Assembly (NCBI GenBank): GCA_938022165.1 | Contig: CALIEI010000053.1 | Span: forward strand, 2,111-66,110 | DNA: 64,000 nucleotides | Source of the DNA: an uncultured Saprospiraceae bacterium | GTDB lineage: Bacteria; Bacteroidota; Bacteroidia; Chitinophagales; Saprospiraceae | Reading direction: 5' to 3' | Part shown: positions 1 through 64,000 of the stretch, piece by piece | Position numbering within the stretch: the first letter of the stretch is position 1 | How the letters are laid out: every line of letters starts with the position of its first letter | Program-made: the position numbers and the translations under genes | The notes under the pieces: generated by a model | Told to the model about the DNA's origin: nothing | Databases searched by the model: none | Seen by the model: only the letters and a program-made list of their open reading frames with translations

Positions 1-1495
1 TTTCACGCGGTAACGTTCTACTGATGGTAGGTACATTTTGATACTCGTAGTCGTAGCGTGCGCCCAGATTAATTTGATATCTATGTTCGTTAAACACCAA
101 GGTCCCGAACGCTCCCGTACGCCAAGAACGGTAATCTGGAACAAGTGGTAATATGCCCGTCCCTGGTACATTGTCATTTTCTGTACCGATACTCTGAGTA
201 CCTAACTTGAGTATCCAATGCTCTTGAAACTCCTTTGTATATTTTAAGTCTGCATGAAAACTGGTTTGCAGTAAACTTAGTGCAGGGCGATTGTCTCGAT
301 CCCCTCTCCTGACATCAAATTCCTTGCGGTCATTGATCTGGCCTGCTATAACTAAGTCTAAGACTTGATGATCATCAATGAAATATTTTACTTGTGTTTT
401 TGCTAAGTGATGCGAAACGTCTTGTCTAGGATTCTCAATGCCATAGTTAAAATCTGGCTCTGTAAAAAATGGAATGTCTCGGTCTAAAGCTTGCTCTAGA
501 TCTGTTAGATTTCCAATATGAGAACCTCGCAGTACACCAATAATCGTATTAAATGTACTGGCATAAAAATTAAAGAAAATCCTCTTGCTCCAAGACTTTT
601 CTAGTTGTATGGAAAAGTTGGCTTCTTCCAAGCCTGTATTGTTTAAAAAATAATTTGGTGTTCTTCGATCACCGTATTTTTTGAGTGTGCCGTTGACCCT
701 CCATGCAACTATTGGGGAAAATTGTTCTAGGCGAGTATTTATGTTGTGCCCTCTCCCATTGGTTTCATAAGAATAATTAACCTGACCATGAAGGTGGTCT
801 TCTTTTTCGATGGGCTTGGGTTCTACAAGCACTGCACTCCCTAATGTAACACCTCCATATTCGATATTGCTGGCGCCTTTGAGTACGATCACTTTGTCTG
901 CTGCGTAGGGGTCTATCTCTGGGCTATGATCGTTGCCCCATTGTTGACCGCTTTGCACAATTCCGTTATTTAGGATGGTGAGCCTATTACCGAACAAGCC
1001 TTGCACAACTGGTTTGGCAATGCCCGTTCCATTTTTGATCAAGTGAACACCAGTTTGTCCTTCTAATAATCCGCCTAAATTTTTATTGGTATTGTCTTCT
1101 ATTGTTTGTCGGTTTACTGATTCACTGGCTTGATTGATAGACTCGCTGGTAAGGCCTTCAACAACAATCGTGTTGAGGGCATGGGGCATGTGCGCAAGTT
1201 CGATAGTAAGCGTGGTATCCCTTAAAATATCGATTCTCATTTTGATGGCTTCGCAACCAATGTGCGAAATATTGAGATGGAACTCGCCGGAACAAACTTG
1301 CTCTATTTTAAAATTACCTTGTTGATCAGTGATGGTACCAGCAGACATTTCCTGCACATAGATGTTCACGAACTCCAATGGAGTTCGTGAAACAGCATCT
1401 ATGATAGTTCCTTCGATAGTATGAGCACAATCTTGAGCCCATAAATTTATTTGTCCTAGTAGAACTAGAATTGCTATGTAGCTTATTTTATTCAA
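1..1495 (-). CDS. TonB-dependent receptor, N-terminal ~498 codons (C-terminus lies beyond the window start)
   Basis: Not in the ORF track because it has no ATG. My own minus-strand translation is open from 1495 to position 1. It starts with a signal-like MNKISYIAILVLLGQINLWAQ (TTG at 1493-1495, overlapping the upstream stop as TTGAATAA). A CarboxypepD_reg-like segment follows (GTIIDAVSRTPLEFVNIYV..DQQGNFKIE), then a plug-like segment (NLGGLLEGQTGVHLIKNGTGIAKPVVQGLFGNRLTILNNGIVQSG). Confidence 0.8.
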   Translation of the reverse strand, partial: MNKISYIAILVLLGQINLWAQDCAHTIEGTIIDAVSRTPLEFVNIYVQEMSAGTITDQQGNFKIEQVCSGEFHLNISHIGCEAIKMRIDILRDTTLTIELAHMPHALNTIVVEGLTSESINQASESVNRQTIEDNTNKNLGGLLEGQTGVHLIKNGTGIAKPVVQGLFGNRLTILNNGIVQSGQQWGNDHSPEIDPYAADKVIVLKGASNIEYGGVTLGSAVLVEPKPIEKEDHLHGQVNYSYETNGRGHNINTRLEQFSPIVAWRVNGTLKKYGDRRTPNYFLNNTGLEEANFSIQLEKSWSKRIFFNFYASTFNTIIGVLRGSHIGNLTDLEQALDRDIPFFTEPDFNYGIENPRQDVSHHLAKTQVKYFIDDHQVLDLVIAGQINDRKEFDVRRGDRDNRPALSLLQTSFHADLKYTKEFQEHWILKLGTQSIGTENDNVPGTGILPLVPDYRSWRTGAFGTLVFNEHRYQINLGARYDYEYQNVPTISRTLPRE

Positions 1496-2048
1496 CTCGT
1501 ACAGTAAATTCTACTTCTATATCAGTCTCGCCTCCTGCGTTATCCTTATTTCCATCGGACACACCTTCTGCGCCTTTGTTAGGTTCATGCCTTAAGGTAA
1601 TCGTAAGTGTACCGATGCCTACATCACCAGTGGTCAATGTGGTGGCTAGACCGAGCGGATTACCTTCAGAATCTTCATCTGCATAGGTAACGTTCAGACC
1701 TGGCAGATCTGATTCAAAAAAGAACTGATGATCTAAGTCTTCTTCTCTAACTTCTTCTGCAATATCTAGTGGAGGCATTACAGTTGCATCTAACAAGCTT
1801 ATGCTACCAGTGTAAGTTTCATTGGCGCTAACATTAGCGTTAGTAATGTCAGGTTCGACTCCTCCATCTCCATCTAAATCTAGAAAACTAAAAGTGACTA
1901 CTTCACCTGTAGAACTTGTTAAAGTGTAAGAAAGGTTAGTAATTAATTCTACTGGCATTGGAATTTTTGGATCGTCATCATCACCGCATGAAAAAGTACC
2001 CAAGGCTAAGATTGCTCCGATAAATAATAATAGATTCGATTTCTTCAT
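1488..2048 (-). CDS. small lipoprotein co-transcribed with the TonB-dependent receptor (function unknown)
   Basis: Lipoprotein signal MKKSNLLLFIGAILALGTFSCG with a lipobox Cys. The mature part is acidic. Its stop overlaps the putative TTG start of the downstream receptor. Confidence 0.7.
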   Translation of the reverse strand: MKKSNLLLFIGAILALGTFSCGDDDDPKIPMPVELITNLSYTLTSSTGEVVTFSFLDLDGDGGVEPDITNANVSANETYTGSISLLDATVMPPLDIAEEVREEDLDHQFFFESDLPGLNVTYADEDSEGNPLGLATTLTTGDVGIGTLTITLRHEPNKGAEGVSDGNKDNAGGETDIEVEFTVRVE

Positions 2049-2371
2049 TTTCTGTTTTAATTTTTATTCTGTTTATAATTCAACAGAAGCAAAGGTAATA
2101 TCTTATTGCAACATTGTTGCATTTAGGGTGATTATTTTTCATGTGACTATCGGGTAGTAATCATATATACAATTAACTTAATTTGTAAAAAACTGAATTA
2201 GAATGGATTAAATCAATCGTTTCATTTTTTCTGAGATAAAAAAGAATTGATATTGAGCCAATCACAAATCAACTCTTGGTAAACACCGCTAGGCTTGGAT
2301 CTGTTTTTAAACCTGAATATTATTATTTGAAGAGCAAGATTAGACTTAGGTGGGTAAGGCAAATATTTTAC

Positions 2372-3220
2372 TTAGTGATAGTAATAACGTTTTACGGCAG
2401 CTAGTTTACCATGTATAATTTCTCTTTCTTCTTTGATAAGACCATTGCCTAGGTAGTCTATTTCTCTTTCAACTATATCTCTTGGTAATAAGATTTGACG
2501 TCCTTTTACACCAATTATTTTTTGCTTACAGCAAGAATAAACTTTTGAATAATCTAATTCTTGATTTTCGTTGTAACGATATTCTGCAACTAGCCCTCTT
2601 CGTTTACGGCCTTTTATTTTTCGAACAACAAACACCTTTGACTTTTTACCATAAGGGGTATAATAGATTCTAAATTTATTTTTCTTATTTAATTTTGTAA
2701 GTACTTCATTCAATCTTCCATGGCCATTATATTTATAGCTTTCTGTTCCAATCAACTCTCCGTTAATCACCCATTTTTGTTTACTTAGCTGATTATCCTT
2801 ATTGTACTCCAAAGTATTAAGCGCTTCTAATTTATCCTTTTCGATATTATAACTCTCTGAACTAATTTGTTGATTATTTTCATTGTATTTATAGATTGTT
2901 TTAGATCTTAAGATTTTTTCATCTCCTAAATATGTATTCCTGATGCTTAGGGTCGTGTCATTATCGTATTGGTATTCATAAATGCTCCCAATATTCTTGT
3001 CGTCCGTATAATCCGCATATATAATAATATCAAGAGGTAAACCCGCTTTATTAAAATTCCGCTCGACCGTTAATACCGAGTCCTTTAGCACTTGACCATC
3101 TTCAATAGTGTAATTGTAACATTTGACTTGTGCAATATTATTCAACTGTATCATCTCAGGCGGATTGCCCTCGTAATGCGAAAGTGTATTGAACAGAAAA
3201 AAGAAAAGAATATAGTTCAT
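2372..3220 (-). CDS. secreted protein with YD/RHS-like repeats
   Basis: The ORF track runs to 3232 with a GTG start; the ATG at 3220 gives the signal peptide MNYILFFFLFNTL. Repeated YxYxxxG motifs are present (YEYQYDNDTT, YKYNENNQ, YKYNGHGRLNE, YRYNENQELDY) and resemble the YD-repeat consensus YxYDxxGRL. Confidence 0.55.
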   Translation of the reverse strand: MNYILFFFLFNTLSHYEGNPPEMIQLNNIAQVKCYNYTIEDGQVLKDSVLTVERNFNKAGLPLDIIIYADYTDDKNIGSIYEYQYDNDTTLSIRNTYLGDEKILRSKTIYKYNENNQQISSESYNIEKDKLEALNTLEYNKDNQLSKQKWVINGELIGTESYKYNGHGRLNEVLTKLNKKNKFRIYYTPYGKKSKVFVVRKIKGRKRRGLVAEYRYNENQELDYSKVYSCCKQKIIGVKGRQILLPRDIVEREIDYLGNGLIKEEREIIHGKLAAVKRYYYH

Positions 3221-3390
3221 TGTTTCGATCACTTATACTCATCGGGAGTAATGGAAACTTTAGTTATGAATTCTCCATTAACATCGTTATAGTAATAGTC
3301 CATTATAACATTGTTATCTCTAAACGCTTTCATATCGGGACTCGTTTTTACAATATTTATCATTCTTGGTTCAATCTCTTTTTCTAATGC

Positions 3391-3660
3391 TTAAACATCT
3401 AATTCATCAACAATCCCATTTATAAATGTATAATTGTACCGAAATACATTATTGGGTAAAGCAGTTGTATTGTCTAACCTAGTTTCACTATCGACCATCA
3501 TTGGACAAGTCTTATTTATTTCACTTGCTATCTTCATTAAAGACTTATCAAGTGAAGGTGGGGCGAATAAGAACTGTTTTACTAAGATATAAGCGAGCAT
3601 GCCGACTATTACTCCTACGATAGTCATGACTTGGCTCTTTTTTTTGTTTTCATTTTCCAT
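3391..3660 (-). CDS. small membrane-anchored protein; appears truncated by an in-frame TAA (see findings)
   Basis: The 89-aa ORF has an N-terminal TM helix (VMTIVGVIVGMLAYILV). The same reading frame stays open after the stop codon for 53 more codons, down to a TGA at 3229-3231. Confidence 0.55.
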   Translation of the reverse strand: MENENKKKSQVMTIVGVIVGMLAYILVKQFLFAPPSLDKSLMKIASEINKTCPMMVDSETRLDNTTALPNNVFRYNYTFINGIVDELDV

Positions 3661-3840
3661 TAGAAATATATTTTAGCACGTCCAATGTAATAACCTATTC
3701 ATCCTAAGATGCATTTTTGCGTGGCAATTTACGTGTCTATGGTTATCTAGTTTCCACTGTAGACTTTAATTCAATTTTGAAATTAAAGATATAAAAGTAA
3801 GTTGGAACTAACTGTTAATAATAGATTGCACTCTACTATT

Positions 3841-3990
3841 CACCCCAATTGGTAAATACAAGGCGTGGGCGTATAGCCCAAAGCCCTACAAGGCTAAAGG
3901 ATCGGCGCGGTATACCCTATTGCTTAGGATGGAGGCGCATGCAAGGGTGTAGGAGCAGAGAGCCTGACACCAGCACATTATTTTTCTTCA
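3841..3990. repeat. GC-rich intergenic island (member of a dispersed word-sharing family)
   Basis: This is a locally GC-rich stretch in an AT-rich intergenic region. It shares GCGTGGGCGT with 22885-22895. The only ORF here (3849..4031) is Arg/Gly/Pro-rich and implausible as a gene. Confidence 0.5.
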
Positions 3991-4056
3991 AAAAAATGTG
4001 CGCAGTGATCGCCCCTAATAAAAATAATTAAATCGAAAGAGCATATCTTACTATAT

Positions 4057-5025
4057 CTAAATATGTTTACTTACAAACTTTGTGACTTGATGTTCGGACC
4101 ATAGCATACCGTTTCTATTGTCTCCAGAAAAGCCTACATGACCTCCATACTTTGGAGCTAGAAAATAAAAGTTTGGATGATGCTCAGCGATGGCATAAGG
4201 ATAACAGGCGTCTCCTAAAAAACTGTCATCTTGTGCAGAAAGTAAGAGCGTCGGAATATTTACTTTAGACAAGCCAGGCAAGCTGCTGCAAGTCTCCCAA
4301 TAGTGTGTAGCGCTATCAAATCCATTTACCTTAGCGGTAAACCAGTGGTCAAATTCTTGAAAATTTCGTGCAGAAAGTAGCTGATCATAATCCATATCTG
4401 CCAGCAACATATCTTTTTTGAGTCGGACCTTTTCACGAAGATTATGCAAGAAGCGACGCATGTAAATAAGGTTGCGCGGCTCTCCAATTTGAATAGCGCA
4501 GGAGGTCAAGTCTACCGGTGCAGAGACTCCAATAGCTACCTTTATTCTCGGATGTATTTGATCAGCATGGTCTCCGGTGTATTTGAGAACAATATTACCA
4601 CCTAGTGAAAATCCAAGGATAACAATTTCCTTATAAGACATACTTTGTAAAACATAGTCTATCACTGATTGTAGATCCTCCGTACTACCCGAATGATAGG
4701 TCTTCAACATACGGTTGGGCTCTCCACTACAGCCTCGCAAATTTACACGTATGCTATCAAAGCCTATCTGATGAAATGCACGCGCCATACCACGCATGTA
4801 AGGTCGATCAGCAGCTCCTTCTAAACCATGTAATATGATAACTACTCGATCATGTTGCTGATAACTACAATCCAAATCCATAAAATCACCATCAGCCAAT
4901 TCTAATCTGTGACGAATGGAATCGAAGCTTGGCACCCTACGAAATAATGCTGTGCTTATAGTATTGAAATGTGCAAACCGATGGAGCAGACTGGGTCTAA
5001 AATCTACCTCTTGGATGTTGGGCAT
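4057..5025 (-). CDS. alpha/beta-fold hydrolase (YheT-like)
   Basis: GxSxG nucleophile elbow GFSLGGN, an HGLEG oxyanion region, and a length of about 320 aa typical of the YheT/ABHD1-3 type. Confidence 0.8.
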   Translation of the reverse strand: MPNIQEVDFRPSLLHRFAHFNTISTALFRRVPSFDSIRHRLELADGDFMDLDCSYQQHDRVVIILHGLEGAADRPYMRGMARAFHQIGFDSIRVNLRGCSGEPNRMLKTYHSGSTEDLQSVIDYVLQSMSYKEIVILGFSLGGNIVLKYTGDHADQIHPRIKVAIGVSAPVDLTSCAIQIGEPRNLIYMRRFLHNLREKVRLKKDMLLADMDYDQLLSARNFQEFDHWFTAKVNGFDSATHYWETCSSLPGLSKVNIPTLLLSAQDDSFLGDACYPYAIAEHHPNFYFLAPKYGGHVGFSGDNRNGMLWSEHQVTKFVSKHI

Positions 5026-5033
5026 AGTTTGCT

Positions 5034-6326
5034 TTAGTTCATTTCTGACTTATAAACAACACCGTCCTTCATCACAAAAAGTACATTCCCCATTTGTGTC
5101 ATGTCCTCTAATGTATTGTCAGGAACAGCGATGATGTCCGCTAACTTTCCTGCCGTGATGGTGCCTAATTTATCTGTAGTACCCATCACTTCAGTAGGCA
5201 CTCGTGTAGCAGAAATTATGGCTTCTATAGCCGGCATACCTACTTCTGTCATATAGACAAATTCATACGCATTTTCACCGTGTGGAAAAACGCCTGCGTC
5301 TGTTCCAAAGCAAATCTTGACGCCACGCTTATATGCTTTGCCAAAGGTCTCTTGGATAAGTGGACCCATTTCTAAAGCTTTCGGGACAACTACTTCTGGA
5401 AAAAATCCTTTAATCTTGGCTTTCTTTTCTACGTACTTGCCTGCAGAAATAGTAGGCACTAGATAAGTGCCTTTTTTGATCATGAGATCCATTATTTCTT
5501 CGTTCATTTTGGTGCCATGTTCTATAGTAGTGATCCCTGCTTTCACAGCACGCTTCATCCCTTCGACTCCGTGCGCATGTGCCGCAGTGACATAGCCATA
5601 CTCATTAGCTGCCTCCACAATGGCTTCTAATTCGGCATCTGAAAACTGAGGCCCTTGCCCGTCTTTCGCTACACTTAGTACACCACCCGTAGCCGTTATC
5701 TTGATACAATCTGCTCCATTTTTGTAGCGCTGTCTCACTGCTTTGCGCGCTTCCTCGGGAGAGTTGATAACGCCTTCTTTTGGTCCAGGGTCACCGACTA
5801 GATCTTTTCGCAATCCATTGGTCGGATCTGCATGCCCTCCAGTGGTTGCAATGGCTTTTTCTGCTGTCAAAATCCTAGGGCCAACAATATGTCCTTTGGC
5901 AATGGCATTGCCAAGTGATACATTAACGCCTGATCCTCCTAGATCACGCACGGATGTAAATCCAGCCATCAATGTTTTGCGACAATAAGTAGTTGCTTTC
6001 AGGGCAACATCAGCTTCGTTCAAACGAAATCCTTCCTCATATCGCTTAGGGCTCGATTGGTGTTCAATATGGACATGCATATCATGCAGTCCTGGCATCA
6101 CCAATTGTTCTTTCAAATCAATCACCGTTGCATCTGCTTCTGAAGGGTCAGTATATCCATTTTGAATATCCATGATTTTCTTACCCTCAATAACAATCGT
6201 TTTTTCTTTTTGTACTTTTTCGTTTTCTGCGGTGATCAATTGCCCGCAGTGCAGATATGTTTTTTGAGCTTGGAGAAAGGTAAAGCAGGTACCTAATAAA
6301 AAAGTAATGGCTAATAATCTTTTCAT
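5034..6326 (-). CDS. secreted metal-dependent amidohydrolase family protein
   Basis: Signal peptide MKRLLAITFLLGTCFTFLQAQ. HxH metal motif PGLHDMHVHIEH, later AAHAHG and GTDAG motifs typical of the amidohydrolase superfamily. Confidence 0.8.
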   Translation of the reverse strand: MKRLLAITFLLGTCFTFLQAQKTYLHCGQLITAENEKVQKEKTIVIEGKKIMDIQNGYTDPSEADATVIDLKEQLVMPGLHDMHVHIEHQSSPKRYEEGFRLNEADVALKATTYCRKTLMAGFTSVRDLGGSGVNVSLGNAIAKGHIVGPRILTAEKAIATTGGHADPTNGLRKDLVGDPGPKEGVINSPEEARKAVRQRYKNGADCIKITATGGVLSVAKDGQGPQFSDAELEAIVEAANEYGYVTAAHAHGVEGMKRAVKAGITTIEHGTKMNEEIMDLMIKKGTYLVPTISAGKYVEKKAKIKGFFPEVVVPKALEMGPLIQETFGKAYKRGVKICFGTDAGVFPHGENAYEFVYMTEVGMPAIEAIISATRVPTEVMGTTDKLGTITAGKLADIIAVPDNTLEDMTQMGNVLFVMKDGVVYKSEMN

Positions 6327-7189
6327 ATCAATTCGGATTTTGGCTTGTGTTGTTCTAATTGTAAAAATAGTTTTATCGTTTCCATTGCAGGAGCAACGTC
6401 ATGAACACGTAGAATTTTTGCGCCTTGTCGTAGCGCTTCAAAGTTGAGAACTGATGTACCATTGAGCGCCTCAGCAGCACTTTGATCTAACACTTTATAG
6501 ATCATTGATTTTCTGGATAGTCCAGCTAATATAGGCCAATCTAGCATTTTAAAAATGTGCATTTTTTGCAACAGTTCATAATTGTGGTCGATTGTTTTTC
6601 CAAAGCCAAATCCTGGATCTAAGATCACGTCATGTAAGCCGAGTTCAACTAGCTTAGCTGTTTTTGCAATAAAATAGTCTAAGACCTCTTGTGTTACATC
6701 TTTATATTGAGGATCAGATTGCATATCAGAAGGTGTCCCTTTTATGTGCATTAATACATATGGGATTTCTTTTAGTCCTGCTACTGTTTCGTACATTTTA
6801 TCATCGAGACTGCCGCCTGATATATCATTTATCATAGCGGCTCCTTCTTGTACACAAATTCGGGCCACTCCTGCCCTAAAGGTATCAATAGAAATGATTG
6901 CATCGGGAAATTCTTTTACTATAGCTCTTACTATAGGCAATAGTCTAGCTAGTTCTACTTCTTCATTGTGCAAGTCTGCTCCTGGTCTAGTGGAGATGGC
7001 TCCAATGTCTAGAATGGTAGCCCCTTCTGACAACATTTGTTCGGCTTTTTTCAATGCACTGACAAGTTTGTCATGCTGACCACCGTCATAAAATGAATCA
7101 GGGGTAAGGTTGAGTATCCCCATCACAATCGGTCTTTCAAGACTGACTAATCTGCCGGCACAATTGAGCGTAAGATGAGGATTGAACAT
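6323..7189 (-). CDS. folP: dihydropteroate synthase
   Basis: Pterin-binding motifs MGILNLTPDSFYDGG, ILDIGAISTRPGA and DPGFGFGK. The ORF track extends to a TTG at 7228; the ATG at 7189 is preferred. The 3' end overlaps the next gene by 4 nt. Confidence 0.9.
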   Translation of the reverse strand: MFNPHLTLNCAGRLVSLERPIVMGILNLTPDSFYDGGQHDKLVSALKKAEQMLSEGATILDIGAISTRPGADLHNEEVELARLLPIVRAIVKEFPDAIISIDTFRAGVARICVQEGAAMINDISGGSLDDKMYETVAGLKEIPYVLMHIKGTPSDMQSDPQYKDVTQEVLDYFIAKTAKLVELGLHDVILDPGFGFGKTIDHNYELLQKMHIFKMLDWPILAGLSRKSMIYKVLDQSAAEALNGTSVLNFEALRQGAKILRVHDVAPAMETIKLFLQLEQHKPKSELI

Positions 7190-7487
7190 AAAATATTTAT
7201 TGGCTGTTTTCAGGCCTAAGGTAAGCAATTATTGAGTATGCTCAATGTCTTTAATTTAGTTTTGGCAAGTAGCCAAAATCAAATAAATGGGTCATATGTC
7301 AAGGTCTTTTGCTCAGGACATTGGAAGGCCACTCAATGATTTTTGCGGACGATCAAAAATAGAGAGGGTTTCACTTTTCAAGAATCGAAAATAGCAACTA
7401 TCTTATTACATATAAATTATAACAAATCCATATCCATACTTCCCTGAATTTGTGTATCTTGCGTTCATAAACAGCAAATTTAATAGC

Positions 7488-8708
7488 ATGTTTGGCAGAA
7501 ATAATGAACGCGCATCTCGTGAAGAACCACCTTCATTTTTGAGATCTCTTTTAACTCTTGTTATCGCAGGTGTTTTCCTTTTCTTTGGATACAATCACTA
7601 TAAAAAAGTTACTACTGGAAGTAGTGGCAGTGGTGGGATCACGGACATCTTTACGCCCAAAGGCGGAAGCTATCAAAAGAAAGACTTCAAAGTAAAATAT
7701 CGACCTACTGATTTTACCTACAAAATCGATGATGAGTATACACTAAAGCTCTTATCTGATCCTAGTAATAATAGAAAAGAGTTCAATAACTTTTTGTACG
7801 AATACAATATGGCGCTCATCAACCATATGGGTAAACGGATGGGCTTCACTGACAGTTTGATGATCAGTGCAAGAGACCGATATAATGATCACCATGCCTA
7901 TGTCAAGGATTTGTACTATAAAGATTTTATGCGTTTGCGAACAGGCGCTAACAAAGCGAGCGACACTTGGTATCGACAAGATCATACCAAAGCTGTTGAG
8001 GCATTTAATGAGGTGAGTTCCAAATACACTTGTTTTATAGTAAATCACATCCTAACTAGTATACTAGAAACAAAAGATGGTTACTTAAAAGTTGAAGGTA
8101 GAAACATAAATGAACCATGTACAATTGCTTTGAATGAAGGTATCTCTCCGATGATAAAACGCTTAAAAGAACAAGCCGTAATTGATGATTTCGCTAGATC
8201 GAGAGGAATGCTTTCAGAAAAAGTGGAAAATACCATTTCTGAATTAGCGACCATGGAGGTTAGAGATAAAAAAGGACTCAAGCGTAAATTGCAATCGCAG
8301 GTCATGGGCTATAATGTTTCTTCTACAGAAATAGATATTTCAGCCATCAGTATTTTAAAAGCTGGATTCAAACTAGATAAGTATTTTGATATCAAGATGT
8401 ATCAGCAGAGTAAGAAACTAATTGTAACGCTTCCTCAACCTCAAATTCTATCTCATGAGGTGTACCCTAGAGTAGATAAATTGGATGTAGGATGGATGAG
8501 AAGTATATCTGATGCTGACTTTAATGAGAATTTTAACCTTTTAAGGGAACAATTTAGAAAAGAAGCGGTAAATTCAGATATTTACACTAAGTCCAAAACA
8601 AAAGTTAAGGACATACTCCACATCCTTTTAAGCCCTTTATTATCAGACGGTTACAACTTAGAAGTTAAGTTTGAAGGAAATACTTCTCGAATTGAATTAA
8701 GAAATTGA
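7488..8708 (+). CDS. membrane-anchored protein with a DUF4230-like C-terminal region
   Basis: The ATG at 7488 gives MFGRNNERAS followed by a TM helix (LLTLVIAGVFLFFGY); the track start at 7452 is a GTG. The C-terminal segment ISILKAGFKLDKYFDIKMYQQSKKLIVTLPQPQILSHEV resembles the DUF4230 pattern. Confidence 0.55.
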   Translation: MFGRNNERASREEPPSFLRSLLTLVIAGVFLFFGYNHYKKVTTGSSGSGGITDIFTPKGGSYQKKDFKVKYRPTDFTYKIDDEYTLKLLSDPSNNRKEFNNFLYEYNMALINHMGKRMGFTDSLMISARDRYNDHHAYVKDLYYKDFMRLRTGANKASDTWYRQDHTKAVEAFNEVSSKYTCFIVNHILTSILETKDGYLKVEGRNINEPCTIALNEGISPMIKRLKEQAVIDDFARSRGMLSEKVENTISELATMEVRDKKGLKRKLQSQVMGYNVSSTEIDISAISILKAGFKLDKYFDIKMYQQSKKLIVTLPQPQILSHEVYPRVDKLDVGWMRSISDADFNENFNLLREQFRKEAVNSDIYTKSKTKVKDILHILLSPLLSDGYNLEVKFEGNTSRIELRN

Positions 8709-8846
8709 TGGTTTCTTCACGGAAGCACACTGTTAATAACAGCTTGGTGGCATTTCTTGGCAAGAATATGGATGCATTTTAAATAAAAAACCTAGCCCCC
8801 TGATAGAATTAGTAAGAAAAAGCTTGATGGGCGCAAAATTGTAAAG

Positions 8847-10799
8847 ATGAATACATTGTTTAAAACCCTCTGTACTTTAATAATTTTCATAGGTATTTTG
8901 ACTACACTCATAGGTCAAAACAACGATATAGTTACCACCAACAACGCTAAACAATCTCTACAGATCGCCCAAGATCTGTTATCTAATGGTGAGAATCGAA
9001 AGGCTATTAAGCAATTAAAGCATACGATCAAGATAAAGAAAGAATTTGCAATTGCGCATAGACTATTAGGCAAAGCCTATTACGATATAGAAGAATTCGA
9101 ACTAGCAGTTGAAGCCCTTGAAAGATCATTTGATTTTGATCGTAAACTTTCCAGAGCCGCATTTTTTGAAATAGGTGACGCTTATCTACGACTACATAAT
9201 ACAGAGAAAGCAGAATACTACCTTGGCATCTATCAAGAGATGAAAGACAAGCGCTATGCAAATGCACAAAAAGAAAGCGGCTTAGAAAAATCGTACGACT
9301 TATACTATGAGGCGAAGTTGAACAATTTAGCTTACATAGAAACACTAGACACTACTCTAAACAAAGATATAATCATCTACCCTTTGACTAATGTAAATTC
9401 GGAAGACGACGAATATCTTCCAAGTTTAAGCAATGATGGTAGATATTTACTTTTTACCAGAGAAGTAGATAAGGTGCAAGAAGATATCTTTATCACAGAA
9501 CGAACAAAGGAAGGATGGGGCGACGCCAATGAAAATCCAATTCGCATAAATACTTCAAGAAACGAAGGCATGGCTAAATTCGAGCCGCACAATAGAAGAG
9601 TCTATTTTGCAGGCTGCCAGCGTAGTCCTGACAAGATTGATTGTGATATTTATGAAAGTGAGTTTAAAGATGGACAACTAGATAGCGAAAAACTAGCTGA
9701 TGACAAGATAAACTCTCCTTCTTGGGATTCACAGCCTTCCATTACTTGTGATGGCAATATATTGTTCTTTGCCTCTACACGCGAAGGTGGTATAGGCGGC
9801 TCCGATATATGGTTTTGCACAAAAGACGAAACAGGAAATTGGTCTTACCCTCAGAATGCTGGAGTCAACATTAATACGCCAGGAGACGAAGAAGCTCCAT
9901 TTGTCGCAAAAGATGGAATGCATTTATATTTCACTTCTAACTATCACCCCGGGCAAGGAGAGGGAGATTTCTTTGTGTCAAAAAATGAAAATGGGCATTG
10001 GGGACCTGCTATAAATTTGGGATATCCTATTAACTCTCCGGGAAAAGAACTTGGCCTATTTGTAACAGACAATACAGAGCATGTCTACTTTGCATCTGCT
10101 CGTGAAGGAGGTAAAGGAGGATTAGATTTATATTTTGCTAAAATGCCCGATTTAAATCGTCCCAAAAAAGTATTCCCTGTAGTTTTAAAAGTAATTGATA
10201 AGTTCACTAAAGAACATATACCCAATCAGCAAGTAATCGTTGGACACAACAATAAGAACTACAACTATACTAGTAATGATGAAGGCAATATCTATATGTG
10301 TCTAGCTGCCAATCAAGCCTATTCTTATCGCATCAGCAGAGAAGGATATAAGTTTTATGTCGAAGCGCACTTTCTAGAAGAATATATTCTAACCGCTGCA
10401 CAGACATTATACCTAGAAATGGAACCTAAGGTGGACAAGCCTGCATTTGTAGGTGAAGATCGTCATACTAAAACAATAGTGCAAGTTTATTTTGACGTCA
10501 ACTCTGCGGAGATTCCTGATAAAGATTTCGAAAAACTAGATCGCATCTCTCGGTTGATCAAAAAATATGATGATTGGAATGTAGAAGTTGTTGGCTTCGC
10601 AGATAGTACTGGAGACAAAGATTATAACTATAAACTTTCTCAGAAAAGAGCAGATAATGTAATAGCCTATCTGGCCACTAAAAGTACCCAAGAGATAAAA
10701 CAAAATATCCAGTCTTCTGCTCAAGGTGCAGTCACGCAAACCATGACTGAAGAAGAAAAGAAACAAAGTAGACGGGTAGATGTGATCTTGTCTCGCTAA
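8847..10799 (+). CDS. OmpA-family protein with N-terminal TPR and PD40/TolB-like beta-propeller repeats
   Basis: Signal peptide and TPR-like helices at the N-terminus. Repeated PD40-type motifs (EYLPSLSNDGRYLLFT, DSQPSITCDGNILFFAS, EEAPFVAKDGMHLYFTS, GKELGLFVTDNTEHVYFAS). C-terminal OmpA domain (VVGFADSTGDKDYNYKLSQKRADNV..RRVDVIL). Confidence 0.85.
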   Translation: MNTLFKTLCTLIIFIGILTTLIGQNNDIVTTNNAKQSLQIAQDLLSNGENRKAIKQLKHTIKIKKEFAIAHRLLGKAYYDIEEFELAVEALERSFDFDRKLSRAAFFEIGDAYLRLHNTEKAEYYLGIYQEMKDKRYANAQKESGLEKSYDLYYEAKLNNLAYIETLDTTLNKDIIIYPLTNVNSEDDEYLPSLSNDGRYLLFTREVDKVQEDIFITERTKEGWGDANENPIRINTSRNEGMAKFEPHNRRVYFAGCQRSPDKIDCDIYESEFKDGQLDSEKLADDKINSPSWDSQPSITCDGNILFFASTREGGIGGSDIWFCTKDETGNWSYPQNAGVNINTPGDEEAPFVAKDGMHLYFTSNYHPGQGEGDFFVSKNENGHWGPAINLGYPINSPGKELGLFVTDNTEHVYFASAREGGKGGLDLYFAKMPDLNRPKKVFPVVLKVIDKFTKEHIPNQQVIVGHNNKNYNYTSNDEGNIYMCLAANQAYSYRISREGYKFYVEAHFLEEYILTAAQTLYLEMEPKVDKPAFVGEDRHTKTIVQVYFDVNSAEIPDKDFEKLDRISRLIKKYDDWNVEVVGFADSTGDKDYNYKLSQKRADNVIAYLATKSTQEIKQNIQSSAQGAVTQTMTEEEKKQSRRVDVILSR

Positions 10800-11048
10800 T
10801 TAGAGATCCCCTGTAAAGCACGTTTTAGAATTAAATTACCTCATTTATGTTATTGCTTGTTAAGCATTTGGAATGCTGCCAAATTGAGCTTATTTTTGGA
10901 TATTACAATAGTGGAATGATTCGGTAATTTTTGAGAAATTATAAATCACAATGATTTAAGTGTTTGATCATCTACTACTTGGAAAACCAATCACTACGAA
11001 ACTCAGCATGCTGGTTGTCAGCGATTTAAAATTTATTACCGAACCATT

Positions 11049-12473
11049 GTGAGTGCAAAAGAAGATAAATTGGGAGACGCAAATACGAACACAAACCCCA
11101 CCTCAACATACAAAGTTTCAAGGTCCAAAGTTTTCTACGCTATAGCCTTTTTAGGGGTATTCGTTTATATGCTTTCTTATTTGGTAAGGGATAATACTAG
11201 TACCGCTACCCCACTTGTCAATGTAGATCAAGGCATTGGCTCTTTCCCTATTATTGAGCCTACTCAAAAATTTGGCTTTGTTTTAGACACATTTGATGTG
11301 TTTGAAGGAACCATCAAGGAAAATGAATTTCTTGCAGATATTTTATTGCAGCACAAAGTTGACTTTGTAGCTATTGATCGCTTAGCAAAGGAGACGAGAG
11401 ACATTCACGATGTACGTAGTCTTCGAGCAGATAAACCATATACTATCCTCAATAGAGACACTACTAACAGCGCTGATTATTTCATATTTGAACCTAATCC
11501 ATATCACTATGTAGTGTACGATTTAAAGGTGCCAGCAAAATCACAAAAAGTAAAACGCCCTATTGATAAGGTCATAAAAATGGCCTCTGGTGTCGTAGAT
11601 GGATCACTTTGGAATACTATGCAAGCCAATGGGCTCAATTATGAATTAACAACTAAAATGGAGGACGCTCTAGCTTGGTCTGTTGATTTTTATCATATCC
11701 AGAAAGGAGATAAATTCAAAGCCTACTATGAGCAAGATTTTATCGATGGTAAGTTAGTTGGTATAGGTAAACTATTTGGTGCCTATTATGAAAATGCAGA
11801 TCAAGAATACTACGCCGTTAATTTTGAAACGGAAAAACACCACGGCTTTTTTGACCTCAAAGGTAGACCTATGAAAAAGGCATTCTTAAAGGCTCCTGTC
11901 AAATACAGTAGAATCTCCTCTCGCTTTAGCAACAGAAGATTTCACCCTGTACTCAAAAGATACAAGTCGCATCTTGGTACTGACTATGCCGCTCCTAGAG
12001 GGACACCTATTATGAGTGTTGCTGATGGTGTGGTCACCAAAAGAGCATTTACAAGAAACAATGGAAATTATGTAAAGATAAAGCATGACAAAGTCTACTC
12101 TACTCAATACCTACATATGTCTAAGTTCAAAAAAGATGTCAAAGTGGGGACTCGTGTTAAGCAAGGAGATGTCATTGGCTATGTTGGTAAAACGGGACTT
12201 GCCACTGGCAATCACGTTTGCTATCGTTTCTGGAAAAATGGAAAACAAGTTGATCCGCGTAGACAAAATCTTCCACCGCCTGATCCTATGCCAGAGAAGG
12301 ATCTTCCTGAATACTTTAAGGTAAGGGATAGCATCAAGCATATTTTAGATCAAATAGAGTTTAAAGAATTTCCAATCGCAACAGATGAAGAGTCTGATGA
12401 AAAAGTAGAAGGGGAAGAATCTGAAGCAGAAAAAACAGCTGTAAAGACTGAGGGCGACGACCAAGCAATTTAG
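11049..12473 (+). CDS. M23 family peptidoglycan metalloendopeptidase
   Basis: HLGTDYAAPRGTPIMSVADGVV and TGLATGNHVCYRFWKNGKQVDP match the M23 HxxxD / HxH-region motifs. N-terminal TM anchor, GTG start. Confidence 0.85.
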   Translation: MSAKEDKLGDANTNTNPTSTYKVSRSKVFYAIAFLGVFVYMLSYLVRDNTSTATPLVNVDQGIGSFPIIEPTQKFGFVLDTFDVFEGTIKENEFLADILLQHKVDFVAIDRLAKETRDIHDVRSLRADKPYTILNRDTTNSADYFIFEPNPYHYVVYDLKVPAKSQKVKRPIDKVIKMASGVVDGSLWNTMQANGLNYELTTKMEDALAWSVDFYHIQKGDKFKAYYEQDFIDGKLVGIGKLFGAYYENADQEYYAVNFETEKHHGFFDLKGRPMKKAFLKAPVKYSRISSRFSNRRFHPVLKRYKSHLGTDYAAPRGTPIMSVADGVVTKRAFTRNNGNYVKIKHDKVYSTQYLHMSKFKKDVKVGTRVKQGDVIGYVGKTGLATGNHVCYRFWKNGKQVDPRRQNLPPPDPMPEKDLPEYFKVRDSIKHILDQIEFKEFPIATDEESDEKVEGEESEAEKTAVKTEGDDQAI

Positions 12474-12503
12474 TTTCTGTTTATTACCAATATTTACCTG
12501 TCG

Positions 12504-13556
12504 CTATAGAACTCTTTTAAGCGTAAAACCAAAGGTAGTTCCTATTTCTGGGGAGCTACGTACATGTATAGTTTGTTTGTGCGCTTCGATAATATGCTTT
12601 ACAATAGAAAGCCCCAAACCAGAACCTCCAATATCTCTAGATCGATGCGCATCTGCACGATAAAAACGATCAAATAAATGAGGCAAATGCTTTTCCTCAA
12701 TCCCTGGCCCATTATCCGCGATCTCAATCAATACATTCTGCCCCATTTCATAAAAGCTCGCTTTCACACGACCATTTTCTTCATTATATTTCACTGCGTT
12801 GGTGATCAGATTCATTAGTACTCGCCTAATATTTTCTTTATCGGCTATTACTGTAAACGTCTTCGCCGTAGTCTCGTTGAACTGTAGCGAAATATTTTTA
12901 GACTTAGTTATGAACACCTGATCTTTATATACCTCTTCTACCAAGCTTCTAATGTCAAACTCTTCTATTTCCAATTCCAACTGACCAGATTCCAGTCTAG
13001 ATATTTCGGTGAGATCATCTACGATGACCTGCAAGCGTTCGGCATTATTAGCCGCTCTCTTTAGATAGTCTACATTGATGTTTTCATCATACATGCCGCC
13101 TTCTATCAGGGTATGTATATATCCTTGAATATTAAAAATAGGTGTCTTTAGCTCGTGTGAAATGTTTCCCAAAAATTCTCTACGATAATTTTCAAGAGAC
13201 TTCAAAGTTTGGATTTCTTTGTCTTGATCCGTTACAAACTTGTTCACATCTTTTTCTACTTGATCCATAGCATCATCCGTTGCAAACATAGTCCCCTTTT
13301 CACTTTTGCCCGCCAACTTAATATTATGAATATTTTTGTAGATCAGCTTTATCCGTTCATGGACAAAAAGCTTTATAGCCATCAATACTATCCCGTAGGT
13401 ACAAAGCATGCTGATGACAACAAATAAGCCGATACGAATCATTCCTGATTGTGAACCTAAGACCGTTTCTTGTACTAAGAAATACAGCGTAAATACCAGC
13501 GTTATCGCAATACTAGTATAGATAGCAATCTTACGAAGACTGGGGTTTTTGAACAT
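12504..13556 (-). CDS. sensor histidine kinase (PhoR/BaeS-like, HisKA + HATPase_c)
   Basis: Two N-terminal TM helices. H-box FLGNISHELKTP, N-box NLITNAVKYN, G1 DNGPGI, G2 GGSGLGLSIV. Confidence 0.9.
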   Translation of the reverse strand: MFKNPSLRKIAIYTSIAITLVFTLYFLVQETVLGSQSGMIRIGLFVVISMLCTYGIVLMAIKLFVHERIKLIYKNIHNIKLAGKSEKGTMFATDDAMDQVEKDVNKFVTDQDKEIQTLKSLENYRREFLGNISHELKTPIFNIQGYIHTLIEGGMYDENINVDYLKRAANNAERLQVIVDDLTEISRLESGQLELEIEEFDIRSLVEEVYKDQVFITKSKNISLQFNETTAKTFTVIADKENIRRVLMNLITNAVKYNEENGRVKASFYEMGQNVLIEIADNGPGIEEKHLPHLFDRFYRADAHRSRDIGGSGLGLSIVKHIIEAHKQTIHVRSSPEIGTTFGFTLKRVL

Positions 13557-13568
13557 TACTTTTTGAAA

Positions 13569-14273
13569 TTATACATTAAGCTTGTATCCGATACCCTTCA
13601 CGGTCTTGATACATTTGTCTCCAAGTTTCTCTCTTATTTTACGGATGTGGACATCGATAGTTCTATTACCAACGATCACATCAAAGCCCCAGACCTTAGC
13701 AAATATTTCCTCTCTTGTAAATACCTTTCCAGGCTTTGAGGCAAGCAATTTGAGCAACTCAAATTCCTTCTTTACCATATCTACATCCTTACCATCTTTT
13801 TGGACGATGAATCTTTCACTGTCTATGGTGATATCTTTAAATTTAATCAGGGCATTATTGCTCTGCTTATTGTCAGCATTTGGCCTTCTTCTCAAGAGCG
13901 CTTTTATCCTACTCATCAATACTTTTGGAAGTATAGGCTTGGTGATATAATCATCCCCTCCATAATCCAATGCGGCTACTTGCGAATAATCTTCACTTCT
14001 TGCCGTCAAAAAGGCAATTATTGTATTGTCAAATTTTGAGTCTGCACGCAAGCGTTGACAAACTTCTACCCCATCCATTTTAGGCATCATAATATCCAAT
14101 AATATCAGATCAGGATGCTCTACTTCCGCTACTTCAAGCGCCTCTAATCCATTATTTGCCATGAATACTTGATACCCAGCATTTGTCGTGTTATAGCGAA
14201 TAAACTCCACTATATCTGGCTCGTCATCTACGATCAATATCTTAATATTCCCTGGTGCAGTATTGTCAATCAT
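13569..14273 (-). CDS. OmpR/PhoB-family response regulator
   Basis: REC domain (ILIVDDEPDI, DLILLDIMMPKMDG, receiver Lys in ITKP). C-terminal winged-helix (REEIFAKVWG..NRTIDVHIRKIREKL..GIGYKL). Lies 12 nt upstream of the kinase. Confidence 0.9.
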   Translation of the reverse strand: MIDNTAPGNIKILIVDDEPDIVEFIRYNTTNAGYQVFMANNGLEALEVAEVEHPDLILLDIMMPKMDGVEVCQRLRADSKFDNTIIAFLTARSEDYSQVAALDYGGDDYITKPILPKVLMSRIKALLRRRPNADNKQSNNALIKFKDITIDSERFIVQKDGKDVDMVKKEFELLKLLASKPGKVFTREEIFAKVWGFDVIVGNRTIDVHIRKIREKLGDKCIKTVKGIGYKLNV

Positions 14274-14741
14274 TTTTTCTCAATTACCGAAATGCTAAAT
14301 TAATAAGAATTTTTAGGTTTGGTTTGGCAATTCTATTTTAAAGGCTTGGGCGCTTTAACCGGTCATCCGCTTGTATTCACTATTCTATACTACTATTCAG
14401 CTATGTGCTAGAGTCATATTCACTCATCGTTCATCTACCTCTAGCAAAAGCTTCATTAGTAGTCTAGATTAGCTCATATCGCTTCTACCCGGAGCGCAAA
14501 AGGATCAAATTTACTCAAAAACTACTGATATAGTATGAATTACATAAAAACTAAAGGTTAAGAATAAAATAGCGTTAAATAAACGAAATAGTATGTTTAT
14601 GTCATTATATATCGCTTTAAATAGTCCAGTGCGTAAATATTCGGGCTCGGTCTAAAATTTGAACTTAACCCAGTATTATTATTCTCTTATTAGTTGAAAG
14701 TAAGGTCACCTTTTGATCACCCCCCGATCAAATTGGAAACC

Positions 14742-15113
14742 TTACTTTTTTTTATGTTTATACTTCTCTTTATAGGATTTTTTCTCCATCGTATCTAACC
14801 TCACCAAAACTTCATTATAGAATTTCGATAAATAATTTGGATTATTTTCTAATACCTCCAAACTATTCCGAAAATCTGATTCACTTATTTGATGTTTCTC
14901 ATATACTTGATCATAATACAATTTAGCAAGACTGTCTTTAAGATCAAGTGGAGCATTCTGAATAGCTCCTTCTAGAATATGCACATCGCATAAGATGTCA
15001 ATCAACTTTTTATCTTCAATGGGTAGCTGCATGCTTTTATTTCCACACGAACATAGAAGAAACGTAAAGCAGAATAAAAATACCTGGATAAAAATTTTGA
15101 TAAGATTAAACAT
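14742..15113 (-). CDS. DUF4296-like lipoprotein
   Basis: The internal ATG at 15113 gives a lipoprotein signal, MFNLIKIFIQVFLFCFTFLLCSCG. The motif LIDILCDVHILEGA is typical of DUF4296. Confidence 0.55.
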   Translation of the reverse strand: MFNLIKIFIQVFLFCFTFLLCSCGNKSMQLPIEDKKLIDILCDVHILEGAIQNAPLDLKDSLAKLYYDQVYEKHQISESDFRNSLEVLENNPNYLSKFYNEVLVRLDTMEKKSYKEKYKHKKK

Positions 15114-15600
15114 ACAATTTAGGGTATATGAACGCAACTCTTTTTGTGTTAGTTGGTTCCAATTCCATCCAAGAACTAGCTGTTGACTCTAGCATAATTA
15201 ATCCACAAGTAGGTACATTATCAATCATATCCCCATTAAAAGAGTTTGCCAGGTACGTGGTTGTTGGATTGTGTCCGAATATCAAAGCAAAAGATACTTT
15301 ATCATCTATCATGGAAATACAATTCATAACATCCTCGATGGAGGCATGATATAAGTCACCATTTTTTTCCAATTGGCCCTCTTTTAGAGACATTTCCTCC
15401 TGAAAGGTTTTGGCAGTCGTATAAGCCCTAAGTGCCGTACTCGAAAGCAATAAATCAGGCACACCAAACAATTCTTGTGCTTTTGCCGCCATGATAGGTG
15501 CATCTCTTTTGCCTCTCTTATTTAAAGGCCGATCATGATCATTCAGATCAGGATAGTCCCAGCTAGATTTAGCATGTCTTACCAATCCAAGTCTAAGCAT
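15106..15600 (-). CDS. sixA: histidine phosphatase family protein (SixA-like phosphohistidine phosphatase)
   Basis: Catalytic RHAKS motif (LVRHAKSSW) and FGHNP motif. The 164-aa length is typical of SixA. Confidence 0.75.
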   Translation of the reverse strand: MLRLGLVRHAKSSWDYPDLNDHDRPLNKRGKRDAPIMAAKAQELFGVPDLLLSSTALRAYTTAKTFQEEMSLKEGQLEKNGDLYHASIEDVMNCISMIDDKVSFALIFGHNPTTTYLANSFNGDMIDNVPTCGLIMLESTASSWMELEPTNTKRVAFIYPKLYV

Positions 15601-15730
15601 ATTTAATTTTAAAAATTATGGAGTTAACATTTTAAAAAAGCACTAAACTAAACAAATAATTTACTGTTTAAGGTTTTAGTAAACTTAATCTTTCATCAAA
15701 AAACCGGAATTTAGACTATATTCGAAGCTT

Positions 15731-17416
15731 ATGGGTTTTCAGCTAGCATATATCGAACTTCAAGTGTCAAATGAAATATATGAAATAGCCGAAAGACAGC
15801 TCGAAAGAAACTGCCTCACATCCTACTATAAGGCGGATAACTCACTGTGGACTGGAACTATAAATCTGGGTTCTAATTTTGAAGTTGAAGTAAAAGTAAA
15901 AGGTGGCAATGTGATCAACTTTAGCTGTGACTGCAACGACTACACCATAAAATCACCCTGTGTCCACATTACTACTTTACTGATTCAACTGAGAAGAGAC
16001 CTGAATCAAAATATTGAAGCCCCAAAAAAAGCAAAAGAAACACAGGCTCAAAAAATAAAAATTTCGAAGCTATTAGAAAGTGTCGAAAAAGAAGATCTCT
16101 CTATTTTCATTCAGCAATATGCCAGAAAAAATAAAGGCTTTGCCAATGAGTTGAAGGCATTTTTGTCTTCGTCCATGTCAGATATTATAGAAACCTCTTA
16201 CTATTCGCAGCTGATATTTTCTGCCATGCGGATCAATCGCAAAAAAGATAATACCATCAGCATAAAAGGTGCCTCTCACATCAAAACCATCACCGAAGAA
16301 CTTTGGCTGCAAAGTCAAGATAAAATAGCAGCCAAAAAATACACTGAAGCAACAGCTATATTAAAAGCTCTGGCTTTGCAGTTGCCAATAATAATTGATA
16401 AGGTTTCAGATATTATTTTTTTCAGTAAACTTTTTTCGGATACCATCATCTCTTTCAACTCTTTTCCGAAGAACTTGATAAGTCCTGAATTAACAATTGA
16501 AATTTTCACTTTCCTAAACGAGGAATTGCCATTAAACACTATAGTAACCAATCAATTGGGTAAAGTGTACTTTGACACCTTACTTGAGATGGCTGACACT
16601 AAAGAAAAAAGAGAACAGCTAAAAACTACTTTAAGGAACGCTAAAAGACAAGCTTCAAAATGGTCAAAGAAAAACTATATCCGTCTCATTTTGATTGAGC
16701 TAAAATTAGCTACCGAAGAAGGTAACAAGGAGCAAGCCGAAAAATTAATCAACAATCATTTATCGCATCCGGATATCTTATTTCATGTCATCCAAGAAGC
16801 TGAACAAGAAGGAGATTGGCTGCAAGTAAGAAAATTTGCAAAGATTGGAATTAAGCAAAAATTAAACCCTAGTTTAAATAAAGTGCTATACCAATATCTT
16901 TATCAAGAAGCATTAACAAATAAAAGTAAGACCAGAATACTTAAATACGCAGAGCTACTATTTTTACACACATATGAGCTTCAGTACTTGGCTAAGATGC
17001 TTGAAAACGTAGCTGAAAAAGACCTGCAGCTAACCTTACGAAAAGTACTAATTAAAATGCATAGTACCCCTTTCCATATCCGAAAGAAAGAGGCTATCGC
17101 AGAAATATACTTACAACTTGATGATCAAGATGCGCTTTTTGAATACATAGAAAGGATAAAATCTCTTGACTTACTCCAGTTTGTAAGTGAAAGACTAATA
17201 GACACGCGCAAATCAAAAATTACTGAACTATATATCAGTTTAATAAAAGACTATTTGGCTTATCATTTGGGCCCAATACCCATCCTCAAAGTACGTAAAA
17301 CCCTACTTCACCTCAGAAAGATGGGCGCACACAACATGGTGCATAAAATCACAGATGCACTAGCTCTCGAATTTTCTGAGCGCTCTGCCCTACTAGAAGA
17401 ATTAGAAATTCTGTAG
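15731..17416 (+). CDS. SWIM zinc-finger domain protein, otherwise helical and uncharacterised
   Basis: CxC..CxH SWIM signature FSCDCNDYTIKSPCVHI near the N-terminus. The remaining ~480 aa are Leu/Lys/Glu-rich and look helical. Confidence 0.6.
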   Translation: MGFQLAYIELQVSNEIYEIAERQLERNCLTSYYKADNSLWTGTINLGSNFEVEVKVKGGNVINFSCDCNDYTIKSPCVHITTLLIQLRRDLNQNIEAPKKAKETQAQKIKISKLLESVEKEDLSIFIQQYARKNKGFANELKAFLSSSMSDIIETSYYSQLIFSAMRINRKKDNTISIKGASHIKTITEELWLQSQDKIAAKKYTEATAILKALALQLPIIIDKVSDIIFFSKLFSDTIISFNSFPKNLISPELTIEIFTFLNEELPLNTIVTNQLGKVYFDTLLEMADTKEKREQLKTTLRNAKRQASKWSKKNYIRLILIELKLATEEGNKEQAEKLINNHLSHPDILFHVIQEAEQEGDWLQVRKFAKIGIKQKLNPSLNKVLYQYLYQEALTNKSKTRILKYAELLFLHTYELQYLAKMLENVAEKDLQLTLRKVLIKMHSTPFHIRKKEAIAEIYLQLDDQDALFEYIERIKSLDLLQFVSERLIDTRKSKITELYISLIKDYLAYHLGPIPILKVRKTLLHLRKMGAHNMVHKITDALALEFSERSALLEELEIL

Positions 17417-17425
17417 TTTTACTGC

Positions 17426-17899
17426 ATGAAATGCGAATTATGGTGGGTAGGTAAAACGAATGCAGACTATCTCAAAGAAGGTATTGCTGTTTATACCAAA
17501 AGACTATCTAGGTACACCTCATTTGCCATCAAGGAAATAGCCGACCAGAAAAATGCCAAAAACCTTTCTACTAAAGAACTAAAAAATAAAGAAGGTCTGA
17601 GCATTTTGGAGAGACTTGAGCCCAAAGACTACGTCATACTATTGGACGAAAATGGAAAATCATACACTTCAGTGCAATTCGCTAAACAAATTGAAAAATT
17701 GCAAAACGCTAGCTATCAAAAAATAATCTTTATTATTGGTGGTGCTTATGGCTTTTCTGAGGCTTTATATCAACGATCGCAGACTAAAATGGCATTGTCT
17801 ACAATGACTTTTTCGCACCAAATGGTCCGCATGATCTTTTGTGAACAATTGTATCGTGCCTTTAGTATAAATAATAACGAACCTTATCATCATCAATAG
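17426..17899 (+). CDS. rlmH: 23S rRNA (pseudouridine1915-N3)-methyltransferase RlmH
   Basis: 157-aa SPOUT-type protein. IIGGAYGF and LSTMTFSHQMVRMIFCEQLYRAF match the RlmH C-terminal knot region. Confidence 0.9.
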   Translation: MKCELWWVGKTNADYLKEGIAVYTKRLSRYTSFAIKEIADQKNAKNLSTKELKNKEGLSILERLEPKDYVILLDENGKSYTSVQFAKQIEKLQNASYQKIIFIIGGAYGFSEALYQRSQTKMALSTMTFSHQMVRMIFCEQLYRAFSINNNEPYHHQ

Positions 17900-17901
17900 C
17901 T

Positions 17902-18573
17902 ATGCAGGAAATTCTTCAATATTATCCACTTACAGCGGCTATCATAGCCATAACATGTATCATTTCATACTTGGCTTTTGAAAATAGAGAACTGCTGGAC
18001 AAGCTTATTTTTCACCCTTATACTGTAGCTAGAGACAGTGGAGAAAGAGTGCGATTTCTTACCAATGGATTTATTCATGCAGATATGATGCACCTTGGTA
18101 TCAACATGTATGTACTATACATGTTTGGCGGAACTATGGAACGCATTTTCGTTGCTGATCTCTTTGGTCCTGTGATTGGAAGAGTAGCCTACTTAGCTTT
18201 ATACTTCGGTGCTGTTATCGTAGCTTGTTTTCCTTCTTATAGAAAACATAAAAACAATCCAAATTATAGATCGCTGGGCGCTTCAGGTGGAACCTCTGCT
18301 ATATTGCTAGCTTATTGTTTATTCTACCCTTGGGCATGGTTATTATTGATGTTTGTTCTCCCTGTTCCTGCTATTGTTGCAGCTATCGGCTACTTATGGT
18401 ACAGCTCATATATGAGTAAAAAAGCCTCTGACAATATTGCCCATGACGCCCATTTAGGCGGTGCAGTTTTTGGAATCTTTTTTACCTTGGTAGTAATTTT
18501 TGCATTTGCACCGGAGATTGTCCCAAATATGATTGAAGGTATTTTACAAGGGCCCGGTATGCCAAACTTTTAA
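17902..18573 (+). CDS. rhomboid family intramembrane serine protease
   Basis: Multi-pass membrane protein with the catalytic GASGG motif (SLGASGGTSAIL), a downstream His (AHDAHLGGAVFG) and HADMMHLGINM. Confidence 0.85.
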   Translation: MQEILQYYPLTAAIIAITCIISYLAFENRELLDKLIFHPYTVARDSGERVRFLTNGFIHADMMHLGINMYVLYMFGGTMERIFVADLFGPVIGRVAYLALYFGAVIVACFPSYRKHKNNPNYRSLGASGGTSAILLAYCLFYPWAWLLLMFVLPVPAIVAAIGYLWYSSYMSKKASDNIAHDAHLGGAVFGIFFTLVVIFAFAPEIVPNMIEGILQGPGMPNF

Positions 18574-18579
18574 ATAAAT

Positions 18580-19143
18580 ATGTCAACAGACTTAGATAAA
18601 AACCCATGGCAAACACTCTCTATCGAAGAACGATATGACAACCCATGGATCAATATAACGCATAGAGAGGTGCTAAATCCAGCCGGAGGTCCTGGCATCT
18701 ACGGCTTAGTGCATTTCAAAAATGTAGCGGTCGGTGTACTTCCATTAGACAAAGACTACAATACTTGGATTGTAGGTCAATATCGATACACGCTAGAGGA
18801 ATACAGCTGGGAAATCCCTGAAGGAGGTGCTCCACTTGGTGAAGATCCACTAGACGCAGCCAAGCGAGAACTTAAAGAAGAGACGGGAATAGAAGCGACC
18901 AAGTGGACCCAGATCCTAGAATTAAACACTTCCAATAGTGTAACTGACGAATATGGAGTCGCTTATATAGCTCAAGATCTACAATTCGGAGAATCCGAAC
19001 CAGAAGATACCGAAGACCTTATCGTAAAAAAGATTCCTTTTTCTGAACTGTATCAAATGGTAATGGACGGCAAAGTCAAAGATGCACTTAGCATGGTGGC
19101 CGTTTTGAAGGCTAAGGCATTGATAGATTCAAATATGATTTGA
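18580..19143 (+). CDS. NUDIX hydrolase (ADP-ribose pyrophosphatase-like)
   Basis: Nudix box EGGAPLGEDPLDAAKRELKEETGI. Confidence 0.85.
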   Translation: MSTDLDKNPWQTLSIEERYDNPWINITHREVLNPAGGPGIYGLVHFKNVAVGVLPLDKDYNTWIVGQYRYTLEEYSWEIPEGGAPLGEDPLDAAKRELKEETGIEATKWTQILELNTSNSVTDEYGVAYIAQDLQFGESEPEDTEDLIVKKIPFSELYQMVMDGKVKDALSMVAVLKAKALIDSNMI

Positions 19144-20469
19144 ATCTTTTTGCTTGAACTTTAGGAACACCAACAATCCCAATATCGAAAACACCATCGC
19201 TACTAAAACACTATAACGTACCCCACTTGCGTTTTCTAAACTCTTACCAAACAGTAAGAGAGAAGGGAATAAAAGGTTTGCTAAGGATATCCCAATCTTC
19301 ATCATAAAATTTCTCGCACCATAAAAGACTGCCGATAAAGACTGGCCGGTTCTCTCTTCCTCTTCATTCACGATATCTGCAATGATCACATTGGGTAGTA
19401 CCCCAAATACAGCTAGAGCATAAGCCGTCAAAATCACAAATAGATAAAACATACTACTTAGCGAAATACCGATTAGAGGCATAAAAAAGATCGAAGCATA
19501 CACTATAATAAAAATCACAAACCCGGAGATCATCATAGGCTTTTTGCCCATCTTCTTATTGAGATAATAAATCAAAAAGTAAAACAGAAAACTTAGTATA
19601 AACGAGAGTTCTAAAAACGTGGTCGCATCTGCTTTATCCATTCCAAACAACAGCGTAACATAATACACCATCCCCAACTGAATAAAAGTCAAAGCCAACC
19701 AATAAAACAAATCTGAGATCACAAAGAATTTGAAATTCTGATGTGAACTTATTTGGCCAAGTGCCTTAAGCAAGGAAGGACTTTCTGCATTTTGTTGTGC
19801 ATATTTATTCTCATTTAAAAACAGAATGGGCACTAACATAAAAACCAATGCTATGCATGAAAAAGCAAAAACAGCAGCTTGAAATGCTTCTGTACTGCTG
19901 TAGGTGGCTTCAAGGCTCTCTTGTAAGCCATAAATCTGAGAGCCGCATATCATCGCCAAAGCAAAGGCAATGGATATAAACATACTTATCTTCAATCTAT
20001 CATCTGGATGGTGACCTAGTTCACTGATCAACGCCGTGTAGGGAATCAAATAACCTGTAAAAGACACATAATAAGCAATCACTACAAACACCAACCATAC
20101 AGAATTAGTCATCAAAGAATCACTTATGGGATAAAAAACTAAGAAAGCGAACAAGGCAAATGGAAGCACAGAAATGGCCATCAGTTTTTTACGCTTACCC
20201 ATCTTGGATTGTATCCGATCAGAATAGGTAGCAATCATTGGATCTGTAAATCCATCCAATATCCTACCTCCAAAGCCGATGATACCAATTAAGGTCAAGC
20301 CAATAAAAATAGAACCGCCTTGAATAAATGCTGGAAAATCGGCACCCACATCTTCTGGTGGTGCATAGAAATATATCAATGCATTCGCTACACAAAAACT
20401 AGCTAATGCCCACCCAAACTGACCAAGTGCATAAATAATAACCTGTCCTGTGGTGGGCCTTTCTTGCAT
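19129..20469 (-). CDS. MFS transporter, glycoside-pentoside-hexuronide (GPH) cation symporter family
   Basis: About 12 hydrophobic segments. GPH-type signature DGFTDPMIATYSDR after TM2. Confidence 0.75.
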   Translation of the reverse strand: MQERPTTGQVIIYALGQFGWALASFCVANALIYFYAPPEDVGADFPAFIQGGSIFIGLTLIGIIGFGGRILDGFTDPMIATYSDRIQSKMGKRKKLMAISVLPFALFAFLVFYPISDSLMTNSVWLVFVVIAYYVSFTGYLIPYTALISELGHHPDDRLKISMFISIAFALAMICGSQIYGLQESLEATYSSTEAFQAAVFAFSCIALVFMLVPILFLNENKYAQQNAESPSLLKALGQISSHQNFKFFVISDLFYWLALTFIQLGMVYYVTLLFGMDKADATTFLELSFILSFLFYFLIYYLNKKMGKKPMMISGFVIFIIVYASIFFMPLIGISLSSMFYLFVILTAYALAVFGVLPNVIIADIVNEEEERTGQSLSAVFYGARNFMMKIGISLANLLFPSLLLFGKSLENASGVRYSVLVAMVFSILGLLVFLKFKQKDSNHI

Positions 20470-21248
20470 TAGGCTCCTTTGAAGTTAGCAGGCCTCTTTT
20501 CTACAAATGCTTTCGCACCTTCTACAAAATCTTCTGTAGCTGCACACTCCCCAAATCGAGCTACCTCGGTATCAAAACCATTTTCATCTTTACGATAAAA
20601 GTCATTGACTGTAGTGATCATTTTGGCCACTGCTACTGGTCCTTTGGTCGCTATTTTTTCTAGTATTTCAATGGACTTGTTGATTTCTTCTCCTGCTGGC
20701 ACCACATGATTTACTAGACCTAATCGAAGCGCCTCGTCGGCTTTTATCATGTCTCCGGTAAGCAATAATTCCATTGCTTTTCCTTTGCCGATATACTGAA
20801 CTAGTCTCTGAGACCCACCGTATCCGGTGATAATCCCCAAGTTGACTTCTGGTTGTCCAAATCTTGCTTTTTCAGAAGCTACCCGCATATGGCAGGACAT
20901 CGCCAATTCATTTCCCCCACCTAAAGAAAACCCATTCACCGCTGCAATTACGGGTTTATTCAAGTCTTCTATTTTGAAGAATACATCTTGTCCACGCTTG
21001 GCTAAAGCGGAAGCAGAACTCGCCTCCAAACCGCCGAACTCTTTGATATCTGCCCCTGCTGCAAAAGCTTTTTCTCCAGCCCCTGTCACCACAACACCTG
21101 CCACACCAGCATCATCACGAACCGCCGTAAAATAAGTATCCAAATCAGTGAATACGCCTTTATTTAAAGCATTCATCGCACGCTCTCGATTGATCGTAAC
21201 GATATCAATGTTACCTCTTTTCTCAACTGTTATATTCTCGAAATTCAT
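20469..21248 (-). CDS. enoyl-CoA hydratase/isomerase (crotonase) family protein
   Basis: FAAGADIKEF and AAVNGFSLGGGNELAMSCHMRVA oxyanion-hole motifs, plus PEVNLGIITGYGGSQRL. Confidence 0.9.
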   Translation of the reverse strand: MNFENITVEKRGNIDIVTINRERAMNALNKGVFTDLDTYFTAVRDDAGVAGVVVTGAGEKAFAAGADIKEFGGLEASSASALAKRGQDVFFKIEDLNKPVIAAVNGFSLGGGNELAMSCHMRVASEKARFGQPEVNLGIITGYGGSQRLVQYIGKGKAMELLLTGDMIKADEALRLGLVNHVVPAGEEINKSIEILEKIATKGPVAVAKMITTVNDFYRKDENGFDTEVARFGECAATEDFVEGAKAFVEKRPANFKGA

Positions 21249-21260
21249 TTTCTTTTTTTA

Positions 21261-21560
21261 GAAATTAGCTATTAGATTTTAGAAATTAGAAATTAGACGG
21301 TTATTCTAAGTGATTTGTTTTTTCTTTCATATCTCGAAAGCTGTTAGCTTTTAGCCATTAGCTGTTTATCCTAGGCAAATTATTTTTTGTTTCACATCTT
21401 AAAAGCTTCTAGCTATTAGCGCTTAGCTGTTAGTTGGCTATTCTAGGCACATTGTTTTTGTTCCATAGCTTGAAAGCTGTTAGCGCTTAGCTGTTAGCAC
21501 TTAGCTATTAGTTGACTATTCTAAGCAGCTCGTTTTTCTTTCAAAACCTTTGAACGCTAC
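21261..21560. repeat. four degenerate tandem units (~66-78 bp) built from TTAGCT/ATTAGC words
   Basis: The core YTATTCTARGCA..TTGTTTTT..TTCA..GAAAGCTGTTAGC recurs with anchors at about 21303, 21369, 21439 and 21517. Confidence 0.8.
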
Positions 21561-21576
21561 ACTATCAACTATCCTC

Positions 21577-21652
21577 CTCGTTTATAATTTATAATTCACA
21601 ATTTATAACTAAAAAGCTCTCGTTTATAATTTATAATTCACCATTTATAATT
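21577..21652. repeat. two copies (41-bp period) of CTCGTTTATAATTTATAATTCACMATTTATAA, the AT-word module
   Basis: Copies at 21577-21609 and 21618-21650. Its reverse complement, AATTATAAATGGTGAATTATAAATTATAAACGAG, matches the module at 62819-62850. It abuts the stop of the KAS III gene (21661). Confidence 0.85.
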
Positions 21653-21660
21653 AAAAAAAA

Positions 21661-22731
21661 TCACCAATTCAACAAAGTCGCTCCCCAGGTAAAGCCCGAT
21701 CCAAATGCTGCAAGGCAAACTAAATCTCCATCTTTAACTCTACCTTCCTCCCATGCTTCACAAAGCGCAATCGGCACACTTGCTGCGGTAGTGTTGCCGT
21801 ATTTTTGAATATTATTATATACTTGATCGTCGCTCAGCCTCAGCGTTTTTTGGACAAACTGACTGATCCTTAAATTCGCTTGATGAGGAATGAGCATATT
21901 AATATCTGAAGGCTGCTTTCCCGCTTCGGCTAAAGCTTCCATGATCACTTCTGGAAATTTTTGCACCGCCATCTTGAACACAAACTTCCCTTCCATGTAA
22001 GGGAATACCTGCCCCTTCTCTAGCATAGTTGGAGTAACAAAGACATCCCCGTATTCATTCTCTTTTGAAAATCCGTAGTCTTCATCTTCCTCCAGATACT
22101 TATTGTGATATCCACCATGAGATCCCGGGCAAATGAGGGCTAATTTTTCTGCATAAGTACCATCCGAGTGGAGCTTTGACGTCAAGATCCCCTTGCCTTC
22201 TTCTTCTGTAGCTTGGACAACTACCGCTCCAGCACCATCCCCAAAAATCACCGAAATATCTCTACCTTCGGTAGAATAGTTGAGCCCCATACTATGCATC
22301 TCTGCACCCACCAAAAGTATATTCTTATACATCCCTGATTTGATAAATTGATCAGCGACACTGATACCATATATAAAACCGGTGCATTGATTTCTGATAT
22401 CTAAAGCACCAATTTCTGTTTTGGTTATTCCTAATTCCCGCTGTAGTAATACCCCACAGCCAGGAAAATAATAATCCGCACTTAGGGTCGCAAAAATAAT
22501 AAAGTCGATATCTTCTTTATTGATACCTGCTCTTTCGATAGCAATTCTTGCTGCCTTAGCGCCCATAGTGGTGGTAGTCTCTTCATATCTTTTGGCATAC
22601 CTTCTTTCTGCAATTCCAGTTCTTTCTTTGATCCACTCATCAGAAGTATCCATTAGGGTAGACAATTTGTGATTATCTACGACCTGTTCGGGTACATATT
22701 TACCTATACCTGCAATTTTTGATTTAATCAT
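21661..22731 (-). CDS. fabH: 3-oxoacyl-ACP synthase III (KAS III, FabH family, long form)
   Basis: Active-site Cys context IRNQCTGFIYG, His in IPHQANLRI, Asn in YGNTTAASVP, C-terminal GSGFTWGA. Confidence 0.85.
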   Translation of the reverse strand: MIKSKIAGIGKYVPEQVVDNHKLSTLMDTSDEWIKERTGIAERRYAKRYEETTTTMGAKAARIAIERAGINKEDIDFIIFATLSADYYFPGCGVLLQRELGITKTEIGALDIRNQCTGFIYGISVADQFIKSGMYKNILLVGAEMHSMGLNYSTEGRDISVIFGDGAGAVVVQATEEEGKGILTSKLHSDGTYAEKLALICPGSHGGYHNKYLEEDEDYGFSKENEYGDVFVTPTMLEKGQVFPYMEGKFVFKMAVQKFPEVIMEALAEAGKQPSDINMLIPHQANLRISQFVQKTLRLSDDQVYNNIQKYGNTTAASVPIALCEAWEEGRVKDGDLVCLAAFGSGFTWGATLLNW

Positions 22732-22789
22732 GGTTATTTATTATGCTGACAAATATACCAATTAAGGGCTTTAACATATGTAAAATAAA

Positions 22790-23000
22790 GCCAAATCTTG
22801 GCAGAATACGGGCGATGCGAATAGCAGGAAGCCCGTAAGGACAAGTGGTGGAAGTGGTATACCTCAAAATGAGCCCTTTGTGCGTGGGCGTTGAGGTATA
22901 AAAACGGACGACACGACCCAAGATTTTTTTGGACGGGCTGGTAGAGACGCATTGCATGCGTCTCGTCTGCGCAAGCCCCAAAAAAATCGCTGGGATGGCC
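22790..23000. repeat. GC-rich structured intergenic island
   Basis: Contains two strong hairpins. One is TATACCTCAA(23 nt)TTGAGGTATA at 22858-22900; the other is GAGACGCA-TTGCA-TGCGTCTC at 22944-22964. GCCCCAAAAAAA words are also present. The three overlapping track ORFs here are rejected. Confidence 0.55.
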
Positions 23001-23078
23001 CCAAAATAAAGAAATCACGAAAACACAATAAAGCCTGAATTACCCCAGTTAATAGAACCAAATTCATAACAAGGACGT

Positions 23079-23086
23079 TATCTTTG
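23079..23086 (+). promoter_or_regulatory. Bacteroidota-type -7 promoter box TATCTTTG (TAnnTTTG) for the ferredoxin gene
   Basis: Exact match to TAnnTTTG, 17 nt upstream of the ATG at 23103. Confidence 0.5.
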
Positions 23087-23102
23087 CAAGCTAAATCGGA
23101 AT

Positions 23103-23426
23103 ATGAGCGATATAAAAATTAAGGTAATTGACAGAGAGGATAAAGAACATGATCTCGAAGCACCTACCGACATGAATATGAATCTAATGGAGGTGTTTAA
23201 GGCATATGAACTCCCAGTGGAAGGCACCTGTGGTGGGATGGCCCTTTGCTCTACATGTCACTGCTATGTACTCTCTGAACACGAACTTCCGGAAGCTAGT
23301 GACGATGAAGAAGATATGCTAGATCAAGCATTTTTTGTAGAAGATAACTCTAGACTAGGTTGTCAACTAAAGATGACTGAAGATATCAACGGACTTGTCG
23401 TAAAGCTAGCGCCTACTGCAGACTAA
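23103..23426 (+). CDS. [2Fe-2S] ferredoxin, adrenodoxin/putidaredoxin type
   Basis: Cys pattern CGGMALCSTCHC plus the distal LGCQ, and a 107-aa length. Confidence 0.85.
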   Translation: MSDIKIKVIDREDKEHDLEAPTDMNMNLMEVFKAYELPVEGTCGGMALCSTCHCYVLSEHELPEASDDEEDMLDQAFFVEDNSRLGCQLKMTEDINGLVVKLAPTAD

Positions 23427-25087
23427 TAATGATTGGTAACCGCCTTGCGCAGACGTGAGGTATAATCATCCAAAACCCACTCCTTATAGTTACGCGTACT
23501 ATTGCTGATGCAGTAACAATAGCGTCGGATACGATCTACGATATCAGGTGTCAAGGCTCTAACTAGAGCGAATCCTTCCATCAGATCATTGCTATTTTCA
23601 ATACACATTTTGGCGTGCTGTTCGATAGACTTGTCGATAAGTATAGAAGAACGAAGACCTTGAGATTTGATTTTGTCATACTCATCATAGACATCAAAAT
23701 CCATGTCTTTAGACTTAGCAAATTTATCGCGCAAATCCTTTGGCATTTTATATACAAACTTGCGCTCAATCTCTTCATCAGATAAGAGACTTTCTAAGTA
23801 GAAATTAGGCGAACGGAACACCATCTGCCAGTCTAACTCTTCTTCCCAAAATCCAAATCGTGCAGCATTATTACCTAAGTCGATGACATCAAACTTATTC
23901 TTATTGGGCAATGATCTCGACCCTCTACCTATCATTTGGTAGTATAGGGTTGGAGACTTGGTTGCTCTATTGATAATGATGGATTGTATAGTAGGCTCAT
24001 CAAAACCAGTTGTCAAAATCCCTACCGAAGTAAGTATCGCATCTGGCGTTTCTTTGAACCACTTCAAAATAGCCTTTCGGTCAGCCTTAGAGATCTTACT
24101 GTCTATATGTCTTACTGGATATCCCGCTTCTTTAAAGGTGTAATACACTTGTATAGAAGTATTGATACCGTTGTTGAATATCAGTGTTTTTCTTTTCTTA
24201 GCTCTCTCTTCATAGGCTATCAGCAACTTCTGTTGCATCAAGTCATTGGAGTAGAGCAGCTCTGAAGATTTAACCGTGTAATCGCCATTGATCCCTACTT
24301 TCAAAGATCCCAAACCTACTTGGTAACTATAAGTCGTCGCCTTAGAAAGATAGCCTTGTGCTACCAATTTTTTGATTGGGTAACCAACGATGAGTTCGTT
24401 ATAAATCTCATTCATCGGCAAATTTATATTGGAGCTCAATGGTGTAGCTGTTACCCCAAGCATAAAGCAATCTTCAAAAAACTTGAATAATTTTCTGAAT
24501 GAATTATAGTGCGCTTCATCGACGATAACCAAGCCAACATTATCAAATTTGATGTCCTTATCGTTGAGACGATTGTTGAGTGTCTCTACCATCGCTACAA
24601 AACAATCAAAATTGTGCTCTTCTGGAAGTTCTTTTACTTTGCTATCGATGATCATAGTGTCCACACCAAATCCTTCGAGCATTTTTGAAGTTTGCTGACA
24701 AAGTTCGATACGGTGCGTAAGAATCAGCACCCTCTTTTTATATTCTTGTATGTAGCGGCGAGCGATTTCAGAAAAAACTACAGTCTTTCCTCCTCCTGTA
24801 GGCAGCTGATAAAGCAAATTATAATTAGAAGGACATGTTTCTAACCTATGAAAAACCTTTGCTAAATCTTCTTTCTGATATTCGTAGAGTTCTTTCCTTG
24901 TTCCTGTAGATGGCTCAATGCTCACTAATGCGACTTTAAATATTTCTGCAAAGGTACTACTAAAGCAATGATTATACCCAATTAAATGTATTGAATTTTG
25001 AGTCCACTTCGAAAAGTAGTGAAATCCCAAAATGTCTCTTTTGGCGATATTTTCTCTTTTTTCAATCCACTGATGCTCAGGCATCAC
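23423..25087 (-). CDS. superfamily-2 DEAD/DEAH-box helicase (ResIII-type N-lobe + helicase C-lobe) with an uncharacterised C-terminal extension
   Basis: Walker A LPTGGGKT, motif II VIVDEAHY, motif III GVTATP, motif VI QMIGRGSR. The last ~170 aa carry no motif I recognise. Confidence 0.8.
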   Translation of the reverse strand: MMPEHQWIEKRENIAKRDILGFHYFSKWTQNSIHLIGYNHCFSSTFAEIFKVALVSIEPSTGTRKELYEYQKEDLAKVFHRLETCPSNYNLLYQLPTGGGKTVVFSEIARRYIQEYKKRVLILTHRIELCQQTSKMLEGFGVDTMIIDSKVKELPEEHNFDCFVAMVETLNNRLNDKDIKFDNVGLVIVDEAHYNSFRKLFKFFEDCFMLGVTATPLSSNINLPMNEIYNELIVGYPIKKLVAQGYLSKATTYSYQVGLGSLKVGINGDYTVKSSELLYSNDLMQQKLLIAYEERAKKRKTLIFNNGINTSIQVYYTFKEAGYPVRHIDSKISKADRKAILKWFKETPDAILTSVGILTTGFDEPTIQSIIINRATKSPTLYYQMIGRGSRSLPNKNKFDVIDLGNNAARFGFWEEELDWQMVFRSPNFYLESLLSDEEIERKFVYKMPKDLRDKFAKSKDMDFDVYDEYDKIKSQGLRSSILIDKSIEQHAKMCIENSNDLMEGFALVRALTPDIVDRIRRYCYCISNSTRNYKEWVLDDYTSRLRKAVTNHY

Positions 25088-25222
25088 TGAATTTCAAAAA
25101 TAAAAAATCTCATCCAAAATAGTTCATTTTTGAAAATTCGTTACTTTTCGGAGTGGACTCAATTTTGAATATTTGAACGTTAAATTAACACCAAATCGAA
25201 AACTGTCTTCTAGAACTTAAAC

Positions 25223-27865
25223 CTAGTTGTTTTCTTTTACCAGATCTTTTAGCTCATTTAACTTGAGCATACACTGTACAGGTGTCATATCGTTGATATT
25301 TAGCTGATTTATAGCTGTTTTTATCGCTTTTGCTGTCTCGTCTGTTTGGTCAAAAATACTCAACTGCATGGGGGCAGAAGGAATATTTTGCACCGCTGCT
25401 TTCAAATTCGCTTTCTGTTCATCTACATCCATAGATTTTTCCTCTAAGTGCGCTAAAATACTGTTAGCTCTAGCAATAATACTTGCGGGCATTCCAGCCA
25501 ACTTAGCTACATAGATTCCAAAACTATGATTGCTTCCTCCAGGCTGGAGCTTTCGTAGAAAGATTACCTTCTGTCCCACTTCTTTGGTGGCAATGTTAAA
25601 GTTTTTGATCCGCTCAAAAGAGTTAGTCAACTCATTCAATTCGTGATAGTGCGTAGCAAATAATGTTTTAGGACTAGCGATCGGATTGGTATGTAGATAC
25701 TCCGCAAGAGCCCAAGCAATAGAAATCCCATCATACGTACTCGTCCCACGACCTATCTCATCCATCAAGATCAAACTGCGTTCTGAGATATTATTCATGA
25801 TGCTAGCTGTCTCATTCATCTCCACCATAAATGTACTCTCGCCAGAAGAAATGTTATCCGTAGCGCCTACTCTAGTAAACACTTTATCAATGATCCCTAG
25901 CCTTGCTTCTTCGGCTGGAACAAAACTCCCCATTTGCGCCATAATAGAGATGATCGCCACCTGCCTCAATAGCGCAGATTTACCTGCCATATTGGGACCA
26001 GTGATCATCATGATTTGGGTTGACTTATTGTCAAGAAATATATCGTTGGGCACATAAGCTTCTCCCAGTGGAAGATGATGTTCTATGACCGGATGGCGGC
26101 CTGCCTTGATGTCTATCACCAAGCTATCATCAAGTGTCGGTCTACAGTAATTGTTTCGTTTGGCAATAGATGCAAAAGTACTAAGGCAATCGAGCCTTGC
26201 GATTACACTAGCATCTTTTTGGATTTGACTGATGTAGTCAGAGATAAAAAGCACAAGATCTTGGTACACTTCTTCTTCTAGTATTGAAATTTTTTCTTCT
26301 GCACCAAGTATTTTTGCTTCTAATGTTTTTAGCTCTTCGGTTATGTATCTCTCCGCATTGGTAAGAGTTTGTTTTCTTACCCAATGATCAGGCACTAGAC
26401 CTTTGTCTTTATACTTATTCGTCACCTCTAAGTAATACCCGAATACAGAATTGAACCCGATTTTCAGATTATCGATACCTGTTTGTTCTGCTTCTTTTAT
26501 TTGTACATTTTTCAAAATGCTTTTCGCATCGTTCACTAGGCTTCTATACTCATCTAGGTCCGCATTGGCCCCTTCTGCTACTACTCCACCCTTTGACAAA
26601 TTATTAGGTGGCTCAGGTACTAGCGTTACTTGTATTTTCTCTCGCAGAATCGGGCATTCATCTAGATGTTTTGCAAAATCGTTCAAACCAGCTTCATCCA
26701 TAGCACTGATTTGCGATTTTATTTCGCCGACTACTTTGAGTGATTCTGATAGCTGAACTACCTCTCTCGGATTTATCTTTAGCATCGGCACCTTAGCGAT
26801 AATACGCTCTATATCACCTACTTGCTGGATTCTATCTATAAGTGTTTGGCATTGCTCATCCTGCTGTATGAAGTAATCTACTTTGCTATGTCGAGCTTCT
26901 ATATCCTGCAAATCTTTCAGCGGTAGTACGATCCACTTCTTCATCAGTCGAGCCCCCATTGGCGAAACCGTCTTATTCAAAATCTCTATCAGCGATACTC
27001 CTTTTTCATGAGGGCTGAATATCAATTCGAGATTACGAATCGTAAATTTATCTAACCACATATACCGATCTAGCGGTATTCTGCTCACACCAGTGATATG
27101 CAGCAAGTTTTTATTTTCAGTGGTCGCTAGGTAATGAAATATACTGCCCGCAGCCACCTTTGCCAAGCTCATCTCCTCTATGCCAAAACCCTTCAAGCTA
27201 TTCGTTTGAAAATGACTATTCAATTTTTCATTCGTGAAGTCTTCGGTGAACACCCACTCATCCAATGGGTAGGTGTAGTAACGATCTCCAAACACTTCTT
27301 CAAACCGTTTTTTATCCTTACGAGAAAACAGTATCTCCGAAGGCCCAAAAGATTGCAGCAATTTATCCATATACATAGCAGAGCCTTCGCTCACCAAAAA
27401 CTCTCCAGTAGATAAATCCAAAAATGCTACTCCGATCATTTCATTGCTACCGAAGTAGACAGAACAGAGATAATTATTAGATTGGTATTCTAGCAACTTG
27501 TCATCAGTAGCTATCCCTGGAGTCACCATTTCTGTTACGCCTCTTGCTACAATTTTCTTTTCTTTACTCGGTTTTTCTAGTTGTTCACAAATAGCTACTC
27601 TAAATCCAGCTTTAACCAATCTCGGTAGGTACATATCCAAACTATGATATGGAAACCCCGCTAGCTCTATTTTGGAGCCTCCATTATTACGCTTAGTCAG
27701 TACGATACCGAGGGCTTGAGCCACCGTTATCGCATCTTGTCCGAAAGTTTCGTAGAAATCCCCAACTCTGAAGAGCAAAATCGCATCAGGATGTTGCTGT
27801 TTGATCCCCATATATTGCTGCATAAGGGGTGTAGGTTTTTTAGTTTTAACTTTTGCGGTTGCCAA
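25223..27865 (-). CDS. mutS: DNA mismatch repair protein MutS
   Basis: N-terminal TPLMQQYMGIKQQHPDAILLFRVGDFYE, Walker A GPNMAGKS, LILMDEIGRGTSTYDG, FATHYHEL. 880 aa. Confidence 0.97.
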   Translation of the reverse strand: MATAKVKTKKPTPLMQQYMGIKQQHPDAILLFRVGDFYETFGQDAITVAQALGIVLTKRNNGGSKIELAGFPYHSLDMYLPRLVKAGFRVAICEQLEKPSKEKKIVARGVTEMVTPGIATDDKLLEYQSNNYLCSVYFGSNEMIGVAFLDLSTGEFLVSEGSAMYMDKLLQSFGPSEILFSRKDKKRFEEVFGDRYYTYPLDEWVFTEDFTNEKLNSHFQTNSLKGFGIEEMSLAKVAAGSIFHYLATTENKNLLHITGVSRIPLDRYMWLDKFTIRNLELIFSPHEKGVSLIEILNKTVSPMGARLMKKWIVLPLKDLQDIEARHSKVDYFIQQDEQCQTLIDRIQQVGDIERIIAKVPMLKINPREVVQLSESLKVVGEIKSQISAMDEAGLNDFAKHLDECPILREKIQVTLVPEPPNNLSKGGVVAEGANADLDEYRSLVNDAKSILKNVQIKEAEQTGIDNLKIGFNSVFGYYLEVTNKYKDKGLVPDHWVRKQTLTNAERYITEELKTLEAKILGAEEKISILEEEVYQDLVLFISDYISQIQKDASVIARLDCLSTFASIAKRNNYCRPTLDDSLVIDIKAGRHPVIEHHLPLGEAYVPNDIFLDNKSTQIMMITGPNMAGKSALLRQVAIISIMAQMGSFVPAEEARLGIIDKVFTRVGATDNISSGESTFMVEMNETASIMNNISERSLILMDEIGRGTSTYDGISIAWALAEYLHTNPIASPKTLFATHYHELNELTNSFERIKNFNIATKEVGQKVIFLRKLQPGGSNHSFGIYVAKLAGMPASIIARANSILAHLEEKSMDVDEQKANLKAAVQNIPSAPMQLSIFDQTDETAKAIKTAINQLNINDMTPVQCMLKLNELKDLVKENN

Positions 27866-27921
27866 GAGCTCGAAAATTTATAGAAATGAGTAAAAAAATA
27901 ACAAAGAAATACATCAAAATG

Positions 27922-27929
27922 TATCTTTG
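27922..27929 (+). promoter_or_regulatory. -7 promoter box TATCTTTG (TAnnTTTG)
   Basis: Exact consensus match in the mutS-divergent intergenic region. Its position favours the ATG at 27974 over the track's GTG at 27944. Confidence 0.45.
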
Positions 27930-27973
27930 CAATGTTTTGAGAAGTGAATTTAAACAAAAAAATTATTAATAAA

Positions 27974-28465
27974 ATGCTTGAAAATTTTACGGGTATCGAT
28001 GAAGCAGGAAAAAAGCAGCTCATTGACGCTATTGCACAGATTACGGTACTGATCGCAGGAGCAGATGGAATGATTGACACTGCAGAGACTGCATGGGCAA
28101 GCAAGTTGACCAAGATCCGATCATATGCTAATGAGGACCTTCTTCATGAGTATTATCAGTTGGTAGGACAATCTTTTGACAAAGACTTAAATGAATTGAT
28201 ATTGGCCCTTCCAAAAGATGTGGATGAGCGCACGACTATTCTTTCAGAAAAAATGGCTGCACTCAATGACTTGCTAGCAAAGCTGCCTAATAACATTGGA
28301 GCGACCTTATATACTAGCTTTACATCATTTGCTAAGCATGTTGCAGAAGCCAGTGGTGGATTTATGCGCATGTGGAGTGTAAGTGGTGAGGAGAAAAAAT
28401 TGATGTCTCTCCCGATGTTGACTCCAGTTGTTCTCATCGAACCTGAAGAAGAGGAAGAGGCATAA
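27974..28465 (+). CDS. hypothetical protein, possibly TerB-like
   Basis: LIAGADGMIDTAETAWASKL resembles the TerB-type ADG-x-I-D-x-x-E motif. Acidic C-terminal tail EPEEEEEA. Start chosen at the ATG at 27974. Confidence 0.4.
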   Translation: MLENFTGIDEAGKKQLIDAIAQITVLIAGADGMIDTAETAWASKLTKIRSYANEDLLHEYYQLVGQSFDKDLNELILALPKDVDERTTILSEKMAALNDLLAKLPNNIGATLYTSFTSFAKHVAEASGGFMRMWSVSGEEKKLMSLPMLTPVVLIEPEEEEEA

Positions 28466-28487
28466 GAAAATGTTTATTTGGGGGTAT

Positions 28488-28548
28488 CCCACCTTTAAGC
28501 AAAAGAGCCAAAGTGAATTTCACATTGGCTTTTTTGCTTAAAGGTGGG
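28488..28548 (+). terminator. long hairpin (24-bp stem, one mismatch, 13-nt loop) 22 nt after the stop codon
   Basis: CCCACCTTTAAGCAAAAGAGCCAA / TTGGCTTTTTTGCTTAAAGGTGGG. No U-tract follows the hairpin, so a terminator role is inferred from position only. Confidence 0.45.
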
Positions 28549-28680
28549 CCGTGCCATCCAGTACTCCACATTCGTTTCGGTCCCTTGCTGCGCTATCGCT
28601 TGCCAGTGACTGAGGCTAAAAAAGCCTCATACTTCCTACCACTTACCCGGTCACTAAAAATGCGGTTTTAATTCCAAAAT
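28549..28680. repeat. GC-rich intergenic island
   Basis: Shares GCGCTATC and TTCGGTCC-type words with 56640-56700 and ACCCGGTCA with 14360. Confidence 0.4.
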
Positions 28681-28851
28681 AGTAACAGTTTATTTCCATT
28701 TTGATTCTTTAAGGCTCTTTTTTATAAGTCCGCCAAGTTTTTTGACAAAAAAAATTTAATGACTTTTGAAGCAGCGTTTTTGATTGTTCTATAATCTTAA
28801 GAGCATAGATTAATTTAGACTATCCCATATTATCAAAATTAAATATAGCAA

Positions 28852-31800
28852 ATGAAAAAAGTTTTACTAATCTGTATTGCGGCTATTTTTACATTTCCCT
28901 TCTCCATTAAAGCACAGCAATGTATTTCTAATGTCTTTATGGAAAATTCGGCGTGTGATTCTCTTGGTATTTATACAGGCTTTGTCACTTTTGCGCATTC
29001 GCCAAATGTGGATTCTGTATCTCTTTTTTATGATAGTAATTTTTTTGGAAATCACTCGGTGGCAAATTTACCGATCGTGCTTCATCCATTAGTTAGTGAC
29101 GATTTTATTCACCTTGTTGAGGTTGTTGATGCAAATGTCACTACTTGCAGAGATTCTTTTCAACATTTCACTAATCATCAAAGTACTGCAAATTGTAGTG
29201 CAGAGATAATTGGTGTAAGTTCATTCTGTATAGATGACGTTTTGCATATTACCCTAAACTACTCTTTTGTAGAACCATTTAGTGAACCGCATATTACAGT
29301 TAATGGTGAGTTTATAAGCAATGGAGAAGTTGGCTTAGATCTAGTACAAACATTTACTGTACCTAGTAATCCAAATGCAGTGTATGAAATCAGTCTCGCA
29401 GATGCAGAATTACCTGAGTGCTCCGATGTTACATTTCTACAAGTTAGTGATTGTCAACCAAATTGTTTATTAGGTTGGGAGCTTTATGAAGTGGCTTGTG
29501 GACCAAACAATACCTATGAAGTGGAGTTTTTTATTGATGATAATGTAGGTGCCTTTAACGCTTATATAGATGATGAGCTTTTATTAAGTGCGCCAGATGC
29601 AGACTCCACTGTTTTCTATACGATAACAAACTTAGCTTCTGATTCTCTTCCATTAAGCCATACACTAACGGTTTGCTCACAAAATGAACCAAATTGCTGT
29701 GCTACATTTGATTATACAGATCCAGTTTGTGGAAATTTTACTTGTGATTTTCCAATAGAATTTAGGAATGCAAGTACTACCTGTGTTAGCGATAGTACCT
29801 ATCTTTTAAATGCAAGTATCACATCGGCGTCTCCAAGTAATTCATATTTATTAATTGATGTTAATCAAAATGAGTACGGTCCATTCACAGGTAATCCTTC
29901 TAATCAAGGCGACTTTGTATTTATAGAGGCACTTGTGGATTCAGACATTGCTGGTCAATTTATTATTTATGATGTAGCAAATCCGGCTTGTAGCGCCACT
30001 TTCGAAGCTAGTAAGGATTGTTCTGACTTTGCAAATTGCGGTGTTGAGATTCACGGAACAGAATATGAATGTAATGCTGATGAATTATTCATAATTATAA
30101 ATTATGACTTTGTAAATCCTTTTACTGAAGGACACGTCTTTATTAATGGTGATTACTTTAGCAATTTTGATTTTGGAATAGATAAGTTTATAACTATAGT
30201 CATCCCAAATCCAATCGACAATTTTAATTATGTGATTGAAATGCGTGATGCGGAGCTACCTGTTTGTGGAGATGAAGTAACGATAACACCTAACTGCTCT
30301 AATCAAGGAGAATGCGAAATTGTATTCCTACAAATCGGTGCAACAGAATGTAATGATGCCGTAGATGGCACTTACGACTTTGATGTATTCTTTGATATTG
30401 ATAACTACAATGCAAATCTTGTTGATGTATTCGTGAATAATACCTTCTATGACGCTGTGCCATTTACAACTCAAGGGGTGTCTATCACAGGCGTAACGCC
30501 AAGAGCAAATTCTGATTTTGACATTGTTAGAATTTGTTCTCAGCTTGATGAATCGTGTTGTATGGAGCTAGAGTTCATGCCACCCAATTGTGAAGTAGAA
30601 GAATGCGGTTATGAGAATGTATTTTTAGAATATGAATGCACCGGAAACGGAGATTACTTTGTGCATATTTCTTTTGAAGCGATAAATACTTCAAACAGTT
30701 TAGATCTCTTCATTGGTCAACAATTCTATACTAGTTTTCCAAATAGTCAAAATCTTATAACTGCAGGTCCATTTCCAAATGGTACTGGAAATGTTTTTCA
30801 ATTGAGAGATGAAGCAAATCCAGATTGTACTTATTTCGGTGAATTTTTCTGGCAAGAATGTCCAGTTGTAGATCCGTGTTCAGTAGATTTTATAGAAGTA
30901 CTTACTATCGAATGTAGAAACGATGGCACTTACGATATGGATGTATTATTCGAAACGACTAATGAAAATAATAACTTCGTAGATGTATTTGTGAATGACC
31001 AATTTATAGATTTCTTCCAAAATGACGGGAACTTGTCCTTGTTGAATATCACTCCAAGGCCTGGCACCAATGATGATATCATTACTATATGCGTAAATGA
31101 CAATCCAGATTGTTGTGAAACCATCGAATACTCGCAACCCGATTGTAGTGATGTCTTATGCTATATCGAAATAGTTGACATAGCGTACAACTGCGATATA
31201 CCCGGTATTTATCAGGGAGAGATCATTATAGAATCTCAAAATACATCTGGTGTATTAAATTTATTGATTAATGGTTCGGTTGAATATACAACTCAGCCAA
31301 ATCAAACCGTAATTCCTTTTGGAGCCTTACCAGATGGTATTGTATATAATTTTGCTATCGTAGATACACAATACGACTTCTGTGCTGCAGAAGGTGAGCT
31401 ATATACTAATAACTGCTCTGAATTTTGTTCTGTTGACTTTATAGAGGTCGTATCCTCAGAATGCAATCAAGACGGCAGTTATGACTTGAATGTATCATTT
31501 GGTACTACTGGGGCAAATAATGACTTTATAGATGTATTTGTTAATGACAACTTTTTCTCTTTTGTTGACAATGGCTTGTTTACTGTAGAGAACATCACTC
31601 CAAGAGAAGGTACTGACTTTGGAATTATTACCGTATGTGTAAGTGAAAATCCAAATTGTTGTACTACAATTGATTTTATACAACCTGATTGTGAAGGGAA
31701 TACAGCTTGCGATATAATAGATATCGAAGTAGATTACGTTTGCGACAATGATTCTTTGTATGGAGCAAACATTTATTTTGTATCTGAAAACACTTCCGGT

Positions 31801-34494
31801 ACAGTTGAAGTATTAGTGGGCAACCAAAGTCAAGGATTCTTTAATGTAGATGCACAGCCTATTCAGTTAAGTGGCTTTTTAAACGGAAGTGAGCATCTCT
31901 TACTCATTAGAGATGCGCAAATTCTAGGATGTACAGAAGAATTTGAATTATTCTTTGACGATTGTTCTCCTAATCAAAATACATGTACCATCACAAATCT
32001 AGATGTAGTCGAAATCGAGTGCAATGAGGATAACACTTTTGATATGATAGCTGCATACTCTATAGCAAATGCAAACAATTCTTTAATCGATGTATTCTTA
32101 AATGGTGATTTTTTTGAATCTTATTTTATTGGGAGTAGTGTTGTAATTGAAAACATTCCATTTAGCTTAACTACTGATATCAAGACTTTGACAATATGCT
32201 TAAATGACAATCCAGATTGCTGTCAGACTATTAACTATCAGCAACCAGATTGTGGTACTGAATGTAGTATCAGAGATTTGGAAGTAGTATATGAGTGTCA
32301 ATCTGATTCTTTATACCAAGCCTTTATCACTATCACAGCAGAAAACACTGCCTCTCCAATGGTAGACGTTTCTGTAAATGGAAATTCAATCGGACTATTT
32401 AATATAAATAATCAACCTTTCTTTGTAGGAACTTTTCTCAATGGAACCGCACATTCTGTAGTTGTTAATGCAATTCAGAATATGGGTTGCTCAGATGGAA
32501 TTGACATTTTCTTTGAAGAATGTATTGTAGATCCAGAGCCTTGTTTAGTAGAGTTTATAGAAGTAGACTCTATAGATTGTAATCCTAATGGAACATATAA
32601 CTTAGATGTCTATTGGGCAACTGCAAATACCAATAACGATCTTGTTGAAATTTCAGTAAACGGAGAAACGATAGACGTATTCTTAAATAATGGGCTTACC
32701 GCCTTATTCGAGATTACACCAAGGCCAAATTCAGATTTTGATATAATAGAAATTTGTGTTCCTAATAGTCCTGATTGTTGTAGTGTATTCGAATATCTGC
32801 AACCAGATTGTTCTGATTCGAATGAGTGTGCTATCGAAGAAAGATCGGTAGAATATGAATGCTTGGGCAATGGACAATATTTGGCTTACATTTCTTTTAT
32901 AGCTGATAATACTTCTGGGATATATGGCTTAGAAATAGATGGTGAGTTTTATGACACCATTCAGCAAACAAGTGCTGTCATAGAAGTAGGGCCTTTTGAG
33001 AATGGATCATTTCATGGCTACTATCTTTTTGATTTTGAAGATCGAAATTGTGGTGTAGATGGAGATATTTTTACACAAGAGTGCACTGGAGATTCAGAGC
33101 CTTGTGCTATTGAACATATAGAAGTTGAATCTTTAGTTTGTAATTCAGACGGAACCTATAATATAGATGTCTTTTGGGAAAGTGCAAATACCAATAGCGA
33201 TCTGGTAGAAATTTCAGTGAATGGTATAACAATAGACGTATTCTTAAATAATGGATTTACTACCCTATTCGAGATTACGCCAAGGAGTAATTCTGATTTT
33301 GATATTATTGAAATCTGTGTTCCTAATAGTCCAAATTGTTGTAATGCAATCGAATATTTGCAGTCAGTTTGTGAAGATATTCCGGATGATTGTACATTAT
33401 CAGATCTTGAAGTAGAGATCGATTGTGATGAGAATACAGGCTTAATTTTCCCAGCCCTATTCTTTGACTACGATCCTAGTTCTGTGGATGAAGTAATTGT
33501 AAATGTAAATGGGATCAATATTGGATTTTTTGATCCAAATATTCAACCTATAGAGTTAGATCAATTCATGAGCAATAGTTCAGCCGATTGGACATTTACT
33601 GTAACTAGTGCAACGGATTCACTATGCTTTGTCAGCACTGTTATTGAAGATCTTGAATGTGGAGGTGAATGTTTAATCGGAGCATTAGATGTAAGTACTG
33701 AATGTGAAAATGATGGAACAGTATTTTTCATTATCGACTTCTTTGCTAACAATACCAGCGGTCAAGTAGGTATAGTGGGTAATGGAAATCAATATGGTAA
33801 TTACAATGTTGATGATCTACCTATAACCTTAGGGCCTTTTGCTGCAGATGAAAATGATATCTGGGAGTTTGTGGTGTTTGATTTAAATGATGATGCCTGT
33901 AGTGAGGTTGCGGAACTGGACGATGTGCTTTGCGATGATTTAGCTGAACTGGAATGTGTAATTGAAGAATTTGAAGTAACTAATATCAACTGCATAGGCT
34001 CGAATGAATATTCAATGGTATTAGATTTTGAAGTAGCAAGTAACGGCCCTATTCCATTTACTTTGTTTCACAATGGACAATTGATGAACAGTGCAAATAC
34101 AGGTGCTTTACCTTTAAATCTAATCGGCTTGATAGCAAATGACTCTACAGAAATAGAGGTAATTACTATATGCCTAGATGGTTTGGCAGGTGAATGTTGC
34201 TTTGATTTCACCTATGAAACGCCAGCTTGCTTATTTGATGCGGTGGATGAGACACTTCTAGAAGGTGTGGATCTTAGTCCTAATCCTACTAGAGATGTTA
34301 TCAATATCAATCACATACCACAAGAGGTTATTGGATTGAATATTATAGATAATCTTGGTCGATCAATGACTCGGTTAAATGCGAGAGAGAATATGCAGTT
34401 GGATGTGTCGCGTTACCCAGAAGGTATTTACATGGTACAATTCTATACGCAGGATAACAGAGTGATGAGTAAGCGATTTATAAAAATGAACTAG
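28852..34494 (+). CDS. giant secreted/cell-surface T9SS cargo protein made of 19 tandem Cys-framed ~94-aa modules
   Basis: Signal peptide MKKVLLICIAAIFTFPFSIKAQQ. There are 19 modules, each opening with C-x(10-12)-C. Eight of them contain a CC doublet. T9SS type-A C-terminal sorting domain at aa 1808-1880 (LSPNPTRDVININ..GIYMVQFYTQDNRVMSKRFIKMN; nt 34273-34491). Confidence 0.9.
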   Translation: MKKVLLICIAAIFTFPFSIKAQQCISNVFMENSACDSLGIYTGFVTFAHSPNVDSVSLFYDSNFFGNHSVANLPIVLHPLVSDDFIHLVEVVDANVTTCRDSFQHFTNHQSTANCSAEIIGVSSFCIDDVLHITLNYSFVEPFSEPHITVNGEFISNGEVGLDLVQTFTVPSNPNAVYEISLADAELPECSDVTFLQVSDCQPNCLLGWELYEVACGPNNTYEVEFFIDDNVGAFNAYIDDELLLSAPDADSTVFYTITNLASDSLPLSHTLTVCSQNEPNCCATFDYTDPVCGNFTCDFPIEFRNASTTCVSDSTYLLNASITSASPSNSYLLIDVNQNEYGPFTGNPSNQGDFVFIEALVDSDIAGQFIIYDVANPACSATFEASKDCSDFANCGVEIHGTEYECNADELFIIINYDFVNPFTEGHVFINGDYFSNFDFGIDKFITIVIPNPIDNFNYVIEMRDAELPVCGDEVTITPNCSNQGECEIVFLQIGATECNDAVDGTYDFDVFFDIDNYNANLVDVFVNNTFYDAVPFTTQGVSITGVTPRANSDFDIVRICSQLDESCCMELEFMPPNCEVEECGYENVFLEYECTGNGDYFVHISFEAINTSNSLDLFIGQQFYTSFPNSQNLITAGPFPNGTGNVFQLRDEANPDCTYFGEFFWQECPVVDPCSVDFIEVLTIECRNDGTYDMDVLFETTNENNNFVDVFVNDQFIDFFQNDGNLSLLNITPRPGTNDDIITICVNDNPDCCETIEYSQPDCSDVLCYIEIVDIAYNCDIPGIYQGEIIIESQNTSGVLNLLINGSVEYTTQPNQTVIPFGALPDGIVYNFAIVDTQYDFCAAEGELYTNNCSEFCSVDFIEVVSSECNQDGSYDLNVSFGTTGANNDFIDVFVNDNFFSFVDNGLFTVENITPREGTDFGIITVCVSENPNCCTTIDFIQPDCEGNTACDIIDIEVDYVCDNDSLYGANIYFVSENTSGTVEVLVGNQSQGFFNVDAQPIQLSGFLNGSEHLLLIRDAQILGCTEEFELFFDDCSPNQNTCTITNLDVVEIECNEDNTFDMIAAYSIANANNSLIDVFLNGDFFESYFIGSSVVIENIPFSLTTDIKTLTICLNDNPDCCQTINYQQPDCGTECSIRDLEVVYECQSDSLYQAFITITAENTASPMVDVSVNGNSIGLFNINNQPFFVGTFLNGTAHSVVVNAIQNMGCSDGIDIFFEECIVDPEPCLVEFIEVDSIDCNPNGTYNLDVYWATANTNNDLVEISVNGETIDVFLNNGLTALFEITPRPNSDFDIIEICVPNSPDCCSVFEYLQPDCSDSNECAIEERSVEYECLGNGQYLAYISFIADNTSGIYGLEIDGEFYDTIQQTSAVIEVGPFENGSFHGYYLFDFEDRNCGVDGDIFTQECTGDSEPCAIEHIEVESLVCNSDGTYNIDVFWESANTNSDLVEISVNGITIDVFLNNGFTTLFEITPRSNSDFDIIEICVPNSPNCCNAIEYLQSVCEDIPDDCTLSDLEVEIDCDENTGLIFPALFFDYDPSSVDEVIVNVNGINIGFFDPNIQPIELDQFMSNSSADWTFTVTSATDSLCFVSTVIEDLECGGECLIGALDVSTECENDGTVFFIIDFFANNTSGQVGIVGNGNQYGNYNVDDLPITLGPFAADENDIWEFVVFDLNDDACSEVAELDDVLCDDLAELECVIEEFEVTNINCIGSNEYSMVLDFEVASNGPIPFTLFHNGQLMNSANTGALPLNLIGLIANDSTEIEVITICLDGLAGECCFDFTYETPACLFDAVDETLLEGVDLSPNPTRDVININHIPQEVIGLNIIDNLGRSMTRLNARENMQLDVSRYPEGIYMVQFYTQDNRVMSKRFIKMN

Positions 34495-34507
34495 AGCGAG
34501 AATTGTT

Positions 34508-34561
34508 GAATCGGTGATTCGGTGAATCGGTGATTTGGTGAATCGGTGATTTGGTGATTTG
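34508..34561. repeat. tandem repeat, 16-bp unit GAATCGGTGATTYGGT x3.4
   Basis: Read directly from the sequence; it begins 14 nt after the stop of the giant gene. Confidence 0.9.
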
Positions 34562-34651
34562 CAAAATCATGACAAATGGCCAACAAGAATAAACTATCTA
34601 GTTTCGGAAAACCTTTGCGTCAAGGATAGTAAGGAAGCTACGTTAGTAGCT

Positions 34652-34703
34652 GTCTAACAAAAAGGCCAGATTGAGTTTTTTCAATCTGGCCTTTTTGTTA
34701 GAC
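34652..34703. terminator. bidirectional intrinsic terminator, perfect 23-bp inverted repeat
   Basis: GTCTAACAAAAAGGCCAGATTGA-GTTTTT-TCAATCTGGCCTTTTTGTTAGAC, lying between convergent genes. An A-run and a T-run sit inside the arms. Confidence 0.75.
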
Positions 34704-34751
34704 GGGAGCGAAGCGGACTCCTGAATAGCCTGCCCGGACGCCCAAAAAAAA

Positions 34752-35588
34752 CTACTTTTCAATCACAATCTTTTGTGTAAGAAATTCTTTTCCATCTGTT
34801 ATAGTCATGAAGTATATTCCAGCTGATAAATCATCAATAAAGAAGGGAATAGAATTCTGACCTGATTGAAGATTAATAGCTTGTTCTGCATATACTTTAC
34901 CAAGCATATCCACTATCATAACATTTACGTCTTTTGCAGATTCCGCTTGAATATTTAATTGAACAAAATCATTGGCTGGATTTGGGCTCAAGCTTGCTTC
35001 CAAAGTTTTTTCTAAAGCATTAGTAGAAGAAATGGTTTCACAAGTACCAGCTTCATCCACATGAATAAAGTATGATTCATTGGGTGCACCAATATCTTGT
35101 GGATAACGAATTTCTGCTCCAATAGGAAAAAAGAAATTAAAAGCTCTTAATCTTATCGTAAGGTCGTATGTCTCTGCTGGGTTAGTATCCGCTACATCAC
35201 CAGTGATCACGAAGCAAGCTACAGTCTCCGGCAAGAAAACACAAGTTGGTGGATTACAAGCATAATCTAATCCCTCTGGCAAGCCATCAATCGCGCCCTC
35301 CAAGTCAATAGTAATAGAATCTATGGCAAAATTTTGGCCGGCAAGTGTAATAGATGAAGGTACCATCGTGGTAAATACTTGCTCATAAAAGGAACCTACA
35401 CAAGTAGAGTCAATTCCACCAGTAAGCTCAACAGAATTGTATGGCTCCGGAAGTATTATGGAAGTGTCTGCTGTAATAGCCTCGGGTATACACACTGGAT
35501 CCTGTGCTTGCGCATTGAATATGAATGCTAGACTAAAAATCAGTATCGTAAATGTTTTGTGCATCATTTTTTTAATTTTAAGTTTCAT
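34752..35588 (-). CDS. T9SS C-terminal sorting domain-containing secreted protein
   Basis: Signal MKLKIKKMMHKTFTILIFSLAFIFNAQAQ from the ATG at 35588. CTD LSPNPANDFVQLNI..GIYFMTITDGKEFLTQKIVIEK. Confidence 0.8.
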   Translation of the reverse strand: MKLKIKKMMHKTFTILIFSLAFIFNAQAQDPVCIPEAITADTSIILPEPYNSVELTGGIDSTCVGSFYEQVFTTMVPSSITLAGQNFAIDSITIDLEGAIDGLPEGLDYACNPPTCVFLPETVACFVITGDVADTNPAETYDLTIRLRAFNFFFPIGAEIRYPQDIGAPNESYFIHVDEAGTCETISSTNALEKTLEASLSPNPANDFVQLNIQAESAKDVNVMIVDMLGKVYAEQAINLQSGQNSIPFFIDDLSAGIYFMTITDGKEFLTQKIVIEK

Positions 35589-35714
35589 TAGTTGATGACT
35601 ATCGTAAAAAAACAAAAGTAACACTATTGAATCAGTTTAACATAGAAAAGCAGATATATTAGCTATTTTAGCCATAAATCTGTCAAATTTAATAGTAAAA
35701 TTAGGTATTCCTAA

Positions 35715-38033
35715 ATGCAAAAACTTGCTGAAATAAGTATGAAATATACCCCCATTGTAAGACTAAGTACTATAATGTTCTTCTATATTTTCCAGATTGT
35801 CTTTGCATCGAAATTGTATGCACAAGTAGAAAACATTTCAGGAACTATTCTATCATCTGATACAAATGAGCCCCTGATCGGGGTGACACTACGCACCAAA
35901 AATACGGCAGTGATAAGCGACATTAATGGGGCGTTTTCGCTTGAGAATGTCTACCCTAATGATACGCTGATTTTATCCTATGTAGGTTACAACTCTCTGA
36001 GGATACCATTGGCTCAGCAAAACGGACTGCGGGATCTGGATATCAAAATGACTCCTTCCGAAAATTTGTTGGAGACGGCAACAGTCACTAGTGGAAAATA
36101 CGATAAAGCAATTGGTGAGATCACTGTCTCGATGGAGATCTTGAAACCAAAGCTCATAGAGGATACCAATACGAAGAGCCTAGATCAGGTATTAGAAAAG
36201 GTGCCGGGTGTAACTATTATAGATGGACAAGCCAATATAAGAGGTGGCTCTGGCTATTCCTTTGGAGCGGGAAGTAGGGTTTTGTTGCTCTTAGATGATA
36301 TCCCTGCGCTTACATCAGATTCAGGCAGTCCAAACTGGGATGATATACCTATAGAACTTACTAATCAGATAGAAGTCCTAAAAGGTGCCTCTTCTGCTCT
36401 ATTTGGCTCCAGCGCAATGAATGGTATTATAAACTTGAGGACTGACTTTGCTAAGGAAGCACCTGAAACGAAAATTGCCTCATTCATCACATTCTATGAT
36501 GCACCAAAGGACAAAGCCAAGCACTGGTGGGCGGAAGATAGGGATACTATTCCATTAGACTATGCTACTTATGTAACTCATAAACAAAAGTTTGGCAATT
36601 TGGAATTTGTGGGTTCAGTATTTTTAAGGAGGAATCAAGAATGGAATAAAGGCAGTTTTGCAAACTATCAAAGAGGCAGCATAGGGCTCAGATATAAAGC
36701 AAATAAAAACTGGACTTTTGGTATAAATGGAAATGTTCGACAAGGGCAAAGTGGATCATTTATCTTTTGGGCAAATGCTGACAGCTTAGCCTTAGTACCA
36801 AGTCAAGGGTCTTCAACATTTTCTGATCAAACTAGATTTATTGTAGATCCTTATATCCAATATTCAGATGAGAATGGAAACAAACATAAGATTCAAGGAA
36901 GAATATATGATGTAGACAATGAGCTCACACTCAATCAATCAAATGCATCAACCCTCTATTATGGAGAATATCAATATCAAAAAAGGTTTTTACAATCTAA
37001 TCTGGTTTTAACAGGGGGATTAGTAGGATCATACACTATAGCTGAAGCCGAACTATTCAGTAATAGTAGATTTACCTCAAATAATCTGGCAGCTTATATC
37101 CAAGCAGATAAAGAGTTTTTTGACAAACTCAATGTTTCATTGGGTTTGCGCTATGAGCAGAATGAAATCAACGCACCAGACTCTATACCCATAAACAATG
37201 AAAACATGGCTGCTGGTTCGGAAAGTGAAGCTAGGCCTGTATTCAGATTAGGCGCTAATTATGAATTAGGTAAGAAAACTTTCTTGCGGGCAAGTTTTGG
37301 GCAAGGCTTCCGTTTTCCGACTATTGCCGAAAAGTATATCAGTACTCAAGTTGGATTTAATATATCTCCAAATTTAGATTTAAAGTCAGAGTCGGGCTGG
37401 TCTGCTGAAATTGGATTAAAACAGAGTATAACAATTGGTGAGTTTAATGGCATAATAGATGTGGCCTTATTCCAAACTGAGTATCAAAACATGCTTGAGT
37501 TTGCTTTTAGCAATGTTTTTGCGATAGGATTTCAATCACAGAATATCGGAAACACAGTGATTCGTGGAGTAGATTTAAGCATATCTGGTGGTGGTAATTT
37601 ATTTTCAAAACTACCAATAAATGTCTTACTTGGGTATACTTATTTGGAACCTAGATTTAAAGAGTTTGGAGAATTCGAAATGCGAAATAGCACATCTGAT
37701 CGCAATATTTTGAAATATCGTTTTCAACATACAGCTAAGATTGATTTGGCTACAAACTTCGACAATTTTAATATTGGAATAGCTGGTTTTATATATTCGA
37801 ATATGGAAGCCATAGATACATTATTTGAGCTTTTTATTCCTGGTTTAGCTGAGTATAGAGCTGCAAACAATACACCATTTTCGTATTGGAATATCAGGGC
37901 AAGTTTTAATCTTTTTAAAGATGTAAAAGGAAGTATATTATTGAATAATATATTCAATACAGAGTATAGATTAAGGCCAGCTATGATAGAGCAGACCAGA
38001 AATCTAAGTTTTAGGCTTGATTATTCTTTCTAA
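35715..38033 (+). CDS. TonB-dependent receptor (CarboxypepD_reg + plug + beta-barrel)
   Basis: ISGTILSSDTNEPLIGVTLR..INGAFSL (CarboxypepD_reg). Plug region LDQVLEKVPGVTIIDGQANIRGGSGYSFGAGSRVLLLLDDIP. Terminal RLDYSF with a C-terminal Phe. An alternative ATG lies at 35739. Confidence 0.9.
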   Translation: MQKLAEISMKYTPIVRLSTIMFFYIFQIVFASKLYAQVENISGTILSSDTNEPLIGVTLRTKNTAVISDINGAFSLENVYPNDTLILSYVGYNSLRIPLAQQNGLRDLDIKMTPSENLLETATVTSGKYDKAIGEITVSMEILKPKLIEDTNTKSLDQVLEKVPGVTIIDGQANIRGGSGYSFGAGSRVLLLLDDIPALTSDSGSPNWDDIPIELTNQIEVLKGASSALFGSSAMNGIINLRTDFAKEAPETKIASFITFYDAPKDKAKHWWAEDRDTIPLDYATYVTHKQKFGNLEFVGSVFLRRNQEWNKGSFANYQRGSIGLRYKANKNWTFGINGNVRQGQSGSFIFWANADSLALVPSQGSSTFSDQTRFIVDPYIQYSDENGNKHKIQGRIYDVDNELTLNQSNASTLYYGEYQYQKRFLQSNLVLTGGLVGSYTIAEAELFSNSRFTSNNLAAYIQADKEFFDKLNVSLGLRYEQNEINAPDSIPINNENMAAGSESEARPVFRLGANYELGKKTFLRASFGQGFRFPTIAEKYISTQVGFNISPNLDLKSESGWSAEIGLKQSITIGEFNGIIDVALFQTEYQNMLEFAFSNVFAIGFQSQNIGNTVIRGVDLSISGGGNLFSKLPINVLLGYTYLEPRFKEFGEFEMRNSTSDRNILKYRFQHTAKIDLATNFDNFNIGIAGFIYSNMEAIDTLFELFIPGLAEYRAANNTPFSYWNIRASFNLFKDVKGSILLNNIFNTEYRLRPAMIEQTRNLSFRLDYSF

Positions 38034-38179
38034 AGCAGCTAAAAATACTGGGTATTTAGATATTTTAACATTTTGATATTATAGCTTTAAATATTCTTAA
38101 CCTTATACACGTTTACCTTTAAGTATGCTACTTCGTTATACACACGTATAATTGATTAAATTTAAAAACCACCTAGATT

Positions 38180-38995
38180 ATGAAAAAGATATTAATTGCA
38201 CTAATCGCGTTGCTTAGTATAGGATTCATAAAGAATTCTGAAGCCTCTACTGGATTCCTCTTATTGAAGGAGACTGCTTCCTTTTTAACTATAAATAAAG
38301 TACTACACAAGGTCATTAATGAACCAAGCTGTGGTATCAAAGGATGCGAATATCCTGGCGACCATGATGAAAAGCATGAGAACCAAAGAAATCCTCGTCC
38401 ATTTTTATGGGATTCTGCTACGGAAAGATATCGCGAGGCTACAAAAGCTGAAACTGCTGCTATAAATAGATCTACAGAAGTAGACTTTCCCGGAAGAGAC
38501 GAGGAAGAGGATGAAGAAAAAGAAAAGCAAGAGGAAGAGGAAGAGGATGAAGAAAAAGAAGAGCCAGCGGAAGATGATGAAATCGATGATTTCTTTAAGG
38601 ATACCTTCGGTGATGGAGATGATGAGGAAGAGGAAGAAGAAGAAGAAGAAATTGAGGAGGACTTTGATGACGAAGAAATTGAAATAGAAGAGGAAGTTGA
38701 TTATGATGATGAAGAGATCAATGAAGAAGAGGATGACTTCTTTGAAGATGAAGATGAAAACTTCGAAGAAGAGGATGAAGAAGGTCCAGCACCTTCAGAT
38801 TCAGAAAAAGAAGACGGCAGTACCAATAATGATGAGGATCTAGAAGACTTGGATATAACAGACTGGGGAATCAAGCTTAAGGAACGACTGGAAGAAAAAT
38901 TAGATAAAGAAATCGAAAAAGTCGATCGTAAGATTGATAAGGAGATCGAAAAGCTTCGAAAGAAAAAAAAGAAGAGTGGCGATGGTGATAATTAA
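38180..38995 (+). CDS. secreted hyper-acidic (poly-Glu/Asp) protein with a Lys-rich tail
   Basis: Signal MKKILIALIALLSIGFIKNSEA. Roughly aa 105-225 are almost entirely E/D. The C-terminus has KEIEK repeats and KKKKK. Confidence 0.7.
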   Translation: MKKILIALIALLSIGFIKNSEASTGFLLLKETASFLTINKVLHKVINEPSCGIKGCEYPGDHDEKHENQRNPRPFLWDSATERYREATKAETAAINRSTEVDFPGRDEEEDEEKEKQEEEEEDEEKEEPAEDDEIDDFFKDTFGDGDDEEEEEEEEEIEEDFDDEEIEIEEEVDYDDEEINEEEDDFFEDEDENFEEEDEEGPAPSDSEKEDGSTNNDEDLEDLDITDWGIKLKERLEEKLDKEIEKVDRKIDKEIEKLRKKKKKSGDGDN

Positions 38996-39021
38996 ACCAT
39001 CGTATTTAAAGAATAAATATC

Positions 39022-39059
39022 AAAAAAGTCATCTAGCAATACTAGATGACTTTTTTTTT
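39022..39059 (+). terminator. intrinsic terminator
   Basis: GTCATCTAG-CAATA-CTAGATGAC followed by T9, with an A6 run upstream. Confidence 0.8.
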
Positions 39060-39184
39060 GAAAGAAGTTGTCACCTATAATCAAGACACATTTGATGCAT
39101 TGAGGCTACAAATATATAGTGTTTATCATCGTTAGTAGAATACAAAATCGCAAGTTAAAATTTATCAGATTGAGTTATTAATCA

Positions 39185-41050
39185 TTAAAGTGACAAATCG
39201 ACAACAACATTGTTACCATGAGAAGTATTTTCGTCTATAAAAATCTCACCTTTTAAAGTTTTTATGCGTGCTAACAGATTTTTAGTAGCTAAAATAGGAT
39301 GTTGTCCATCATTTTCAATTATTAAATTTAAACTTTCTTTATGCTCAGTTATTTGAAGGGTGATATACGTAGCTATGGAAAGATTTATAGAAATGCTTAA
39401 TAATTCTTCTATTATGCGATAAATATATATTTTATTGAAAATCGAATAATTGTGTTGCAATTTATTATATCCTAGATCAATATTCAATAAATATTTTTGT
39501 TCTAGATTACTAATTAAATCCTTAATCGCTTGAATTATGCCAATTGAAATAAGCACTTTTGGCATAAGTGAATTCGAAATGCTACGTGTTGATTTTTGAG
39601 ATTTTTCAACAAGAGAAATTATTTCTTGTTTATTCGACAACTCCATTTGACTTAAATATAATTTTGAAATAGACAATAAACTTCCCAAATTATCATGTAG
39701 GTCGGATGCTATTCTTTGGCGTTCTAACTCTTGGCCTTCAATTAGTTTATTTGCAATTTTTATTTGATTTTTTTTACTTAAAATTATCAACCGGCCTTTC
39801 TCTTCTCTATCCTTCTTATACTTTTGAAAAACTATAAAAGACAGTACACTCATTTCGAATATAAACACAGGGAAAAATGAGTACTTTAAAAGACTCCAGT
39901 AAAGGATAACTCCACTCGATTGAAGAAAAACAAATGAAATGAATATTAAATATAGTATTATTACTACAACAAAGGATGCCTTTTCGAGAGTTCGACTTTT
40001 TAAATACTCCTTTAGACTTAAAATTAAAATCAAAATATATACAGAAACTACCGTACTTTGTAAAAAACAGATTAGAGTAAAAGAAATAATTTTATACGGA
40101 TAGAAAGTGTCTTTCAGAAACAATAAAATTGGAATCCCAAAAACAATTTGCAGCAAAATGAAAAAGAGTATCTTATAAATCAAAAAATAGATCTTTGGGT
40201 AATTTCTTTTTGCTTGAAAAAAAGTCAAACTAAAAATTGAAAATAATAGCAATTGAGAAATAGGAATCCCTATATTAACAATCCTAATTACCAACTTACT
40301 AGATTCTCCCCATAAATATTGATAGCCAAGACCTTCGCCTATCAAGCAATAAATAAACATTGTTAGAATTAGCAATAAATAATAAGCCAATAATTTAGTT
40401 CGAAAAAATAAGAAAACAATAAATCCCATTATTAGATAAAAAAGGCAGCTACCTATTAATATCCCTATTTTATACTTTTCTACTGAAGAATTTTCAACAA
40501 AATTCTCAGTACTTTGTAGTGTAAGATTTGTATAAATAATTGTACTTCCACGATATAAATTCAAGTAGCAATTTAAGGTATCATTCGCCGACATTTCAAT
40601 AGGTAAAAGGTAATTAAGATCTTTAACGGGCCTATCACTAAAATTTAAATCATCTCCAGTTAATATCTCATCAACCTTTCCATTACGGTTAAATGTAAAC
40701 CAGTTAACCCTACTTAAGCCGTAGTTATCGATATTTAAAAAGAATTGAATGCTATTGCTATCCGTATTAACTAATTTGAAATTAATCCAAGGACAAGATC
40801 TAAAATGATCAAACAGGAAGAAATCATAATTTTTATTATTCGTTAAAGAGAAATCAAGATTTTCATTATCAATAATTTTCTCAATAGACAATTCACAAGT
40901 AGAATCTTCAAATACCAATACTGTTGAACTGATGTTTACATTATCAAGTTCACTATTAACATATACTGTGTTAGCACTCGCCTTCGACAAGAAAACAAAT
41001 GGAATCAAAAAAAGAATAATTAGTACGGAATTCTTAATTCTAAACTTCAT
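39185..41050 (-). CDS. 7TM-DISM sensor, HisKA_3-type kinase paralog with an intact H-box and a degenerate ATP-binding domain
   Basis: Signal peptide plus a ~170-aa extracytoplasmic domain (7TMR-DISMED2-like) and about 7 hydrophobic helices. H-box ELERQRIASDLHDNLGS. The expected N-box reads EELLSISINLS (no N, no KH), G1 reads ENDGQHP, and there is no G2. Confidence 0.75.
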   Translation of the reverse strand: MKFRIKNSVLIILFLIPFVFLSKASANTVYVNSELDNVNISSTVLVFEDSTCELSIEKIIDNENLDFSLTNNKNYDFFLFDHFRSCPWINFKLVNTDSNSIQFFLNIDNYGLSRVNWFTFNRNGKVDEILTGDDLNFSDRPVKDLNYLLPIEMSANDTLNCYLNLYRGSTIIYTNLTLQSTENFVENSSVEKYKIGILIGSCLFYLIMGFIVFLFFRTKLLAYYLLLILTMFIYCLIGEGLGYQYLWGESSKLVIRIVNIGIPISQLLLFSIFSLTFFQAKRNYPKIYFLIYKILFFILLQIVFGIPILLFLKDTFYPYKIISFTLICFLQSTVVSVYILILILSLKEYLKSRTLEKASFVVVIILYLIFISFVFLQSSGVILYWSLLKYSFFPVFIFEMSVLSFIVFQKYKKDREEKGRLIILSKKNQIKIANKLIEGQELERQRIASDLHDNLGSLLSISKLYLSQMELSNKQEIISLVEKSQKSTRSISNSLMPKVLISIGIIQAIKDLISNLEQKYLLNIDLGYNKLQHNYSIFNKIYIYRIIEELLSISINLSIATYITLQITEHKESLNLIIENDGQHPILATKNLLARIKTLKGEIFIDENTSHGNNVVVDLSL

Positions 41051-42800
41051 CAGCTAAGGGAATATTGATTCTAATTTTTAAACCTGGTTCTTTTCTTCTT
41101 ATAATATTTATTTCACCTTTTAAATTTTCAGTCCTTACACTAAGTGTACTAAATCTTTGTTGCATATTCGAAATGCCAATACCATTATCTTCATAGAATA
41201 TCAGAAATTCATCACTAAGTTCTATTATTTCAATTTTAATTCCTGTTGCAAATGCGTGCTTTACGGCATTATTTAAAAGTTCTTGAATAATGCGATAAAT
41301 ATTTATCTTTTGAAAATCCGAAAATCGATGCTCAATATTATTTGAACTAAAAAGAATATCAAACTCAGATACTTCTTCAATTTGAACACAAAGATTTTCA
41401 ATATTTTTGATTAGATTTTTACTAAACAATATTTCCGGATTTAAATCCTTGGCAATTCTAATGACTTCATGTTTTGATCGTTTAAAATGGTTCAAAATTT
41501 TTTGGCCTAAGATAGAAGGTTTTTCTAGTTTGTATTTTTCTCGAAATAGAATACTCAATTCATTCAACAAGGGGTTTAGCTCATGCTTCATGTTCTCTGA
41601 TATTAGCGCTCGTTCTTGTTTTTGCCCTTTCAACAAAGTATTAGAAACTTCAAGTTCTTGTTGAGAATTTAGTAAACTGAGTTGTATTCTTTCTTTATTA
41701 GATGTCTGATAATTCTTAAGTATAATAATAGCCACTGTTAGAATCTCCATAATAAATATAGTCATTAGAACACCAGACTTAAAAAATATATTCTCAAATA
41801 GCCGAAAATAAATTACAGTATATAAACTTGTTATAAGTAATATATGAACTACATTAATCAGACATATTTCAATAAATTCAATTTTCTTTTGAGTCAATAT
41901 CTCTTTTGTTATTGAGGCTAAAAGTAAACCTATAGACAAGAAAATTAATATCAGATTTAAAAAAGGAATTAAAAAATAGAAGGTCTGAGCAAACTGTGAA
42001 TTTAATTCAAAAAAATAAGCTACTGAAGTGATAGGAATTATAATTAAGCTGATTTTTTTTATCCATTTGTAAATAGAAATTGGTATTTTATTTTCGGAAA
42101 AATGATTTAAAAATTCTTCACCAATAAGTATTAAAACTATTGTTGCAAAGAATGGTAGTATAAATTGTATAGTTGAATATATATTTGGATTGCCAAAAGG
42201 CAAATTAACCTGGTAAATGAATCCTTCCTTAAACAAAAAGAAAAGAAAGACTAAAGAAAAATAGATAAAATAATATAGAAGCCTTTTGGTATAAAGTATA
42301 AATGCAGCTACTAATAAAATAGATAAAAAGGTTAAACCTAAACCGATAAAGATACCATAGGTAATACTTCTATGTCCATTACTTTCTATAAAAGTAATTT
42401 TATCCCATAACTGAATTTGGGCATTCAGACTTTGATACTTTTTTTTAACTTTCAAATAACAAACAACTTCTTCATTTTCAGTCATTGTAATTGGATAAAG
42501 TGCATATCTGTGTTGAATAGGTTTTTGATCCAATGAGAAATCATGTTTTATAGTAGTTTTAATATCAGTTTTATCATTTCGTAGAATAAATAGTTCACAA
42601 TTTTGCAAATCAAGATCAGTTACTTCTAAAATCAAATTCTTTGTTCGATCACTACTGTTTATCAAAGAAAACTCGTACCACCAAACTGTTGGTGACGAAT
42701 TTCTGTAACTAAGAAGGTTATTAAATTTCGAAAAATTTAGATTTTGCCTATTGCTCAAAATAAAGCCTAAACTCTGCTCAATAGTAGTGTCTTTATACAC
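41040..42800 (-). CDS. 7TM-DISM sensor, HisKA_3-type kinase paralog with intact N/G1 boxes and an atypical H-box
   Basis: Same architecture as its neighbour. N-box QELLNNAVKHA and G1 EDNGIGIS are present. The H-box region reads KQERALISENMKHELNP. GTG start at 42800, but the frame is open upstream to 42962. It overlaps the downstream paralog by 11 nt. Confidence 0.7.
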   Translation of the reverse strand: MYKDTTIEQSLGFILSNRQNLNFSKFNNLLSYRNSSPTVWWYEFSLINSSDRTKNLILEVTDLDLQNCELFILRNDKTDIKTTIKHDFSLDQKPIQHRYALYPITMTENEEVVCYLKVKKKYQSLNAQIQLWDKITFIESNGHRSITYGIFIGLGLTFLSILLVAAFILYTKRLLYYFIYFSLVFLFFLFKEGFIYQVNLPFGNPNIYSTIQFILPFFATIVLILIGEEFLNHFSENKIPISIYKWIKKISLIIIPITSVAYFFELNSQFAQTFYFLIPFLNLILIFLSIGLLLASITKEILTQKKIEFIEICLINVVHILLITSLYTVIYFRLFENIFFKSGVLMTIFIMEILTVAIIILKNYQTSNKERIQLSLLNSQQELEVSNTLLKGQKQERALISENMKHELNPLLNELSILFREKYKLEKPSILGQKILNHFKRSKHEVIRIAKDLNPEILFSKNLIKNIENLCVQIEEVSEFDILFSSNNIEHRFSDFQKINIYRIIQELLNNAVKHAFATGIKIEIIELSDEFLIFYEDNGIGISNMQQRFSTLSVRTENLKGEINIIRRKEPGLKIRINIPLADEV

Positions 42801-43378
42801 TTGTACTGAATTTAAAATGCTGCGATAATCGAACGTATCTTTTATAATGAAAGTAGTTGGTTCAATTTCACTATGAAGTACTTGAATAAATTGGAAGAAG
42901 AAGAATGCGAAGGTGCAATATTTTCGTATCAGAGTAATTGCTTTTAGACTACAAAAAATAGATTACAATATGGCAAATTACTCTTTTGTCACAAAGATTT
43001 TTATATTATTTCTAATAGTATCGTCGTCTATTCTATTAATGCTGAAAACTTAGATAGATGTTTTCCAACATTAAGATACAAGAATCCAATTGTCACATTT
43101 TTCAATATTGTTATATTTTTTTAATGGTTATTTCGAGTTAAGATTTTGAAAGAGATACATAAATGAATTAAAAATAAAATTTGTTCAGAACTGTATCTAT
43201 CAATCAGTTTGAAATACATGAGATAATCGAATTACTTGTAATTATATCGACTAGAGATCTTAATACGCATTATAGAAATTGTAAAATTTAGAAGAAAAAT
43301 TATATAAATTTCACTTTCAATTCTTTTGATAACAAGATATTTTCAACTTAATTGTGTTTCCAATAACCTAATAAGCAA

Positions 43379-44032
43379 ATGACTCAAAACACAATAAAAA
43401 TTGTCGTTGTTGACGACCATCCTGTTGTAATAGATGGACTGAAGCTAACCTTGAAAGACATTCAGAATTTAAGCATAATTGGAGAAGCGTATACTGAAAA
43501 CCAAATTTATACAGTCATCAAAAACTGCAAACCCGATATATTAATTTTAGACCTTAATCTTAACGGAACTAATTCCCTAACTTTTCTAGATAAAATATAT
43601 AGTATTCAGTCAGATATTAAAACTATTATTTTCTCTTCTTATAATACTCCAAGCTTAATACGTTCCATGTCACAATCCAAAGTGAATTGCTTCATTCCAA
43701 AAGATGCTTCAAAGTTCGAGCTAGTAGATGCAATTTATAAAGTACATAATGGAGAAAAATATATTTTTAATAAGACTGGGATGTGTACTGATCAAACTGA
43801 TATTGACAATAACGATTTCATAGATTCTTTTCTAAAAATGAACAATCTTACTCAACGAGAATTAGAAGTAATTCGATTGATTGTTAAGGGTTTTACTAGT
43901 GATGACATCTCTAAGAAACTGTTTATCAGTAAGCATACTGTACAGTCGCACAGAAAAAATATTTTGCGAAAACTTGAACTTCATGACAGGTCAGATATTG
44001 TGAAATTTGCATATGAAAATAAATTGATGTAA
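43379..44032 (+). CDS. NarL/LuxR-family response regulator
   Basis: REC domain (IVVVDDHPVV, DILILDLNLNG, IIFSSY, IPKD). LuxR HTH LTQRELEVIRLIVKGFTSDDISKKLFISKHTVQSHRKNILRKL. Confidence 0.9.
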   Translation: MTQNTIKIVVVDDHPVVIDGLKLTLKDIQNLSIIGEAYTENQIYTVIKNCKPDILILDLNLNGTNSLTFLDKIYSIQSDIKTIIFSSYNTPSLIRSMSQSKVNCFIPKDASKFELVDAIYKVHNGEKYIFNKTGMCTDQTDIDNNDFIDSFLKMNNLTQRELEVIRLIVKGFTSDDISKKLFISKHTVQSHRKNILRKLELHDRSDIVKFAYENKLM

Positions 44033-44423
44033 GTCTACATTGACTTTATGTTCTTGCCTAAGCCCTAAATGCTTTTAAATTAAATATGATCTGCAATTTT
44101 TGATTTCTTAGCATTAAGCTATAATTTAGAAAATATCCTAGTTTTTCTTCTTAAGGATCAAACACCTCCAAATAACTTCTAACAAATACTCAAGCAAGGA
44201 TCTTGTTGTAAAATCCCCTCACGAGGGGATTTCATGCAATCCTAGATTTCTATATTTTTGGTAACTATATAGATTAGCAGTTTGCTAAAATAATGGAAAA
44301 TATCAGTCAAGTTAACTTGCAAAGTTGTAAGTGAATTGAACTTTGAAGATCATCTATTTTGAAAATTGCCAATTAAATACTCCTACTCTCCGATTTCAGT
44401 AATTGTTATTTAAATTTTTCGTG

Positions 44424-44735
44424 ATGAAAAAAATTCTGCTATTGGTTATGTTTTGTGTTAGTTCTTTTTTTGCTAATTCACAAACTTTTGGAGTACAGTA
44501 TACTAAAGAACCAGGATTGTTTTTACTTTACAATCATACAAATCACATATATGTAGTAGACCTTCAAAAATCATGGACTGACTGTAAGGGTATAGTGAGA
44601 ATTACAAATTTTACTAGAATCATTAGACCAGGATATGAAGGCACTTTGGGGGTTAAAAATGGTCTATGTTGGGATGGGAATAATTCATCAAAAACGAACT
44701 TTACAATTGTTTCACATTATAAAATTGAGAGTTAA
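44424..44735 (+). CDS. small secreted hypothetical protein
   Basis: The ATG at 44424 gives the signal MKKILLLVMFCVSSFFANSQ. Two Cys in the mature part. No recognisable domain. Confidence 0.5.
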   Translation: MKKILLLVMFCVSSFFANSQTFGVQYTKEPGLFLLYNHTNHIYVVDLQKSWTDCKGIVRITNFTRIIRPGYEGTLGVKNGLCWDGNNSSKTNFTIVSHYKIES

Positions 44736-44768
44736 AATAAAAATCTACTTTAATAAGAAATTTTTGAT

Positions 44769-45404
44769 TTAACCCCTTGAATTCCTCACATCCGAAAACA
44801 ATTCTCGCCAAAAAGATTTCCACTGCGGAAAATCATCAAAAAATTTAAGCTTATTTTGCTTACTTGGATCAAATGGTAGTATAACCACTTCGATATGCGA
44901 AGCCGCAGACTTCGCCAAGAGGAAAAGCTCAGCCATTTTCTCATCCGTAATAGGTATACATCCAACTGTCTGACATCCGCCATGAATATAAATATCACTG
45001 CCAGGCGAATTAGGATCAGCAATAAGCATATCTCTCTCATTCGGATAATCAAGCCCTAAAGAAAGATAAAACTTACTCTTGGGATTAAATACAGCTACCT
45101 TATAAATACCTTCAGGTATTTGCCTATCCCCTTCTTTTAATTTTGGGCCTAAGTGACCAGAAAATTTACAAAAAGGATAAGTCCGTACACGCTTCCAATC
45201 TGATGAATCTCTTTTTAGGTATATATGGAGGAGCTGCTCTGCTTTGAAAGCTTCCATTCTTAAACTATAGCCTGATCTTGGAAGATCTAAGCTATCCAAC
45301 AATTCATCTATGATAACTTGCTTACCGTAAAAATTCTTTTCTCCTTCACTTGACATACAAGCACAAAGTAAAATGAAAAATAAATATGGAAGATATTTTA
45401 ACAA
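44769..45404 (-). CDS. L,D-transpeptidase catalytic-domain family protein (YafK-like)
   Basis: Lipoprotein-like signal (FFILLCACMS). LGPKLKEGDRQIPEGIYKV and the catalytic motif IYIHGGCQTVGCIPI. Confidence 0.8.
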   Translation of the reverse strand: MLKYLPYLFFILLCACMSSEGEKNFYGKQVIIDELLDSLDLPRSGYSLRMEAFKAEQLLHIYLKRDSSDWKRVRTYPFCKFSGHLGPKLKEGDRQIPEGIYKVAVFNPKSKFYLSLGLDYPNERDMLIADPNSPGSDIYIHGGCQTVGCIPITDEKMAELFLLAKSAASHIEVVILPFDPSKQNKLKFFDDFPQWKSFWRELFSDVRNSRG

Positions 45405-45443
45405 GCGAATAATTTAAGTTGATTAAATTTTTACTTTTGACAC

Positions 45444-46349
45444 ATGTCTATTAATAAAGGTATAATATTTTTTATGATCATAGCCTGCTATGGTTGTGGT
45501 CTAAGTAAAAAAATAACTATGGATACAGAAAGAAAGGTTGCTTTTCAAGGTCATCGAGGGTGTAGAGGATTATTACCCGAGAATACGATTCCCGCCTTCA
45601 TAAAAGCTTTAGAATATGTTGACATTTTAGAGTGCGATGTTGTCGTTTCAAAAGACAATAAGGTGATTGTTTCTCACGACCCTTGGGTAGAGGCGAGTAT
45701 CTGTAGTCATCCAGATGGTCGACCTGTAACAGAAAAAGAGGAGAAGGAAATAAGGATATTGAATTTGACCTATGAAGAACTGAAAGCCTTTGATTGTGGC
45801 TCGCGAGGGCACGCAAAATATCAAGAGCAAAAGGCGATGTCTGCTTACAAGCCATCTTTGATAGATATGGTAACAGAGGTAGACAAACATTGCAAAGAAA
45901 ACAATATACCGCTACCCTATTATGATATTGAAATCAAAAGTGTAGAAAAATGGTATGGTGAATTTACACCTGCACCTGCGGAATATGTTACTTTGGTTTT
46001 GAATGAATTGGCAGAGCTAGGCATCGAAGAGCGTTGCAATTTGCAATCCTTCGACATCAACATACTTGAAGAAGTGCATAAGCAAAATCCAAAAATAGTA
46101 CAGGCCTATCTGATTGAAAATATCTCGGGATTCGATAAAAACATGGACAAGCTTTCTTTTGTTCCCCAGATTTATAGTCCCTACTATAAGTTTGTCACTC
46201 GAAAACTAGCAGATAAGGTTCATAAAAAAGGAATGCGGCTTATACCTTGGACGGTAAATGAAGTAGAGGACATGAAAAAAATGATAGATGCAGGTGTAGA
46301 TGGGATCATAACAGACTATCCAAATCGAATCGGTCATTTTCAAAAATAG
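45444..46349 (+). CDS. glycerophosphodiester phosphodiesterase family protein
   Basis: GDPD motifs FQGHRGCRGLLPENT, ECDVVVSKDNKVIVSHD and C-terminal GVDGIITDYP. Confidence 0.85.
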   Translation: MSINKGIIFFMIIACYGCGLSKKITMDTERKVAFQGHRGCRGLLPENTIPAFIKALEYVDILECDVVVSKDNKVIVSHDPWVEASICSHPDGRPVTEKEEKEIRILNLTYEELKAFDCGSRGHAKYQEQKAMSAYKPSLIDMVTEVDKHCKENNIPLPYYDIEIKSVEKWYGEFTPAPAEYVTLVLNELAELGIEERCNLQSFDINILEEVHKQNPKIVQAYLIENISGFDKNMDKLSFVPQIYSPYYKFVTRKLADKVHKKGMRLIPWTVNEVEDMKKMIDAGVDGIITDYPNRIGHFQK

Positions 46350-46352
46350 AGA

Positions 46353-49223
46353 CTAAGACTGGATCTCTTTTCCTTCAGCCTTTAGCTGGTAAGGATCTGG
46401 AGATTTCCACTTGTAAGAATTTAAAGCATTATAGATTACAGTATGTATCCTACCTCTGTACTTATCCTTGAACAATTTTCTATTTTCAATGCTTGGATGG
46501 ATTCTATTAGATAAAAAGATGTAAATCAATTCTGTTTCTGGATCTACCCAAACACAAGTACCTGTGAATCCAGAATGTCCGTAGGTCGCTTTGCTAGCCT
46601 TTGGGCTACATGACTCGGTATACTTTCCGCGTGGCTTATCAAAACCATAGCCTCGTCGGCTGTAATAGGGAGGCGTTACAAATTGCTCCACTGTAGATGC
46701 TTCAAGAAATTGTTCGCCGCCGTAGGAGCCTCCATTTAGCAACATTTGAAAAACATAAGCTAAGTCCTCAGAATTGCTAAATAGTCCAGCAGAACCAGCG
46801 ATTCCTCCTTGTAGTGCTGCCGCTTCATCATGCACATAACCATGAATTACTTGCTTACGCCATTTTTTGTCAAATTCTGTAGGTGCAATCTTAGTAATGG
46901 GATGTTTCTCAATCGGATTATAGCCTAAATTCCTAAGCCCTATTTTATCATAGAACTTATTGTATAAGTAGTCATCTATTTTTTGTCCTCCTTGCTTTTC
47001 AACAACCTTGTGGAGTAAGTTGAAGTTCACATCACTGTATCTGTATTTAGATTTTTTATACGGTTTGAGGCTATACACCTTATCCCATAATAAGTCTACT
47101 TGCTTAGCATTGGTATAAAAGTTTTTTGCTACAGCTTGAGAATGTTCTGGAGTTTTGGTGTAGCAATACTTGTCACTGCAAGATTCCATTAAGCTATCTT
47201 GCACCTCCACAAAGTCAGAGATAGGCATATTGGGTTGCAAATTGGACCTATGAAGTAGCAAGTCTCTTAGATAAATATTCCTTATTCTTGATCGACTATC
47301 TAAATCTAATAGATTTTTCATTCTATCTTTAAAACCAATCTTTTCTTCTTCTATTAATTTCATTGTCGCCAAAGTAGTACCTGCAACCTTGGTTACACTA
47401 GCTATATCGTATAGATTCTCTGTATTGATAGGGAATGCCTTTTCATAAGTCTGATATCCAAATCCTTTAGAATAAATAATATTACCTGATTTGGCAACTA
47501 ATACTTGACAACCTGGAATGGCCTCTTTGTCAATAGCAGTATTCACTATGGCATCTATACCAACCAAGTCCGTTGGGTCGATTCCAACTTCTCTAGGGTC
47601 GGCATATTTCAATCTAATTTTATGAACCTTATGTTCGTTGGTCGGAATAATAAAATCGTTGACTGCAAAATCAAGACTTGCCTTACCATTAAATCCACCA
47701 AAAGCCAATTGAGCAGCCGCAGACTGTGCATATTGATCTAGATCGAAGCTTTGCATGCTGGCTACATGAGACTTAAATGAGGCTAAGTATCGCGGGTCTC
47801 CAAAATTGACTACTAGAGAATTTACATTTTTCGTCGCATTTAACTTGTCCTCAAGCTCTATTCTTTCGGCGTCTGATAAAATAGATCCATCATAAAGGTA
47901 AACATTCGTTGTTCCAATGTCTTCTGATAAACTTGATAAATCTAATACTTCATTTACGTGATCGTACCTTTGAAACACCGCAGCGTCAGCATATTTTTTA
48001 AATGTTGCAGTAAATACTCTTGCATCAAATTTTGTCAGGTTCTGGATAGTAAATTTTTCTTGTTTAATTTTTCGAAATGGAATTAGAGAAGTCGGGTTAT
48101 GTGTAAGCACCACCGCATTTTCTTGAAGAGATCTTACAAGAAAATCATACTCTTCATAGTGAGTCAAATAATTAGCTGCCTCGACGTCCATTTTTATAGC
48201 ACCTTTATTTCTGCTAATCCAATTTTTAGTCTTGAGGATACGCGCTACCTTTTCATCTAATACCACATCTGTTAGAACTCCATCCTGATAAAGCTCTCTC
48301 AATTTAGCCGTTTGCTTTCTTACATCTTTTACCAAAATAAGATCTATACCAGTATGCAATAATTTTTTAATACTACTGTTACTCACTCCTGAAATAAGCA
48401 AGCCATTGTAGTCATAATTTTGATGAAGATGAGATTTAAGAAACTCATACGATTGATCAAATACGCTTTGATCAAGGAAGAAATCTTCACCAATCATCAA
48501 ACCTGAGTATCCAATATTATCCAGTAATTCTAGCATGACCAAATCTGGATGATTAGCGAGCGTATCTTTACTTGGATCATAAAATTGATTCAAATTATTA
48601 GCCACACAGAATGTACCTGTATTCCTCAGTCTATTGATATGCTTTTTAGCTTGATAAACTAATTTCTCTTTATCTCCGCAAAAGTTATTTTTATCAAATT
48701 TTGTTTCCTGATTAGTCACATTGATATTTGGCCCAATTGCAAAATCAAAATTAAACGCCGTAAGTTGCTGCTTGAATATATGCTCAGTTTCGCTCACTAG
48801 ACTATCATTGCTAGACGAATTCAATGCACTTAAACTAGGAAAGTTAACCGTATTGCTAAATTGATTATTGATGCTCACGTTTTCACGAGTACCATGTAAA
48901 AATCTCTTTTCACTAAACGCATTGCAGTTATCTATGATCCGCATATACTGGATAGCATCCGTATTCGATAGGATGGTACCGCTAATCAGATTTTCTTTTA
49001 CGAAAGTATAAATGCTGTCTTCTGTACATTGTGGGTGAAGCTCCGTGTCTAGGATTAGGAGTTGTCCTAGCTTTTCTTCTACCGTCATGCCTCCGACTAG
49101 AGATTGAATTTCTTTGTCCTCTATGGTAGCATATGGATTAGGCGTATTCATGCTTGATTGCTCTATATCGCAGCGCAATAATAGGAGCATTACCAAACAA
49201 AAATATGCCGAAATTCTAGTCAA
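46353..49223 (-). CDS. fusion protein: GH3-like (NagZ-type) N-terminal region + class C beta-lactamase-like serine hydrolase C-terminal domain
   Basis: N-terminus: KLGQLLILD, typical of the GH3 lead-in. C-terminus: SxxK IASVTKVAG, Y-x-N YSDVNFN, H-x-G YGHSGFTGT. TTG start at 49223. Confidence 0.75.
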   Translation of the reverse strand: MTRISAYFCLVMLLLLRCDIEQSSMNTPNPYATIEDKEIQSLVGGMTVEEKLGQLLILDTELHPQCTEDSIYTFVKENLISGTILSNTDAIQYMRIIDNCNAFSEKRFLHGTRENVSINNQFSNTVNFPSLSALNSSSNDSLVSETEHIFKQQLTAFNFDFAIGPNINVTNQETKFDKNNFCGDKEKLVYQAKKHINRLRNTGTFCVANNLNQFYDPSKDTLANHPDLVMLELLDNIGYSGLMIGEDFFLDQSVFDQSYEFLKSHLHQNYDYNGLLISGVSNSSIKKLLHTGIDLILVKDVRKQTAKLRELYQDGVLTDVVLDEKVARILKTKNWISRNKGAIKMDVEAANYLTHYEEYDFLVRSLQENAVVLTHNPTSLIPFRKIKQEKFTIQNLTKFDARVFTATFKKYADAAVFQRYDHVNEVLDLSSLSEDIGTTNVYLYDGSILSDAERIELEDKLNATKNVNSLVVNFGDPRYLASFKSHVASMQSFDLDQYAQSAAAQLAFGGFNGKASLDFAVNDFIIPTNEHKVHKIRLKYADPREVGIDPTDLVGIDAIVNTAIDKEAIPGCQVLVAKSGNIIYSKGFGYQTYEKAFPINTENLYDIASVTKVAGTTLATMKLIEEEKIGFKDRMKNLLDLDSRSRIRNIYLRDLLLHRSNLQPNMPISDFVEVQDSLMESCSDKYCYTKTPEHSQAVAKNFYTNAKQVDLLWDKVYSLKPYKKSKYRYSDVNFNLLHKVVEKQGGQKIDDYLYNKFYDKIGLRNLGYNPIEKHPITKIAPTEFDKKWRKQVIHGYVHDEAAALQGGIAGSAGLFSNSEDLAYVFQMLLNGGSYGGEQFLEASTVEQFVTPPYYSRRGYGFDKPRGKYTESCSPKASKATYGHSGFTGTCVWVDPETELIYIFLSNRIHPSIENRKLFKDKYRGRIHTVIYNALNSYKWKSPDPYQLKAEGKEIQS

Positions 49224-49687
49224 ATCTAAATAGATATATTATGAATATTTATATACGTTGTCACATCTCTTGTAGTTCTAGTTAATGCAATAAGATGACC
49301 AAAAAACTGTCAGACTTGGCTTTCAAAAAGATTACTTGCAAAAAAGCAGTCAATGACTAAAATTCAGTCAGCATTAACTTACTGTGATGGACAATCCTAA
49401 CACTGTGTTTGGTTTTATACTGATCTATTTTGGAGGCGCAGTAGATATTAGCGGGTAAAACCTGACTGGTATGCTACATAGTTAGAACGATATGTCTGAA
49501 GACATAGTTTTGCGAGGAATGTTAATGAGGTGACAAAGGGGGATTTACAAAATCAAACTTGCTAGCGAGATTTGAAATTATTAGTCAGCAGCAAAATAAT
49601 AGCTGGCATTTATCTTGAATAGATCCAAGAATAGATCATGAGGATAGCAGTCTTCCCCTAAATTAAAACATAGTAGAAAAAGGTATA

Positions 49688-50119
49688 CTAAATATACTTA
49701 GACTGGTTCTTTTCTAGAAGCACATCTTTCAGCTCTTTAAGTGCTGCATACTCAGAAGGAAGCGCTTTCTTAAAGATGTCTTTGATCCCAACGTAACCAC
49801 ACTTATCGAGATTTGGGATAGAGTTTTTAACCGCACTTTTGACAATGCGAATGTCTTGCTTGATAATTGCTTTTACCGATGGTATTTCATGCCAATCCGC
49901 TTCGACGGCACAAACCTGCTGAAGAGATCCATCCTGCTTTTGGATGGGATCCAACTCAATCATATTATCTTGAAAATCTGGACTAGAAGGATACTTGAGT
50001 AGTGTTTGAGGTACTTTGTACTTAGGTGTTTTTTCGCTATCATCGAGCTCTAAAAAGATCTCAAGACCTTTTTTGTTTACACGATAAATGATAACCCTTG
50101 CTTGATCGAAAACGCTCAT
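49688..50119 (-). CDS. hypothetical protein
   Basis: ORF with coding-like composition. The ATG at 50119 (MSVFDQARVIIYRV) is preferred over the track's TTG at 50152. No recognisable motif. Confidence 0.5.
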   Translation of the reverse strand: MSVFDQARVIIYRVNKKGLEIFLELDDSEKTPKYKVPQTLLKYPSSPDFQDNMIELDPIQKQDGSLQQVCAVEADWHEIPSVKAIIKQDIRIVKSAVKNSIPNLDKCGYVGIKDIFKKALPSEYAALKELKDVLLEKNQSKYI

Positions 50120-50265
50120 TCTCTCTGCGATTTGTTTAATTTTAAACCGCAATTTAAGAAAATGGTTGTCATTTTTAATGTCTTATTAGAAATTATATAC
50201 AAATCTCTATTTGTCAATGGATTACATCAAGTAATAGAGCAAACTCAGATCAAAAAAAACAAATG

Positions 50266-50706
50266 TTATAGCTTGTAAGTCTTACGTTTCTTCTTCTTTT
50301 TAAGCTTTTCACGCTCTTCTTCGCTCAAACCAGGGGCATTGGGATCAGCATTCAAGCCATTAGGATCTAAGTTATCCATATCAAAGTCTTCAAATAGGTG
50401 ATCAAAGCCATCCATATTCCCAAAGTCCAATTGCTGAAACTGCTCTTGCATCATTTTCATCATCTCTTGCATCATTTGATCTATCTCCCCCATTTCCATG
50501 TCAAAACCATTTCCAAATTGCTTGATGATCATAGTATCCATCATCATCCCTCCATCCATGTCTCCAAAACCAAAATTGCGGAACAACTCTTCCATTTCAC
50601 TAAATGGATCTGTAGGATTTATGGGCTGATTCGGCTCATCAGTTTGCGCTTGTAGTTGCAATGCAAGAAAACCGAATATTAGTATTGCGAATATCTTTAA
50701 CTTCAT
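50266..50706 (-). CDS. secreted Met/Asp/Phe-rich low-complexity protein with a poly-Lys tail
   Basis: Signal MKLKIFAILIFGFLALQLQAQ. Repeated FG..DMDG / FGNGFDME / FGNMDGFD motifs and MMQEMMKMMQEQ. Tail KLKKKKKRKTYKL. Its start overlaps the upstream stop (ATGA). Confidence 0.65.
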   Translation of the reverse strand: MKLKIFAILIFGFLALQLQAQTDEPNQPINPTDPFSEMEELFRNFGFGDMDGGMMMDTMIIKQFGNGFDMEMGEIDQMMQEMMKMMQEQFQQLDFGNMDGFDHLFEDFDMDNLDPNGLNADPNAPGLSEEEREKLKKKKKRKTYKL

Positions 50707-51314
50707 GATTTAGATAGTTTATCTACTAGAAAATAAAACGCTGTAGTTATCAAAATAATTTCTCCCTCAGCTGTTAAAGTATTATTAATCATATCAAATA
50801 CTCTTTTTGGAAAGGGAGAGTCAAAGGACAAATCATTGATTATACCTAGTTCTTTATCTTTATATATTACCCTACTATAACTACCTTCGCCACCATGGTT
50901 GATTCGTCCAGCCAATCTCTTTTTCATACTATAAAACTTATAGTCATCAGTCATAAAACCAATTTGCTGATCATTGAAATAACACTGAATAGACTTTGGG
51001 GTTTTGATATAAAGCAACTTATGATTAGCTGTATTCACAGCCATCATTTGTTTTAGCTTGCTGCTATTATAATTTTTCATTACAAAGGCTAGCATCGGTT
51101 CATCATAGATGGATACAAAAACGCCTTTGAGTTTATCGCCTCTATTGGATTTATTTGTGCAAGTGTAAGACAATAGATCTGCATCTTCCTTAGAGTATGG
51201 AATAAGCTCTGTTGATAATGCACTCACTTCTTCTAGGAGATCTATCTTCTCTTGCTCCAGCCTACTCTTACCGAAAGTGAAGTATTCTAATATTTTAAAA
51301 GGGTTGAAATCCAT
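50703..51314 (-). CDS. hypothetical protein (203 aa)
   Basis: ORF with coding-like composition, translationally coupled to the downstream Met-rich protein. No recognisable motif. Confidence 0.55.
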   Translation of the reverse strand: MDFNPFKILEYFTFGKSRLEQEKIDLLEEVSALSTELIPYSKEDADLLSYTCTNKSNRGDKLKGVFVSIYDEPMLAFVMKNYNSSKLKQMMAVNTANHKLLYIKTPKSIQCYFNDQQIGFMTDDYKFYSMKKRLAGRINHGGEGSYSRVIYKDKELGIINDLSFDSPFPKRVFDMINNTLTAEGEIILITTAFYFLVDKLSKS

Positions 51315-51360
51315 TCTTTACAATACAATTTTTCCCAAATTATACTTAATTGCTAGAAAT

Positions 51361-51390
51361 AAAAAAAGACTGGAACAAAAATTCCAGTCT
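51361..51390 (-). terminator. intrinsic terminator of rpoD
   Basis: On the minus strand: AGACTGGAA-loop-TTCCAGTCT followed by T7, about 30 nt after the rpoD stop. Confidence 0.8.
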
Positions 51391-51420
51391 TTCTTTATAC
51401 TATATATTTTAATATCAAAT

Positions 51421-52287
51421 TTATCCTAAGTAAGATTTCAGCTGCTTACTATTGTAAGATTTTCTCAATCTGCGAATAGCTCTTTCTTTTATCTGTCTTA
51501 CTCGCTCTCTAGTAAGGCCATACATCTCTCCGATCTCTTCCAATGTCAAAGACTTGTGTCCTTTCAAACCGTAGTACGAACTAATGACATTGACCTCTCT
51601 AGGTGACAAAATAGCTAAACCATGATCTACCTCATCTTTCAATGACTGTTCCATCAACTTTAGATCCGGACTACCCTCATCACCTTGAGAAATTAGATCA
51701 AGCATAGTAGCGTCTCCGTCTTCACCGCTTATTGGTGCATCTACAGAAAGGTGTCTGCTATTTCCTTTGATCATGGTAGAAATCTCCTTTGGAGTCATGT
51801 CCAAAAGCTCTCCCAATTCTTCATGAGATGGTTCGCGTTCAAACTGTTGAACAAAGTTTAAGAACGCTTCATTAACCTTATTATATGAACCCACTTTGTT
51901 TAGTGGTAATCTTACTATTCTTGAGTATTCAACTATTGCCTGTAGGATAGATTGGCGAATCCACCAAACAGCATATGAAATAAACTTAAAACCTTTAGTC
52001 TCATCAAATCTAGTAGCTGCCTTCATCAGACCAACATTTCCCTCGTTGATCAAATCACTTAAACTTAATCCTTGATTTTGGTATTGCTTCGCTACAGATA
52101 CAACGAAACGGAGATTAGCTTCAGTTAACCTTTCCAAAGCATCATTATCACCAGCTTTGATACGACGAGCCATTTCTGCCTCTTCCTCGGCATTTAACAT
52201 GGTAATTTTACCAATGTCATTAAGATATTTGTCAAGAGCTAAACTTTCTCTCGAGGTTATCTTGTTTGTAATTTTCAACTGCCGCAT
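51421..52287 (-). CDS. rpoD: RNA polymerase primary sigma factor (Bacteroidota SigA/RpoD)
   Basis: Region 2 LINEGNVGLMKAATRFD..FISYAVWWIRQSI and region 4.2 LTLEEIGEMYGLTRERVRQIKERAIRRL. The 288-aa short form is typical of Bacteroidota. Confidence 0.95.
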   Translation of the reverse strand: MRQLKITNKITSRESLALDKYLNDIGKITMLNAEEEAEMARRIKAGDNDALERLTEANLRFVVSVAKQYQNQGLSLSDLINEGNVGLMKAATRFDETKGFKFISYAVWWIRQSILQAIVEYSRIVRLPLNKVGSYNKVNEAFLNFVQQFEREPSHEELGELLDMTPKEISTMIKGNSRHLSVDAPISGEDGDATMLDLISQGDEGSPDLKLMEQSLKDEVDHGLAILSPREVNVISSYYGLKGHKSLTLEEIGEMYGLTRERVRQIKERAIRRLRKSYNSKQLKSYLG

Positions 52288-52595
52288 ATGTAACTTAGAT
52301 TTATAGGTTTATTATCTCTTAATACGAATTATTCCGCATTTTAGTTTCTGCAAAAATCGAACCCACTTGACATTCCCAAATATTTAATGTATAGTCGGTG
52401 TACTATCAATACAATGCCCATAAATTAAAAGTTTCTTTTGATCAAGAGTTTTTAGGATTTTAACTACTTATTAAGCTTAATACTCGACCAACTGACCGTT
52501 TCCTTAACAAAACAGCACGTTCCCAAACTCATTCGCATAATCTTAATGGAATCATTCTGCTCATATTTCATTAAGAACTTTAATCAGATATTAAC

Positions 52596-52638
52596 AAAAA
52601 AAAGAGCAGACCTAAATGAATAGATCTGCTCTTTTTTA
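52596..52638 (-). terminator. intrinsic terminator after pnp (A/T-flanked hairpin)
   Basis: AGAGCAGA..TCTGCTCT stem flanked by A8 and T6 runs, about 20 nt after the pnp stop. Confidence 0.7.
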
Positions 52639-52656
52639 CTTTGTATAGCTAAATAA

Positions 52657-54798
52657 CTATGCGATCGGAGAACCGTCTTTTTGCAATAAAGCTTTCCTCG
52701 ATAATCTATACTTTCCCGTCTTCTTATCGATTCCTACTAGTTTCACTTTCACATCGTCACCTTCAGTGAATACGTCAGCGACGTTTTCAACTCTGGTATG
52801 TGAAATCTCAGAAACGTGTAATAATCCACTTTGACCCATAAAGTCAACGAATACACCATAAGTTTGTACTGAAGCTACTTTAGCATCATATACATCTCCC
52901 ACTTCTGGTTGGTAAGTGATCTTCTTGATAGTTGCCAATGCAGCATCGATATCATCCTTGTTAGAACTAGAGATTGTAACTACCCCTTGTTCATCAACTT
53001 CTTCGATATTGATAACTGTATTCGTTTCTTTCTGAAGCTCTTGGATTACCTTACCACCTGGCCCGATAACCGCTCCGATAAACTTCTTAGCGATTTTTAT
53101 CTCCACCATTCTAGGTGCATGTGGCTTATAATCAGCGTTTGGCTCAGCTAAGGTCTTATTCATCTCATCCAAGATGTGAAGTCTACCTACTTTCGCTTGA
53201 TCCAATGCTTTTTGTAGTATCTCATATGGAAGTCCATCCACTTTGATATCCATTTGGCAAGCAACTATACCATTCTTAGTACCTGTTACTTTAAAATCCA
53301 TATCCCCTACAGCATCCTCGTCTCCTAATATATCTGAAAGGATTGCATTTCTAGTACCATCTGATACCATACCCATTGCTATTCCAGATACACCACCTGA
53401 TACAGGAACCCCTGCATCCATTAGTGCCAGCGAACCAGCACAAACAGTAGCCATTGAAGAAGAACCGTTTGATTCTAAAATATCAGAAACAATTCTTACT
53501 GTATAAGGATATTCTTTAGGCATAACCTTTTTGATAGAACGACCCGCCAAGTTAGCGTGACCAACTTCACGACGACCAGGACCTCTCATCATTTTCACCT
53601 CACCTACTGAAAGCGCAGGGAAATTATAATGTAGGATAAATGGTTCGTAGTGATTGTCCAAAGCAGTATCTATCATCAACTGATCCGTCTTGGTACCAAG
53701 TGTCATAGAAGTAAGTGCTTGCGTCTCTCCTCTGGTAAATATCGCCGAGCCGTGTGCAGATGGCAAATAATTCACTTCAGTCCAGATGTTTCTTACTTCA
53801 TCCAACTTACGACCATCTAGTCTTATATTTTCAGCCATCACCATTTCACGAATGGTTTCTTTTTGTAGCTTATTATAGTATTCTTTATAGAAGTGCATAT
53901 TCTCTTCCAAGTGCTCTTCGTCGAATGCTTCTTCCAAAGCAGCCTTCATTTCATCCTTGATTGCAGAGAATGCATTCTTTCTATCTAGCTTGTTGTGCGC
54001 ACCTTTACATACTGCATATATCTTATCATGTGCGAATGACTTCACCCATGCTTTAGCTTCTTCATTTTGTGGAGCAGCTTCTACTTCACGCTTCACTGTT
54101 GCTTTTTCACCTACTTTTTGAGCAAGATCCAGTTGTGCTTGACACTGCACTTTGATCGCCTCATGACCATATTTGATAGCTTCGATTAGATCCGCTTCAG
54201 TTACTTCATTCATCTCTCCTTCTACCATCATCACGTTGTCCAAAGTGGCTGCAAGGATAATATCTAGATCAGCAGTAGCTAGTTCAGCTCTACCCGGATT
54301 GATTTTTAGTTCTCCATTTATTTTTGCCACCCTAACTTCAGAGATAGGACCTGCAAAAGGAATATTAGATACAGCTAGTGCAGAAGAAGCAGCCAATGCA
54401 GCTAATGCATCTGGCATAACGTCTGCTTCAGCAGATATCAGGTTAATGATAACCTGAGTTTCATTCATATATCCATCAGGGAATAAAGGTCTAAGCGCTC
54501 TATCCACCAATCTTGATACAAGGATTTCATATTCTGAAAGTCGAGCTTCTCTTCTGAAAAAGTTTCCTGGAATTTTTCCAGCAGCCGCAAATTTTTCTTG
54601 ATAGTCTACTGAAAGCGGGAAGAAGGATTGACCCGGTTTTGGTTCGTAGGCACTTACCACTGATGCAAATACCATGGTATCACCCATTCTGATGACTACT
54701 GATCCGTGAGCTTGTTCTGCTAACTTGCCAGTTTCGATGGTTACCTCTCTCCCATCAGGTAGGTTAAACGAGGTAGTAGTTGGAATCTTTTGACCCAT
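52657..54798 (-). CDS. pnp: polyribonucleotide nucleotidyltransferase (PNPase)
   Basis: Two RNase PH-like domains (ESNGSSSMATVCAGSLALMDAGVP). KH domain (IGAVIGPGGKVIQELQ). S1 domain (VGDVYDAKVASVQTYGVFVDF). 713 aa. Confidence 0.97.
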   Translation of the reverse strand: MGQKIPTTTSFNLPDGREVTIETGKLAEQAHGSVVIRMGDTMVFASVVSAYEPKPGQSFFPLSVDYQEKFAAAGKIPGNFFRREARLSEYEILVSRLVDRALRPLFPDGYMNETQVIINLISAEADVMPDALAALAASSALAVSNIPFAGPISEVRVAKINGELKINPGRAELATADLDIILAATLDNVMMVEGEMNEVTEADLIEAIKYGHEAIKVQCQAQLDLAQKVGEKATVKREVEAAPQNEEAKAWVKSFAHDKIYAVCKGAHNKLDRKNAFSAIKDEMKAALEEAFDEEHLEENMHFYKEYYNKLQKETIREMVMAENIRLDGRKLDEVRNIWTEVNYLPSAHGSAIFTRGETQALTSMTLGTKTDQLMIDTALDNHYEPFILHYNFPALSVGEVKMMRGPGRREVGHANLAGRSIKKVMPKEYPYTVRIVSDILESNGSSSMATVCAGSLALMDAGVPVSGGVSGIAMGMVSDGTRNAILSDILGDEDAVGDMDFKVTGTKNGIVACQMDIKVDGLPYEILQKALDQAKVGRLHILDEMNKTLAEPNADYKPHAPRMVEIKIAKKFIGAVIGPGGKVIQELQKETNTVINIEEVDEQGVVTISSSNKDDIDAALATIKKITYQPEVGDVYDAKVASVQTYGVFVDFMGQSGLLHVSEISHTRVENVADVFTEGDDVKVKLVGIDKKTGKYRLSRKALLQKDGSPIA

Positions 54799-54904
54799 TC
54801 GTTTTTCGATTTAATTATTGATTATCTAATATATTCGCACCTTTCAATATGAACTTTTTCACCAAAAGGATTTTTAATTTTTACCTAAACATACAAATAG
54901 CAAA

Positions 54905-54937
54905 TTATTCTCTAGAACACCAAGGTCTAGAGAATAA
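54905..54937 (-). promoter_or_regulatory. rpsO-pnp intergenic hairpin (candidate rpsO terminator / pnp leader processing structure)
   Basis: 12-bp stem TTATTCTCTAGA / TCTAGAGAATAA, lying between the rpsO stop (55025) and the pnp start (54798). The role is inferred by analogy with enterobacterial rpsO-pnp. Confidence 0.5.
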
Positions 54938-55024
54938 CTAGCATTATTGTCTCTTTAGTCTTTGTTATCTAGAATATGTAAACGGAAAGAATTCAGAATG
55001 TTTACACAATTCAGGAAAACAGCT

Positions 55025-55300
55025 TTATTTTCTGATACCAAGCTTTTCAATCAGACCTCTATATAGGTTGATATCTCGCTTTGCAAGATATTGAAGAAGT
55101 CTTTTACGCTTACCTACCATAGTAAGTAGCGCTCTTTTACATGAAAAGTCTTTCTTGTTTTCACGTAGGTGGTCAGAGAGTGCTTTGATTCTGAAGGTTA
55201 ATACAGCTACTTGTCCTTCGATGGACCCTGTATTTTTTTCACTACCTCCATATTCTTTGAAGATTTCCTCTCTTTTTTCTTTTGTTAAATAAACAGCCAT
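55025..55300 (-). CDS. rpsO: 30S ribosomal protein S15
   Basis: 91 aa. GSIEGQVAVLTFRIKALSDHLRENKKDFSCKRALLTMVGKRKRLLQYL matches the S15 helical signature. Confidence 0.97.
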   Translation of the reverse strand: MAVYLTKEKREEIFKEYGGSEKNTGSIEGQVAVLTFRIKALSDHLRENKKDFSCKRALLTMVGKRKRLLQYLAKRDINLYRGLIEKLGIRK

Positions 55301-55350
55301 TTTTTTTAAGTTTTACCGTTAGTAATCACTGAGATCAGTTACAGCGGCTG

Positions 55351-55381
55351 CAAATATATGCCTAATTTCCCTATTTCTCAA
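55351..55381 (-). promoter_or_regulatory. Bacteroidota-type promoter for rpsO (-33 TTG, -7 TATATTTG)
   Basis: On the minus strand, TTG (55379-55381), 20 nt of spacer, then TATATTTG (55351-55358). This lies about 50 nt upstream of the ATG. Confidence 0.5.
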
Positions 55382-55425
55382 TATTTGCTAAGTATTTCGG
55401 GCTTATAGTCTTCTTTTATCATATG

Positions 55426-56193
55426 TTACTTCGTCTTTGCCTCATCCCATAGCGCATCCATTTCGGCTAAGCTCATCTCTTCCAGCGCTTTAGATGCATT
55501 TTTCTCGATATATTCAAATCTGGATTTGAATTTACGATTTGTCTTGGCGAGTGCCGTCTCAGGGTCAATCCCAGCAAATCGAGCATAATTGACCAAGGAA
55601 AACAATACATCTCCAAATTCATCTTCCTTTCTTTCTATACTTTCCGCCTCAGAGATCGTTTCGTGTAGCTCCCCTACTTCCTCTTTAACCTTTTCCCAAA
55701 CCTGGTCGATATTTTCCCATTCGAAGCCCACCTGCGCCGTCTTATCTTGCATACGATACGCCTTCACCAGTGCAGGTAGAGAATTAGGTACTCCAGATAA
55801 GACAGATTTCTTACCTTCTTTTTTCTTTAGCTGTTCCCAATTCTTCTTCACCTCTTCCGCATCCTTCACCTCTGTATCTCCATATATATGTGGATGTCTG
55901 CGGATTAGCTTCTCACAGCAGAAGTTGATACTATCCGCCACATCAAATAGCTTCTGCTCCTCTGCTATTTTCGAATAAAACACCAGATGCAGCATAATAT
56001 CGCCTATTTCCCCCTTCATCTCCTCATAGTCTTTCTCTAAGATAGCATCCGTCAGCTCGTAGGTCTCCTCTATGGTCAAGTTTCGCAGACTCTCGAAGGT
56101 TTGCTTACGATCCCATGGGCACTTTTCGCGCAGTTCATCCATTATATCTAATAGCCTCCCAAAAGCTTTTAATTTCGTATCTTTGTCATTCAT
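55426..56193 (-). CDS. mazG: nucleoside triphosphate pyrophosphohydrolase MazG
   Basis: Tandem MazG domains: EETYELTDAI..EIGDIMLHL and EEVGELHETI..EFGDVLFSLVNYARF. Confidence 0.9.
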   Translation of the reverse strand: MNDKDTKLKAFGRLLDIMDELREKCPWDRKQTFESLRNLTIEETYELTDAILEKDYEEMKGEIGDIMLHLVFYSKIAEEQKLFDVADSINFCCEKLIRRHPHIYGDTEVKDAEEVKKNWEQLKKKEGKKSVLSGVPNSLPALVKAYRMQDKTAQVGFEWENIDQVWEKVKEEVGELHETISEAESIERKEDEFGDVLFSLVNYARFAGIDPETALAKTNRKFKSRFEYIEKNASKALEEMSLAEMDALWDEAKTK

Positions 56194-56268
56194 TACACGA
56201 TAGATTTATTAACCCAAAGGTAAACTGAATTCTATCGATTTACGTTATATGAGCAAAGACATTTAGTC

Positions 56269-56463
56269 ATGGAATTTTTATACGTTTTAGGAATTATCTT
56301 TTTTGTGTTCGGGATTTCATTCATCTTGATCAATCTACGTGGCGTAGTCAAAGGAGAAGACTTCAGAGGAACCTGCGCTACCAACAATCCTATGATCAAG
56401 AATAAGTTTGGCGACTGCAACGTGTGTGGCAAGACCGCCGACGAAGCATGCAAAATGCCTTAG
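56269..56463 (+). CDS. small membrane protein with a C-terminal Cys cluster (possibly NqrM-like)
   Basis: One TM helix (FLYVLGIIFFVFGISFILI), then RGTC..GDCNVCGK..EAC. The resemblance to the (Na+)-NQR maturation factor NqrM is from memory only. The antisense ORF 56232..56453 is rejected. Confidence 0.45.
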   Translation: MEFLYVLGIIFFVFGISFILINLRGVVKGEDFRGTCATNNPMIKNKFGDCNVCGKTADEACKMP

Positions 56464-56564
56464 TTAATTATAAATGATAAATTATAAATGCTTCTCTGGT
56501 TTCTACTTACTAGCGAATTAGCTTATGACTTGGAGCCCATCTAAAACGTTTATAATTTATAACC
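56464..56564. repeat. AT-word module pair in inverted orientation flanking ~50 bp (short member of the stop-codon-abutting repeat family)
   Basis: TTAATTATAAATGATAAATTATAAATGCTTCTCTGG starts immediately after the TAG stop. The inverted partner CGTTTATAATTTATAA is at 56547-56564. It shares GCTTCTCTG and CGAATTRGCTTA with 62845-62875. Confidence 0.7.
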
Positions 56565-56740
56565 TGTCCTGAGCGACTTTAGTCGCCGAAGGATTCACAA
56601 TTTATCATTCTTTTCCGGGAGTGCCACCAGCTTCAGTGAAAAACTTCAGCTGCTGTCGCGCTATCCGAGACGCCGCGTTCGCTTTGGTCCTTCGGACTTC
56701 CGATCAAAGATCGGAATCTCTACTATCGCTCACTCAAAAG
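56565..56740. repeat. GC-rich intergenic island
   Basis: The GCGCTATCCGAGACGCCGCGTTCGCTTTGGTCCTTCGGACTTCCGATCAAAGATCGGAATC segment contains hairpins (TCCGATC-AAA-GATCGGA) and words shared with 28590-28620. Confidence 0.45.
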
Positions 56741-56823
56741 TGTAAATTTTTATTTTATTTGTTTACTCAAAACTAATATCCTTGATACTTTTGAATTTCC
56801 ACTGTCTTAAATAAATTACTTAT

Positions 56824-57573
56824 ATGGAATTAACAAGAAAAATAATTTTCACAACTCTAGCTTTTTTATTTATCTGCCATACTTCAATAATAGCACAACA
56901 TAAGAAAGGAGTTTTAATTTATGAGGCTCAAAATATAAGGGGTTACACATGGGAAGATAAGATTGCAGAAAGTAATTTGGACTCCATACAATCTTCTAAT
57001 GCTAGAAAGCGAATAGAAGAATTTCTTGGAAAGAGAAAAAAAGAAGAAGAGTTAAAGAAAAAAAAGCCTTTTATATGGGAATACCACTTCAATAAAGCAA
57101 AAGCACGCGTAATTGGCAATAAAGTTTATCAAGGAAAAACTTTTGGCATATACGACTACAAGGAAAACACTAGAATCGTAAGGCGATATCATAAAGGAAA
57201 CCCAAATGACTTTCGAATTGACTCTGTCGATTATAACTTTATTAATGGAGAGAAAGAATTTGAAGTTGAAATTTTCAGAGACAGCACCAAGATTATAAGA
57301 GGCTTTGATTGTTATAAAATTGAAATCGTTGAAAAATGGGGATACGACAAAAGACCTTCATTATTTTATGAAATTTATGTCACTGATAGCATTCATTTTC
57401 CTGTTAATGCTTTGATGCATATCCCTGTCTTCGTATCTAATTCTTGTCCAGTAAGTATAAAACATTGGGGGCTACGAAAAGAGAACTACTTCAGTGCAGA
57501 ACTAATTAGTTTCAATAAAAACCTAAGAAAAAAAATGCTAAAGGTGCCAAAAGAGTTTAAAGGCAAGCAGTAA
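56824..57573 (+). CDS. secreted hypothetical protein (249 aa)
   Basis: Signal-like N-terminus (IFTTLAFLFICHTSIIAQ). AT-rich, Lys-rich composition. No recognisable domain. Confidence 0.55.
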   Translation: MELTRKIIFTTLAFLFICHTSIIAQHKKGVLIYEAQNIRGYTWEDKIAESNLDSIQSSNARKRIEEFLGKRKKEEELKKKKPFIWEYHFNKAKARVIGNKVYQGKTFGIYDYKENTRIVRRYHKGNPNDFRIDSVDYNFINGEKEFEVEIFRDSTKIIRGFDCYKIEIVEKWGYDKRPSLFYEIYVTDSIHFPVNALMHIPVFVSNSCPVSIKHWGLRKENYFSAELISFNKNLRKKMLKVPKEFKGKQ

Positions 57574-57599
57574 GTAATTTATCCCACCAATAATAGTTG

Positions 57600-57960
57600 A
57601 ATCTTACCTATCGTATTTTTATTTTTCTAAGGTATCCCACCTCTGCGAGTTGGACAAGCTTGAACAAGAGAGAATTGCTAAGGTGCCTAAGGTGGTTTCC
57701 CGAATAAGATTTGCGATACCCATTCGTTCAGAACCCCTTGAAAATCCTAAAAGCTCTTCAGCGTATACAATATACCTAATTTTTTCTAAAGTGTCTTGTA
57801 CATGATAGAATTGCTCTTCAGTGCCCCACCTCTACGAGTTGGGCAAGCTACGGTGGTTAACCGAATCAGATTTGCTGCATTCATGCATTCGGAATCACCT
57901 GAGCTTATCCAACTAATAGAGTTGAAAATCTAGACTTGTCTTGCGCATACAAGCCACCTA
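57600..57960. repeat. two tandem units of the mosaic repeat family in inverted orientation relative to 61597-63235
   Basis: 57825-57862, CTCTTCAGTGCCCCACCTCTACGAGTTGGGCAAGCTACGGTGGTTAAC, is the near reverse complement of 63181-63222. 57636-57660 is likewise the near reverse complement of 61784-61810. Confidence 0.75.
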
Positions 57961-58078
57961 AGTTTTTCACCTAGAGATCCAGCATCTCAGAGTTTTTTAT
58001 TAAATTGTAACATAAATTCATCCAAAACAACCATCTAAACGCAAATAGACACGTTATAATTAAAGTAACATATTCAAT

Positions 58079-58597
58079 ATGACAAGGATTCTTATCCTAT
58101 TTTCATTTCTGTTGATTAGCCATATTGGCAAGGCACAGTTATACTCAGACAGTATCTCGGTCAACTTCTTTCTCATTGACGAATGCCGTATTAGCCAAAA
58201 TATGAGTGCCGAGATCAATCATGTGCACGAAACTTTTGCATCAGATGCTATTCAATTTGAATGTTACTTTCCAAATAGTTCATCCACTGTAGAAAAGATA
58301 GAGGGCTTTCTTTCGGACTATCAAATAGATATTCCTTACACTACCGACTATGATAAAAAGAAGACTATGCATTATGGAGCTAGCATCGCACCAGAAGTGG
58401 TGGTGTATGACGAGAAAAAAAAGGAAGTCTTATACAAAGGAAGAATAGATAACTCTTTTGATGCAGTTGGGACAAGGCGGAGGGTCATTACTTCTAGAGA
58501 TCTGAGAGAAACCCTACAGGCTATAATTGAACAAAAAGAAATAACAACTAAAGAAACGCAAGCCATTGGCTGCTTTTTAAATATTCAAAAGCAATAA
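58079..58597 (+). CDS. thioredoxin-fold-like protein lacking a CxxC pair (hypothetical)
   Basis: Signal peptide. Redoxin-like layout ending in PEVVVYDEKKKEVLYKGRIDN, but with only a single Cys (DECRIS) where CxxC is expected. It ends 1 nt before the next gene. Confidence 0.4.
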   Translation: MTRILILFSFLLISHIGKAQLYSDSISVNFFLIDECRISQNMSAEINHVHETFASDAIQFECYFPNSSSTVEKIEGFLSDYQIDIPYTTDYDKKKTMHYGASIAPEVVVYDEKKKEVLYKGRIDNSFDAVGTRRRVITSRDLRETLQAIIEQKEITTKETQAIGCFLNIQKQ

Positions 58598-58598
58598 A

Positions 58599-60179
58599 AT
58601 GAAATACTTATTACCCACACTAATTATCATTTTACTCTCTATTGACGTAAATGCTCAGCGTACTTTTGCCAATGACATTGCGCCGATTATTTATGAGAAA
58701 TGTGCTACCTGCCATCGAGATGGTGAGATAGGCCCAATGGCTTTGACCAATTATGAAGAAGTACAATCTTGGGGACCTACCATAGAGTTTGTTACGAGTA
58801 GCAAGATCATGCCGCCATGGCAACCAGATCCTAGCTACTCTACTTTCTTGGGGGAGAATTTTTTAACGGATGAGGAAATAGCAACTATATCAGAATGGGT
58901 AAATGATGATATGCCAAGAGGAGATGCCAATGCAGAGCCAGCATTTCCTGATTTTCCAGAAGGATCCGTTTTGGGTACGCCCGACTTGGTTTTAGAAATG
59001 GAAGAAGACTGGGTGCACGAAGGCAACTTCCAAGATGACTATAGATATTTTGTATTTCCTACAAACTTCCCGGATGACAAAGTGATCAAGGCGGTGGAGT
59101 TTAGACCTGGTAATTCTAAAATTGTTCACCATGCACTCCTCTTTGAGGATGTCACTGGTGCAGCAAGAGAAAAGGATGACGCTACTCCAGAATATGGATT
59201 TGATGGTTTTGGTAGTTTCCTAGATGGCAACTCCACAAGCATATTGACGCAGAAGCAATTCCCTGGGTTTGTTCCTGGTCAAAAGCCGATTCGGTATCCT
59301 GATGGATTGGGACAAATCTTGCAAGCTGGAGCTGATGTAGTCGTACAGATTCATTATGCACCTTGGCCCATAACAGAAACGGATCGTTCGAAGATGAATA
59401 TCTTTTTTATGGATGAGACGGAGGAAGAATTGGAACGCCAAGTTCAAGGTCATATTATGGTTCCTCTACAAGAGGTTATTGGAGAACAGTTTTTCATTCT
59501 TGCCAATACTAAAAAAGAATTTCACGGAAGATACACTGTACCAATAGATGTCAGTCTGGTAAATATTGCTCCTCATATGCATCTACTCGGTAAGCACTGG
59601 GAAGTATGGGTAGAGACGCCTGATGGTGATCGCATCAACTTAATCAACGTACCAGAATGGGATTTCAACTGGCAAGGATCTTATAGTTTTGATCGCTTCA
59701 AAGTGGTGCCTGCAGGTAGTGTTGTACATGCCGTAGCGAGTTATGACAATACCACAGATAATCCTAACAATCCAAGCAATCCACCTCAATTCGTCACTTG
59801 GGGTGAAGGTACTCAGGATGAGATGTACTACCTACCACTTGGCTTCGTAACTTATAAAGAAGGAGATGAAGACATCGTTTTTTCTGAAACCACAGTAAGT
59901 GCTAAAGACTTATTGGTCACCAATAATCTTATCTACCCTATTCAACCTAATCCAGTAAGTGCTCATACCGTAACTGGTTTTTATTTAGAACAAGGACAAA
60001 GTGTCAATATCAGTATTTATGATATTCAAGGTAAGAAAGTGAGAACCTTGAGAGAGAATGAATTCTTCAATATGGGTGATCACTTTATTGATTTTTCTAC
60101 TCGTGCTCTTTCAGGTGGAATTTATGTTTTGCAGATTCAAGGGAAGGATTTTATTATGACGGAGAAATTTGTTAAGTAA
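58599..60179 (+). CDS. secreted fusion: c-type haem-binding motif + PHM/DBH-like copper monooxygenase fold + T9SS C-terminal domain
   Basis: CATCH (CxxCH) with a distal IMPPW. Candidate Cu ligands IVHHALLF, QIHYAP, APHMHLLG and QDEMYY, spaced about 75 aa apart as in PHM. CTD IYPIQPNP..GIYVLQIQGKDFIMTEKFVK. Confidence 0.7.
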   Translation: MKYLLPTLIIILLSIDVNAQRTFANDIAPIIYEKCATCHRDGEIGPMALTNYEEVQSWGPTIEFVTSSKIMPPWQPDPSYSTFLGENFLTDEEIATISEWVNDDMPRGDANAEPAFPDFPEGSVLGTPDLVLEMEEDWVHEGNFQDDYRYFVFPTNFPDDKVIKAVEFRPGNSKIVHHALLFEDVTGAAREKDDATPEYGFDGFGSFLDGNSTSILTQKQFPGFVPGQKPIRYPDGLGQILQAGADVVVQIHYAPWPITETDRSKMNIFFMDETEEELERQVQGHIMVPLQEVIGEQFFILANTKKEFHGRYTVPIDVSLVNIAPHMHLLGKHWEVWVETPDGDRINLINVPEWDFNWQGSYSFDRFKVVPAGSVVHAVASYDNTTDNPNNPSNPPQFVTWGEGTQDEMYYLPLGFVTYKEGDEDIVFSETTVSAKDLLVTNNLIYPIQPNPVSAHTVTGFYLEQGQSVNISIYDIQGKKVRTLRENEFFNMGDHFIDFSTRALSGGIYVLQIQGKDFIMTEKFVK

Positions 60180-60194
60180 TTATAAATTATAAAT

Positions 60195-61587
60195 CACTAC
60201 TGTCCGGTTAAAACTGAAAGAGACTAAAAACGTTCCTTTATCGCCTATAAACACTATATGTGTGTCTTATTTTTTAAAAGTAAGCCCCTAGGCTAGAATA
60301 AAGTTGGTCCTTTGTTATTAATTGATTGATAGTTCAGCAACGATTTATATGGATTATTGAAGAACTTATACAAGTCTACATAAGTCATTAGATGAATTCG
60401 AATCATCGAACTAATGTTGGCAAAAGACCATTTAGTTCTAAGTTTTGACTGCACAATTTTGATTAACAAATCTGCGATTAAGGCACACCAAATCTGTATT
60501 TGTATTGCATTCTCATTATCTCCTAAAAAGTACTTTAGTGGATAATTTTGTTTAAGTCTTTTAAACAGTAACTCTATTTGCCATCTCTGTTTGTAGATTT
60601 GACTGATAGTATAGGCTGCCAATTTATTAGAGTTAGTAATGAAAGTAAATACCTTATCTTTTTCTTTATCATAATACTCAATCAGCCTAGCATTTATTCG
60701 GGTTACATCTTTATGAGATGTGTGGCCTAAAATTACTTGTTGATCTAGTCTAACCCCCTTATTGTATTGAGCTTTCGTAATTGGACTTTCGCTTATTACT
60801 TCACAAACAGCCCCTTTCCTTAGTCGAGTTACCCAAGTAACCTTGGCTTCATCCCACAGCTTATACTGAGCATAATCCACATAGGCCTTATCAAAGACTA
60901 CTATCGCTCCCTTTGGAAGCTGTAAGCCTTGTATAAAGGGGGTGTCGTGCTTTGCAGCAGCAGTTAGCTTGACAAAGCATGGTACATCTTCATCTGCTTT
61001 TATCATTGCATGTGCCTTAATACCACCTTTTCTTTTTCCATCTACAGGGTTTCTTCCAGCGTTCTTTAATATCTCTTTAAATAACTGAATAGTCGTTGAA
61101 TCAATTATATACAGTCTAGAGTGAATACTTTTTCTTGTTCGGCTGTCCGGTAAACTAGAACCAAATTGCTTGTATATTTCATAGTAAATAGCCTCAAATA
61201 CTTTTGAGGATCGATTCGCATTGCCTTCTGAAAGAGTACTTCTCCTTGGAAAATATTTGAGACCCAAGTGCCTTAGCTTTCCACTGCAACCTAGCATTCC
61301 AGTAGTAACTTCACGCAAAGAATTGCATTTGTGGAATATACCATAAAGCATCGTTACTAAATGGTCGTAAGTCTTAAACTTCTTATAGTAACGATCTGTG
61401 CCTAGCTTGCGAGCTATCCTATTGACTAATGAACGATCTACGAATTTAAGTAGCTGAGAAAATATTGGCTGTCCGGTAAAATTTGCATCTTGTGTCATCT
61501 TTATTTTTTTGTGTCGTAACAACAAAATATCGATAACTGAGAGAAGTTTTAGGACTTCTCTCTATTTTTTTCCCCGGACAACAATGA
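60195..61587 (-). mobile_element. IS4-like insertion sequence (1393 bp) with a 9-bp target-site duplication ATTATAAAT
   Basis: Imperfect terminal inverted repeats CACTACTGTCCGG and CATTGTTGTCCGG (reverse complement of the right end). Direct repeats at 60186-60194 and 61588-61596. Joining the flanks exactly reconstitutes the uninterrupted sequence seen at 62816-62850. Confidence 0.9.
60293..61498 (-). CDS. IS4-family DDE transposase (DUF4372-type N-terminus)
   Basis: The N-terminus FTGQPIFSQLLKFVDRSLVNRIARKLGTDRYYKKFKTYDHLVTMLYG is typical of DUF4372-containing IS4 transposases. DDE-region motifs IIDSTTI, VVFDKAYVDY and YKQRWQIELLFKRLK. ATG at 61498. Confidence 0.9.
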   Translation of the reverse strand: MTQDANFTGQPIFSQLLKFVDRSLVNRIARKLGTDRYYKKFKTYDHLVTMLYGIFHKCNSLREVTTGMLGCSGKLRHLGLKYFPRRSTLSEGNANRSSKVFEAIYYEIYKQFGSSLPDSRTRKSIHSRLYIIDSTTIQLFKEILKNAGRNPVDGKRKGGIKAHAMIKADEDVPCFVKLTAAAKHDTPFIQGLQLPKGAIVVFDKAYVDYAQYKLWDEAKVTWVTRLRKGAVCEVISESPITKAQYNKGVRLDQQVILGHTSHKDVTRINARLIEYYDKEKDKVFTFITNSNKLAAYTISQIYKQRWQIELLFKRLKQNYPLKYFLGDNENAIQIQIWCALIADLLIKIVQSKLRTKWSFANISSMIRIHLMTYVDLYKFFNNPYKSLLNYQSINNKGPTLF

Positions 61588-61596
61588 TTATAAATG

Positions 61597-62005
61597 GTGA
61601 ATTATAAACGCCTTTCTGACTCGAATTGCTTAGGACATAAGTTTTCTTTGTTATTCTTCAGTGCCTCGAGCACGCTAAAGAAGCCCTGCGCTGACTACGG
61701 TGATTAACGAACAAACAAGAGCTGCTTTAAAGTATTCATTTAACACCGTAGACACTACAGTTACTCTAACGTGTTCAAACACCAGAGCTTGTCCAACTCA
61801 TAGAGGTGGAACACCAAAGCTGCTATAACGTGTTCTTAAATATTCTACAGTGCCTTGAACAAGCTAAAGAAGCCTTCGGTGACTACAGTGGTTAACGAAC
61901 AAACAAGAGCTGCTTTATCGTGTTCATTTTAACACTGGTAGACACCGAAGCTCTTCTAACGTGTTCTTTAATTTTCTTCAAGGCCTCGAACAAGCCTAAA
62001 GTAGC
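61597..62005. repeat. mosaic hairpin-repeat array, copy A
   Basis: Collinear with copy B (62834-63235). It is built of sub-motifs TTCTTCAGTGCCTCGRACAAGCTAAAGAAGCC, CGGTGACTACRGTGGTTAACGAACAAA, ATTTTAACACCGTAGACAC, GAAGCTGCTCTAACGTGTTC and AGCTTGYCCAACTCATAGAGGTGG. Confidence 0.85.
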
Positions 62006-62176
62006 TAGTAGATAGATGAATCAATAGCTGTGATAAATGCAGGTATTGAGTAGTTTAAGGTCAAAATATTAATGAAAAGTACTGCATTTTTTCTAAAATA
62101 AACCGATCTTGAAGAAGCTTTCTTATGGCGACTTCACGCAGTATAACCATCAATTACTTTTTAAATAAACAAGAAC

Positions 62177-62740
62177 ATGAAAATTTCCACTCGTTTAACC
62201 TTCATCTCTCTATGTATTTCTTATTCGCTTTTCTTTTTTCAACCAAAATTGATCTTGGCTCAAACTAAAACAGAGAAGAATAAGTACAACTTGCCTAAAC
62301 ATATCAAAAACAGTAATAATGTTCTACTAGTGCAGTTAAAGGGAAGAAAGAATTATGACAGGTATATTATTAAACATATGAAAAATGAGTATTCCGGAAA
62401 GTATGAATTTTTAGAAGTAGAAAGTATAAGTAAATATTATGGAGATTACCCAAGCATCCAAAGAGACGGATTCACCATTTATTATTTTCGTGATAATCCT
62501 AAGTTTGAAGGTAAATATGAAGATGTTGAGAAATACAGATACTTTTTAGGGCAATATTATATTGCAACCAATGGAGCCTGGAGATTTCCAGGTAAGAAAA
62601 GTGAAGTGTATACACGTTTTAAGAGCCATTTTTACATTCTTGATAGAAAGACAGGTGAAAAATATGATTACACTCAACCAGGTAATTCGTTTGCTAAGTT
62701 CTTTAAAAAATATATTACTGCAATAGATGAAGGAGTGTGA
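62177..62740 (+). CDS. secreted hypothetical protein (187 aa)
   Basis: Signal MKISTRLTFISLCISYSLFFFQPKLILAQ. Lys/Tyr-rich, AT-rich. No recognisable domain. Confidence 0.55.
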   Translation: MKISTRLTFISLCISYSLFFFQPKLILAQTKTEKNKYNLPKHIKNSNNVLLVQLKGRKNYDRYIIKHMKNEYSGKYEFLEVESISKYYGDYPSIQRDGFTIYYFRDNPKFEGKYEDVEKYRYFLGQYYIATNGAWRFPGKKSEVYTRFKSHFYILDRKTGEKYDYTQPGNSFAKFFKKYITAIDEGV

Positions 62741-62768
62741 TAGATGAAGGAGTATAATAATTATATAA

Positions 62769-62818
62769 TGCATGTGAGCAGAAAGGAATTCGTCTTGACG
62801 GAGAAATTTGTTAAGTAA
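62769..62818 (+). pseudogene. orphan 3' stub of a T9SS-cargo gene (last ~12 codons, RKEFVLTEKFVK-stop)
   Basis: 62796-62833 is identical to 60157-60194, which is the end of gene 58599..60179 plus the AT-word module. Upstream codons remain similar at protein level (GKDFIMTEKFVK versus RKEFVLTEKFVK). Confidence 0.7.
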
Positions 62819-63235
62819 TTATAAATTATAAATGGTGAATTATAAACGCTTCTCTGACTCGAATTGCTTAGGGCATAAGTTTTCTTTGTTATTCTTCAGT
62901 CCCTCGAACAAGCTAATGAAGCTTTCGGTGACTACGGTGGTTAACGAACAAATAAGAGCTACTTTTAAGTATTCATTTTAACACCGTAGTCACCGAAGCT
63001 GCTCTGTCATGTTCAAACACCGTAGGCACTGAAGCTGCTCTAACGTGTTCTTAAATATTCTTCAGTGCCTCGGACAAGCTAAAGAAGCCCTGCGGTGCCT
63101 ACAGTGGTAAACGAACACATAAGAGCTGTTTTAAAGTATTCATTTTACCACCGTAGACACTACTCTAACGTGTTCAAACACCGTAGCTTGCAACTCATAG
63201 AGGTGGGGCACTGAAGCTACTCTAACGTGTTCAAA
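62819..63235. repeat. AT-word module + mosaic hairpin-repeat array, copy B (uninterrupted)
   Basis: TAATTATAAATTATAAATGGTGAATTATAAACGC followed by the array. It contains a 14-bp perfect inverted repeat, CGGTGACTACGGTG (62926-62939) / CACCGTAGTCACCG (62982-62995), and GGCACTGAAG / CTTCAGTGCC arms. Confidence 0.85.
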
Positions 63236-63425
63236 AAAGGTATCAGTTCTAACTTCAATAAAGCGCGACGGGCGGGACGCCCCAAAGCTCGGCAAGCCGT
63301 ATGGCGCGTAGAGCTTAGAGATAGAAATGGTATCGGGCTTTTTTCAAGCCCGATAGGAATGGATAGCTCGACTCCTTCCCTTTTTCAGGGAATGGAGGAA
63401 GCCCCAAAAAATGACCATCATATCT
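63236..63425. repeat. GC-rich intergenic island
   Basis: GCGCGACGGGCGGGACGCCCCAAAGCTCGGCAAGCC. Hairpins ATCGGGC-TTTTTTCAA-GCCCGAT and TTCCCT-TTTTC-AGGGAA. The GCCCCAAAAAA word is shared with 22975 and 34735. The track ORF 63227..63427 is rejected. Confidence 0.5.
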
Positions 63426-63548
63426 AAAAAATTATATATAATTGATAATCAATATTTTACGAGATATACGCCGGCATGACCAGATTATTGGCACAGTACT
63501 TGCAATCTAGTAAGTAAGTTTTGGTTAAAAAATTGTAAGATTCGTTTG

Positions 63549-63580
63549 AGCCCGCATTGTAAAAAATGTGGGCTTTTTTT
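63549..63580. terminator. hairpin + T7 (plus-strand sense) abutting the stop of the minus-strand gene
   Basis: AGCCCGCAT-TGTAAAAA-ATGTGGGCT followed by TTTTTTT. It is canonical only on the plus strand, where no upstream CDS exists. Confidence 0.45.
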
Positions 63581-64000
63581 ATTGGTGGATGATGACTTTA
63601 GATTGGTAGAGGTGACTGTCGTCCTGAATGCTTAGCATATACATGCCTGGAGCCAAATTACTAGTGATCACCGTCATCTGGCTTATGGAATGATTATGAA
63701 TGCCCATGTGCACTTCCTGCCCAGCAATGCTCAGTAGAGAGACTTTCATATCTCCCTGAATAGTCTCTGGTAGATTGACTGTAAATGTACCCTGATTTGG
63801 ATTCGGATAAAGTTCTAATGGTGTGTTGATCACCTGTGTGGTGGCCGTACCGATTTGGATCTCGAATGTTTTTACCACTTCGCAGCCATTGGCGTCGGTG
63901 ACGGTCGCTGTATAAAAACCGGCTCCTAATTCGTCAATCACAAATCCTGTCTCTCCATTGCTCCACTGAACTGCATAAGTAGGTGTTCCGCCTGAGATAT
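63579..64000 (-). CDS. T9SS cargo protein with SprB-type repeat, C-terminal ~140 codons (N-terminus beyond the window end)
   Basis: The frame is open to position 64000. My own translation upstream of the track's GTG reads SGGTPTYAVQWSNGETGFVIDELGAGFYTATVTDANGCE (SprB-repeat pattern). CTD LYPNPNQGTFTVNL..GMYMLSIQDDSHLYQSKVIIHQ. Confidence 0.8.
   Translation of the reverse strand, partial: ISGGTPTYAVQWSNGETGFVIDELGAGFYTATVTDANGCEVVKTFEIQIGTATTQVINTPLELYPNPNQGTFTVNLPETIQGDMKVSLLSIAGQEVHMGIHNHSISQMTVITSNLAPGMYMLSIQDDSHLYQSKVIIHQ

What the first reader, a model, noticed from the sequence alone, without database searches (positions are those of the whole stretch)
28852..34494. 1880-aa T9SS cargo built from 19 tandem Cys-framed ~94-aa modules of a type I cannot place in any known domain family
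Between the signal peptide and the T9SS sorting domain, the whole protein (aa 24-1807) divides into 19 contiguous modules, each opening with C-x(10-12)-C. Eight are 6-Cys 'A' modules: C-x11-C...ITPR..D.DI..IC..(D/E/N)(N/S)P(D/N)CC-x(9-10)-C, for example CSVDFIEVLTIEC..NITPRPGTNDDIITICVNDNPDCCETIEYSQPDC. Eleven are 4-Cys modules: nine 'B', for example CDIIDIEVDYVC..ENTSG..NG..H..IRD....C-x(9-11)-C, and two 'C' variants near the N-terminus. From module 6 onward, A and B alternate almost strictly, which suggests an A-B dyad of about 187 aa as the evolutionary unit. The even Cys counts and the conserved positions fit disulfide-stapled beta-sandwich beads on a string, as in a surface fibre or adhesin. 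None of the motifs match SprB, cadherin-like, HYR, PKD, Big or FN3 signatures as I remember them.
Basis: partly seen in the sequence, partly recalled or inferred. Interest (0 to 1): 0.7.

Follow-up and report, generated by a model that had tools for sequence, protein, structure and literature searches.

The report
Disulfide-clamped FN3-like bead fibre, T9SS cargo
This gene encodes a long, very acidic secreted protein made of 19 small fibronectin-III-like beads, each pinned shut by two or three disulfide bonds. The bead is an unannotated domain family found in over a thousand mostly Saprospiraceae-type proteins, so it is new as a family but not as a kind of protein.

Summary
ORF 28852-34494 (+) encodes 1880 aa: a signal peptide, 19 contiguous ~93-aa Cys-framed modules, and a T9SS type A sorting domain. 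One correction: module 1 has 3 Cys, not 4.

All 19 modules are one homologous domain. A has 6 Cys; B and C have 4. No Pfam or NCBIfam model matches them, as whole proteins or as single modules.

The fold is not new. AlphaFold gives a 7-strand sandwich (pLDDT 95), and Foldseek finds only generic FN3/Ig-like domains and tandem FN3 arrays. Coevolution over about 1,900 modules reproduces the FN3 strand topology.

That analysis supports the pairings C72-C80 (A-specific) and C1-C79. C13-C90 follows by elimination. The first and last strands are therefore tied together at both ends.

The family has 1,255 representative proteins carrying 7-37 modules each. Genome hits are almost all Saprospiraceae, Lewinellaceae or Chitinophagales MAGs.

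Best reading: a T9SS-exported, polyanionic surface fibre or adhesin stalk that cannot be stretched. It is functionally analogous to isopeptide- or ester-locked Gram-positive stalk domains. Function and anchoring are inferred, not shown. It is a new sequence family of a known kind, of moderate interest.

The parts
28852..34494 (+). Whole gene: 1880-aa precursor (signal peptide, 19 modules, T9SS CTD), including the stop codon
   Evidence: ORF; CTD; modules
28852..28914 (+). Sec signal peptide, aa 1-21 (MKKVLLICIAAIFTFPFSIKA|QQC); probable signal peptidase I site after IKA
   Evidence: read from the translation; no predictor was run
28921..29193 (+). m1 (aa 24-114), B-like, only 3 Cys because the 4th framing Cys is lost
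   Evidence: the equivalent module in P0002 and P0059 has 4 Cys
29194..29463 (+). m2 (aa 115-204), 4-Cys 'C' variant, 37-39% identical to m5
29464..29742 (+). m3 (aa 205-297), A type, 6 Cys
29743..30036 (+). m4 (aa 298-395), B type, 4 Cys, opens with C-x12-C
30037..30312 (+). m5 (aa 396-487), 4-Cys 'C' variant
30313..30603 (+). m6 (aa 488-584), A type, 6 Cys
30604..30876 (+). m7 (aa 585-675), B type
30877..31158 (+). m8 (aa 676-769), A type; the module modelled alone (7-strand FN3-like sandwich, pLDDT 95.1, pTM 0.84)
31159..31425 (+). m9 (aa 770-858), B type; modelled with m8 as a dyad and shows the same 7-strand pattern
31426..31707 (+). m10 (aa 859-952), A type
31708..31983 (+). m11 (aa 953-1044), B type
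31984..32262 (+). m12 (aa 1045-1137), A type
32263..32541 (+). m13 (aa 1138-1230), B type
32542..32826 (+). m14 (aa 1231-1325), A type, 72% identical to m16
32827..33102 (+). m15 (aa 1326-1417), B type
33103..33390 (+). m16 (aa 1418-1513), A type
33391..33669 (+). m17 (aa 1514-1606), B type
33670..33954 (+). m18 (aa 1607-1701), B type; the only B-B junction after m6
33955..34236 (+). m19 (aa 1702-1795), A type, next to the CTD; 55% identical to its P0059 counterpart, making it the best conserved module
34276..34491 (+). T9SS type A C-terminal sorting domain (about aa 1809-1880)
   Evidence: PF18962 aa 1810-1877, E=3.8e-10, 40.3 bits against cut-off 27; TIGR04183 aa 1809-1878, E=2e-9, 37.3 bits against cut-off 23
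28480..28560 (+). Strong hairpin between the upstream 173-aa ORF and the gene. It probably insulates the gene as a separate transcription unit.
   Evidence: RNA MFE -53.6 kcal/mol, z=-11.5; sequence

Best explanation
The gene encodes a Sec-exported precursor. Its 19 FN3-like beta-sandwich modules would fold and be oxidised in the periplasm. The T9SS would then export the protein through its type A C-terminal sorting domain, and it would most likely stay attached to the cell surface as a thin, highly negatively charged fibre. If extended, I estimate roughly 70 nm (19 beads of about 3.5-4 nm each).

Each bead is covalently clamped. C1-C79 and C13-C90 tie the first strand (A) to the last strand (G) at both poles. 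A-type beads add C72-C80, which closes the acidic F-G loop (consensus C-x-N-D-N-P-D/N-C-C).

The chain enters a bead at C1 and leaves at C90. Tensile force would therefore bypass residues 2-78 through the C1-C79 bond. The beads should not unfold under load, and they should resist proteases. This makes the protein an inextensible stalk or tether for adhesion or spacing. Its tip would be the N-terminal modules.

Alternating dissimilar neighbours (adjacent modules average 17.5% identity; maximum 30%) would limit misfolding between adjacent beads.

Shown here: the architecture, the fold class, the conserved Cys positions and their coevolving partners, the CTD, and the family's size and taxonomic range. 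Inferred: oxidation, surface anchoring, mechanical role, ligand.
For: Architecture and CTD.

One homologous domain.

Fold:
- AF2 gives pLDDT 95.1 and pTM 0.84 for m8, with seven strands.
- The A-B dyad gives pLDDT 92.5, and the B module shows the same strand pattern.
- Foldseek against PDB gives FN3/Ig-like domains at TMq 0.6-0.72.
- For the dyad it gives tandem FN3 arrays from RIM-BP, fibronectin, tenascin and titin at E 2e-6 to 1e-3.

Independent topology check: mean-field DCA on 1,879 modules recovers A-B, B-E, C-C', C-F and F-G antiparallel contacts. It also recovers A-G parallel contacts (1-79, 3-81, 8-83), which is the FN3 ABE/C'CFG layout.

Disulfides over 1,956 modules:
- Cys frequencies are C1 0.94, C13 0.97, C79 0.99 and C90 0.94.
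- C72 and C80 are present together in 654 modules, alone in 15 and both absent in 1,287 (phi 0.98). They are also the top DCA pair, score 10.5.
- C1-C79 is DCA rank 4 and phi 0.29.
- 89% of modules have an even Cys count.

Charge: the mature protein has 311 D+E against 27 K+R and a calculated pI of about 4.05. Neighbouring proteins have 10-15% K+R and about 0.8% Cys.

Stalk and tip pattern: the gene is positionally conserved in three loci but only 34% identical, against 61-65% for the adjacent TonB-dependent receptor. The N-terminal and C-terminal modules are better conserved than the central ones. Module number differs between orthologs: 19, 19 and 17.

Experimental precedent: an isopeptide, an ester or an engineered disulfide between the first and last strands makes Ig-like stalk domains inextensible (PMC8382745).

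Lifestyle context: Saprospiraceae encode the T9SS, and some members live attached to other bacteria (PMC9304909).
Against: - There are no expression, localisation or disulfide-mapping data.
- C13-C90 rests on elimination and on A-G register. Its own DCA score is low (1.6), and rival Cys-Cys pairs score similarly (1.8-2.1).
- Type A CTD cargo is surface-anchored in Porphyromonas but often released in other Bacteroidota (my own background knowledge, not checked here). Anchoring is therefore uncertain.
- There is no distinct ligand-binding head domain and no known ligand.
- m1 lacks one Cys, so at least one thiol is unpaired.
- The genome is an uncultured MAG lineage.
Confidence: 0.55

Rival explanations
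1. The protein is a released matrix or cation-binding protein and not an anchored fibre. After export the CTD is removed and the polyanionic chain is shed. It would then act as an extracellular scaffold or as a Ca2+/metal-binding polymer. The disulfides would serve only to stabilise it against proteases.
For: Net charge is about -284 and K+R is 1.6%. A modules carry a conserved Asp/Asn-rich F-G loop. A neighbouring syntenic gene encodes a protein with 39% D+E. From background knowledge, many type A CTD proteins are released in non-Porphyromonas Bacteroidota.
Against: No recognised Ca2+-binding motif or family matches. An array of 19 clamped beads with short 4-8 residue linkers fits a stalk better than a sequestering polymer. 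Orthologs keep the tips conserved and vary the middle.
Confidence: 0.2
2. The protein is a multivalent glycan-binding (CBM-like) protein. Each bead would bind polysaccharide, and the array would capture substrate for the adjacent TonB-dependent receptor.
For: The gene order fibre, small T9SS cargo, TonB-dependent receptor is conserved in three loci. The top single-domain Foldseek hits are accessory domains of glycoside hydrolases. There are weak hits to CBM36-containing xylanases, lectins and BetaGal_ABD2.
Against: All of those sequence hits are non-significant (E >= 2.6e-4 on single modules; at most 3 of 95 modules hit any family). There is no SusD-like partner, no glycoside hydrolase and no PUL organisation nearby. 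The three loci come from related genomes, so the synteny may only reflect relatedness.
Confidence: 0.12
3. The protein is a subunit of a multi-stranded appendage like the Aureispira grappling hook GhpA. Several chains would bundle side by side into a rigid hollow stem.
For: GhpA is a T9SS substrate of a Saprospiraceae member. It is built of 52 Ig-like repeats with intramolecular disulfides (bioRxiv 10.1101/2024.01.29.577165). GhpA fragments appear among the dyad Foldseek hits with the highest identities, 15-17% (9flu, 9fly, 9flp; E 7e-4 to 1e-3). The odd Cys count would allow an intermolecular bond.
Against: The module profile shows no sequence similarity to GhpA at E<=10. The Foldseek scores are no better than for generic FN3 arrays. 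GhpA has an N-terminal hook/adhesin region and adjacent PorP/PorE-like genes ghpB/C. This protein has neither within the window. A charge of about -284 per chain argues against tight lateral packing without counter-ions.
Confidence: 0.08

Closest known systems
Tandem fibronectin type III (FN3) arrays, such as fibronectin, tenascin, titin and bacterial FN3-like modules (C. thermocellum CbhA)
   Same: Seven-strand ABE/C'CFG sandwich of about 90 aa. N and C termini sit at opposite poles. Modules are joined head to tail by short linkers. Foldseek TMq is 0.6-0.72 for one module and E is down to 2e-6 for the dyad. The strand pairing is reproduced by coevolution.
   Different: There is no detectable sequence relationship: Pfam fn3 does not match at E<=1, and aligned identity is 8-17%. 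Classical FN3 domains lack disulfides (background knowledge). Here four framing Cys are 94-99% conserved, and the protein is extremely acidic.
Covalently locked Ig-like stalk domains of Gram-positive surface proteins: Spy0128 pilin (isopeptide) and Cpe0147 (ester)
   Same: A covalent bond between the first and last beta-strands of an Ig-like stalk repeat short-circuits the force path and makes the domain inextensible. An engineered disulfide at the same place in Cpe0147 C1 also locks the domain (PMC8382745). The proposed role of C1-C79 and C13-C90 is the same.
   Different: The chemistry differs (disulfide, not isopeptide or ester). There are two clamps per domain, not one. The export route differs (Gram-negative Sec plus T9SS, not sortase). 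There is no homology. The mechanics were not tested here.
GhpA grappling-hook protein of Aureispira (T9SS substrate, Saprospiraceae)
   Same: Same bacterial family-level lineage, same secretion system and long arrays of Ig-like repeats with disulfides. There is weak structural similarity.
   Different: No sequence similarity. GhpA has 5,898 aa, forms heptamers, has a distal hook module and sits next to PorP/PorE-like anchor genes. Its reported disulfides link neighbouring domains, not the first and last strands of one domain.
RTX-adhesin extender domains with calcium clamps (MpAFP, MhLap)
   Same: Long arrays of Ig-like extender beads in very acidic bacterial surface adhesins. The beads are mechanically reinforced at their ends (PMC5380327, listed). 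The profile gives weak sub-threshold hits to RTX-adhesin and antifreeze-protein chains (E 0.8-2).
   Different: Reinforcement there is by Ca2+ and export is by T1SS. Those hits are not significant.
SprB, RemA and other large repeat adhesins exported by the T9SS
   Same: Giant T9SS cargo made of repeated beta-sandwich domains, with a cell-surface role.
   Different: No match to SprB, HYR, PKD, cadherin-like or Big models. The CTD is type A, not type B. No gliding-motility genes are adjacent.

Membership tests
T9SS type A cargo (Por_Secre_tail / TIGR04183) | C-terminal ~75-aa sorting domain scoring above the curated cut-off | tested here: met
   PF18962 40.3 bits against cut-off 27; TIGR04183 37.3 bits against cut-off 23, at aa 1809-1878
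T9SS type A cargo (Por_Secre_tail / TIGR04183) | N-terminal Sec signal peptide | tested here: met
   MKKVLLICIAAIFTFPFSIKA|QQ read from the translation; no dedicated predictor was available
T9SS type A cargo (Por_Secre_tail / TIGR04183) | Host is a Bacteroidota organism with a T9SS; export depends on it | not testable with these tools
   MutS places the window in Saprospiraceae/Lewinellaceae/Chitinophagales. Three further CTD proteins lie in the window. No core T9SS gene lies within the 64 kb, and no secretome data exist.
Pfam fn3 (PF00041) and other named Ig-like repeat families (SprB, HYR, PKD, cadherin-like, Big) | Sequence match to the family HMM | tested here: not met
   No such family matches at E<=1 for the whole protein. 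None matches among 95 single modules, where the best hit to any family is E=2.6e-4, in at most 3 modules, to unrelated families. None matches in 13 other family members.
FN3-like / Ig-like (E-set) fold class | Seven-strand sandwich with ABE and C'CFG sheets, and A parallel to G | tested here: met
   AF2 DSSP shows 7 strands. Foldseek finds FN3 domains at TMq 0.6-0.72. DCA contacts have A-B sum ~31, B-E sum ~77, C-F sum ~108, F-G sum 152 and A-G difference 75-78.
FN3-like / Ig-like (E-set) fold class | Profile-profile homology to an E-set clan family (HHpred, CATH, SUPERFAMILY) | not testable with these tools
   No such library was available. A PDB sequence-profile search gave nothing below E=0.012.
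GhpA-type grappling hook | Sequence homology to GhpA repeats | tested here: not met
   The module profile against PDB sequences, which include 9flu/9fly/9flp, gives no GhpA hit at E<=10. Foldseek gives only E~1e-3.
GhpA-type grappling hook | N-terminal hook/adhesin module and adjacent PorP/PorE-like anchor genes | tested here: not met
   Modules begin at aa 24. The neighbours are MutS, a small T9SS cargo and a TonB-dependent receptor. An OmpA-family/PD40 gene lies 18 kb away at 8847-10799.
New Cys-framed module family (defined here) | ~93-aa module with Cys at profile positions 1, 13, 79 and 90, in tandem arrays | tested here: met
   Eighteen of the 19 window modules have all four Cys; m1 lacks C90. 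Family frequencies are 0.94, 0.97, 0.99 and 0.94 over 1,956 modules. 1,255 representative proteins match, with 7-37 modules per listed protein.
New Cys-framed module family (defined here) | The Cys residues actually form the disulfides C1-C79, C13-C90 and (A type) C72-C80 | tested here: inconclusive
   Co-occurrence and DCA strongly support 72-80, moderately support 1-79 and only indirectly support 13-90.

The most novel reading that the evidence does not exclude
The module may be a lineage-specific invention of Saprospiraceae-type Bacteroidota: an FN3-like bead whose first and last strands are tied by two conserved disulfides. That would make T9SS-exported fibres mechanically inextensible while oxidised and extensible once reduced. 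It would be a Gram-negative, redox-switchable counterpart of the isopeptide- or ester-locked stalks of Gram-positive pili. Interchangeable Cys patterns (B, A, D) would tune bead stiffness or junction geometry.
Probability: 0.3. Interest if true: 0.55.

Novelty: new variant of a known kind. Interest (0 to 1): 0.4.

Why it matters
The domain family is large: 1,255 representative clusters, and about 2,000 modules in the best 156 proteins. It has no Pfam or NCBIfam model, so these giant proteins are currently annotated only by their T9SS tail. A family definition would annotate thousands of MAG proteins.

The conserved double clamp between first and last strands gives a concrete hypothesis that can be tested by force spectroscopy. 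It addresses how Gram-negative T9SS fibres withstand load.

Saprospiraceae are abundant in wastewater and aquatic systems, and some live attached to other bacteria. Their surface fibres are therefore candidate attachment determinants.

The kind of protein, a repeat-bead surface fibre, is familiar, so the finding adds to existing knowledge and does not overturn any of it.

Tried and rejected
- Searching GTDB genomes with the module alignments A2 and A3 failed because no stretch was conserved enough.
- The full-length protein found no relative in GTDB genomes. A tighter B-module alignment (A5) worked.
- An exact look-up of the window protein's own contig found nothing on record.
- Cluster look-ups returned almost no names.
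- The PDB sequence-profile search gave nothing significant. The best hit was SlpX at E=0.012.
- Tandem Repeats Finder found no DNA-level module repeats.
- The consensus terminator and promoter scan downstream of the gene found nothing.
- I hypothesised that the module next to the CTD is always A type. That holds in the 7 closest proteins but only in 33 of 94 CTD-bearing family members, so I rejected it.
- I first doubted dyad duplication from the window's identity matrix. I revised this to partly supported after finding matched dyad duplications in P0002 and P0059.
- The Bacteroidota O-glycosylation motif D(S/T)(A/I/L/V/M/T) is not enriched: 11 observed against 8.2 +/- 2.8 expected.
- GhpA membership was considered and rejected.
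- Literature searches for a description of this module found none.
- Weak Pfam hits (BRAP2, Gal-bind_lectin, Choline_kinase, Tachylectin) were dismissed as repeat-summed noise with no significant individual stretch.
Full report
**1. Observation**

It contains 92 Cys (4.9%). One lies in the signal peptide. The other 91 follow a strict period: spacings of 11-13, then 58-69, then 10-11 (B) or 7, 1, 10 (A), then 4-8 to the next module.

Splitting at each C-x(10-12)-C gives 19 contiguous modules of 89-106 aa covering aa 24-1807. Eight have 6 Cys (m3, 6, 8, 10, 12, 14, 16, 19) and ten have 4. m1 has only 3, because its last framing Cys is missing. This is a small correction to the finding, and it leaves the mature protein with an odd Cys count.

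From m6 onward A and B alternate, with one B-B exception. No two A modules are adjacent. By my calculation the chance of that is C(12,8)/C(19,8) = 0.0065.

All 19 modules align to one another. A, B and C are therefore Cys-pattern variants of a single domain. Mean identities are 32% for A-A, 22% for B-B and 19% for A-B. The repeats are ancient, since Tandem Repeats Finder sees nothing at the DNA level.

**2. What the ends are**

The N-terminus reads as a Sec signal peptide (MKKVLLICIAAIFTFPFSIKA|QQC). The C-terminus is a T9SS type A sorting domain above both curated cut-offs: PF18962 E=3.8e-10 and TIGR04183 E=2e-9.

**3. Are the modules a known family?**

Not by sequence.
- Pfam-A and NCBIfam report nothing but the CTD for the whole protein, even at E<=1.
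- When 95 single modules from this protein and six homologs were scanned one by one, no Pfam family matched more than 3 modules. The best E-value was 2.6e-4, to unrelated families.
- Thirteen other family members gave only the CTD plus noise.
- A module profile against all PDB sequences gave nothing below E=0.012.
- Public sources name these proteins only as "T9SS type A sorting domain-containing" or "hypothetical".
- Three literature searches found no description of the module.

**4. Fold**

I modelled m8 (A type) with a 95-module alignment. AlphaFold2 gave pLDDT 95.1 and pTM 0.84, with seven strands at residues 2-13, 19-28, 34-39, 42-48, 52-58, 66-73 and 80-86.

The m8-m9 dyad gave pLDDT 92.5 and pTM 0.60. 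The B module shows the same seven-strand pattern. This means two confident beads with a loosely defined relative orientation.

Foldseek against PDB found no match at E<=1e-3 for the single module. The best hits are FN3/Ig-like accessory domains and FN3 monobodies, at TMq 0.6-0.72. The dyad matches tandem FN3 arrays from RIM-BP, fibronectin, tenascin and titin at E 2e-6 to 1e-3. It also matches fragments of the Aureispira grappling-hook protein GhpA at E about 1e-3.

As an independent check I ran mean-field DCA on 1,879 modules taken from the 156 best family proteins. The top couplings reproduce the FN3 topology:
- A-B, B-E, C-C', C-F and F-G antiparallel ladders.
- A-G parallel contacts 1-79, 3-81 and 8-83.

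The bead is therefore a new sequence family with an FN3-like fold. It is not a new fold.

**5. Disulfides**

I used the family instead.

| Profile position | Cys frequency over 1,956 modules |
|---|---|
| 1 | 0.94 |
| 13 | 0.97 |
| 79 | 0.99 |
| 90 | 0.94 |

- C72 and C80, the A-specific pair, are present together in 654 modules, singly in 15 and both absent in 1,287 (phi 0.98). They are by far the strongest DCA coupling (10.5, against 4.8 for the next). In the model they flank the F-G hairpin.
- C1-C79 is the fourth strongest coupling and has phi 0.29. Thirteen of the 17 modules that lack C79 also lack C1. This fits the parallel A/G register, which has an offset of 78.
- C13-C90 (offset 77) follows by elimination and by register. 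Its own signal is weak.
- A third pattern, which I call D, has C63 with C89 or C91 (phi 0.66 and 0.49) and occurs in about 10% of modules.
- Even Cys counts occur in 89% of modules.

Strand A is thus tied to strand G at both poles of the bead.

**6. Family and taxonomy**

The k-mer-seeded search found only 7 proteins. An exhaustive HMMER profile search of 1.84 billion representatives found 1,255 proteins at E<=1e-3 and 663 at E<=1e-30. The listed proteins carry 7-37 modules each.

Architectures vary widely:
- Pure B arrays of up to 36 modules.
- BABA... and DADA... alternations.
- Long A runs.
- In many members, a non-module block of about 330 aa before the CTD.

Of the 156 best proteins, 94 end in a CTD-like segment.

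A pattern scan of GTDB species genomes returned 24 loci. All are MAGs, and nearly all are labelled Saprospiraceae, Saprospirales, Lewinellaceae, Chitinophagales or unclassified Bacteroidota/Bacteroidetes; one is labelled Bacteroidales. The window's own MutS is 63-66% identical to proteins of the same groups.

**7. Context and evolution**

The window is ordinary chromosome. It carries MutS, FabH, PNPase, RpoD, FolP and similar genes. The gene is insulated upstream by a very strong hairpin, and the downstream gene is convergent.

Two co-linear homologs, P0002 (17 modules) and P0059 (19 modules), sit in the same position. In both, the gene is followed by a small convergent T9SS cargo, a TonB-dependent receptor and an acidic protein of about 270 aa.

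The fibre is only 34% identical between these loci, against 61-65% for the receptor. This fits a fast-evolving exposed protein.

Against P0059, m1-m6 are 37-51% identical and m18, m19 and the CTD are 41-70% identical. Both groups are mostly better conserved than m7-m11 (19-40%). Whole-module indels fall around m14-m16. This pattern suggests a conserved tip and base with a variable stalk.

P0002's locus has two extra upstream paralogs built of the same module.

Dyad duplication is visible in the orthologs. In P0002, adjacent module pairs match another adjacent pair at 68%/66%. In P0059 the figures are 50%/64%. In the window protein the signal is weak.

In P0002 the B-lineage modules have themselves gained the C72/C80 pair. 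Cys pattern and module lineage are therefore not the same thing.

**8. Composition**

The mature protein has 311 D+E against 27 K+R and a calculated pI of about 4.05. The family median is 15.8% D+E and 2.1% K+R. Other proteins in the window have 10-15% K+R and about 0.8% Cys. The acidity and Cys richness are properties of this protein, not of the proteome.

**9. Mechanism**

This section is inference resting on the facts above.

The route would be Sec export, periplasmic folding and oxidation, T9SS export of the folded beads, then CTD removal and probably surface attachment.

The chain enters each bead at C1 and leaves just after C90. With C1-C79 formed, tensile force runs from C1 across the disulfide to C79 and along strand G to C90. 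Residues 2-78 are bypassed, so the bead should be inextensible.

The experimental precedent is direct. Isopeptide (Spy0128) and ester (Cpe0147) bonds between the first and last strands of Ig-like stalk domains block mechanical extension. An engineered disulfide at the same site in Cpe0147 C1 also locks the domain (PMC8382745).

Adjacent modules here average only 17.5% identity (maximum 30%). Alternating dissimilar neighbours would reduce misfolding between adjacent domains. That last point rests on background knowledge, not a test here.

The most likely role is a rigid, protease-resistant, polyanionic stalk or adhesin of about 70 nm. Members of this lineage are known to live attached to other bacteria and to encode the T9SS (PMC9304909).

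The rivals are a shed polyanionic matrix or cation-binding protein, a multivalent glycan binder serving the neighbouring TonB-dependent receptor, and a GhpA-like multi-stranded appendage. None is excluded, and each has weaker support.

**10. Verdict**

- The modules are one domain, not three.
- The fold is FN3-like.
- The A-B dyad is a recurrent but not obligatory unit.

Novelty is at the level of a new, sizeable, lineage-restricted sequence family with a distinctive conserved double clamp between first and last strands. It sits within a well-known kind of protein. Interest is moderate (0.4).

Noticed in passing
window 28480-28560: An 81-nt near-perfect hairpin (RNA MFE -53.6 kcal/mol, z=-11.5) lies between the 173-aa ORF and the fibre gene. 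It may be a terminator or a palindromic repeat element.
   Followed up: partly
window 38180-38995 (+); L001 16791-17630; L027 10135-10917: A 271-aa protein with a signal-peptide-like N-terminus and 39% D+E, including long poly-Glu/Asp tracts. It has no Pfam match and is conserved in synteny downstream of the TonB-dependent receptor in all three loci.
   Followed up: partly
window ~39185-44032: A low-GC block (27%, against about 37% elsewhere) carries two 7TMR-DISM histidine kinases and a LuxR-type response regulator. It is absent from the syntenic locus L027, where the acidic gene is followed directly by YkuD and GDPD genes. It is probably an insertion.
   Followed up: partly
window 34752-35624 (-): A small (290-aa) Cys-containing T9SS cargo with no other Pfam domain, convergent with the fibre gene. 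It is conserved in position in L001 and L027 at 51-58% identity.
   Followed up: partly
L001 938-4384 and 4655-7591: The ortholog locus carries two additional tandem paralogs built of the same module (10 and 9 modules), directly upstream of the 17-module ortholog. The window has only one copy.
   Followed up: partly
family proteins P0005, P0019, P0026, P0034 and others: A third Cys pattern, 'D' (extra Cys at profile position 63 paired with 89 or 91), occurs in about 10% of modules. One member (P0005, a Saprospiraceae MAG protein) is Lys-rich, unlike the rest of the family, which is acidic.
   Followed up: partly
P0003 aa 2624-2953; P0006 aa 2020-2346; many others: Many family members carry a non-module block of about 330 aa between the last module and the CTD. 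It contains a dockerin-like WPGDxNxDG...D motif and matches no Pfam model. P0003 also has two inserts of about 165 aa between N-terminal modules.
   Followed up: no
window aa 24-114 of the fibre (28921-29193): m1 has lost its fourth framing Cys, unlike m1 of P0002 and P0059. The mature protein therefore has 91 Cys. Under the inferred pairing, Cys35 is unpaired near the distal tip.
   Followed up: partly
window 60293-61525 (-) and 58599-60179 (+): A DDE transposase (DDE_Tnp_1 with DUF4372) lies next to another T9SS cargo (526 aa) that has no other recognisable domain.
   Followed up: no
window 27944-28465 (+): A 173-aa ORF directly upstream, with an acidic C-terminal tail (EPEEEEEA) and no Pfam match.
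   Followed up: no

Follow-up and report, generated by a model that had tools for sequence, protein, structure and literature searches.

Two adjacent genes of the window (the whole stretch of 64,000 nucleotides that was analysed), called A and B here and coding for membrane sensors of the 7TMR-DISM type, probably descend from a tandem duplication followed by reciprocal loss of activity, and their products would now form a single hetero-oligomeric split kinase. Each paralogue lacks one of the two activities of an autonomous kinase, which suggests that they function as one enzyme; since related loci keep this split, A and B most likely function only jointly. ATP-binding motifs are found without an acceptor His in A, and an acceptor His without ATP-binding motifs in B, with two exceptions among the A-type proteins that are described below.

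Gene A (41040..42932, minus strand; 630 aa from a CTG codon) codes for a 7TMR-DISM sensor that has an ATP-binding CA domain but lacks the conserved phospho-acceptor His. Gene B (39185..41050, minus strand; 621 aa) codes for a sensor of the same kind, in which a canonical HisKA_3 H-box is combined with a CA-like domain predicted to be ATP-blind. The features of the 7TMR-DISM family (PF07696, PF07695) are present, namely a signal peptide, an extracytoplasmic DISMED2 domain and seven TM helices, and the AF2 models show the same architecture for A and B, a helical hairpin and then an alpha/beta sandwich, corresponding to a DHp hairpin and a Bergerat-fold CA domain. Pfam and AF2 thus bear out the layout proposed for both proteins in the initial annotation, that of DISMED2, 7TM bundle and HisKA_3-type core. 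In Pfam searches, A matched DISMED2 (56-59 bits), HATPase_c (33.2 bits) and, weakly, 7TM (21 bits, below the cut-off; the latter profile was matched by 6/6 A-type proteins at E <= 0.01, at best 3.8e-18), and it gave no match to HisKA_3. B matched 7TMR-DISMED2 (63.9 bits), 7TMR-DISM_7TM (42.5 bits) and, weakly, the H-box part only of HisKA_3 (21.9 bits for a cut-off of 24), with no match to HATPase_c; no Response_reg domain was found in either protein. The same partition was seen in a survey of the two types, HATPase_c and HisKA_3 being matched by 6/6 and 0/6 A-type proteins, and by 2/9 (weakly) and 9/9 B-type proteins, respectively.

The limits of A had to be redrawn, as it had been read initially from a GTG at 42800 (41040..42800), whereas its true start is most likely the CTG at 42932. 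The open frame extends 5' of the first ATG, GTG or TTG, and so does a signal peptide (LIRKYCTFAFFFFQFIQVLHS, 42870..42932, minus strand), which is present only if translation begins at the CTG and would be stripped by the GTG start. This peptide aligns with the N-termini of the orthologues, and the homologous start position is occupied by CTG in five loci and by TTG in three genes. Automated annotation cut A at this presumably false GTG and named both A and B "sensor histidine kinase". With CTG or TTG as its start codon, A is probably translated poorly, and its amount may differ from that of B. The 3' end of A, with its TAG stop codon, overlaps the 5' end of B, with its ATG start codon, by 11 nt (ATGAAGTTTAG, 41040..41050, minus strand), as read directly from the sequence. 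However, the stoichiometric co-expression that had been deduced from this genuine overlap is not established by it, given the weak start codon and the fact that the overlap is not conserved across loci: in most of them the A-B spacing lies between -11 and +70 nt, and in L022 it is about +390 nt. No terminator-like hairpin was found between A and B, and one with a 16-pair stem followed by a T-run lies 3' of B (39022..39056, minus strand).

All motifs described hereafter for the two kinases are on the minus strand. The H-box of B (ERQRIASDLHDNLGS, 39680..39724) aligns with the box of DesK that contains H188 (His188), and it harbors His452 (39695..39697). The N-box is degenerate (EELLSISINLS, 39377..39409), its Mg-ATP Asn being replaced by Ile, and it is followed by a G1 remnant (ENDGQHP) and a short lid, with no G2 box (ATKNLLARIKTLKGE, 39245..39316). 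Alignments to DesK, VraS and canonical HisKA_3 kinases indicate that G1 is reduced to DG, that GxG and G2 are lost, and that the lid has about 9 residues; the corresponding loop in the AF2 model (residues 581-589) has 9. The N-box Asn is absent from every B-type protein aligned. In contrast to these losses, E443, R444, R446, A448-D453 and L455-S460 are invariant across nine B-type proteins, and this includes the His452-Asp453 pair. The DHp is the best-conserved domain of B (mean pairwise identity 0.65), and the dead CA domain, at 0.53, is no lower than B's other domains, with a dN/dS of 0.18-0.43. It is predicted to retain a Bergerat-type alpha/beta sandwich: the AF2 model of B (mean pLDDT 70.8) was matched by Foldseek to the CA domains of VraS (TM 0.78, rmsd 2.3 A) and DesK (TM 0.77), and to the DHp-CA portion of DesK (E = 2e-7).

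Gene A has the opposite pattern. When A is aligned without gaps to B and to canonical HisKA_3 kinases, its H-box (ERALISENMKHELNP, 41571..41615) proves degenerate: Lys449 (41586..41588) occupies the position of the His, with His450 at +1. The canonical position is filled by Q, Q, H, Q, Q, E, E or H in the orthologues, and the +1 His is not conserved either, the other A-type proteins having Y, N, N, N, V, N, S or E; in the closest orthologue, Glu-Ser replaces the Lys-His of the window copy. No invariant His was found within the DHp in the alignment of A-type proteins. A His persists at the canonical position in two of them, L019_A2 (HN) and L025_A (HE), so that the split is not absolute in every lineage. 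On the other hand, the N-box (QELLNNAVKHA, 41253..41285), which aligns with those of the VraS and DosT CA domains, and the G1 box (EDNGIGIS, 41169..41192) are intact in A and invariant among A-type proteins, including N554, N555, K558, H559 and A560. The G2 region (QRFSTLSVRTENLKGE, 41112..41159) is degenerate, which makes the catalytic competence of A less than certain, and the G2 glycines are absent too from the nearest canonical outgroup proteins (P0023, P0039). Mean pairwise identity in the CA domain of A (0.50) is level with that in DISMED2 (0.49), and dN/dS for its DHp is 0.21-0.29. The retained catalytic module of each paralogue is therewith among its best-conserved parts. The motif assignments of the initial annotation stand up to these Pfam, HMM and structure-based alignments for B, whose H-box is canonical and whose N-box and G boxes are missing, and for A, for which the degenerate G2 region has to be added to the atypical H-box and the retained N-box and G1; the catalytic residues noted as missing are indeed missing, and the by-eye alignment was not shifted.

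In 10/10 loci of metagenomes or MAGs whose flank is readable, an A-type gene lies directly upstream of a B-type gene, and a survey of these ten, made because single orthologues would have spoken against a pair, found neither type alone. A divergent NarL-type regulator is present in all seven loci, the window included, for which that flank is readable. Apart from the two A-type proteins that have a His, the reciprocal losses persist across related loci at 26-54% identity. None of the 7 congeneric and 17 other same-family genomes searched yielded the pair, and it is thus not a core system. In a phylogeny of about 100 7TMR-DISM/HisKA_3 kinases, A-type and B-type proteins each form a clade with support 100, the two clades are sister groups (96), their trees are broadly congruent, and their nearest outgroup retains H, N and G1. 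The sister relationship suggests that one gene was duplicated in tandem and that the copies then underwent complementary loss. The resulting pattern is old and under purifying selection rather than a local event, and "decay", the term initially used for it, is a misnomer.

A separate clade of Spirosoma and other Cytophagales has operons with three such paralogues and a similar division of labour of independent origin, which speaks for the split reading of A and B. We tentatively raise the possibility, which we hold to be somewhat less probable than its contrary, that reciprocal loss after tandem duplication is a recurrent route by which Bacteroidota 7TMR-DISM sensors become obligate hetero-oligomeric receptors, with two sensors, or three in Spirosoma, gating one phosphorylation path. 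If so, it would provide a built-in AND gate or coincidence detector, and the pseudo-kinase subunits, including one with a His-to-Tyr replacement, would serve as regulatory sensors.

In the proposed mechanism, A would bind ATP through its N-box and G1 box and B would not, the two proteins would associate by their DHp helices, and the CA domain of A would phosphorylate His452 of B in trans. The phosphoryl group would then be passed to Asp58 (43550..43552, plus strand) of the NarL/FixJ-type response regulator encoded divergently at 43379..44032 (plus strand). The existence of this physical complex, its stoichiometry, the direction of phosphorylation and the signal perceived are what we infer from sequence. 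HisKA_3 kinases can dispense with the His for their phosphatase activity (PMC5231405), so that the invariance of this residue in the ATP-blind B speaks for a role as phospho-acceptor. The regulator, described as LuxR-type in the initial annotation, has Response_reg (59 bits) and GerE (70 bits) domains, the latter with the helix-turn-helix, and possesses all residues for phospho-acceptance, including the acidic pocket and the conserved Lys; D12, D13, D58 and K108 are invariant among orthologues that are 52-61% identical. Within the 446-bp divergent intergenic region (42933..43378), each of the two genes is preceded, at a distance of about 40-65 nt, by an imperfect palindrome, and the two palindromes (42982..43002 and 43322..43342) are related. 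The motif is not common to the orthologous intergenic regions, and any function of it is therefore hypothetical. A simple A:B dimer would work only in trans. The obligate heterodimer initially put forward is supported as far as a split-function pair is concerned, but a strict 1:1 heterodimer is not established. As A and B each retain an extracytoplasmic DISMED2 domain and a 7TM bundle of their own, output may depend on two sensor inputs. If the model holds, the pair would be a tractable system for the specificity of DHp heterodimers after duplication, for cis versus trans phosphorylation, and for two sensor inputs in one two-component pathway.

The same motifs might be accommodated otherwise. 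B could be restricted to phosphatase or phosphotransfer activity towards a regulator phosphorylated by another kinase or by acetyl phosphate, with A as an ATP-binding pseudo-kinase that would bind the DHp of B, or of another kinase, and so modulate it, in the manner of RetS on GacS. RetS, a 7TMR-DISM protein, acts via heteromeric DHp contacts and not via a phosphorelay of its own (RetS-GacS in PMC12675982), Foldseek searches with B retrieved the structure of RetS in complex with GacS (7n0e) as well as the RetS sensor domain (3jyb, TM 0.75 with the periplasmic domain of B), and the other HisKA_3 kinases encoded in the same genome are possible donors. Nevertheless, we consider this reading unlikely, as the invariant His-Asp of B fits poorly with an activity that does not need the His, and the catalytic Gln at His+5 of HisKA_3 kinases (PMC5231405) is an invariant Ser in B. 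Moreover, a pure antagonist would have no need for the invariant N-box and G1 of A, and the strict adjacency and co-divergence of the sister clades fit a dedicated pair better.

Still less probable is that A is an autonomous kinase with a non-canonical acceptor, be it the +1 His of the window copy, a different residue or another protein, and B an accessory sensor or scaffold. While His450 is next to the canonical position in the window and two orthologues keep a His at that position itself, the variability of the +1 position and the want of an invariant His in the DHp of A-type proteins argue against it, and it would leave the invariant H-box of B unexplained. That A and B are redundant paralogues decaying to pseudogenes in a reduced or AT-drifting locus might be surmised from the GC content of the locus (27% vs 37% for the rest of the window), from the non-canonical start codon of A and from the absence of the pair from the congeneric genomes searched. 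It is nevertheless highly improbable, and the comparative data contradict it: the window has intact frames, as have 8/9 other loci (the B-type gene of L109 is called as two ORFs) in spite of 26-54% identity, losses and retentions affect the same residues throughout, the degenerate modules have dN/dS values well below 1, the CTG start is conserved, and the AT bias is common to the orthologous loci. We thus retain the split kinase as the preferred reading.

Histidine kinases are textbook homodimers. To our knowledge, natural obligate heteromeric ones are rare, and experimental proof has come only recently, with FasB/FasC. A split-function pair was considered undescribed in the initial annotation, and no published one was found for 7TMR-DISM sensors; the design itself, in contrast, has already been published, FasB/FasC and CheA3/CheA4 being the closest precedents. 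In group A Streptococcus, FasB and FasC, which operate with FasA, are adjacent membrane kinase-like proteins that heterodimerise; genetics and two-hybrid analyses have shown that the kinase domain of one is dispensable (a pseudokinase), its DHp His being the proposed phosphorylation site, and that the kinase domain is supplied by the other partner (Mol Microbiol 2025; PMC12675982). A and B are likewise two adjacent, full-length kinase-like membrane proteins with one regulator, and by analogy this precedent indicates that such pairs can work as a split kinase. Unlike FasB/FasC, they belong to the HisKA_3 family with a NarL-type regulator and other sensors, both keep a full DISMED2 domain, the ATP-binding partner can be seen from its sequence to lack the His, a state that is conserved, and the split is deduced from motifs. 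The locus is thus a clean sequence-level case, in which both sensors are complete and the split is old, conserved and selected, and the parallel version in Spirosoma occurs in cultured species open to genetics.

Histidine kinases can also be split into separate domains, as is reportedly the case for HK1/HK2 (Rv0600c/Rv0601c) of M. tuberculosis. Other such systems are CheA3/CheA4 of Rhodobacter sphaeroides (PMC3591291) and Hik36/Hik43 of Synechocystis (PMC7656254). In all three pairs, as in A/B, ATP binding or catalysis and the phosphorylatable His are on distinct polypeptides; neither partner works alone and the His-bearing one serves the regulator, as would be the case for A and B. However, domains are missing from those proteins, while A and B keep sensor, 7TM bundle, DHp and CA fold, and have reciprocally lost motifs.

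RetS and LadS of Pseudomonas aeruginosa are HisKA-type hybrid kinases with receiver domains. They share the DISMED2 and 7TM sensor with A and B, and RetS-GacS (7n0e) offers a precedent for heteromeric DHp contacts, but A and B are of the HisKA_3 type and devoid of receiver domains. RetS inhibits an unrelated partner, whereas A and B are sister paralogues whose defects are complementary rather than antagonistic. Neither A nor B thus has the hybrid architecture of a RetS-like antagonist pseudo-kinase, and the partner of each is a sister paralogue. Finally, DesK, VraS, NarX and NarQ resemble the pair in their DHp and CA folds, in the H-box of B, in the N-box and G1 of A and in their NarL-type regulators, but in these homodimers each chain has both activities, whereas neither A nor B has the full set of motifs.

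The two paralogous 7TMR-DISM/HisKA_3 sensor-kinase genes lie in tandem on the reverse strand, gene A (41040..42932, 630 residues from a CTG codon) upstream of gene B (39185..41050, 621 residues), and the NarL-type regulator gene (43379..44032, forward strand) is divergent from both. The stop codon of A and the ATG of B fall within an 11-nt overlap (ATGAAGTTTAG, 41040..41050, reverse strand). No terminator-like hairpin is present at the junction between A and B in the window, and one is found 3' of B (39056..39022, reverse strand). The initial annotation had placed the start of A at the GTG codon 42800, the first ATG, GTG or TTG codon of the gene. This assignment most likely does not hold, as the frame remains open upstream, where it encodes a plausible signal peptide (LIRKYCTFAFFFFQFIQVLHS) in a stretch devoid of ATG, GTG and TTG codons, and a start at 42800 would strip the DISMED2 domain of its export signal. 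Among the orthologues of A (A-type), the homologous first codon is CTG at five loci (42930-42932 in the window, L018:6047, L024:766, L025:4018, and upstream of 1520 in L108) and TTG in three genes (both copies in L019 and the one in L021), and it is never ATG, on which basis A was placed at 41040..42932. Most orthologues of B (B-type) start with TTG, and the non-ATG starts of both gene types suggest, from codon choice, weak initiation. Because A-type starts are never ATG, gene callers select internal GTG or TTG codons, and automated gene calls consequently drop the signal peptide; in L108 the called start removes about 100 residues of the protein.

In Pfam searches, B matched 7TMR-DISMED2 and 7TMR-DISM_7TM, with a weak HisKA_3 match restricted to the H-box portion of the profile and no match to HATPase_c; A matched DISMED2 and HATPase_c, with a weak 7TM match and none to HisKA_3. 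The kinase cores of both are nearest to UhpB, NarX/NarQ and LiaS-type kinases in NCBIfam. Motif states were read against solved structures (DesK, VraS, DosT) and canonical kinases. The H-box of B (ERQRIASDLHDNLGS) aligns residue by residue with the His188 box of DesK, while its N-box reads ..SISINLS where DesK has ..TNVVKHS, with Asn replaced by Ile, G1 is reduced to 'DG', the G2 glycines are absent, and the lid is very short. In A, the N-box QELLNNAVKHA and the G1 box EDNGIG are intact and G2 is degenerate when aligned with the ATP-binding (CA) domains of VraS and DosT, and a gapless alignment of the H-box, anchored on both sides by GQ..ER..I....L..LL, puts Lys449 in register with the phospho-acceptor His, with His450 immediately after it (+1). 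These structure-based and canonical-kinase alignments agree with the earlier by-eye reading, which was thus not misaligned, that B has a canonical H-box without N- and G-boxes and that A keeps N- and G1-boxes with an H-box that lacks the HD dipeptide.

The AF2 model of B (mean pLDDT 70.8, and 76-84 over the CA-like region) comprises a DISMED2 β sandwich, a 7TM bundle, the hairpin of the His-bearing helical (DHp) domain and an α/β sandwich, with a 9-residue loop in place of the ATP lid; the model of A (mean pLDDT 67.1) shares this domain architecture. In Foldseek comparisons, the top PDB match of B is the DHp-CA portion of DesK (E = 2e-7). Its CA-like domain superimposes on those of VraS (4gt8; TM 0.78, rmsd 2.3 Å) and DesK (3ehg; TM 0.77), and its sensor domain on the periplasmic domain of RetS (3jyb; TM 0.75).

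A word-based search with B as the query returned nine orthologues, all metagenomic, with 41-54% identity, and a precomputed HATPase_c domain was recorded for none of the nine; with A as the query it returned one only, the A-type representatives being retrieved by a full HMM search. A scan of GTDB species genomes likewise gave a single orthologue, L025, from an uncultured Saprospiraceae MAG. Searches of 7 congeneric genomes and 17 others of the same family did not find the pair, so that its distribution is patchy; the source genome is itself an incomplete MAG (3.9 Mb, 258 contigs, 87.7% complete). Neighborhoods were read at ten loci (L018, L019/L020, L021, L022, L023, L024, L025, L108, L109 and the window). 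The orthologues do not occur singly: at all ten, the B-type gene is immediately preceded by an A-type gene, and a divergent NarL-type regulator is found wherever the flank on that side is readable. The initial annotation had read stoichiometric co-expression into the 11-nt overlap, which is present in the window, but the spacing varies from -11 nt there through -8 (L108), -4 (L023, L024), +18 (L025), +30 (L019, L021) and +70 (L018) to about 390 nt in L022. Thus, adjacency is conserved and overlap-based translational coupling is not. In L019 (2445-6276) two tandem A-type copies precede the B-type gene, the first with Gln at the canonical His position and the second with the His kept (DLHNQ). 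In L109 (1804-3275) the gene calls break the B-type gene into two ORFs of 89 and 400 residues, which may reflect a frameshift or an assembly error.

The reciprocal pattern extends to the orthologues. All B-type proteins retain ER(Q/R)R(I/V)ASDLHD(S/N)(L/I)GS(L/I)LS, and every one compared lacks the Asn of the N-box, the GxG in G1 and the G2 box. All A-type proteins retain QELLNN..(K/Q)HA.A and D(D/N)G(I/V/K)G, and no invariant His is found in their DHp alignment, the residues at the canonical His position in nine proteins being Q, Q, H, Q, Q, E, K, E and H. On the aligned sets, Pfam detected HisKA_3 in 9/9 B-type and 0/6 A-type proteins, and HATPase_c in 2/9 (weakly) and 6/6, respectively. Domain conservation was expressed as mean pairwise identity within each set. 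For B-type proteins it is 0.48 (DISMED2), 0.50 (7TM), 0.65 (DHp) and 0.53 (CA-like), the DHp, which keeps its catalytic motif, being clearly the best conserved; for A-type proteins it is 0.49, 0.32, 0.40 and 0.50 (CA), so that the CA domain is on a par with DISMED2 and well above DHp and 7TM. Nei-Gojobori estimates of dN/dS for closer pairs, which short segments and partial saturation of dS make rough, are 0.18, 0.22 and 0.43 for the CA-like domain of B and 0.21 and 0.29 for the DHp of A. By these measures the 'dead' modules are not in free drift.

The regulator carries Response_reg and GerE domains (Pfam) and is close to NarL-type regulators (NCBIfam). D12, D13, D58 and K108 are invariant among its orthologues, which are 52-61% identical. 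Judging from its sequence, it is an ordinary phosphorylation-dependent NarL-type protein, and as such it needs a phosphodonor. The divergent intergenic region is 446 bp long in the window, compared with a much shorter 118-165 bp at orthologous loci. It contains two related imperfect palindromes, TCTTTTGTCACAAAGA (42982-43002) and TCTTTTGATAACAAGA (43322-43342), one per divergent gene some 40-65 nt upstream, which are candidate autoregulatory sites; a regulator-binding palindrome common to divergent promoters was rejected, since the orthologous intergenic regions hold nothing comparable. The locus (39185-44032) is markedly AT-rich, with 27% GC against 37% elsewhere in the window. Horizontal transfer is not supported by this as a special feature, as orthologous loci show the same bias (30-32% GC against 33-37% in their flanks), which looks like that of composition-biased membrane-protein genes rather than a sign of recent transfer. 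Flanking genes vary from locus to locus; in the window they encode secreted proteins without Pfam matches, one with an extreme Glu/Asp-rich region (38180-38995, forward strand) and one of 110 residues (44403-44735, forward strand).

The arrangement that we favor, as somewhat the better bet, is a split kinase assembled from A and B as a hetero-oligomer, in which the CA domain of A would phosphorylate His452 of B and the phosphoryl group would then pass from B to the regulator; the A:B stoichiometry is uncertain. Two features count against it, namely the degenerate G2 of A and the presence of His at the canonical position in two A-type proteins. It is unlikely that A is instead a RetS-like modulator and B a phosphatase-only partner. 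The phosphatase activity of HisKA_3 kinases does not require the His, the key residue for it being a Gln at His+5 (PMC5231405), yet the B-type proteins have an invariant Ser at that position and an invariant His-Asp. Since B is ATP-blind, the conservation of this dipeptide makes most sense if B accepts phosphate from a partner. Less probable again is that A works as an autonomous kinase with a non-canonical acceptor: its +1 His was rejected as a displaced acceptor because the position is variable among A-type proteins, which makes His450 of the window protein incidental. As for the idea that A and B are decaying pseudogenes, it is scarcely credible, local decay being ruled out by the conservation, the intact frames and the dN/dS values.

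When an HMM built on the A-type alignment was run against 1.84 billion representative proteins, A-type representatives scored above 500 bits, the next best protein, of B-type, 328 bits, and ordinary 7TMR-DISM/HisKA_3 kinases below 285 bits; His-Asp, N-box and G1 occur together in about 136 of the top 147 representatives. In an IQ-TREE phylogeny of 100 proteins, the A and B clades (SH-aLRT 100 each) are sisters at 96, and their outgroup, library proteins P0023 and P0039, has H, N and G1 and, as in A, lacks the G2 glycines. Most simply, a complete kinase would have been duplicated in tandem, after which the two copies lost complementary functions. Operons of Spirosoma/Cytophagales (L105:4067-10529 of Spirosoma utsteinense, assembly GCA_014282255.1; L106:39-6529; and L107:4106-10437) were reached through a separate clade of His-less representatives; in each, a NarL-type regulator gene comes after a tandem array of three 7TMR-DISM paralogues. 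The first gene has an intact His-Asp and a CA that is complete in L107 and degenerate in the other two operons, the second has lost the His, with N, G1 and G2 boxes all complete, and the third has Tyr for His and a degenerate CA. Their three clades form one group (14 sequences, support 100) well apart from the A+B group (support 98), so that within this kinase family the division of labor has at least two independent origins. Among other library proteins, P0060 is B-like (His-Asp present, N-box and G1 absent) and P0158, in another clade, is His-less; from such odd members, P0023 and P0039 included, the family may contain further split pairs.

In the literature on 7TMR-DISM and HisKA_3 kinases no published split pair was found, in keeping with the initial annotation, whose author was aware of none for 7TM-DISM sensors. 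The split-kinase design itself is already known, if rare, and A/B would be a variant of it. CheA3/CheA4 is an established case, and candidate split kinases have been proposed to make up as much as 1.7% of HisKA proteins (PMC3591291); Hik36/Hik43 is another (PMC7656254). The A/B pair most closely resembles FasB/FasC of group A Streptococcus, two full-length kinase-like proteins encoded side by side that form heterodimers; FasC is a pseudokinase, and the kinase domain of FasB is proposed to target His246 of FasC (PMC12675982).

Follow-up and report, generated by a model that had tools for sequence, protein, structure and literature searches.

Arrays A and B, two stretches of inverted repeats, are probably paralogous two-unit arrays of a genus-specific, dispersed, non-coding palindromic repeat of 130-190 nt. 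The repeat resembles ERIC, YPAL and MITE-like elements and is concatenated into BIME-like arrays. We assign a probability of about 0.6 to this reading. The family itself is a familiar type of bacterial repeat DNA and not a new type of system. The arrays lie in a stretch of 64,000 nucleotides (hereafter the window) on a contig called C53 in the island names below. The host is an uncultured member of the Saprospiraceae, as judged from the record titles of its relatives. The source assembly is a metagenome-assembled genome (MAG) of 87.7% completeness in 258 contigs, in which repeats and insertion sequences (ISs) are under-assembled. Gene calls were our own long-ORF approximation (2929 ORFs, 85% coding).

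Arrays A and B and their local history

The features of the locus are as follows.

57627..57968, opposite orientation (- strand): third local array, two units of the same family (island C53:59737-60078)
58599..60179, + strand: upstream gene, 526 aa, with a T9SS C-terminal sorting domain (secreted T9SS cargo; Pfam Por_Secre_tail, E = 2e-07)
60177..60194, + strand: first half of the AT-heptad head of copy A, TAATTATAAATTATAAAT, severed by the IS
60195..61586, - strand: IS4-family insertion sequence, 1392 bp, transposase ORF at 60293-61525
61587..62005, + strand: array A, comprising the rest of the head (61587-61609), a linker and two palindromic units (~61647-61835 and ~61836-62005), with the C-box module at 61786-61809
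62177..62740, + strand: orphan ORF between the arrays, 187 aa, AT-rich (GC ~30%), with a signal-peptide-like N-terminus
62797..62818, + strand: orphan stub, matching the final 22 nt of gene 58599..60179 up to and including the stop
62816..62847, + strand: uninterrupted AT-heptad head of copy B, TAATTATAAATTATAAATGGTGAATTATAAAC (TRF period 7 at 62817-62846)
62825..63240, + strand: array B, comprising the head, a linker and two palindromic units (~62885-63050 and ~63051-63240), with the C-box module at 63185-63206
62924..62997, no strand assigned: long hairpin in unit B1, 21-nt arms, 90% complementary, 32-nt loop
63025..63069, no strand assigned: B1/B2 junction hairpin, GGCACTGAAG (63025-63034) and CTTCAGTGCC (63060-63069), exact, 25-nt loop with a CTGCTCTAACGTGTTC box

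In each array, a 40-nt linker joins an AT-rich head to two units of ~170-190 nt. A gapped global alignment of A (61587-62005) and B (62825-63240) covered 385 aligned nt at 86.5% identity and was collinear; the collinearity had been claimed in an earlier note on this DNA. The two copies described in that note are real; the repeated stretch, however, begins earlier than had been placed, at 61587 and 62825, after a shared 3' end of the upstream gene. The biggest difference between A and B is the presence or absence of the module AGCTTGyCCAACTCATAGAGGTGG (the C-box), which lies mid-array in A and near the end of B, as had been correctly recognised. A swapped unit order in A relative to B, indicated by an ungapped repeat report, was dropped, since the gapped alignment is collinear and the four local units are all alike (pairwise identity 80-88%). 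The third local array uses words that are otherwise private to A and B, for example CTTCAGTGCC and the C-box. The ORF list contains no ORF longer than 51 aa inside array A or B, in keeping with the description of the arrays as non-coding mosaics of hairpin-forming sub-motifs.

Both inverted repeats cited in the earlier note were found to be exact. In unit B1, CGGTGACTACGGTG (62926-62939) and CACCGTAGTCACCG (62982-62995) are 42 nt apart, and their pairing extends to the 21-nt arms; the other is the B1/B2 junction hairpin. Folding of the copies, which had been proposed as a check, gave z = -4.8 for copy B against 100 dinucleotide shuffles, none of which equalled it. The longest perfect inverted repeat in copy B is 16 nt, compared with a maximum of 11 nt in 200 shuffles. 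Copy A folds more weakly (z = -2.1); at only 8 nt, the longest perfect inverted repeat in it is within chance. The hairpins of copy A are thus degenerate.

The stop codon of gene 58599..60179 opens the AT head before array A: the gene ends ...GACGGAGAAATTTGTTAAG-TAA and runs directly into TTATAAATTATAAAT. The IS that severs this head encodes a transposase with the Pfam domains DDE_Tnp_1 (2.7e-26) and DUF4372 (1.3e-23). Its terminal inverted repeats, CAyTryTGTCCGG, and a 9-bp target duplication, ATTATAAAT, could be read directly, and the genome contains one assembled copy of the element. Joining 60194 to 61596, which takes out the IS together with one of the 9-bp duplicates, restored the exact uninterrupted head of copy B. 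The stub and head before array B repeat the gene end with its head exactly over 37 nt (60158-60194 corresponds to 62797 onward), a match that is absent elsewhere in the genome, and a weaker similarity to the gene end extends upstream of the stub to ~62770. Since this 37-nt gene end and head is copied and is unique in the genome, and since A and B are collinear, comparison of the two loci identifies A and B as paralogues from a local segmental duplication that took along the end of the upstream gene.

The local history can be arranged in four steps. Originally, an array lay immediately behind gene 58599-60179 (T9SS cargo), following its stop codon and the AT-heptad head. A segment of ~0.45 kb, comprising the last 22-40 nt of the gene, the head and the array, was then duplicated, and the second copy came to lie downstream of the AT-rich orphan ORF. 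The copies drifted to their present identity, and a C-box module was gained or lost. The IS4-family element entered the head of copy A later, with its 9-bp duplication.

The orphan ORF matched no Pfam family and had no homologue but itself among 5.8 billion protein clusters. The idea that the arrays bracket a mobile gene as a cassette was rejected: the array-adjacent ORFs, of 187 aa and 249 aa, are unrelated, the former is an orphan, and there is no recurrent neighbour family.

The head, ATTATAAATGGTGAATTATAAAT, is built of 7-nt words and anchors arrays A and B; most islands of the family described below lack it. The genome contains 48 copies of the head at up to 3 mismatches, 21 of which lie within -21 to +16 nt of the stop of a same-strand ORF. 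Starting at the TAA of TAATTATAAATGGTGAATTATAA, the head has a stop in each of its three frames (TAA, TGA and TAA). A box, TATAAAyGCAGCTCTnnCGTGTTC, usually follows the head and resembles a box within the units. Among GTDB species representatives, 56 contigs carry the exact head 23-mer; most of them belong to Bacteroidota, in several orders. No paper turned up when the literature was searched for the head sequence.

The dispersed family and its turnover

The family was searched for with an nhmmer profile that was seeded with the four local units and iterated to convergence. The first round gave matches on 17 other contigs (E < 1e-3). The converged family comprises 45 islands of 76-592 bp each, 9.4 kb in total, on 33 contigs. 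The genome-wide mapping suggested in the earlier note thus revealed a dispersed family. A few pairs of islands at contig ends (C24/C63, C142/C39) may each be one locus, and about one third of the islands lie less than 1 kb from a contig end.

The consensus of the family is an imperfect palindrome of 136-160 nt, with about equal scores on the two strands; its arm is ~65 nt. The arm consists, in order, of CTTAGGTGTC, TTGTACA, a GCTnCTCTAAC-type box, CTTAGGTaTCTAAGGTGG and TTAACCGAA, and is followed by its reverse complement. The ends of the units read AGCTGATTCGGGAAAACACC... In the arrays, arms and reverse arms alternate, with centre 1 and centre 2 taking turns between them, and the nhmmer matches overlap on both strands. 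The C-box is an optional mini-hairpin module of 20-23 nt, inserted asymmetrically. Isolated units fold as single hairpins of up to ~160 nt, such as that at C189:20603-20734; single units were found at C189, C16, C44, C50, C13, C40 and C243. In size and shape the family is MITE-like, that is, non-coding, ~100-200 bp long and with ends that pair into one long stem-loop.

By our long-ORF calls, all 45 islands are intergenic. Among the 28 islands with both neighbours called, 10 lie between convergent genes, 14 between tandem genes and 4 between divergent genes. Compared with the base-pair composition of intergenic DNA (19% convergent, 55% tandem and 26% divergent), convergent spacers are over-represented (36% vs 19%) and divergent spacers under-represented (14% vs 26%), which amounts to a 3'-end bias. 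Relative to the neighbouring genes, the C-boxes are not biased in orientation (8 co-oriented and 13 anti-oriented). No recurrent gene family or transposase was found beside the islands. The only adjacent transposases, of IS4 type here and of IS110 type at C80, interrupt the repeats and neither carry them nor share their ends. Since the IS110-family element at C80 lies inside a unit and the IS4-type element inside a head, the repeats act as landing sites for ISs. No RAYT or IS partner of the family was found in this 87.7%-complete MAG with poorly assembled ISs.

The family consensus is present in five of the seven other species of the genus, with 14, 14, 10, 4 and 1 matches; a sample of 79 other genera of the Saprospiraceae gave none. 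Of the C-box pattern, this genome has 18 copies and one sister species five, and the rest of 40 relatives have none. In ~20 Saprospiraceae, the orthologues of gene 58599-60179 have neither head nor array behind them; what follows is a plain terminator or the next gene. In a sister species (G007), a 135-nt unit lies between two convergent genes that abut each other in the present genome (C53:21245-21250). Filled and empty orthologous sites, as known for MITE-like elements, are therefore seen in both directions, and the units must have been gained and lost within the genus. From these sites and the dispersed, near-identical copies we infer that the family is mobile. Around single units, no target-site duplication and no consistent sharp ends were visible; the sister species (63-80% aa identity) are too diverged for intergenic alignment. 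JGI metagenome contigs gave no match to the locus junction or to the C-box.

The units probably act like ERIC/YPAL-type miniature elements, which come and go at orthologous intergenic sites and settle mainly behind the 3' ends of genes. The arrays would then grow through mis-aligned recombination or slippage between arms, and paired changes in both arms would preserve the hairpin potential. As the upstream genes and the arrays are not separated by a terminator, the arrays are probably co-transcribed as long 3'-UTR hairpins, which could modulate mRNA decay. If they are transcribed, this 3'-UTR structure might affect the expression of genes for secreted proteins.

Alternative origins and the pairing of the arms

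One alternative, which we consider rather unlikely, is that the arrays grew in place. Heptad-to-nonamer words behind stop codons would have been multiplied by slippage, inverted template switching and gene conversion, with a similar outcome at many sites. The arms are indeed chains of 7-9-nt words (CTTAGGTAT/CTAAGGTGG; AATTATA/AATGGTG), and the vocabulary is private to each locus. The three local arrays share CTTCAGTGCC and TTCGGTGACTACGGTGG, which carry the same A-to-C or T-to-G change relative to the consensus in both tandem words and in both arms; this suggests concerted homogenisation. Broadly comparable heptamer arrays have been described from Bacteroidetes and cyanobacteria (PMC4679880). 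Units at unlinked loci, however, are up to 86-90% identical over 127-160 nt, including the non-repetitive linkers and the C-box, and one fixed order of at least eight modules is common to all units, which would be unlikely to arise from independent local growth. A distinct class of repeat is also conceivable but improbable: long palindromes of interchangeable 7-9-nt words that would be seeded at the phylum-wide AT-heptad of stop codons, spread and be homogenised without a RAYT or IS partner (for example by hairpin-templated copying) and have a real effect on mRNA processing at the 3' end in a phylum that is not known to have Hfq or ProQ.

A second alternative is that the units are functional structured RNAs, either cis-acting 3'-UTR elements or sRNA genes, which spread by selection and not by selfish mobility. 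The arrays follow stop codons with no terminator in between: they contain no terminator-like site, and downstream of B the + strand has its first one at 63548-63575. This position and the strong tie of the AT head to same-strand stops fit the structured-RNA reading, and ERIC provides a precedent of repeat hairpins that affect mRNA stability (PMC2229807).

The pairing itself was analysed in 11 units, a small sample in which three rows are local paralogues, with a consensus structure obtained by a vote of single-sequence folds and thus derived from the same sequences. In the palindrome register, 82.7% of the cells were paired, compared with 28-38% in slid registers. Nine of the 31 pairs were changed on both sides, so that the double changes keep the hairpin register. 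The covariation score was 0.182 compared with 0.131 for shuffled data, and 1 of 500 shuffles was as high. RNAalifold on a MAFFT alignment of the 11 units gave no useful consensus. When the arms were swapped, a unit's own arms showed no general advantage over the arms of other units (-12.8 vs -15.8 kcal/mol). Much of the pairing thus stems from the words that the units have in common. Folding did not favour the strand expected to be transcribed (sense vs antisense, 15 vs 9, p = 0.2). The hairpin potential is kept, and nothing in it is specific to RNA rather than DNA.

Other observations also argue against a structured RNA. Rfam 15 gave no match on the arrays at E <= 1 in the window or at E <= 0.1 in ten other arrays; the possibility that the arrays belong to a known ncRNA family, which the earlier note had allowed for, thus found no support. 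In addition, the units occur in both orientations relative to genes, as the C-box counts illustrate, the orthologous sites in sister species lack them, and their words vary by locus. An RNA-level role is unsupported, and we regard this second alternative as distinctly unlikely. Below the Rfam threshold, the only matches in the window and 13 other loci were Flavo-1 next to array B and Acido-Lenti-1 in another repeat.

It is very unlikely that the arrays form a true REP/BIME system, in which the hairpins would be REPs spread by a RAYT encoded elsewhere in the genome. The genome does contain three RAYT-type ORFs with a Y1_Tnp domain (PF01797; 152-172 aa; at C252, C40 and C102), the arrays show a BIME-like alternation of orientation, and some words include GTAG, with CACC-GTAG directly before the stem GCACTGAAG...CTTCAGTGC (63021-63068). 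The RAYT link that the earlier note had proposed to look for nevertheless failed, since quite different repeats flank these genes. The C252 gene is of the textbook type, with arrays of its own 20-nt GTAG-tagged REP, GTAGCACCnnnGGTGC, on both sides (18 copies), and another hairpin, GCTGTCGTCC..CAGGAC (14 copies), borders the genes at C40 and C102. The flanks of the Y1 genes contained no word, no unit and no island of the A/B family. REPs are defined as imperfect palindromes of 20-40 nt with a stem of 6-13 bp and mostly a loop of 2-5 nt, and more than 90% of them carry a conserved terminal GTAG (or CGTC) tag (PMC3733652). In the present family, the consensus is far longer than this, the local hairpins have arms of 10-21 nt and loops of 25-42 nt, and GTAG belongs to only one of the forms that a variable word takes (CTAAG, CTTAG, CTGAAG, CTGCAG, CCGTAG), with the consensus CCTAAG/CTTAGG. 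Membership in the REPs is therefore excluded by unit size, loop size and the absence of a fixed GTAG tag. Of the REP/BIME likeness proposed before, the alternating-arm layout with two centres stands and the membership does not. An IS200/IS605 end was also considered for the C-box hairpin and was rejected, as the genome has no TnpB-type gene and its three Y1 genes carry other repeats.

Finally, a local segmental duplication without any wider family, the outcome that would have followed if the motifs occurred at these loci alone, is almost certainly wrong: the gene-end stub, the local words in their exact form and the linkers behind the heads (61609-61646 and 62848-62884) are confined to these loci, but the 45 islands on 33 contigs and the matches in five sister species refute it.

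Comparison with known repeat families

The reading of A and B as arrays of a dispersed miniature repeat implies that the Saprospiraceae, a poorly studied and mostly uncultured family of Bacteroidota, have their own lineage-specific long palindromic intergenic repeats. In itself, such a family is selfish or structural DNA of a kind that was to be expected. Such repeats break MAG assemblies and attract IS insertions, and they can mislead annotation through spurious ORFs and 'cassette' boundaries.

The head alone can be compared with the heptamer direct repeats that are known in intergenic regions or at gene borders of Bacteroidetes, cyanobacteria and Beggiatoaceae (PMC4679880). Like these, it is an intergenic run of tandem 7-nt words (AATTATA, AATGGTG), located on or just after stops, with stops in all frames. 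The words differ, however, and the head is a short fixed block of two to four words instead of a long array, with an exact 23-mer common to many Bacteroidota. In addition, the head lies after genes, whereas the heptamer repeats lie before start codons.

With REP/BIME and REPIN/RAYT systems (PMC3733652, PMC3116915), the family shares its extragenic location, the bias to 3' ends, the hairpins and the clusters of alternating orientation with two recurrent kinds of linker. Both also serve as landing sites for ISs, here of the IS4 and IS110 types. The family differs in its arm of ~65 nt, compared with 20-40 nt for a REP, in its long loops, in the lack of a fixed GTAG/CGTC tag and in its modest copy number (45 islands), and the resident RAYT-type genes are flanked by other repeat families.

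The closest parallels are ERIC/IRU (127 bp) and YPAL/RU-2 (168 bp), the miniature palindromic repeats of enterobacteria and Yersinia; both form long stem-loops between genes with polymorphic occupancy, and ERIC has a known effect on mRNA stability (PMC2229807). These elements and the present family are all non-coding units of 100-200 bp whose halves pair into one long imperfect stem-loop; they are intergenic, occur in tens of copies, leave filled and empty orthologous sites, and are plausibly co-transcribed with the flanking genes. As with YPAL, the units are not AT-rich and are linked to regions of dyad symmetry. The sequences are unrelated, however, and the phylum is different. No TA termini or target duplication were seen in the present family, whose units are often concatenated with shared arms and have an optional, asymmetric C-box mini-hairpin, and whose arms are chains of 7-9-nt words that vary by locus. 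The layout of the Saprospiraceae repeats thus parallels enterobacterial ERIC/YPAL units combined with BIME arrays, without the RAYT link.

The AT-rich head and the ORFs beside the arrays

The arrays of the palindromic family are accompanied in the window by a head of AT-rich 7-nt words, ATTATAAATGGTGAATTATAAAT, and by two AT-rich ORFs, as follows.

Features in the window
62816-62847: AT-heptad head
60177-60194 and 61587-61609: AT-heptad head, in two parts
56464-56490: AT-heptad head
62177-62740: AT-rich ORF of 187 aa with a signal-peptide-like start, adjoining a family array
56824-57573: AT-rich ORF of 249 aa with a signal-peptide-like start, adjoining a family array
63308-63377, + strand: RNA-like element of the Flavo-1 type, scoring 36.4 bits against a gathering score of 42

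Genome-wide, 48 copies of the head were found (for example at C56:18769, C76:3295 and C109:7397), 21 of which adjoin a same-strand stop codon. The exact 23-mer was found in 56 contigs, which come from many orders of Bacteroidota. In one orthologous pair of gene ends, on C56 and at the locus L010 in a different Saprospiraceae MAG, the head is unchanged (23/23 identical), whereas both the coding flank and the box after the head have diverged.

Neither array-adjoining ORF matched a Pfam family, and the two are not related. The 187-aa ORF is without any homologue in the large protein collection.

Elements adjoining, resembling or interrupting the family

The Flavo-1-like element lies 70 nt past array B, within a GC-rich island. 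It is one of 16 Flavo-1 matches in the genome (others include C197:1081-1173, C47:2175-2260 and C61:5063-5145), three of which exceed the gathering score; a family array also precedes at least one other match.

A different multi-copy element (C130:11539, C204:10429, C224:1662, C177:4926, C154:30915, C191:26322 and 26601, and C54:42743) is headed by a variant of the C-box mini-hairpin with a higher GC content, GCCTGCCCAACTCrTAGAGGTGGGGCG. The variant hairpin is followed by CCCAGGGCT..AGCCCTGGG and then by a conserved ATCCCATTTGGCGCGATTTTTCATTTTCAAAAATCGTGACAAATGG stretch. The opposite strand of one copy gave a sub-threshold Acido-Lenti-1 match (31.8 bits; gathering score 37).

On C80, a family unit is interrupted mid-unit, between CTTAGGTA and TCTAAGGTGG, by an IS110-family transposase (23894-24949; DEDD_Tnp_IS110 and Transposase_20), the element being present in one copy in the assembly.

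Other repeats and the Y1 transposases

The genome is very rich in repeats, with 13,077 distinct 12-mers occurring at least 8 times each. Such high-copy words point to several additional intergenic repeat families; among them, GGAGTGGACTCA has 96 copies, CCTAGACACCTAGAC, which occurs in tandem, about 80, and AAAATATCGCCAAAAGAGTCATTTT about 65.

Three Y1-transposase ORFs were located.

Y1-transposase ORFs
C252:4330-4801 (L001): 157 aa
C40:743-1199 (L002)
C102 (L003)

The C252 transposase is a textbook RAYT: on both sides it has a 20-nt hairpin with a GTAG tag, TTTGTAGCACCnnnGGTGCGG, repeated in tandem arrays (the pattern matches the genome about 18 times). The C40 and C102 ORFs are closely related to each other and lie within a hairpin repeat that differs from that of C252; it consists of GCTGTCGTCCytCCAGGACT with its partners, and its pattern has about 14 matches.
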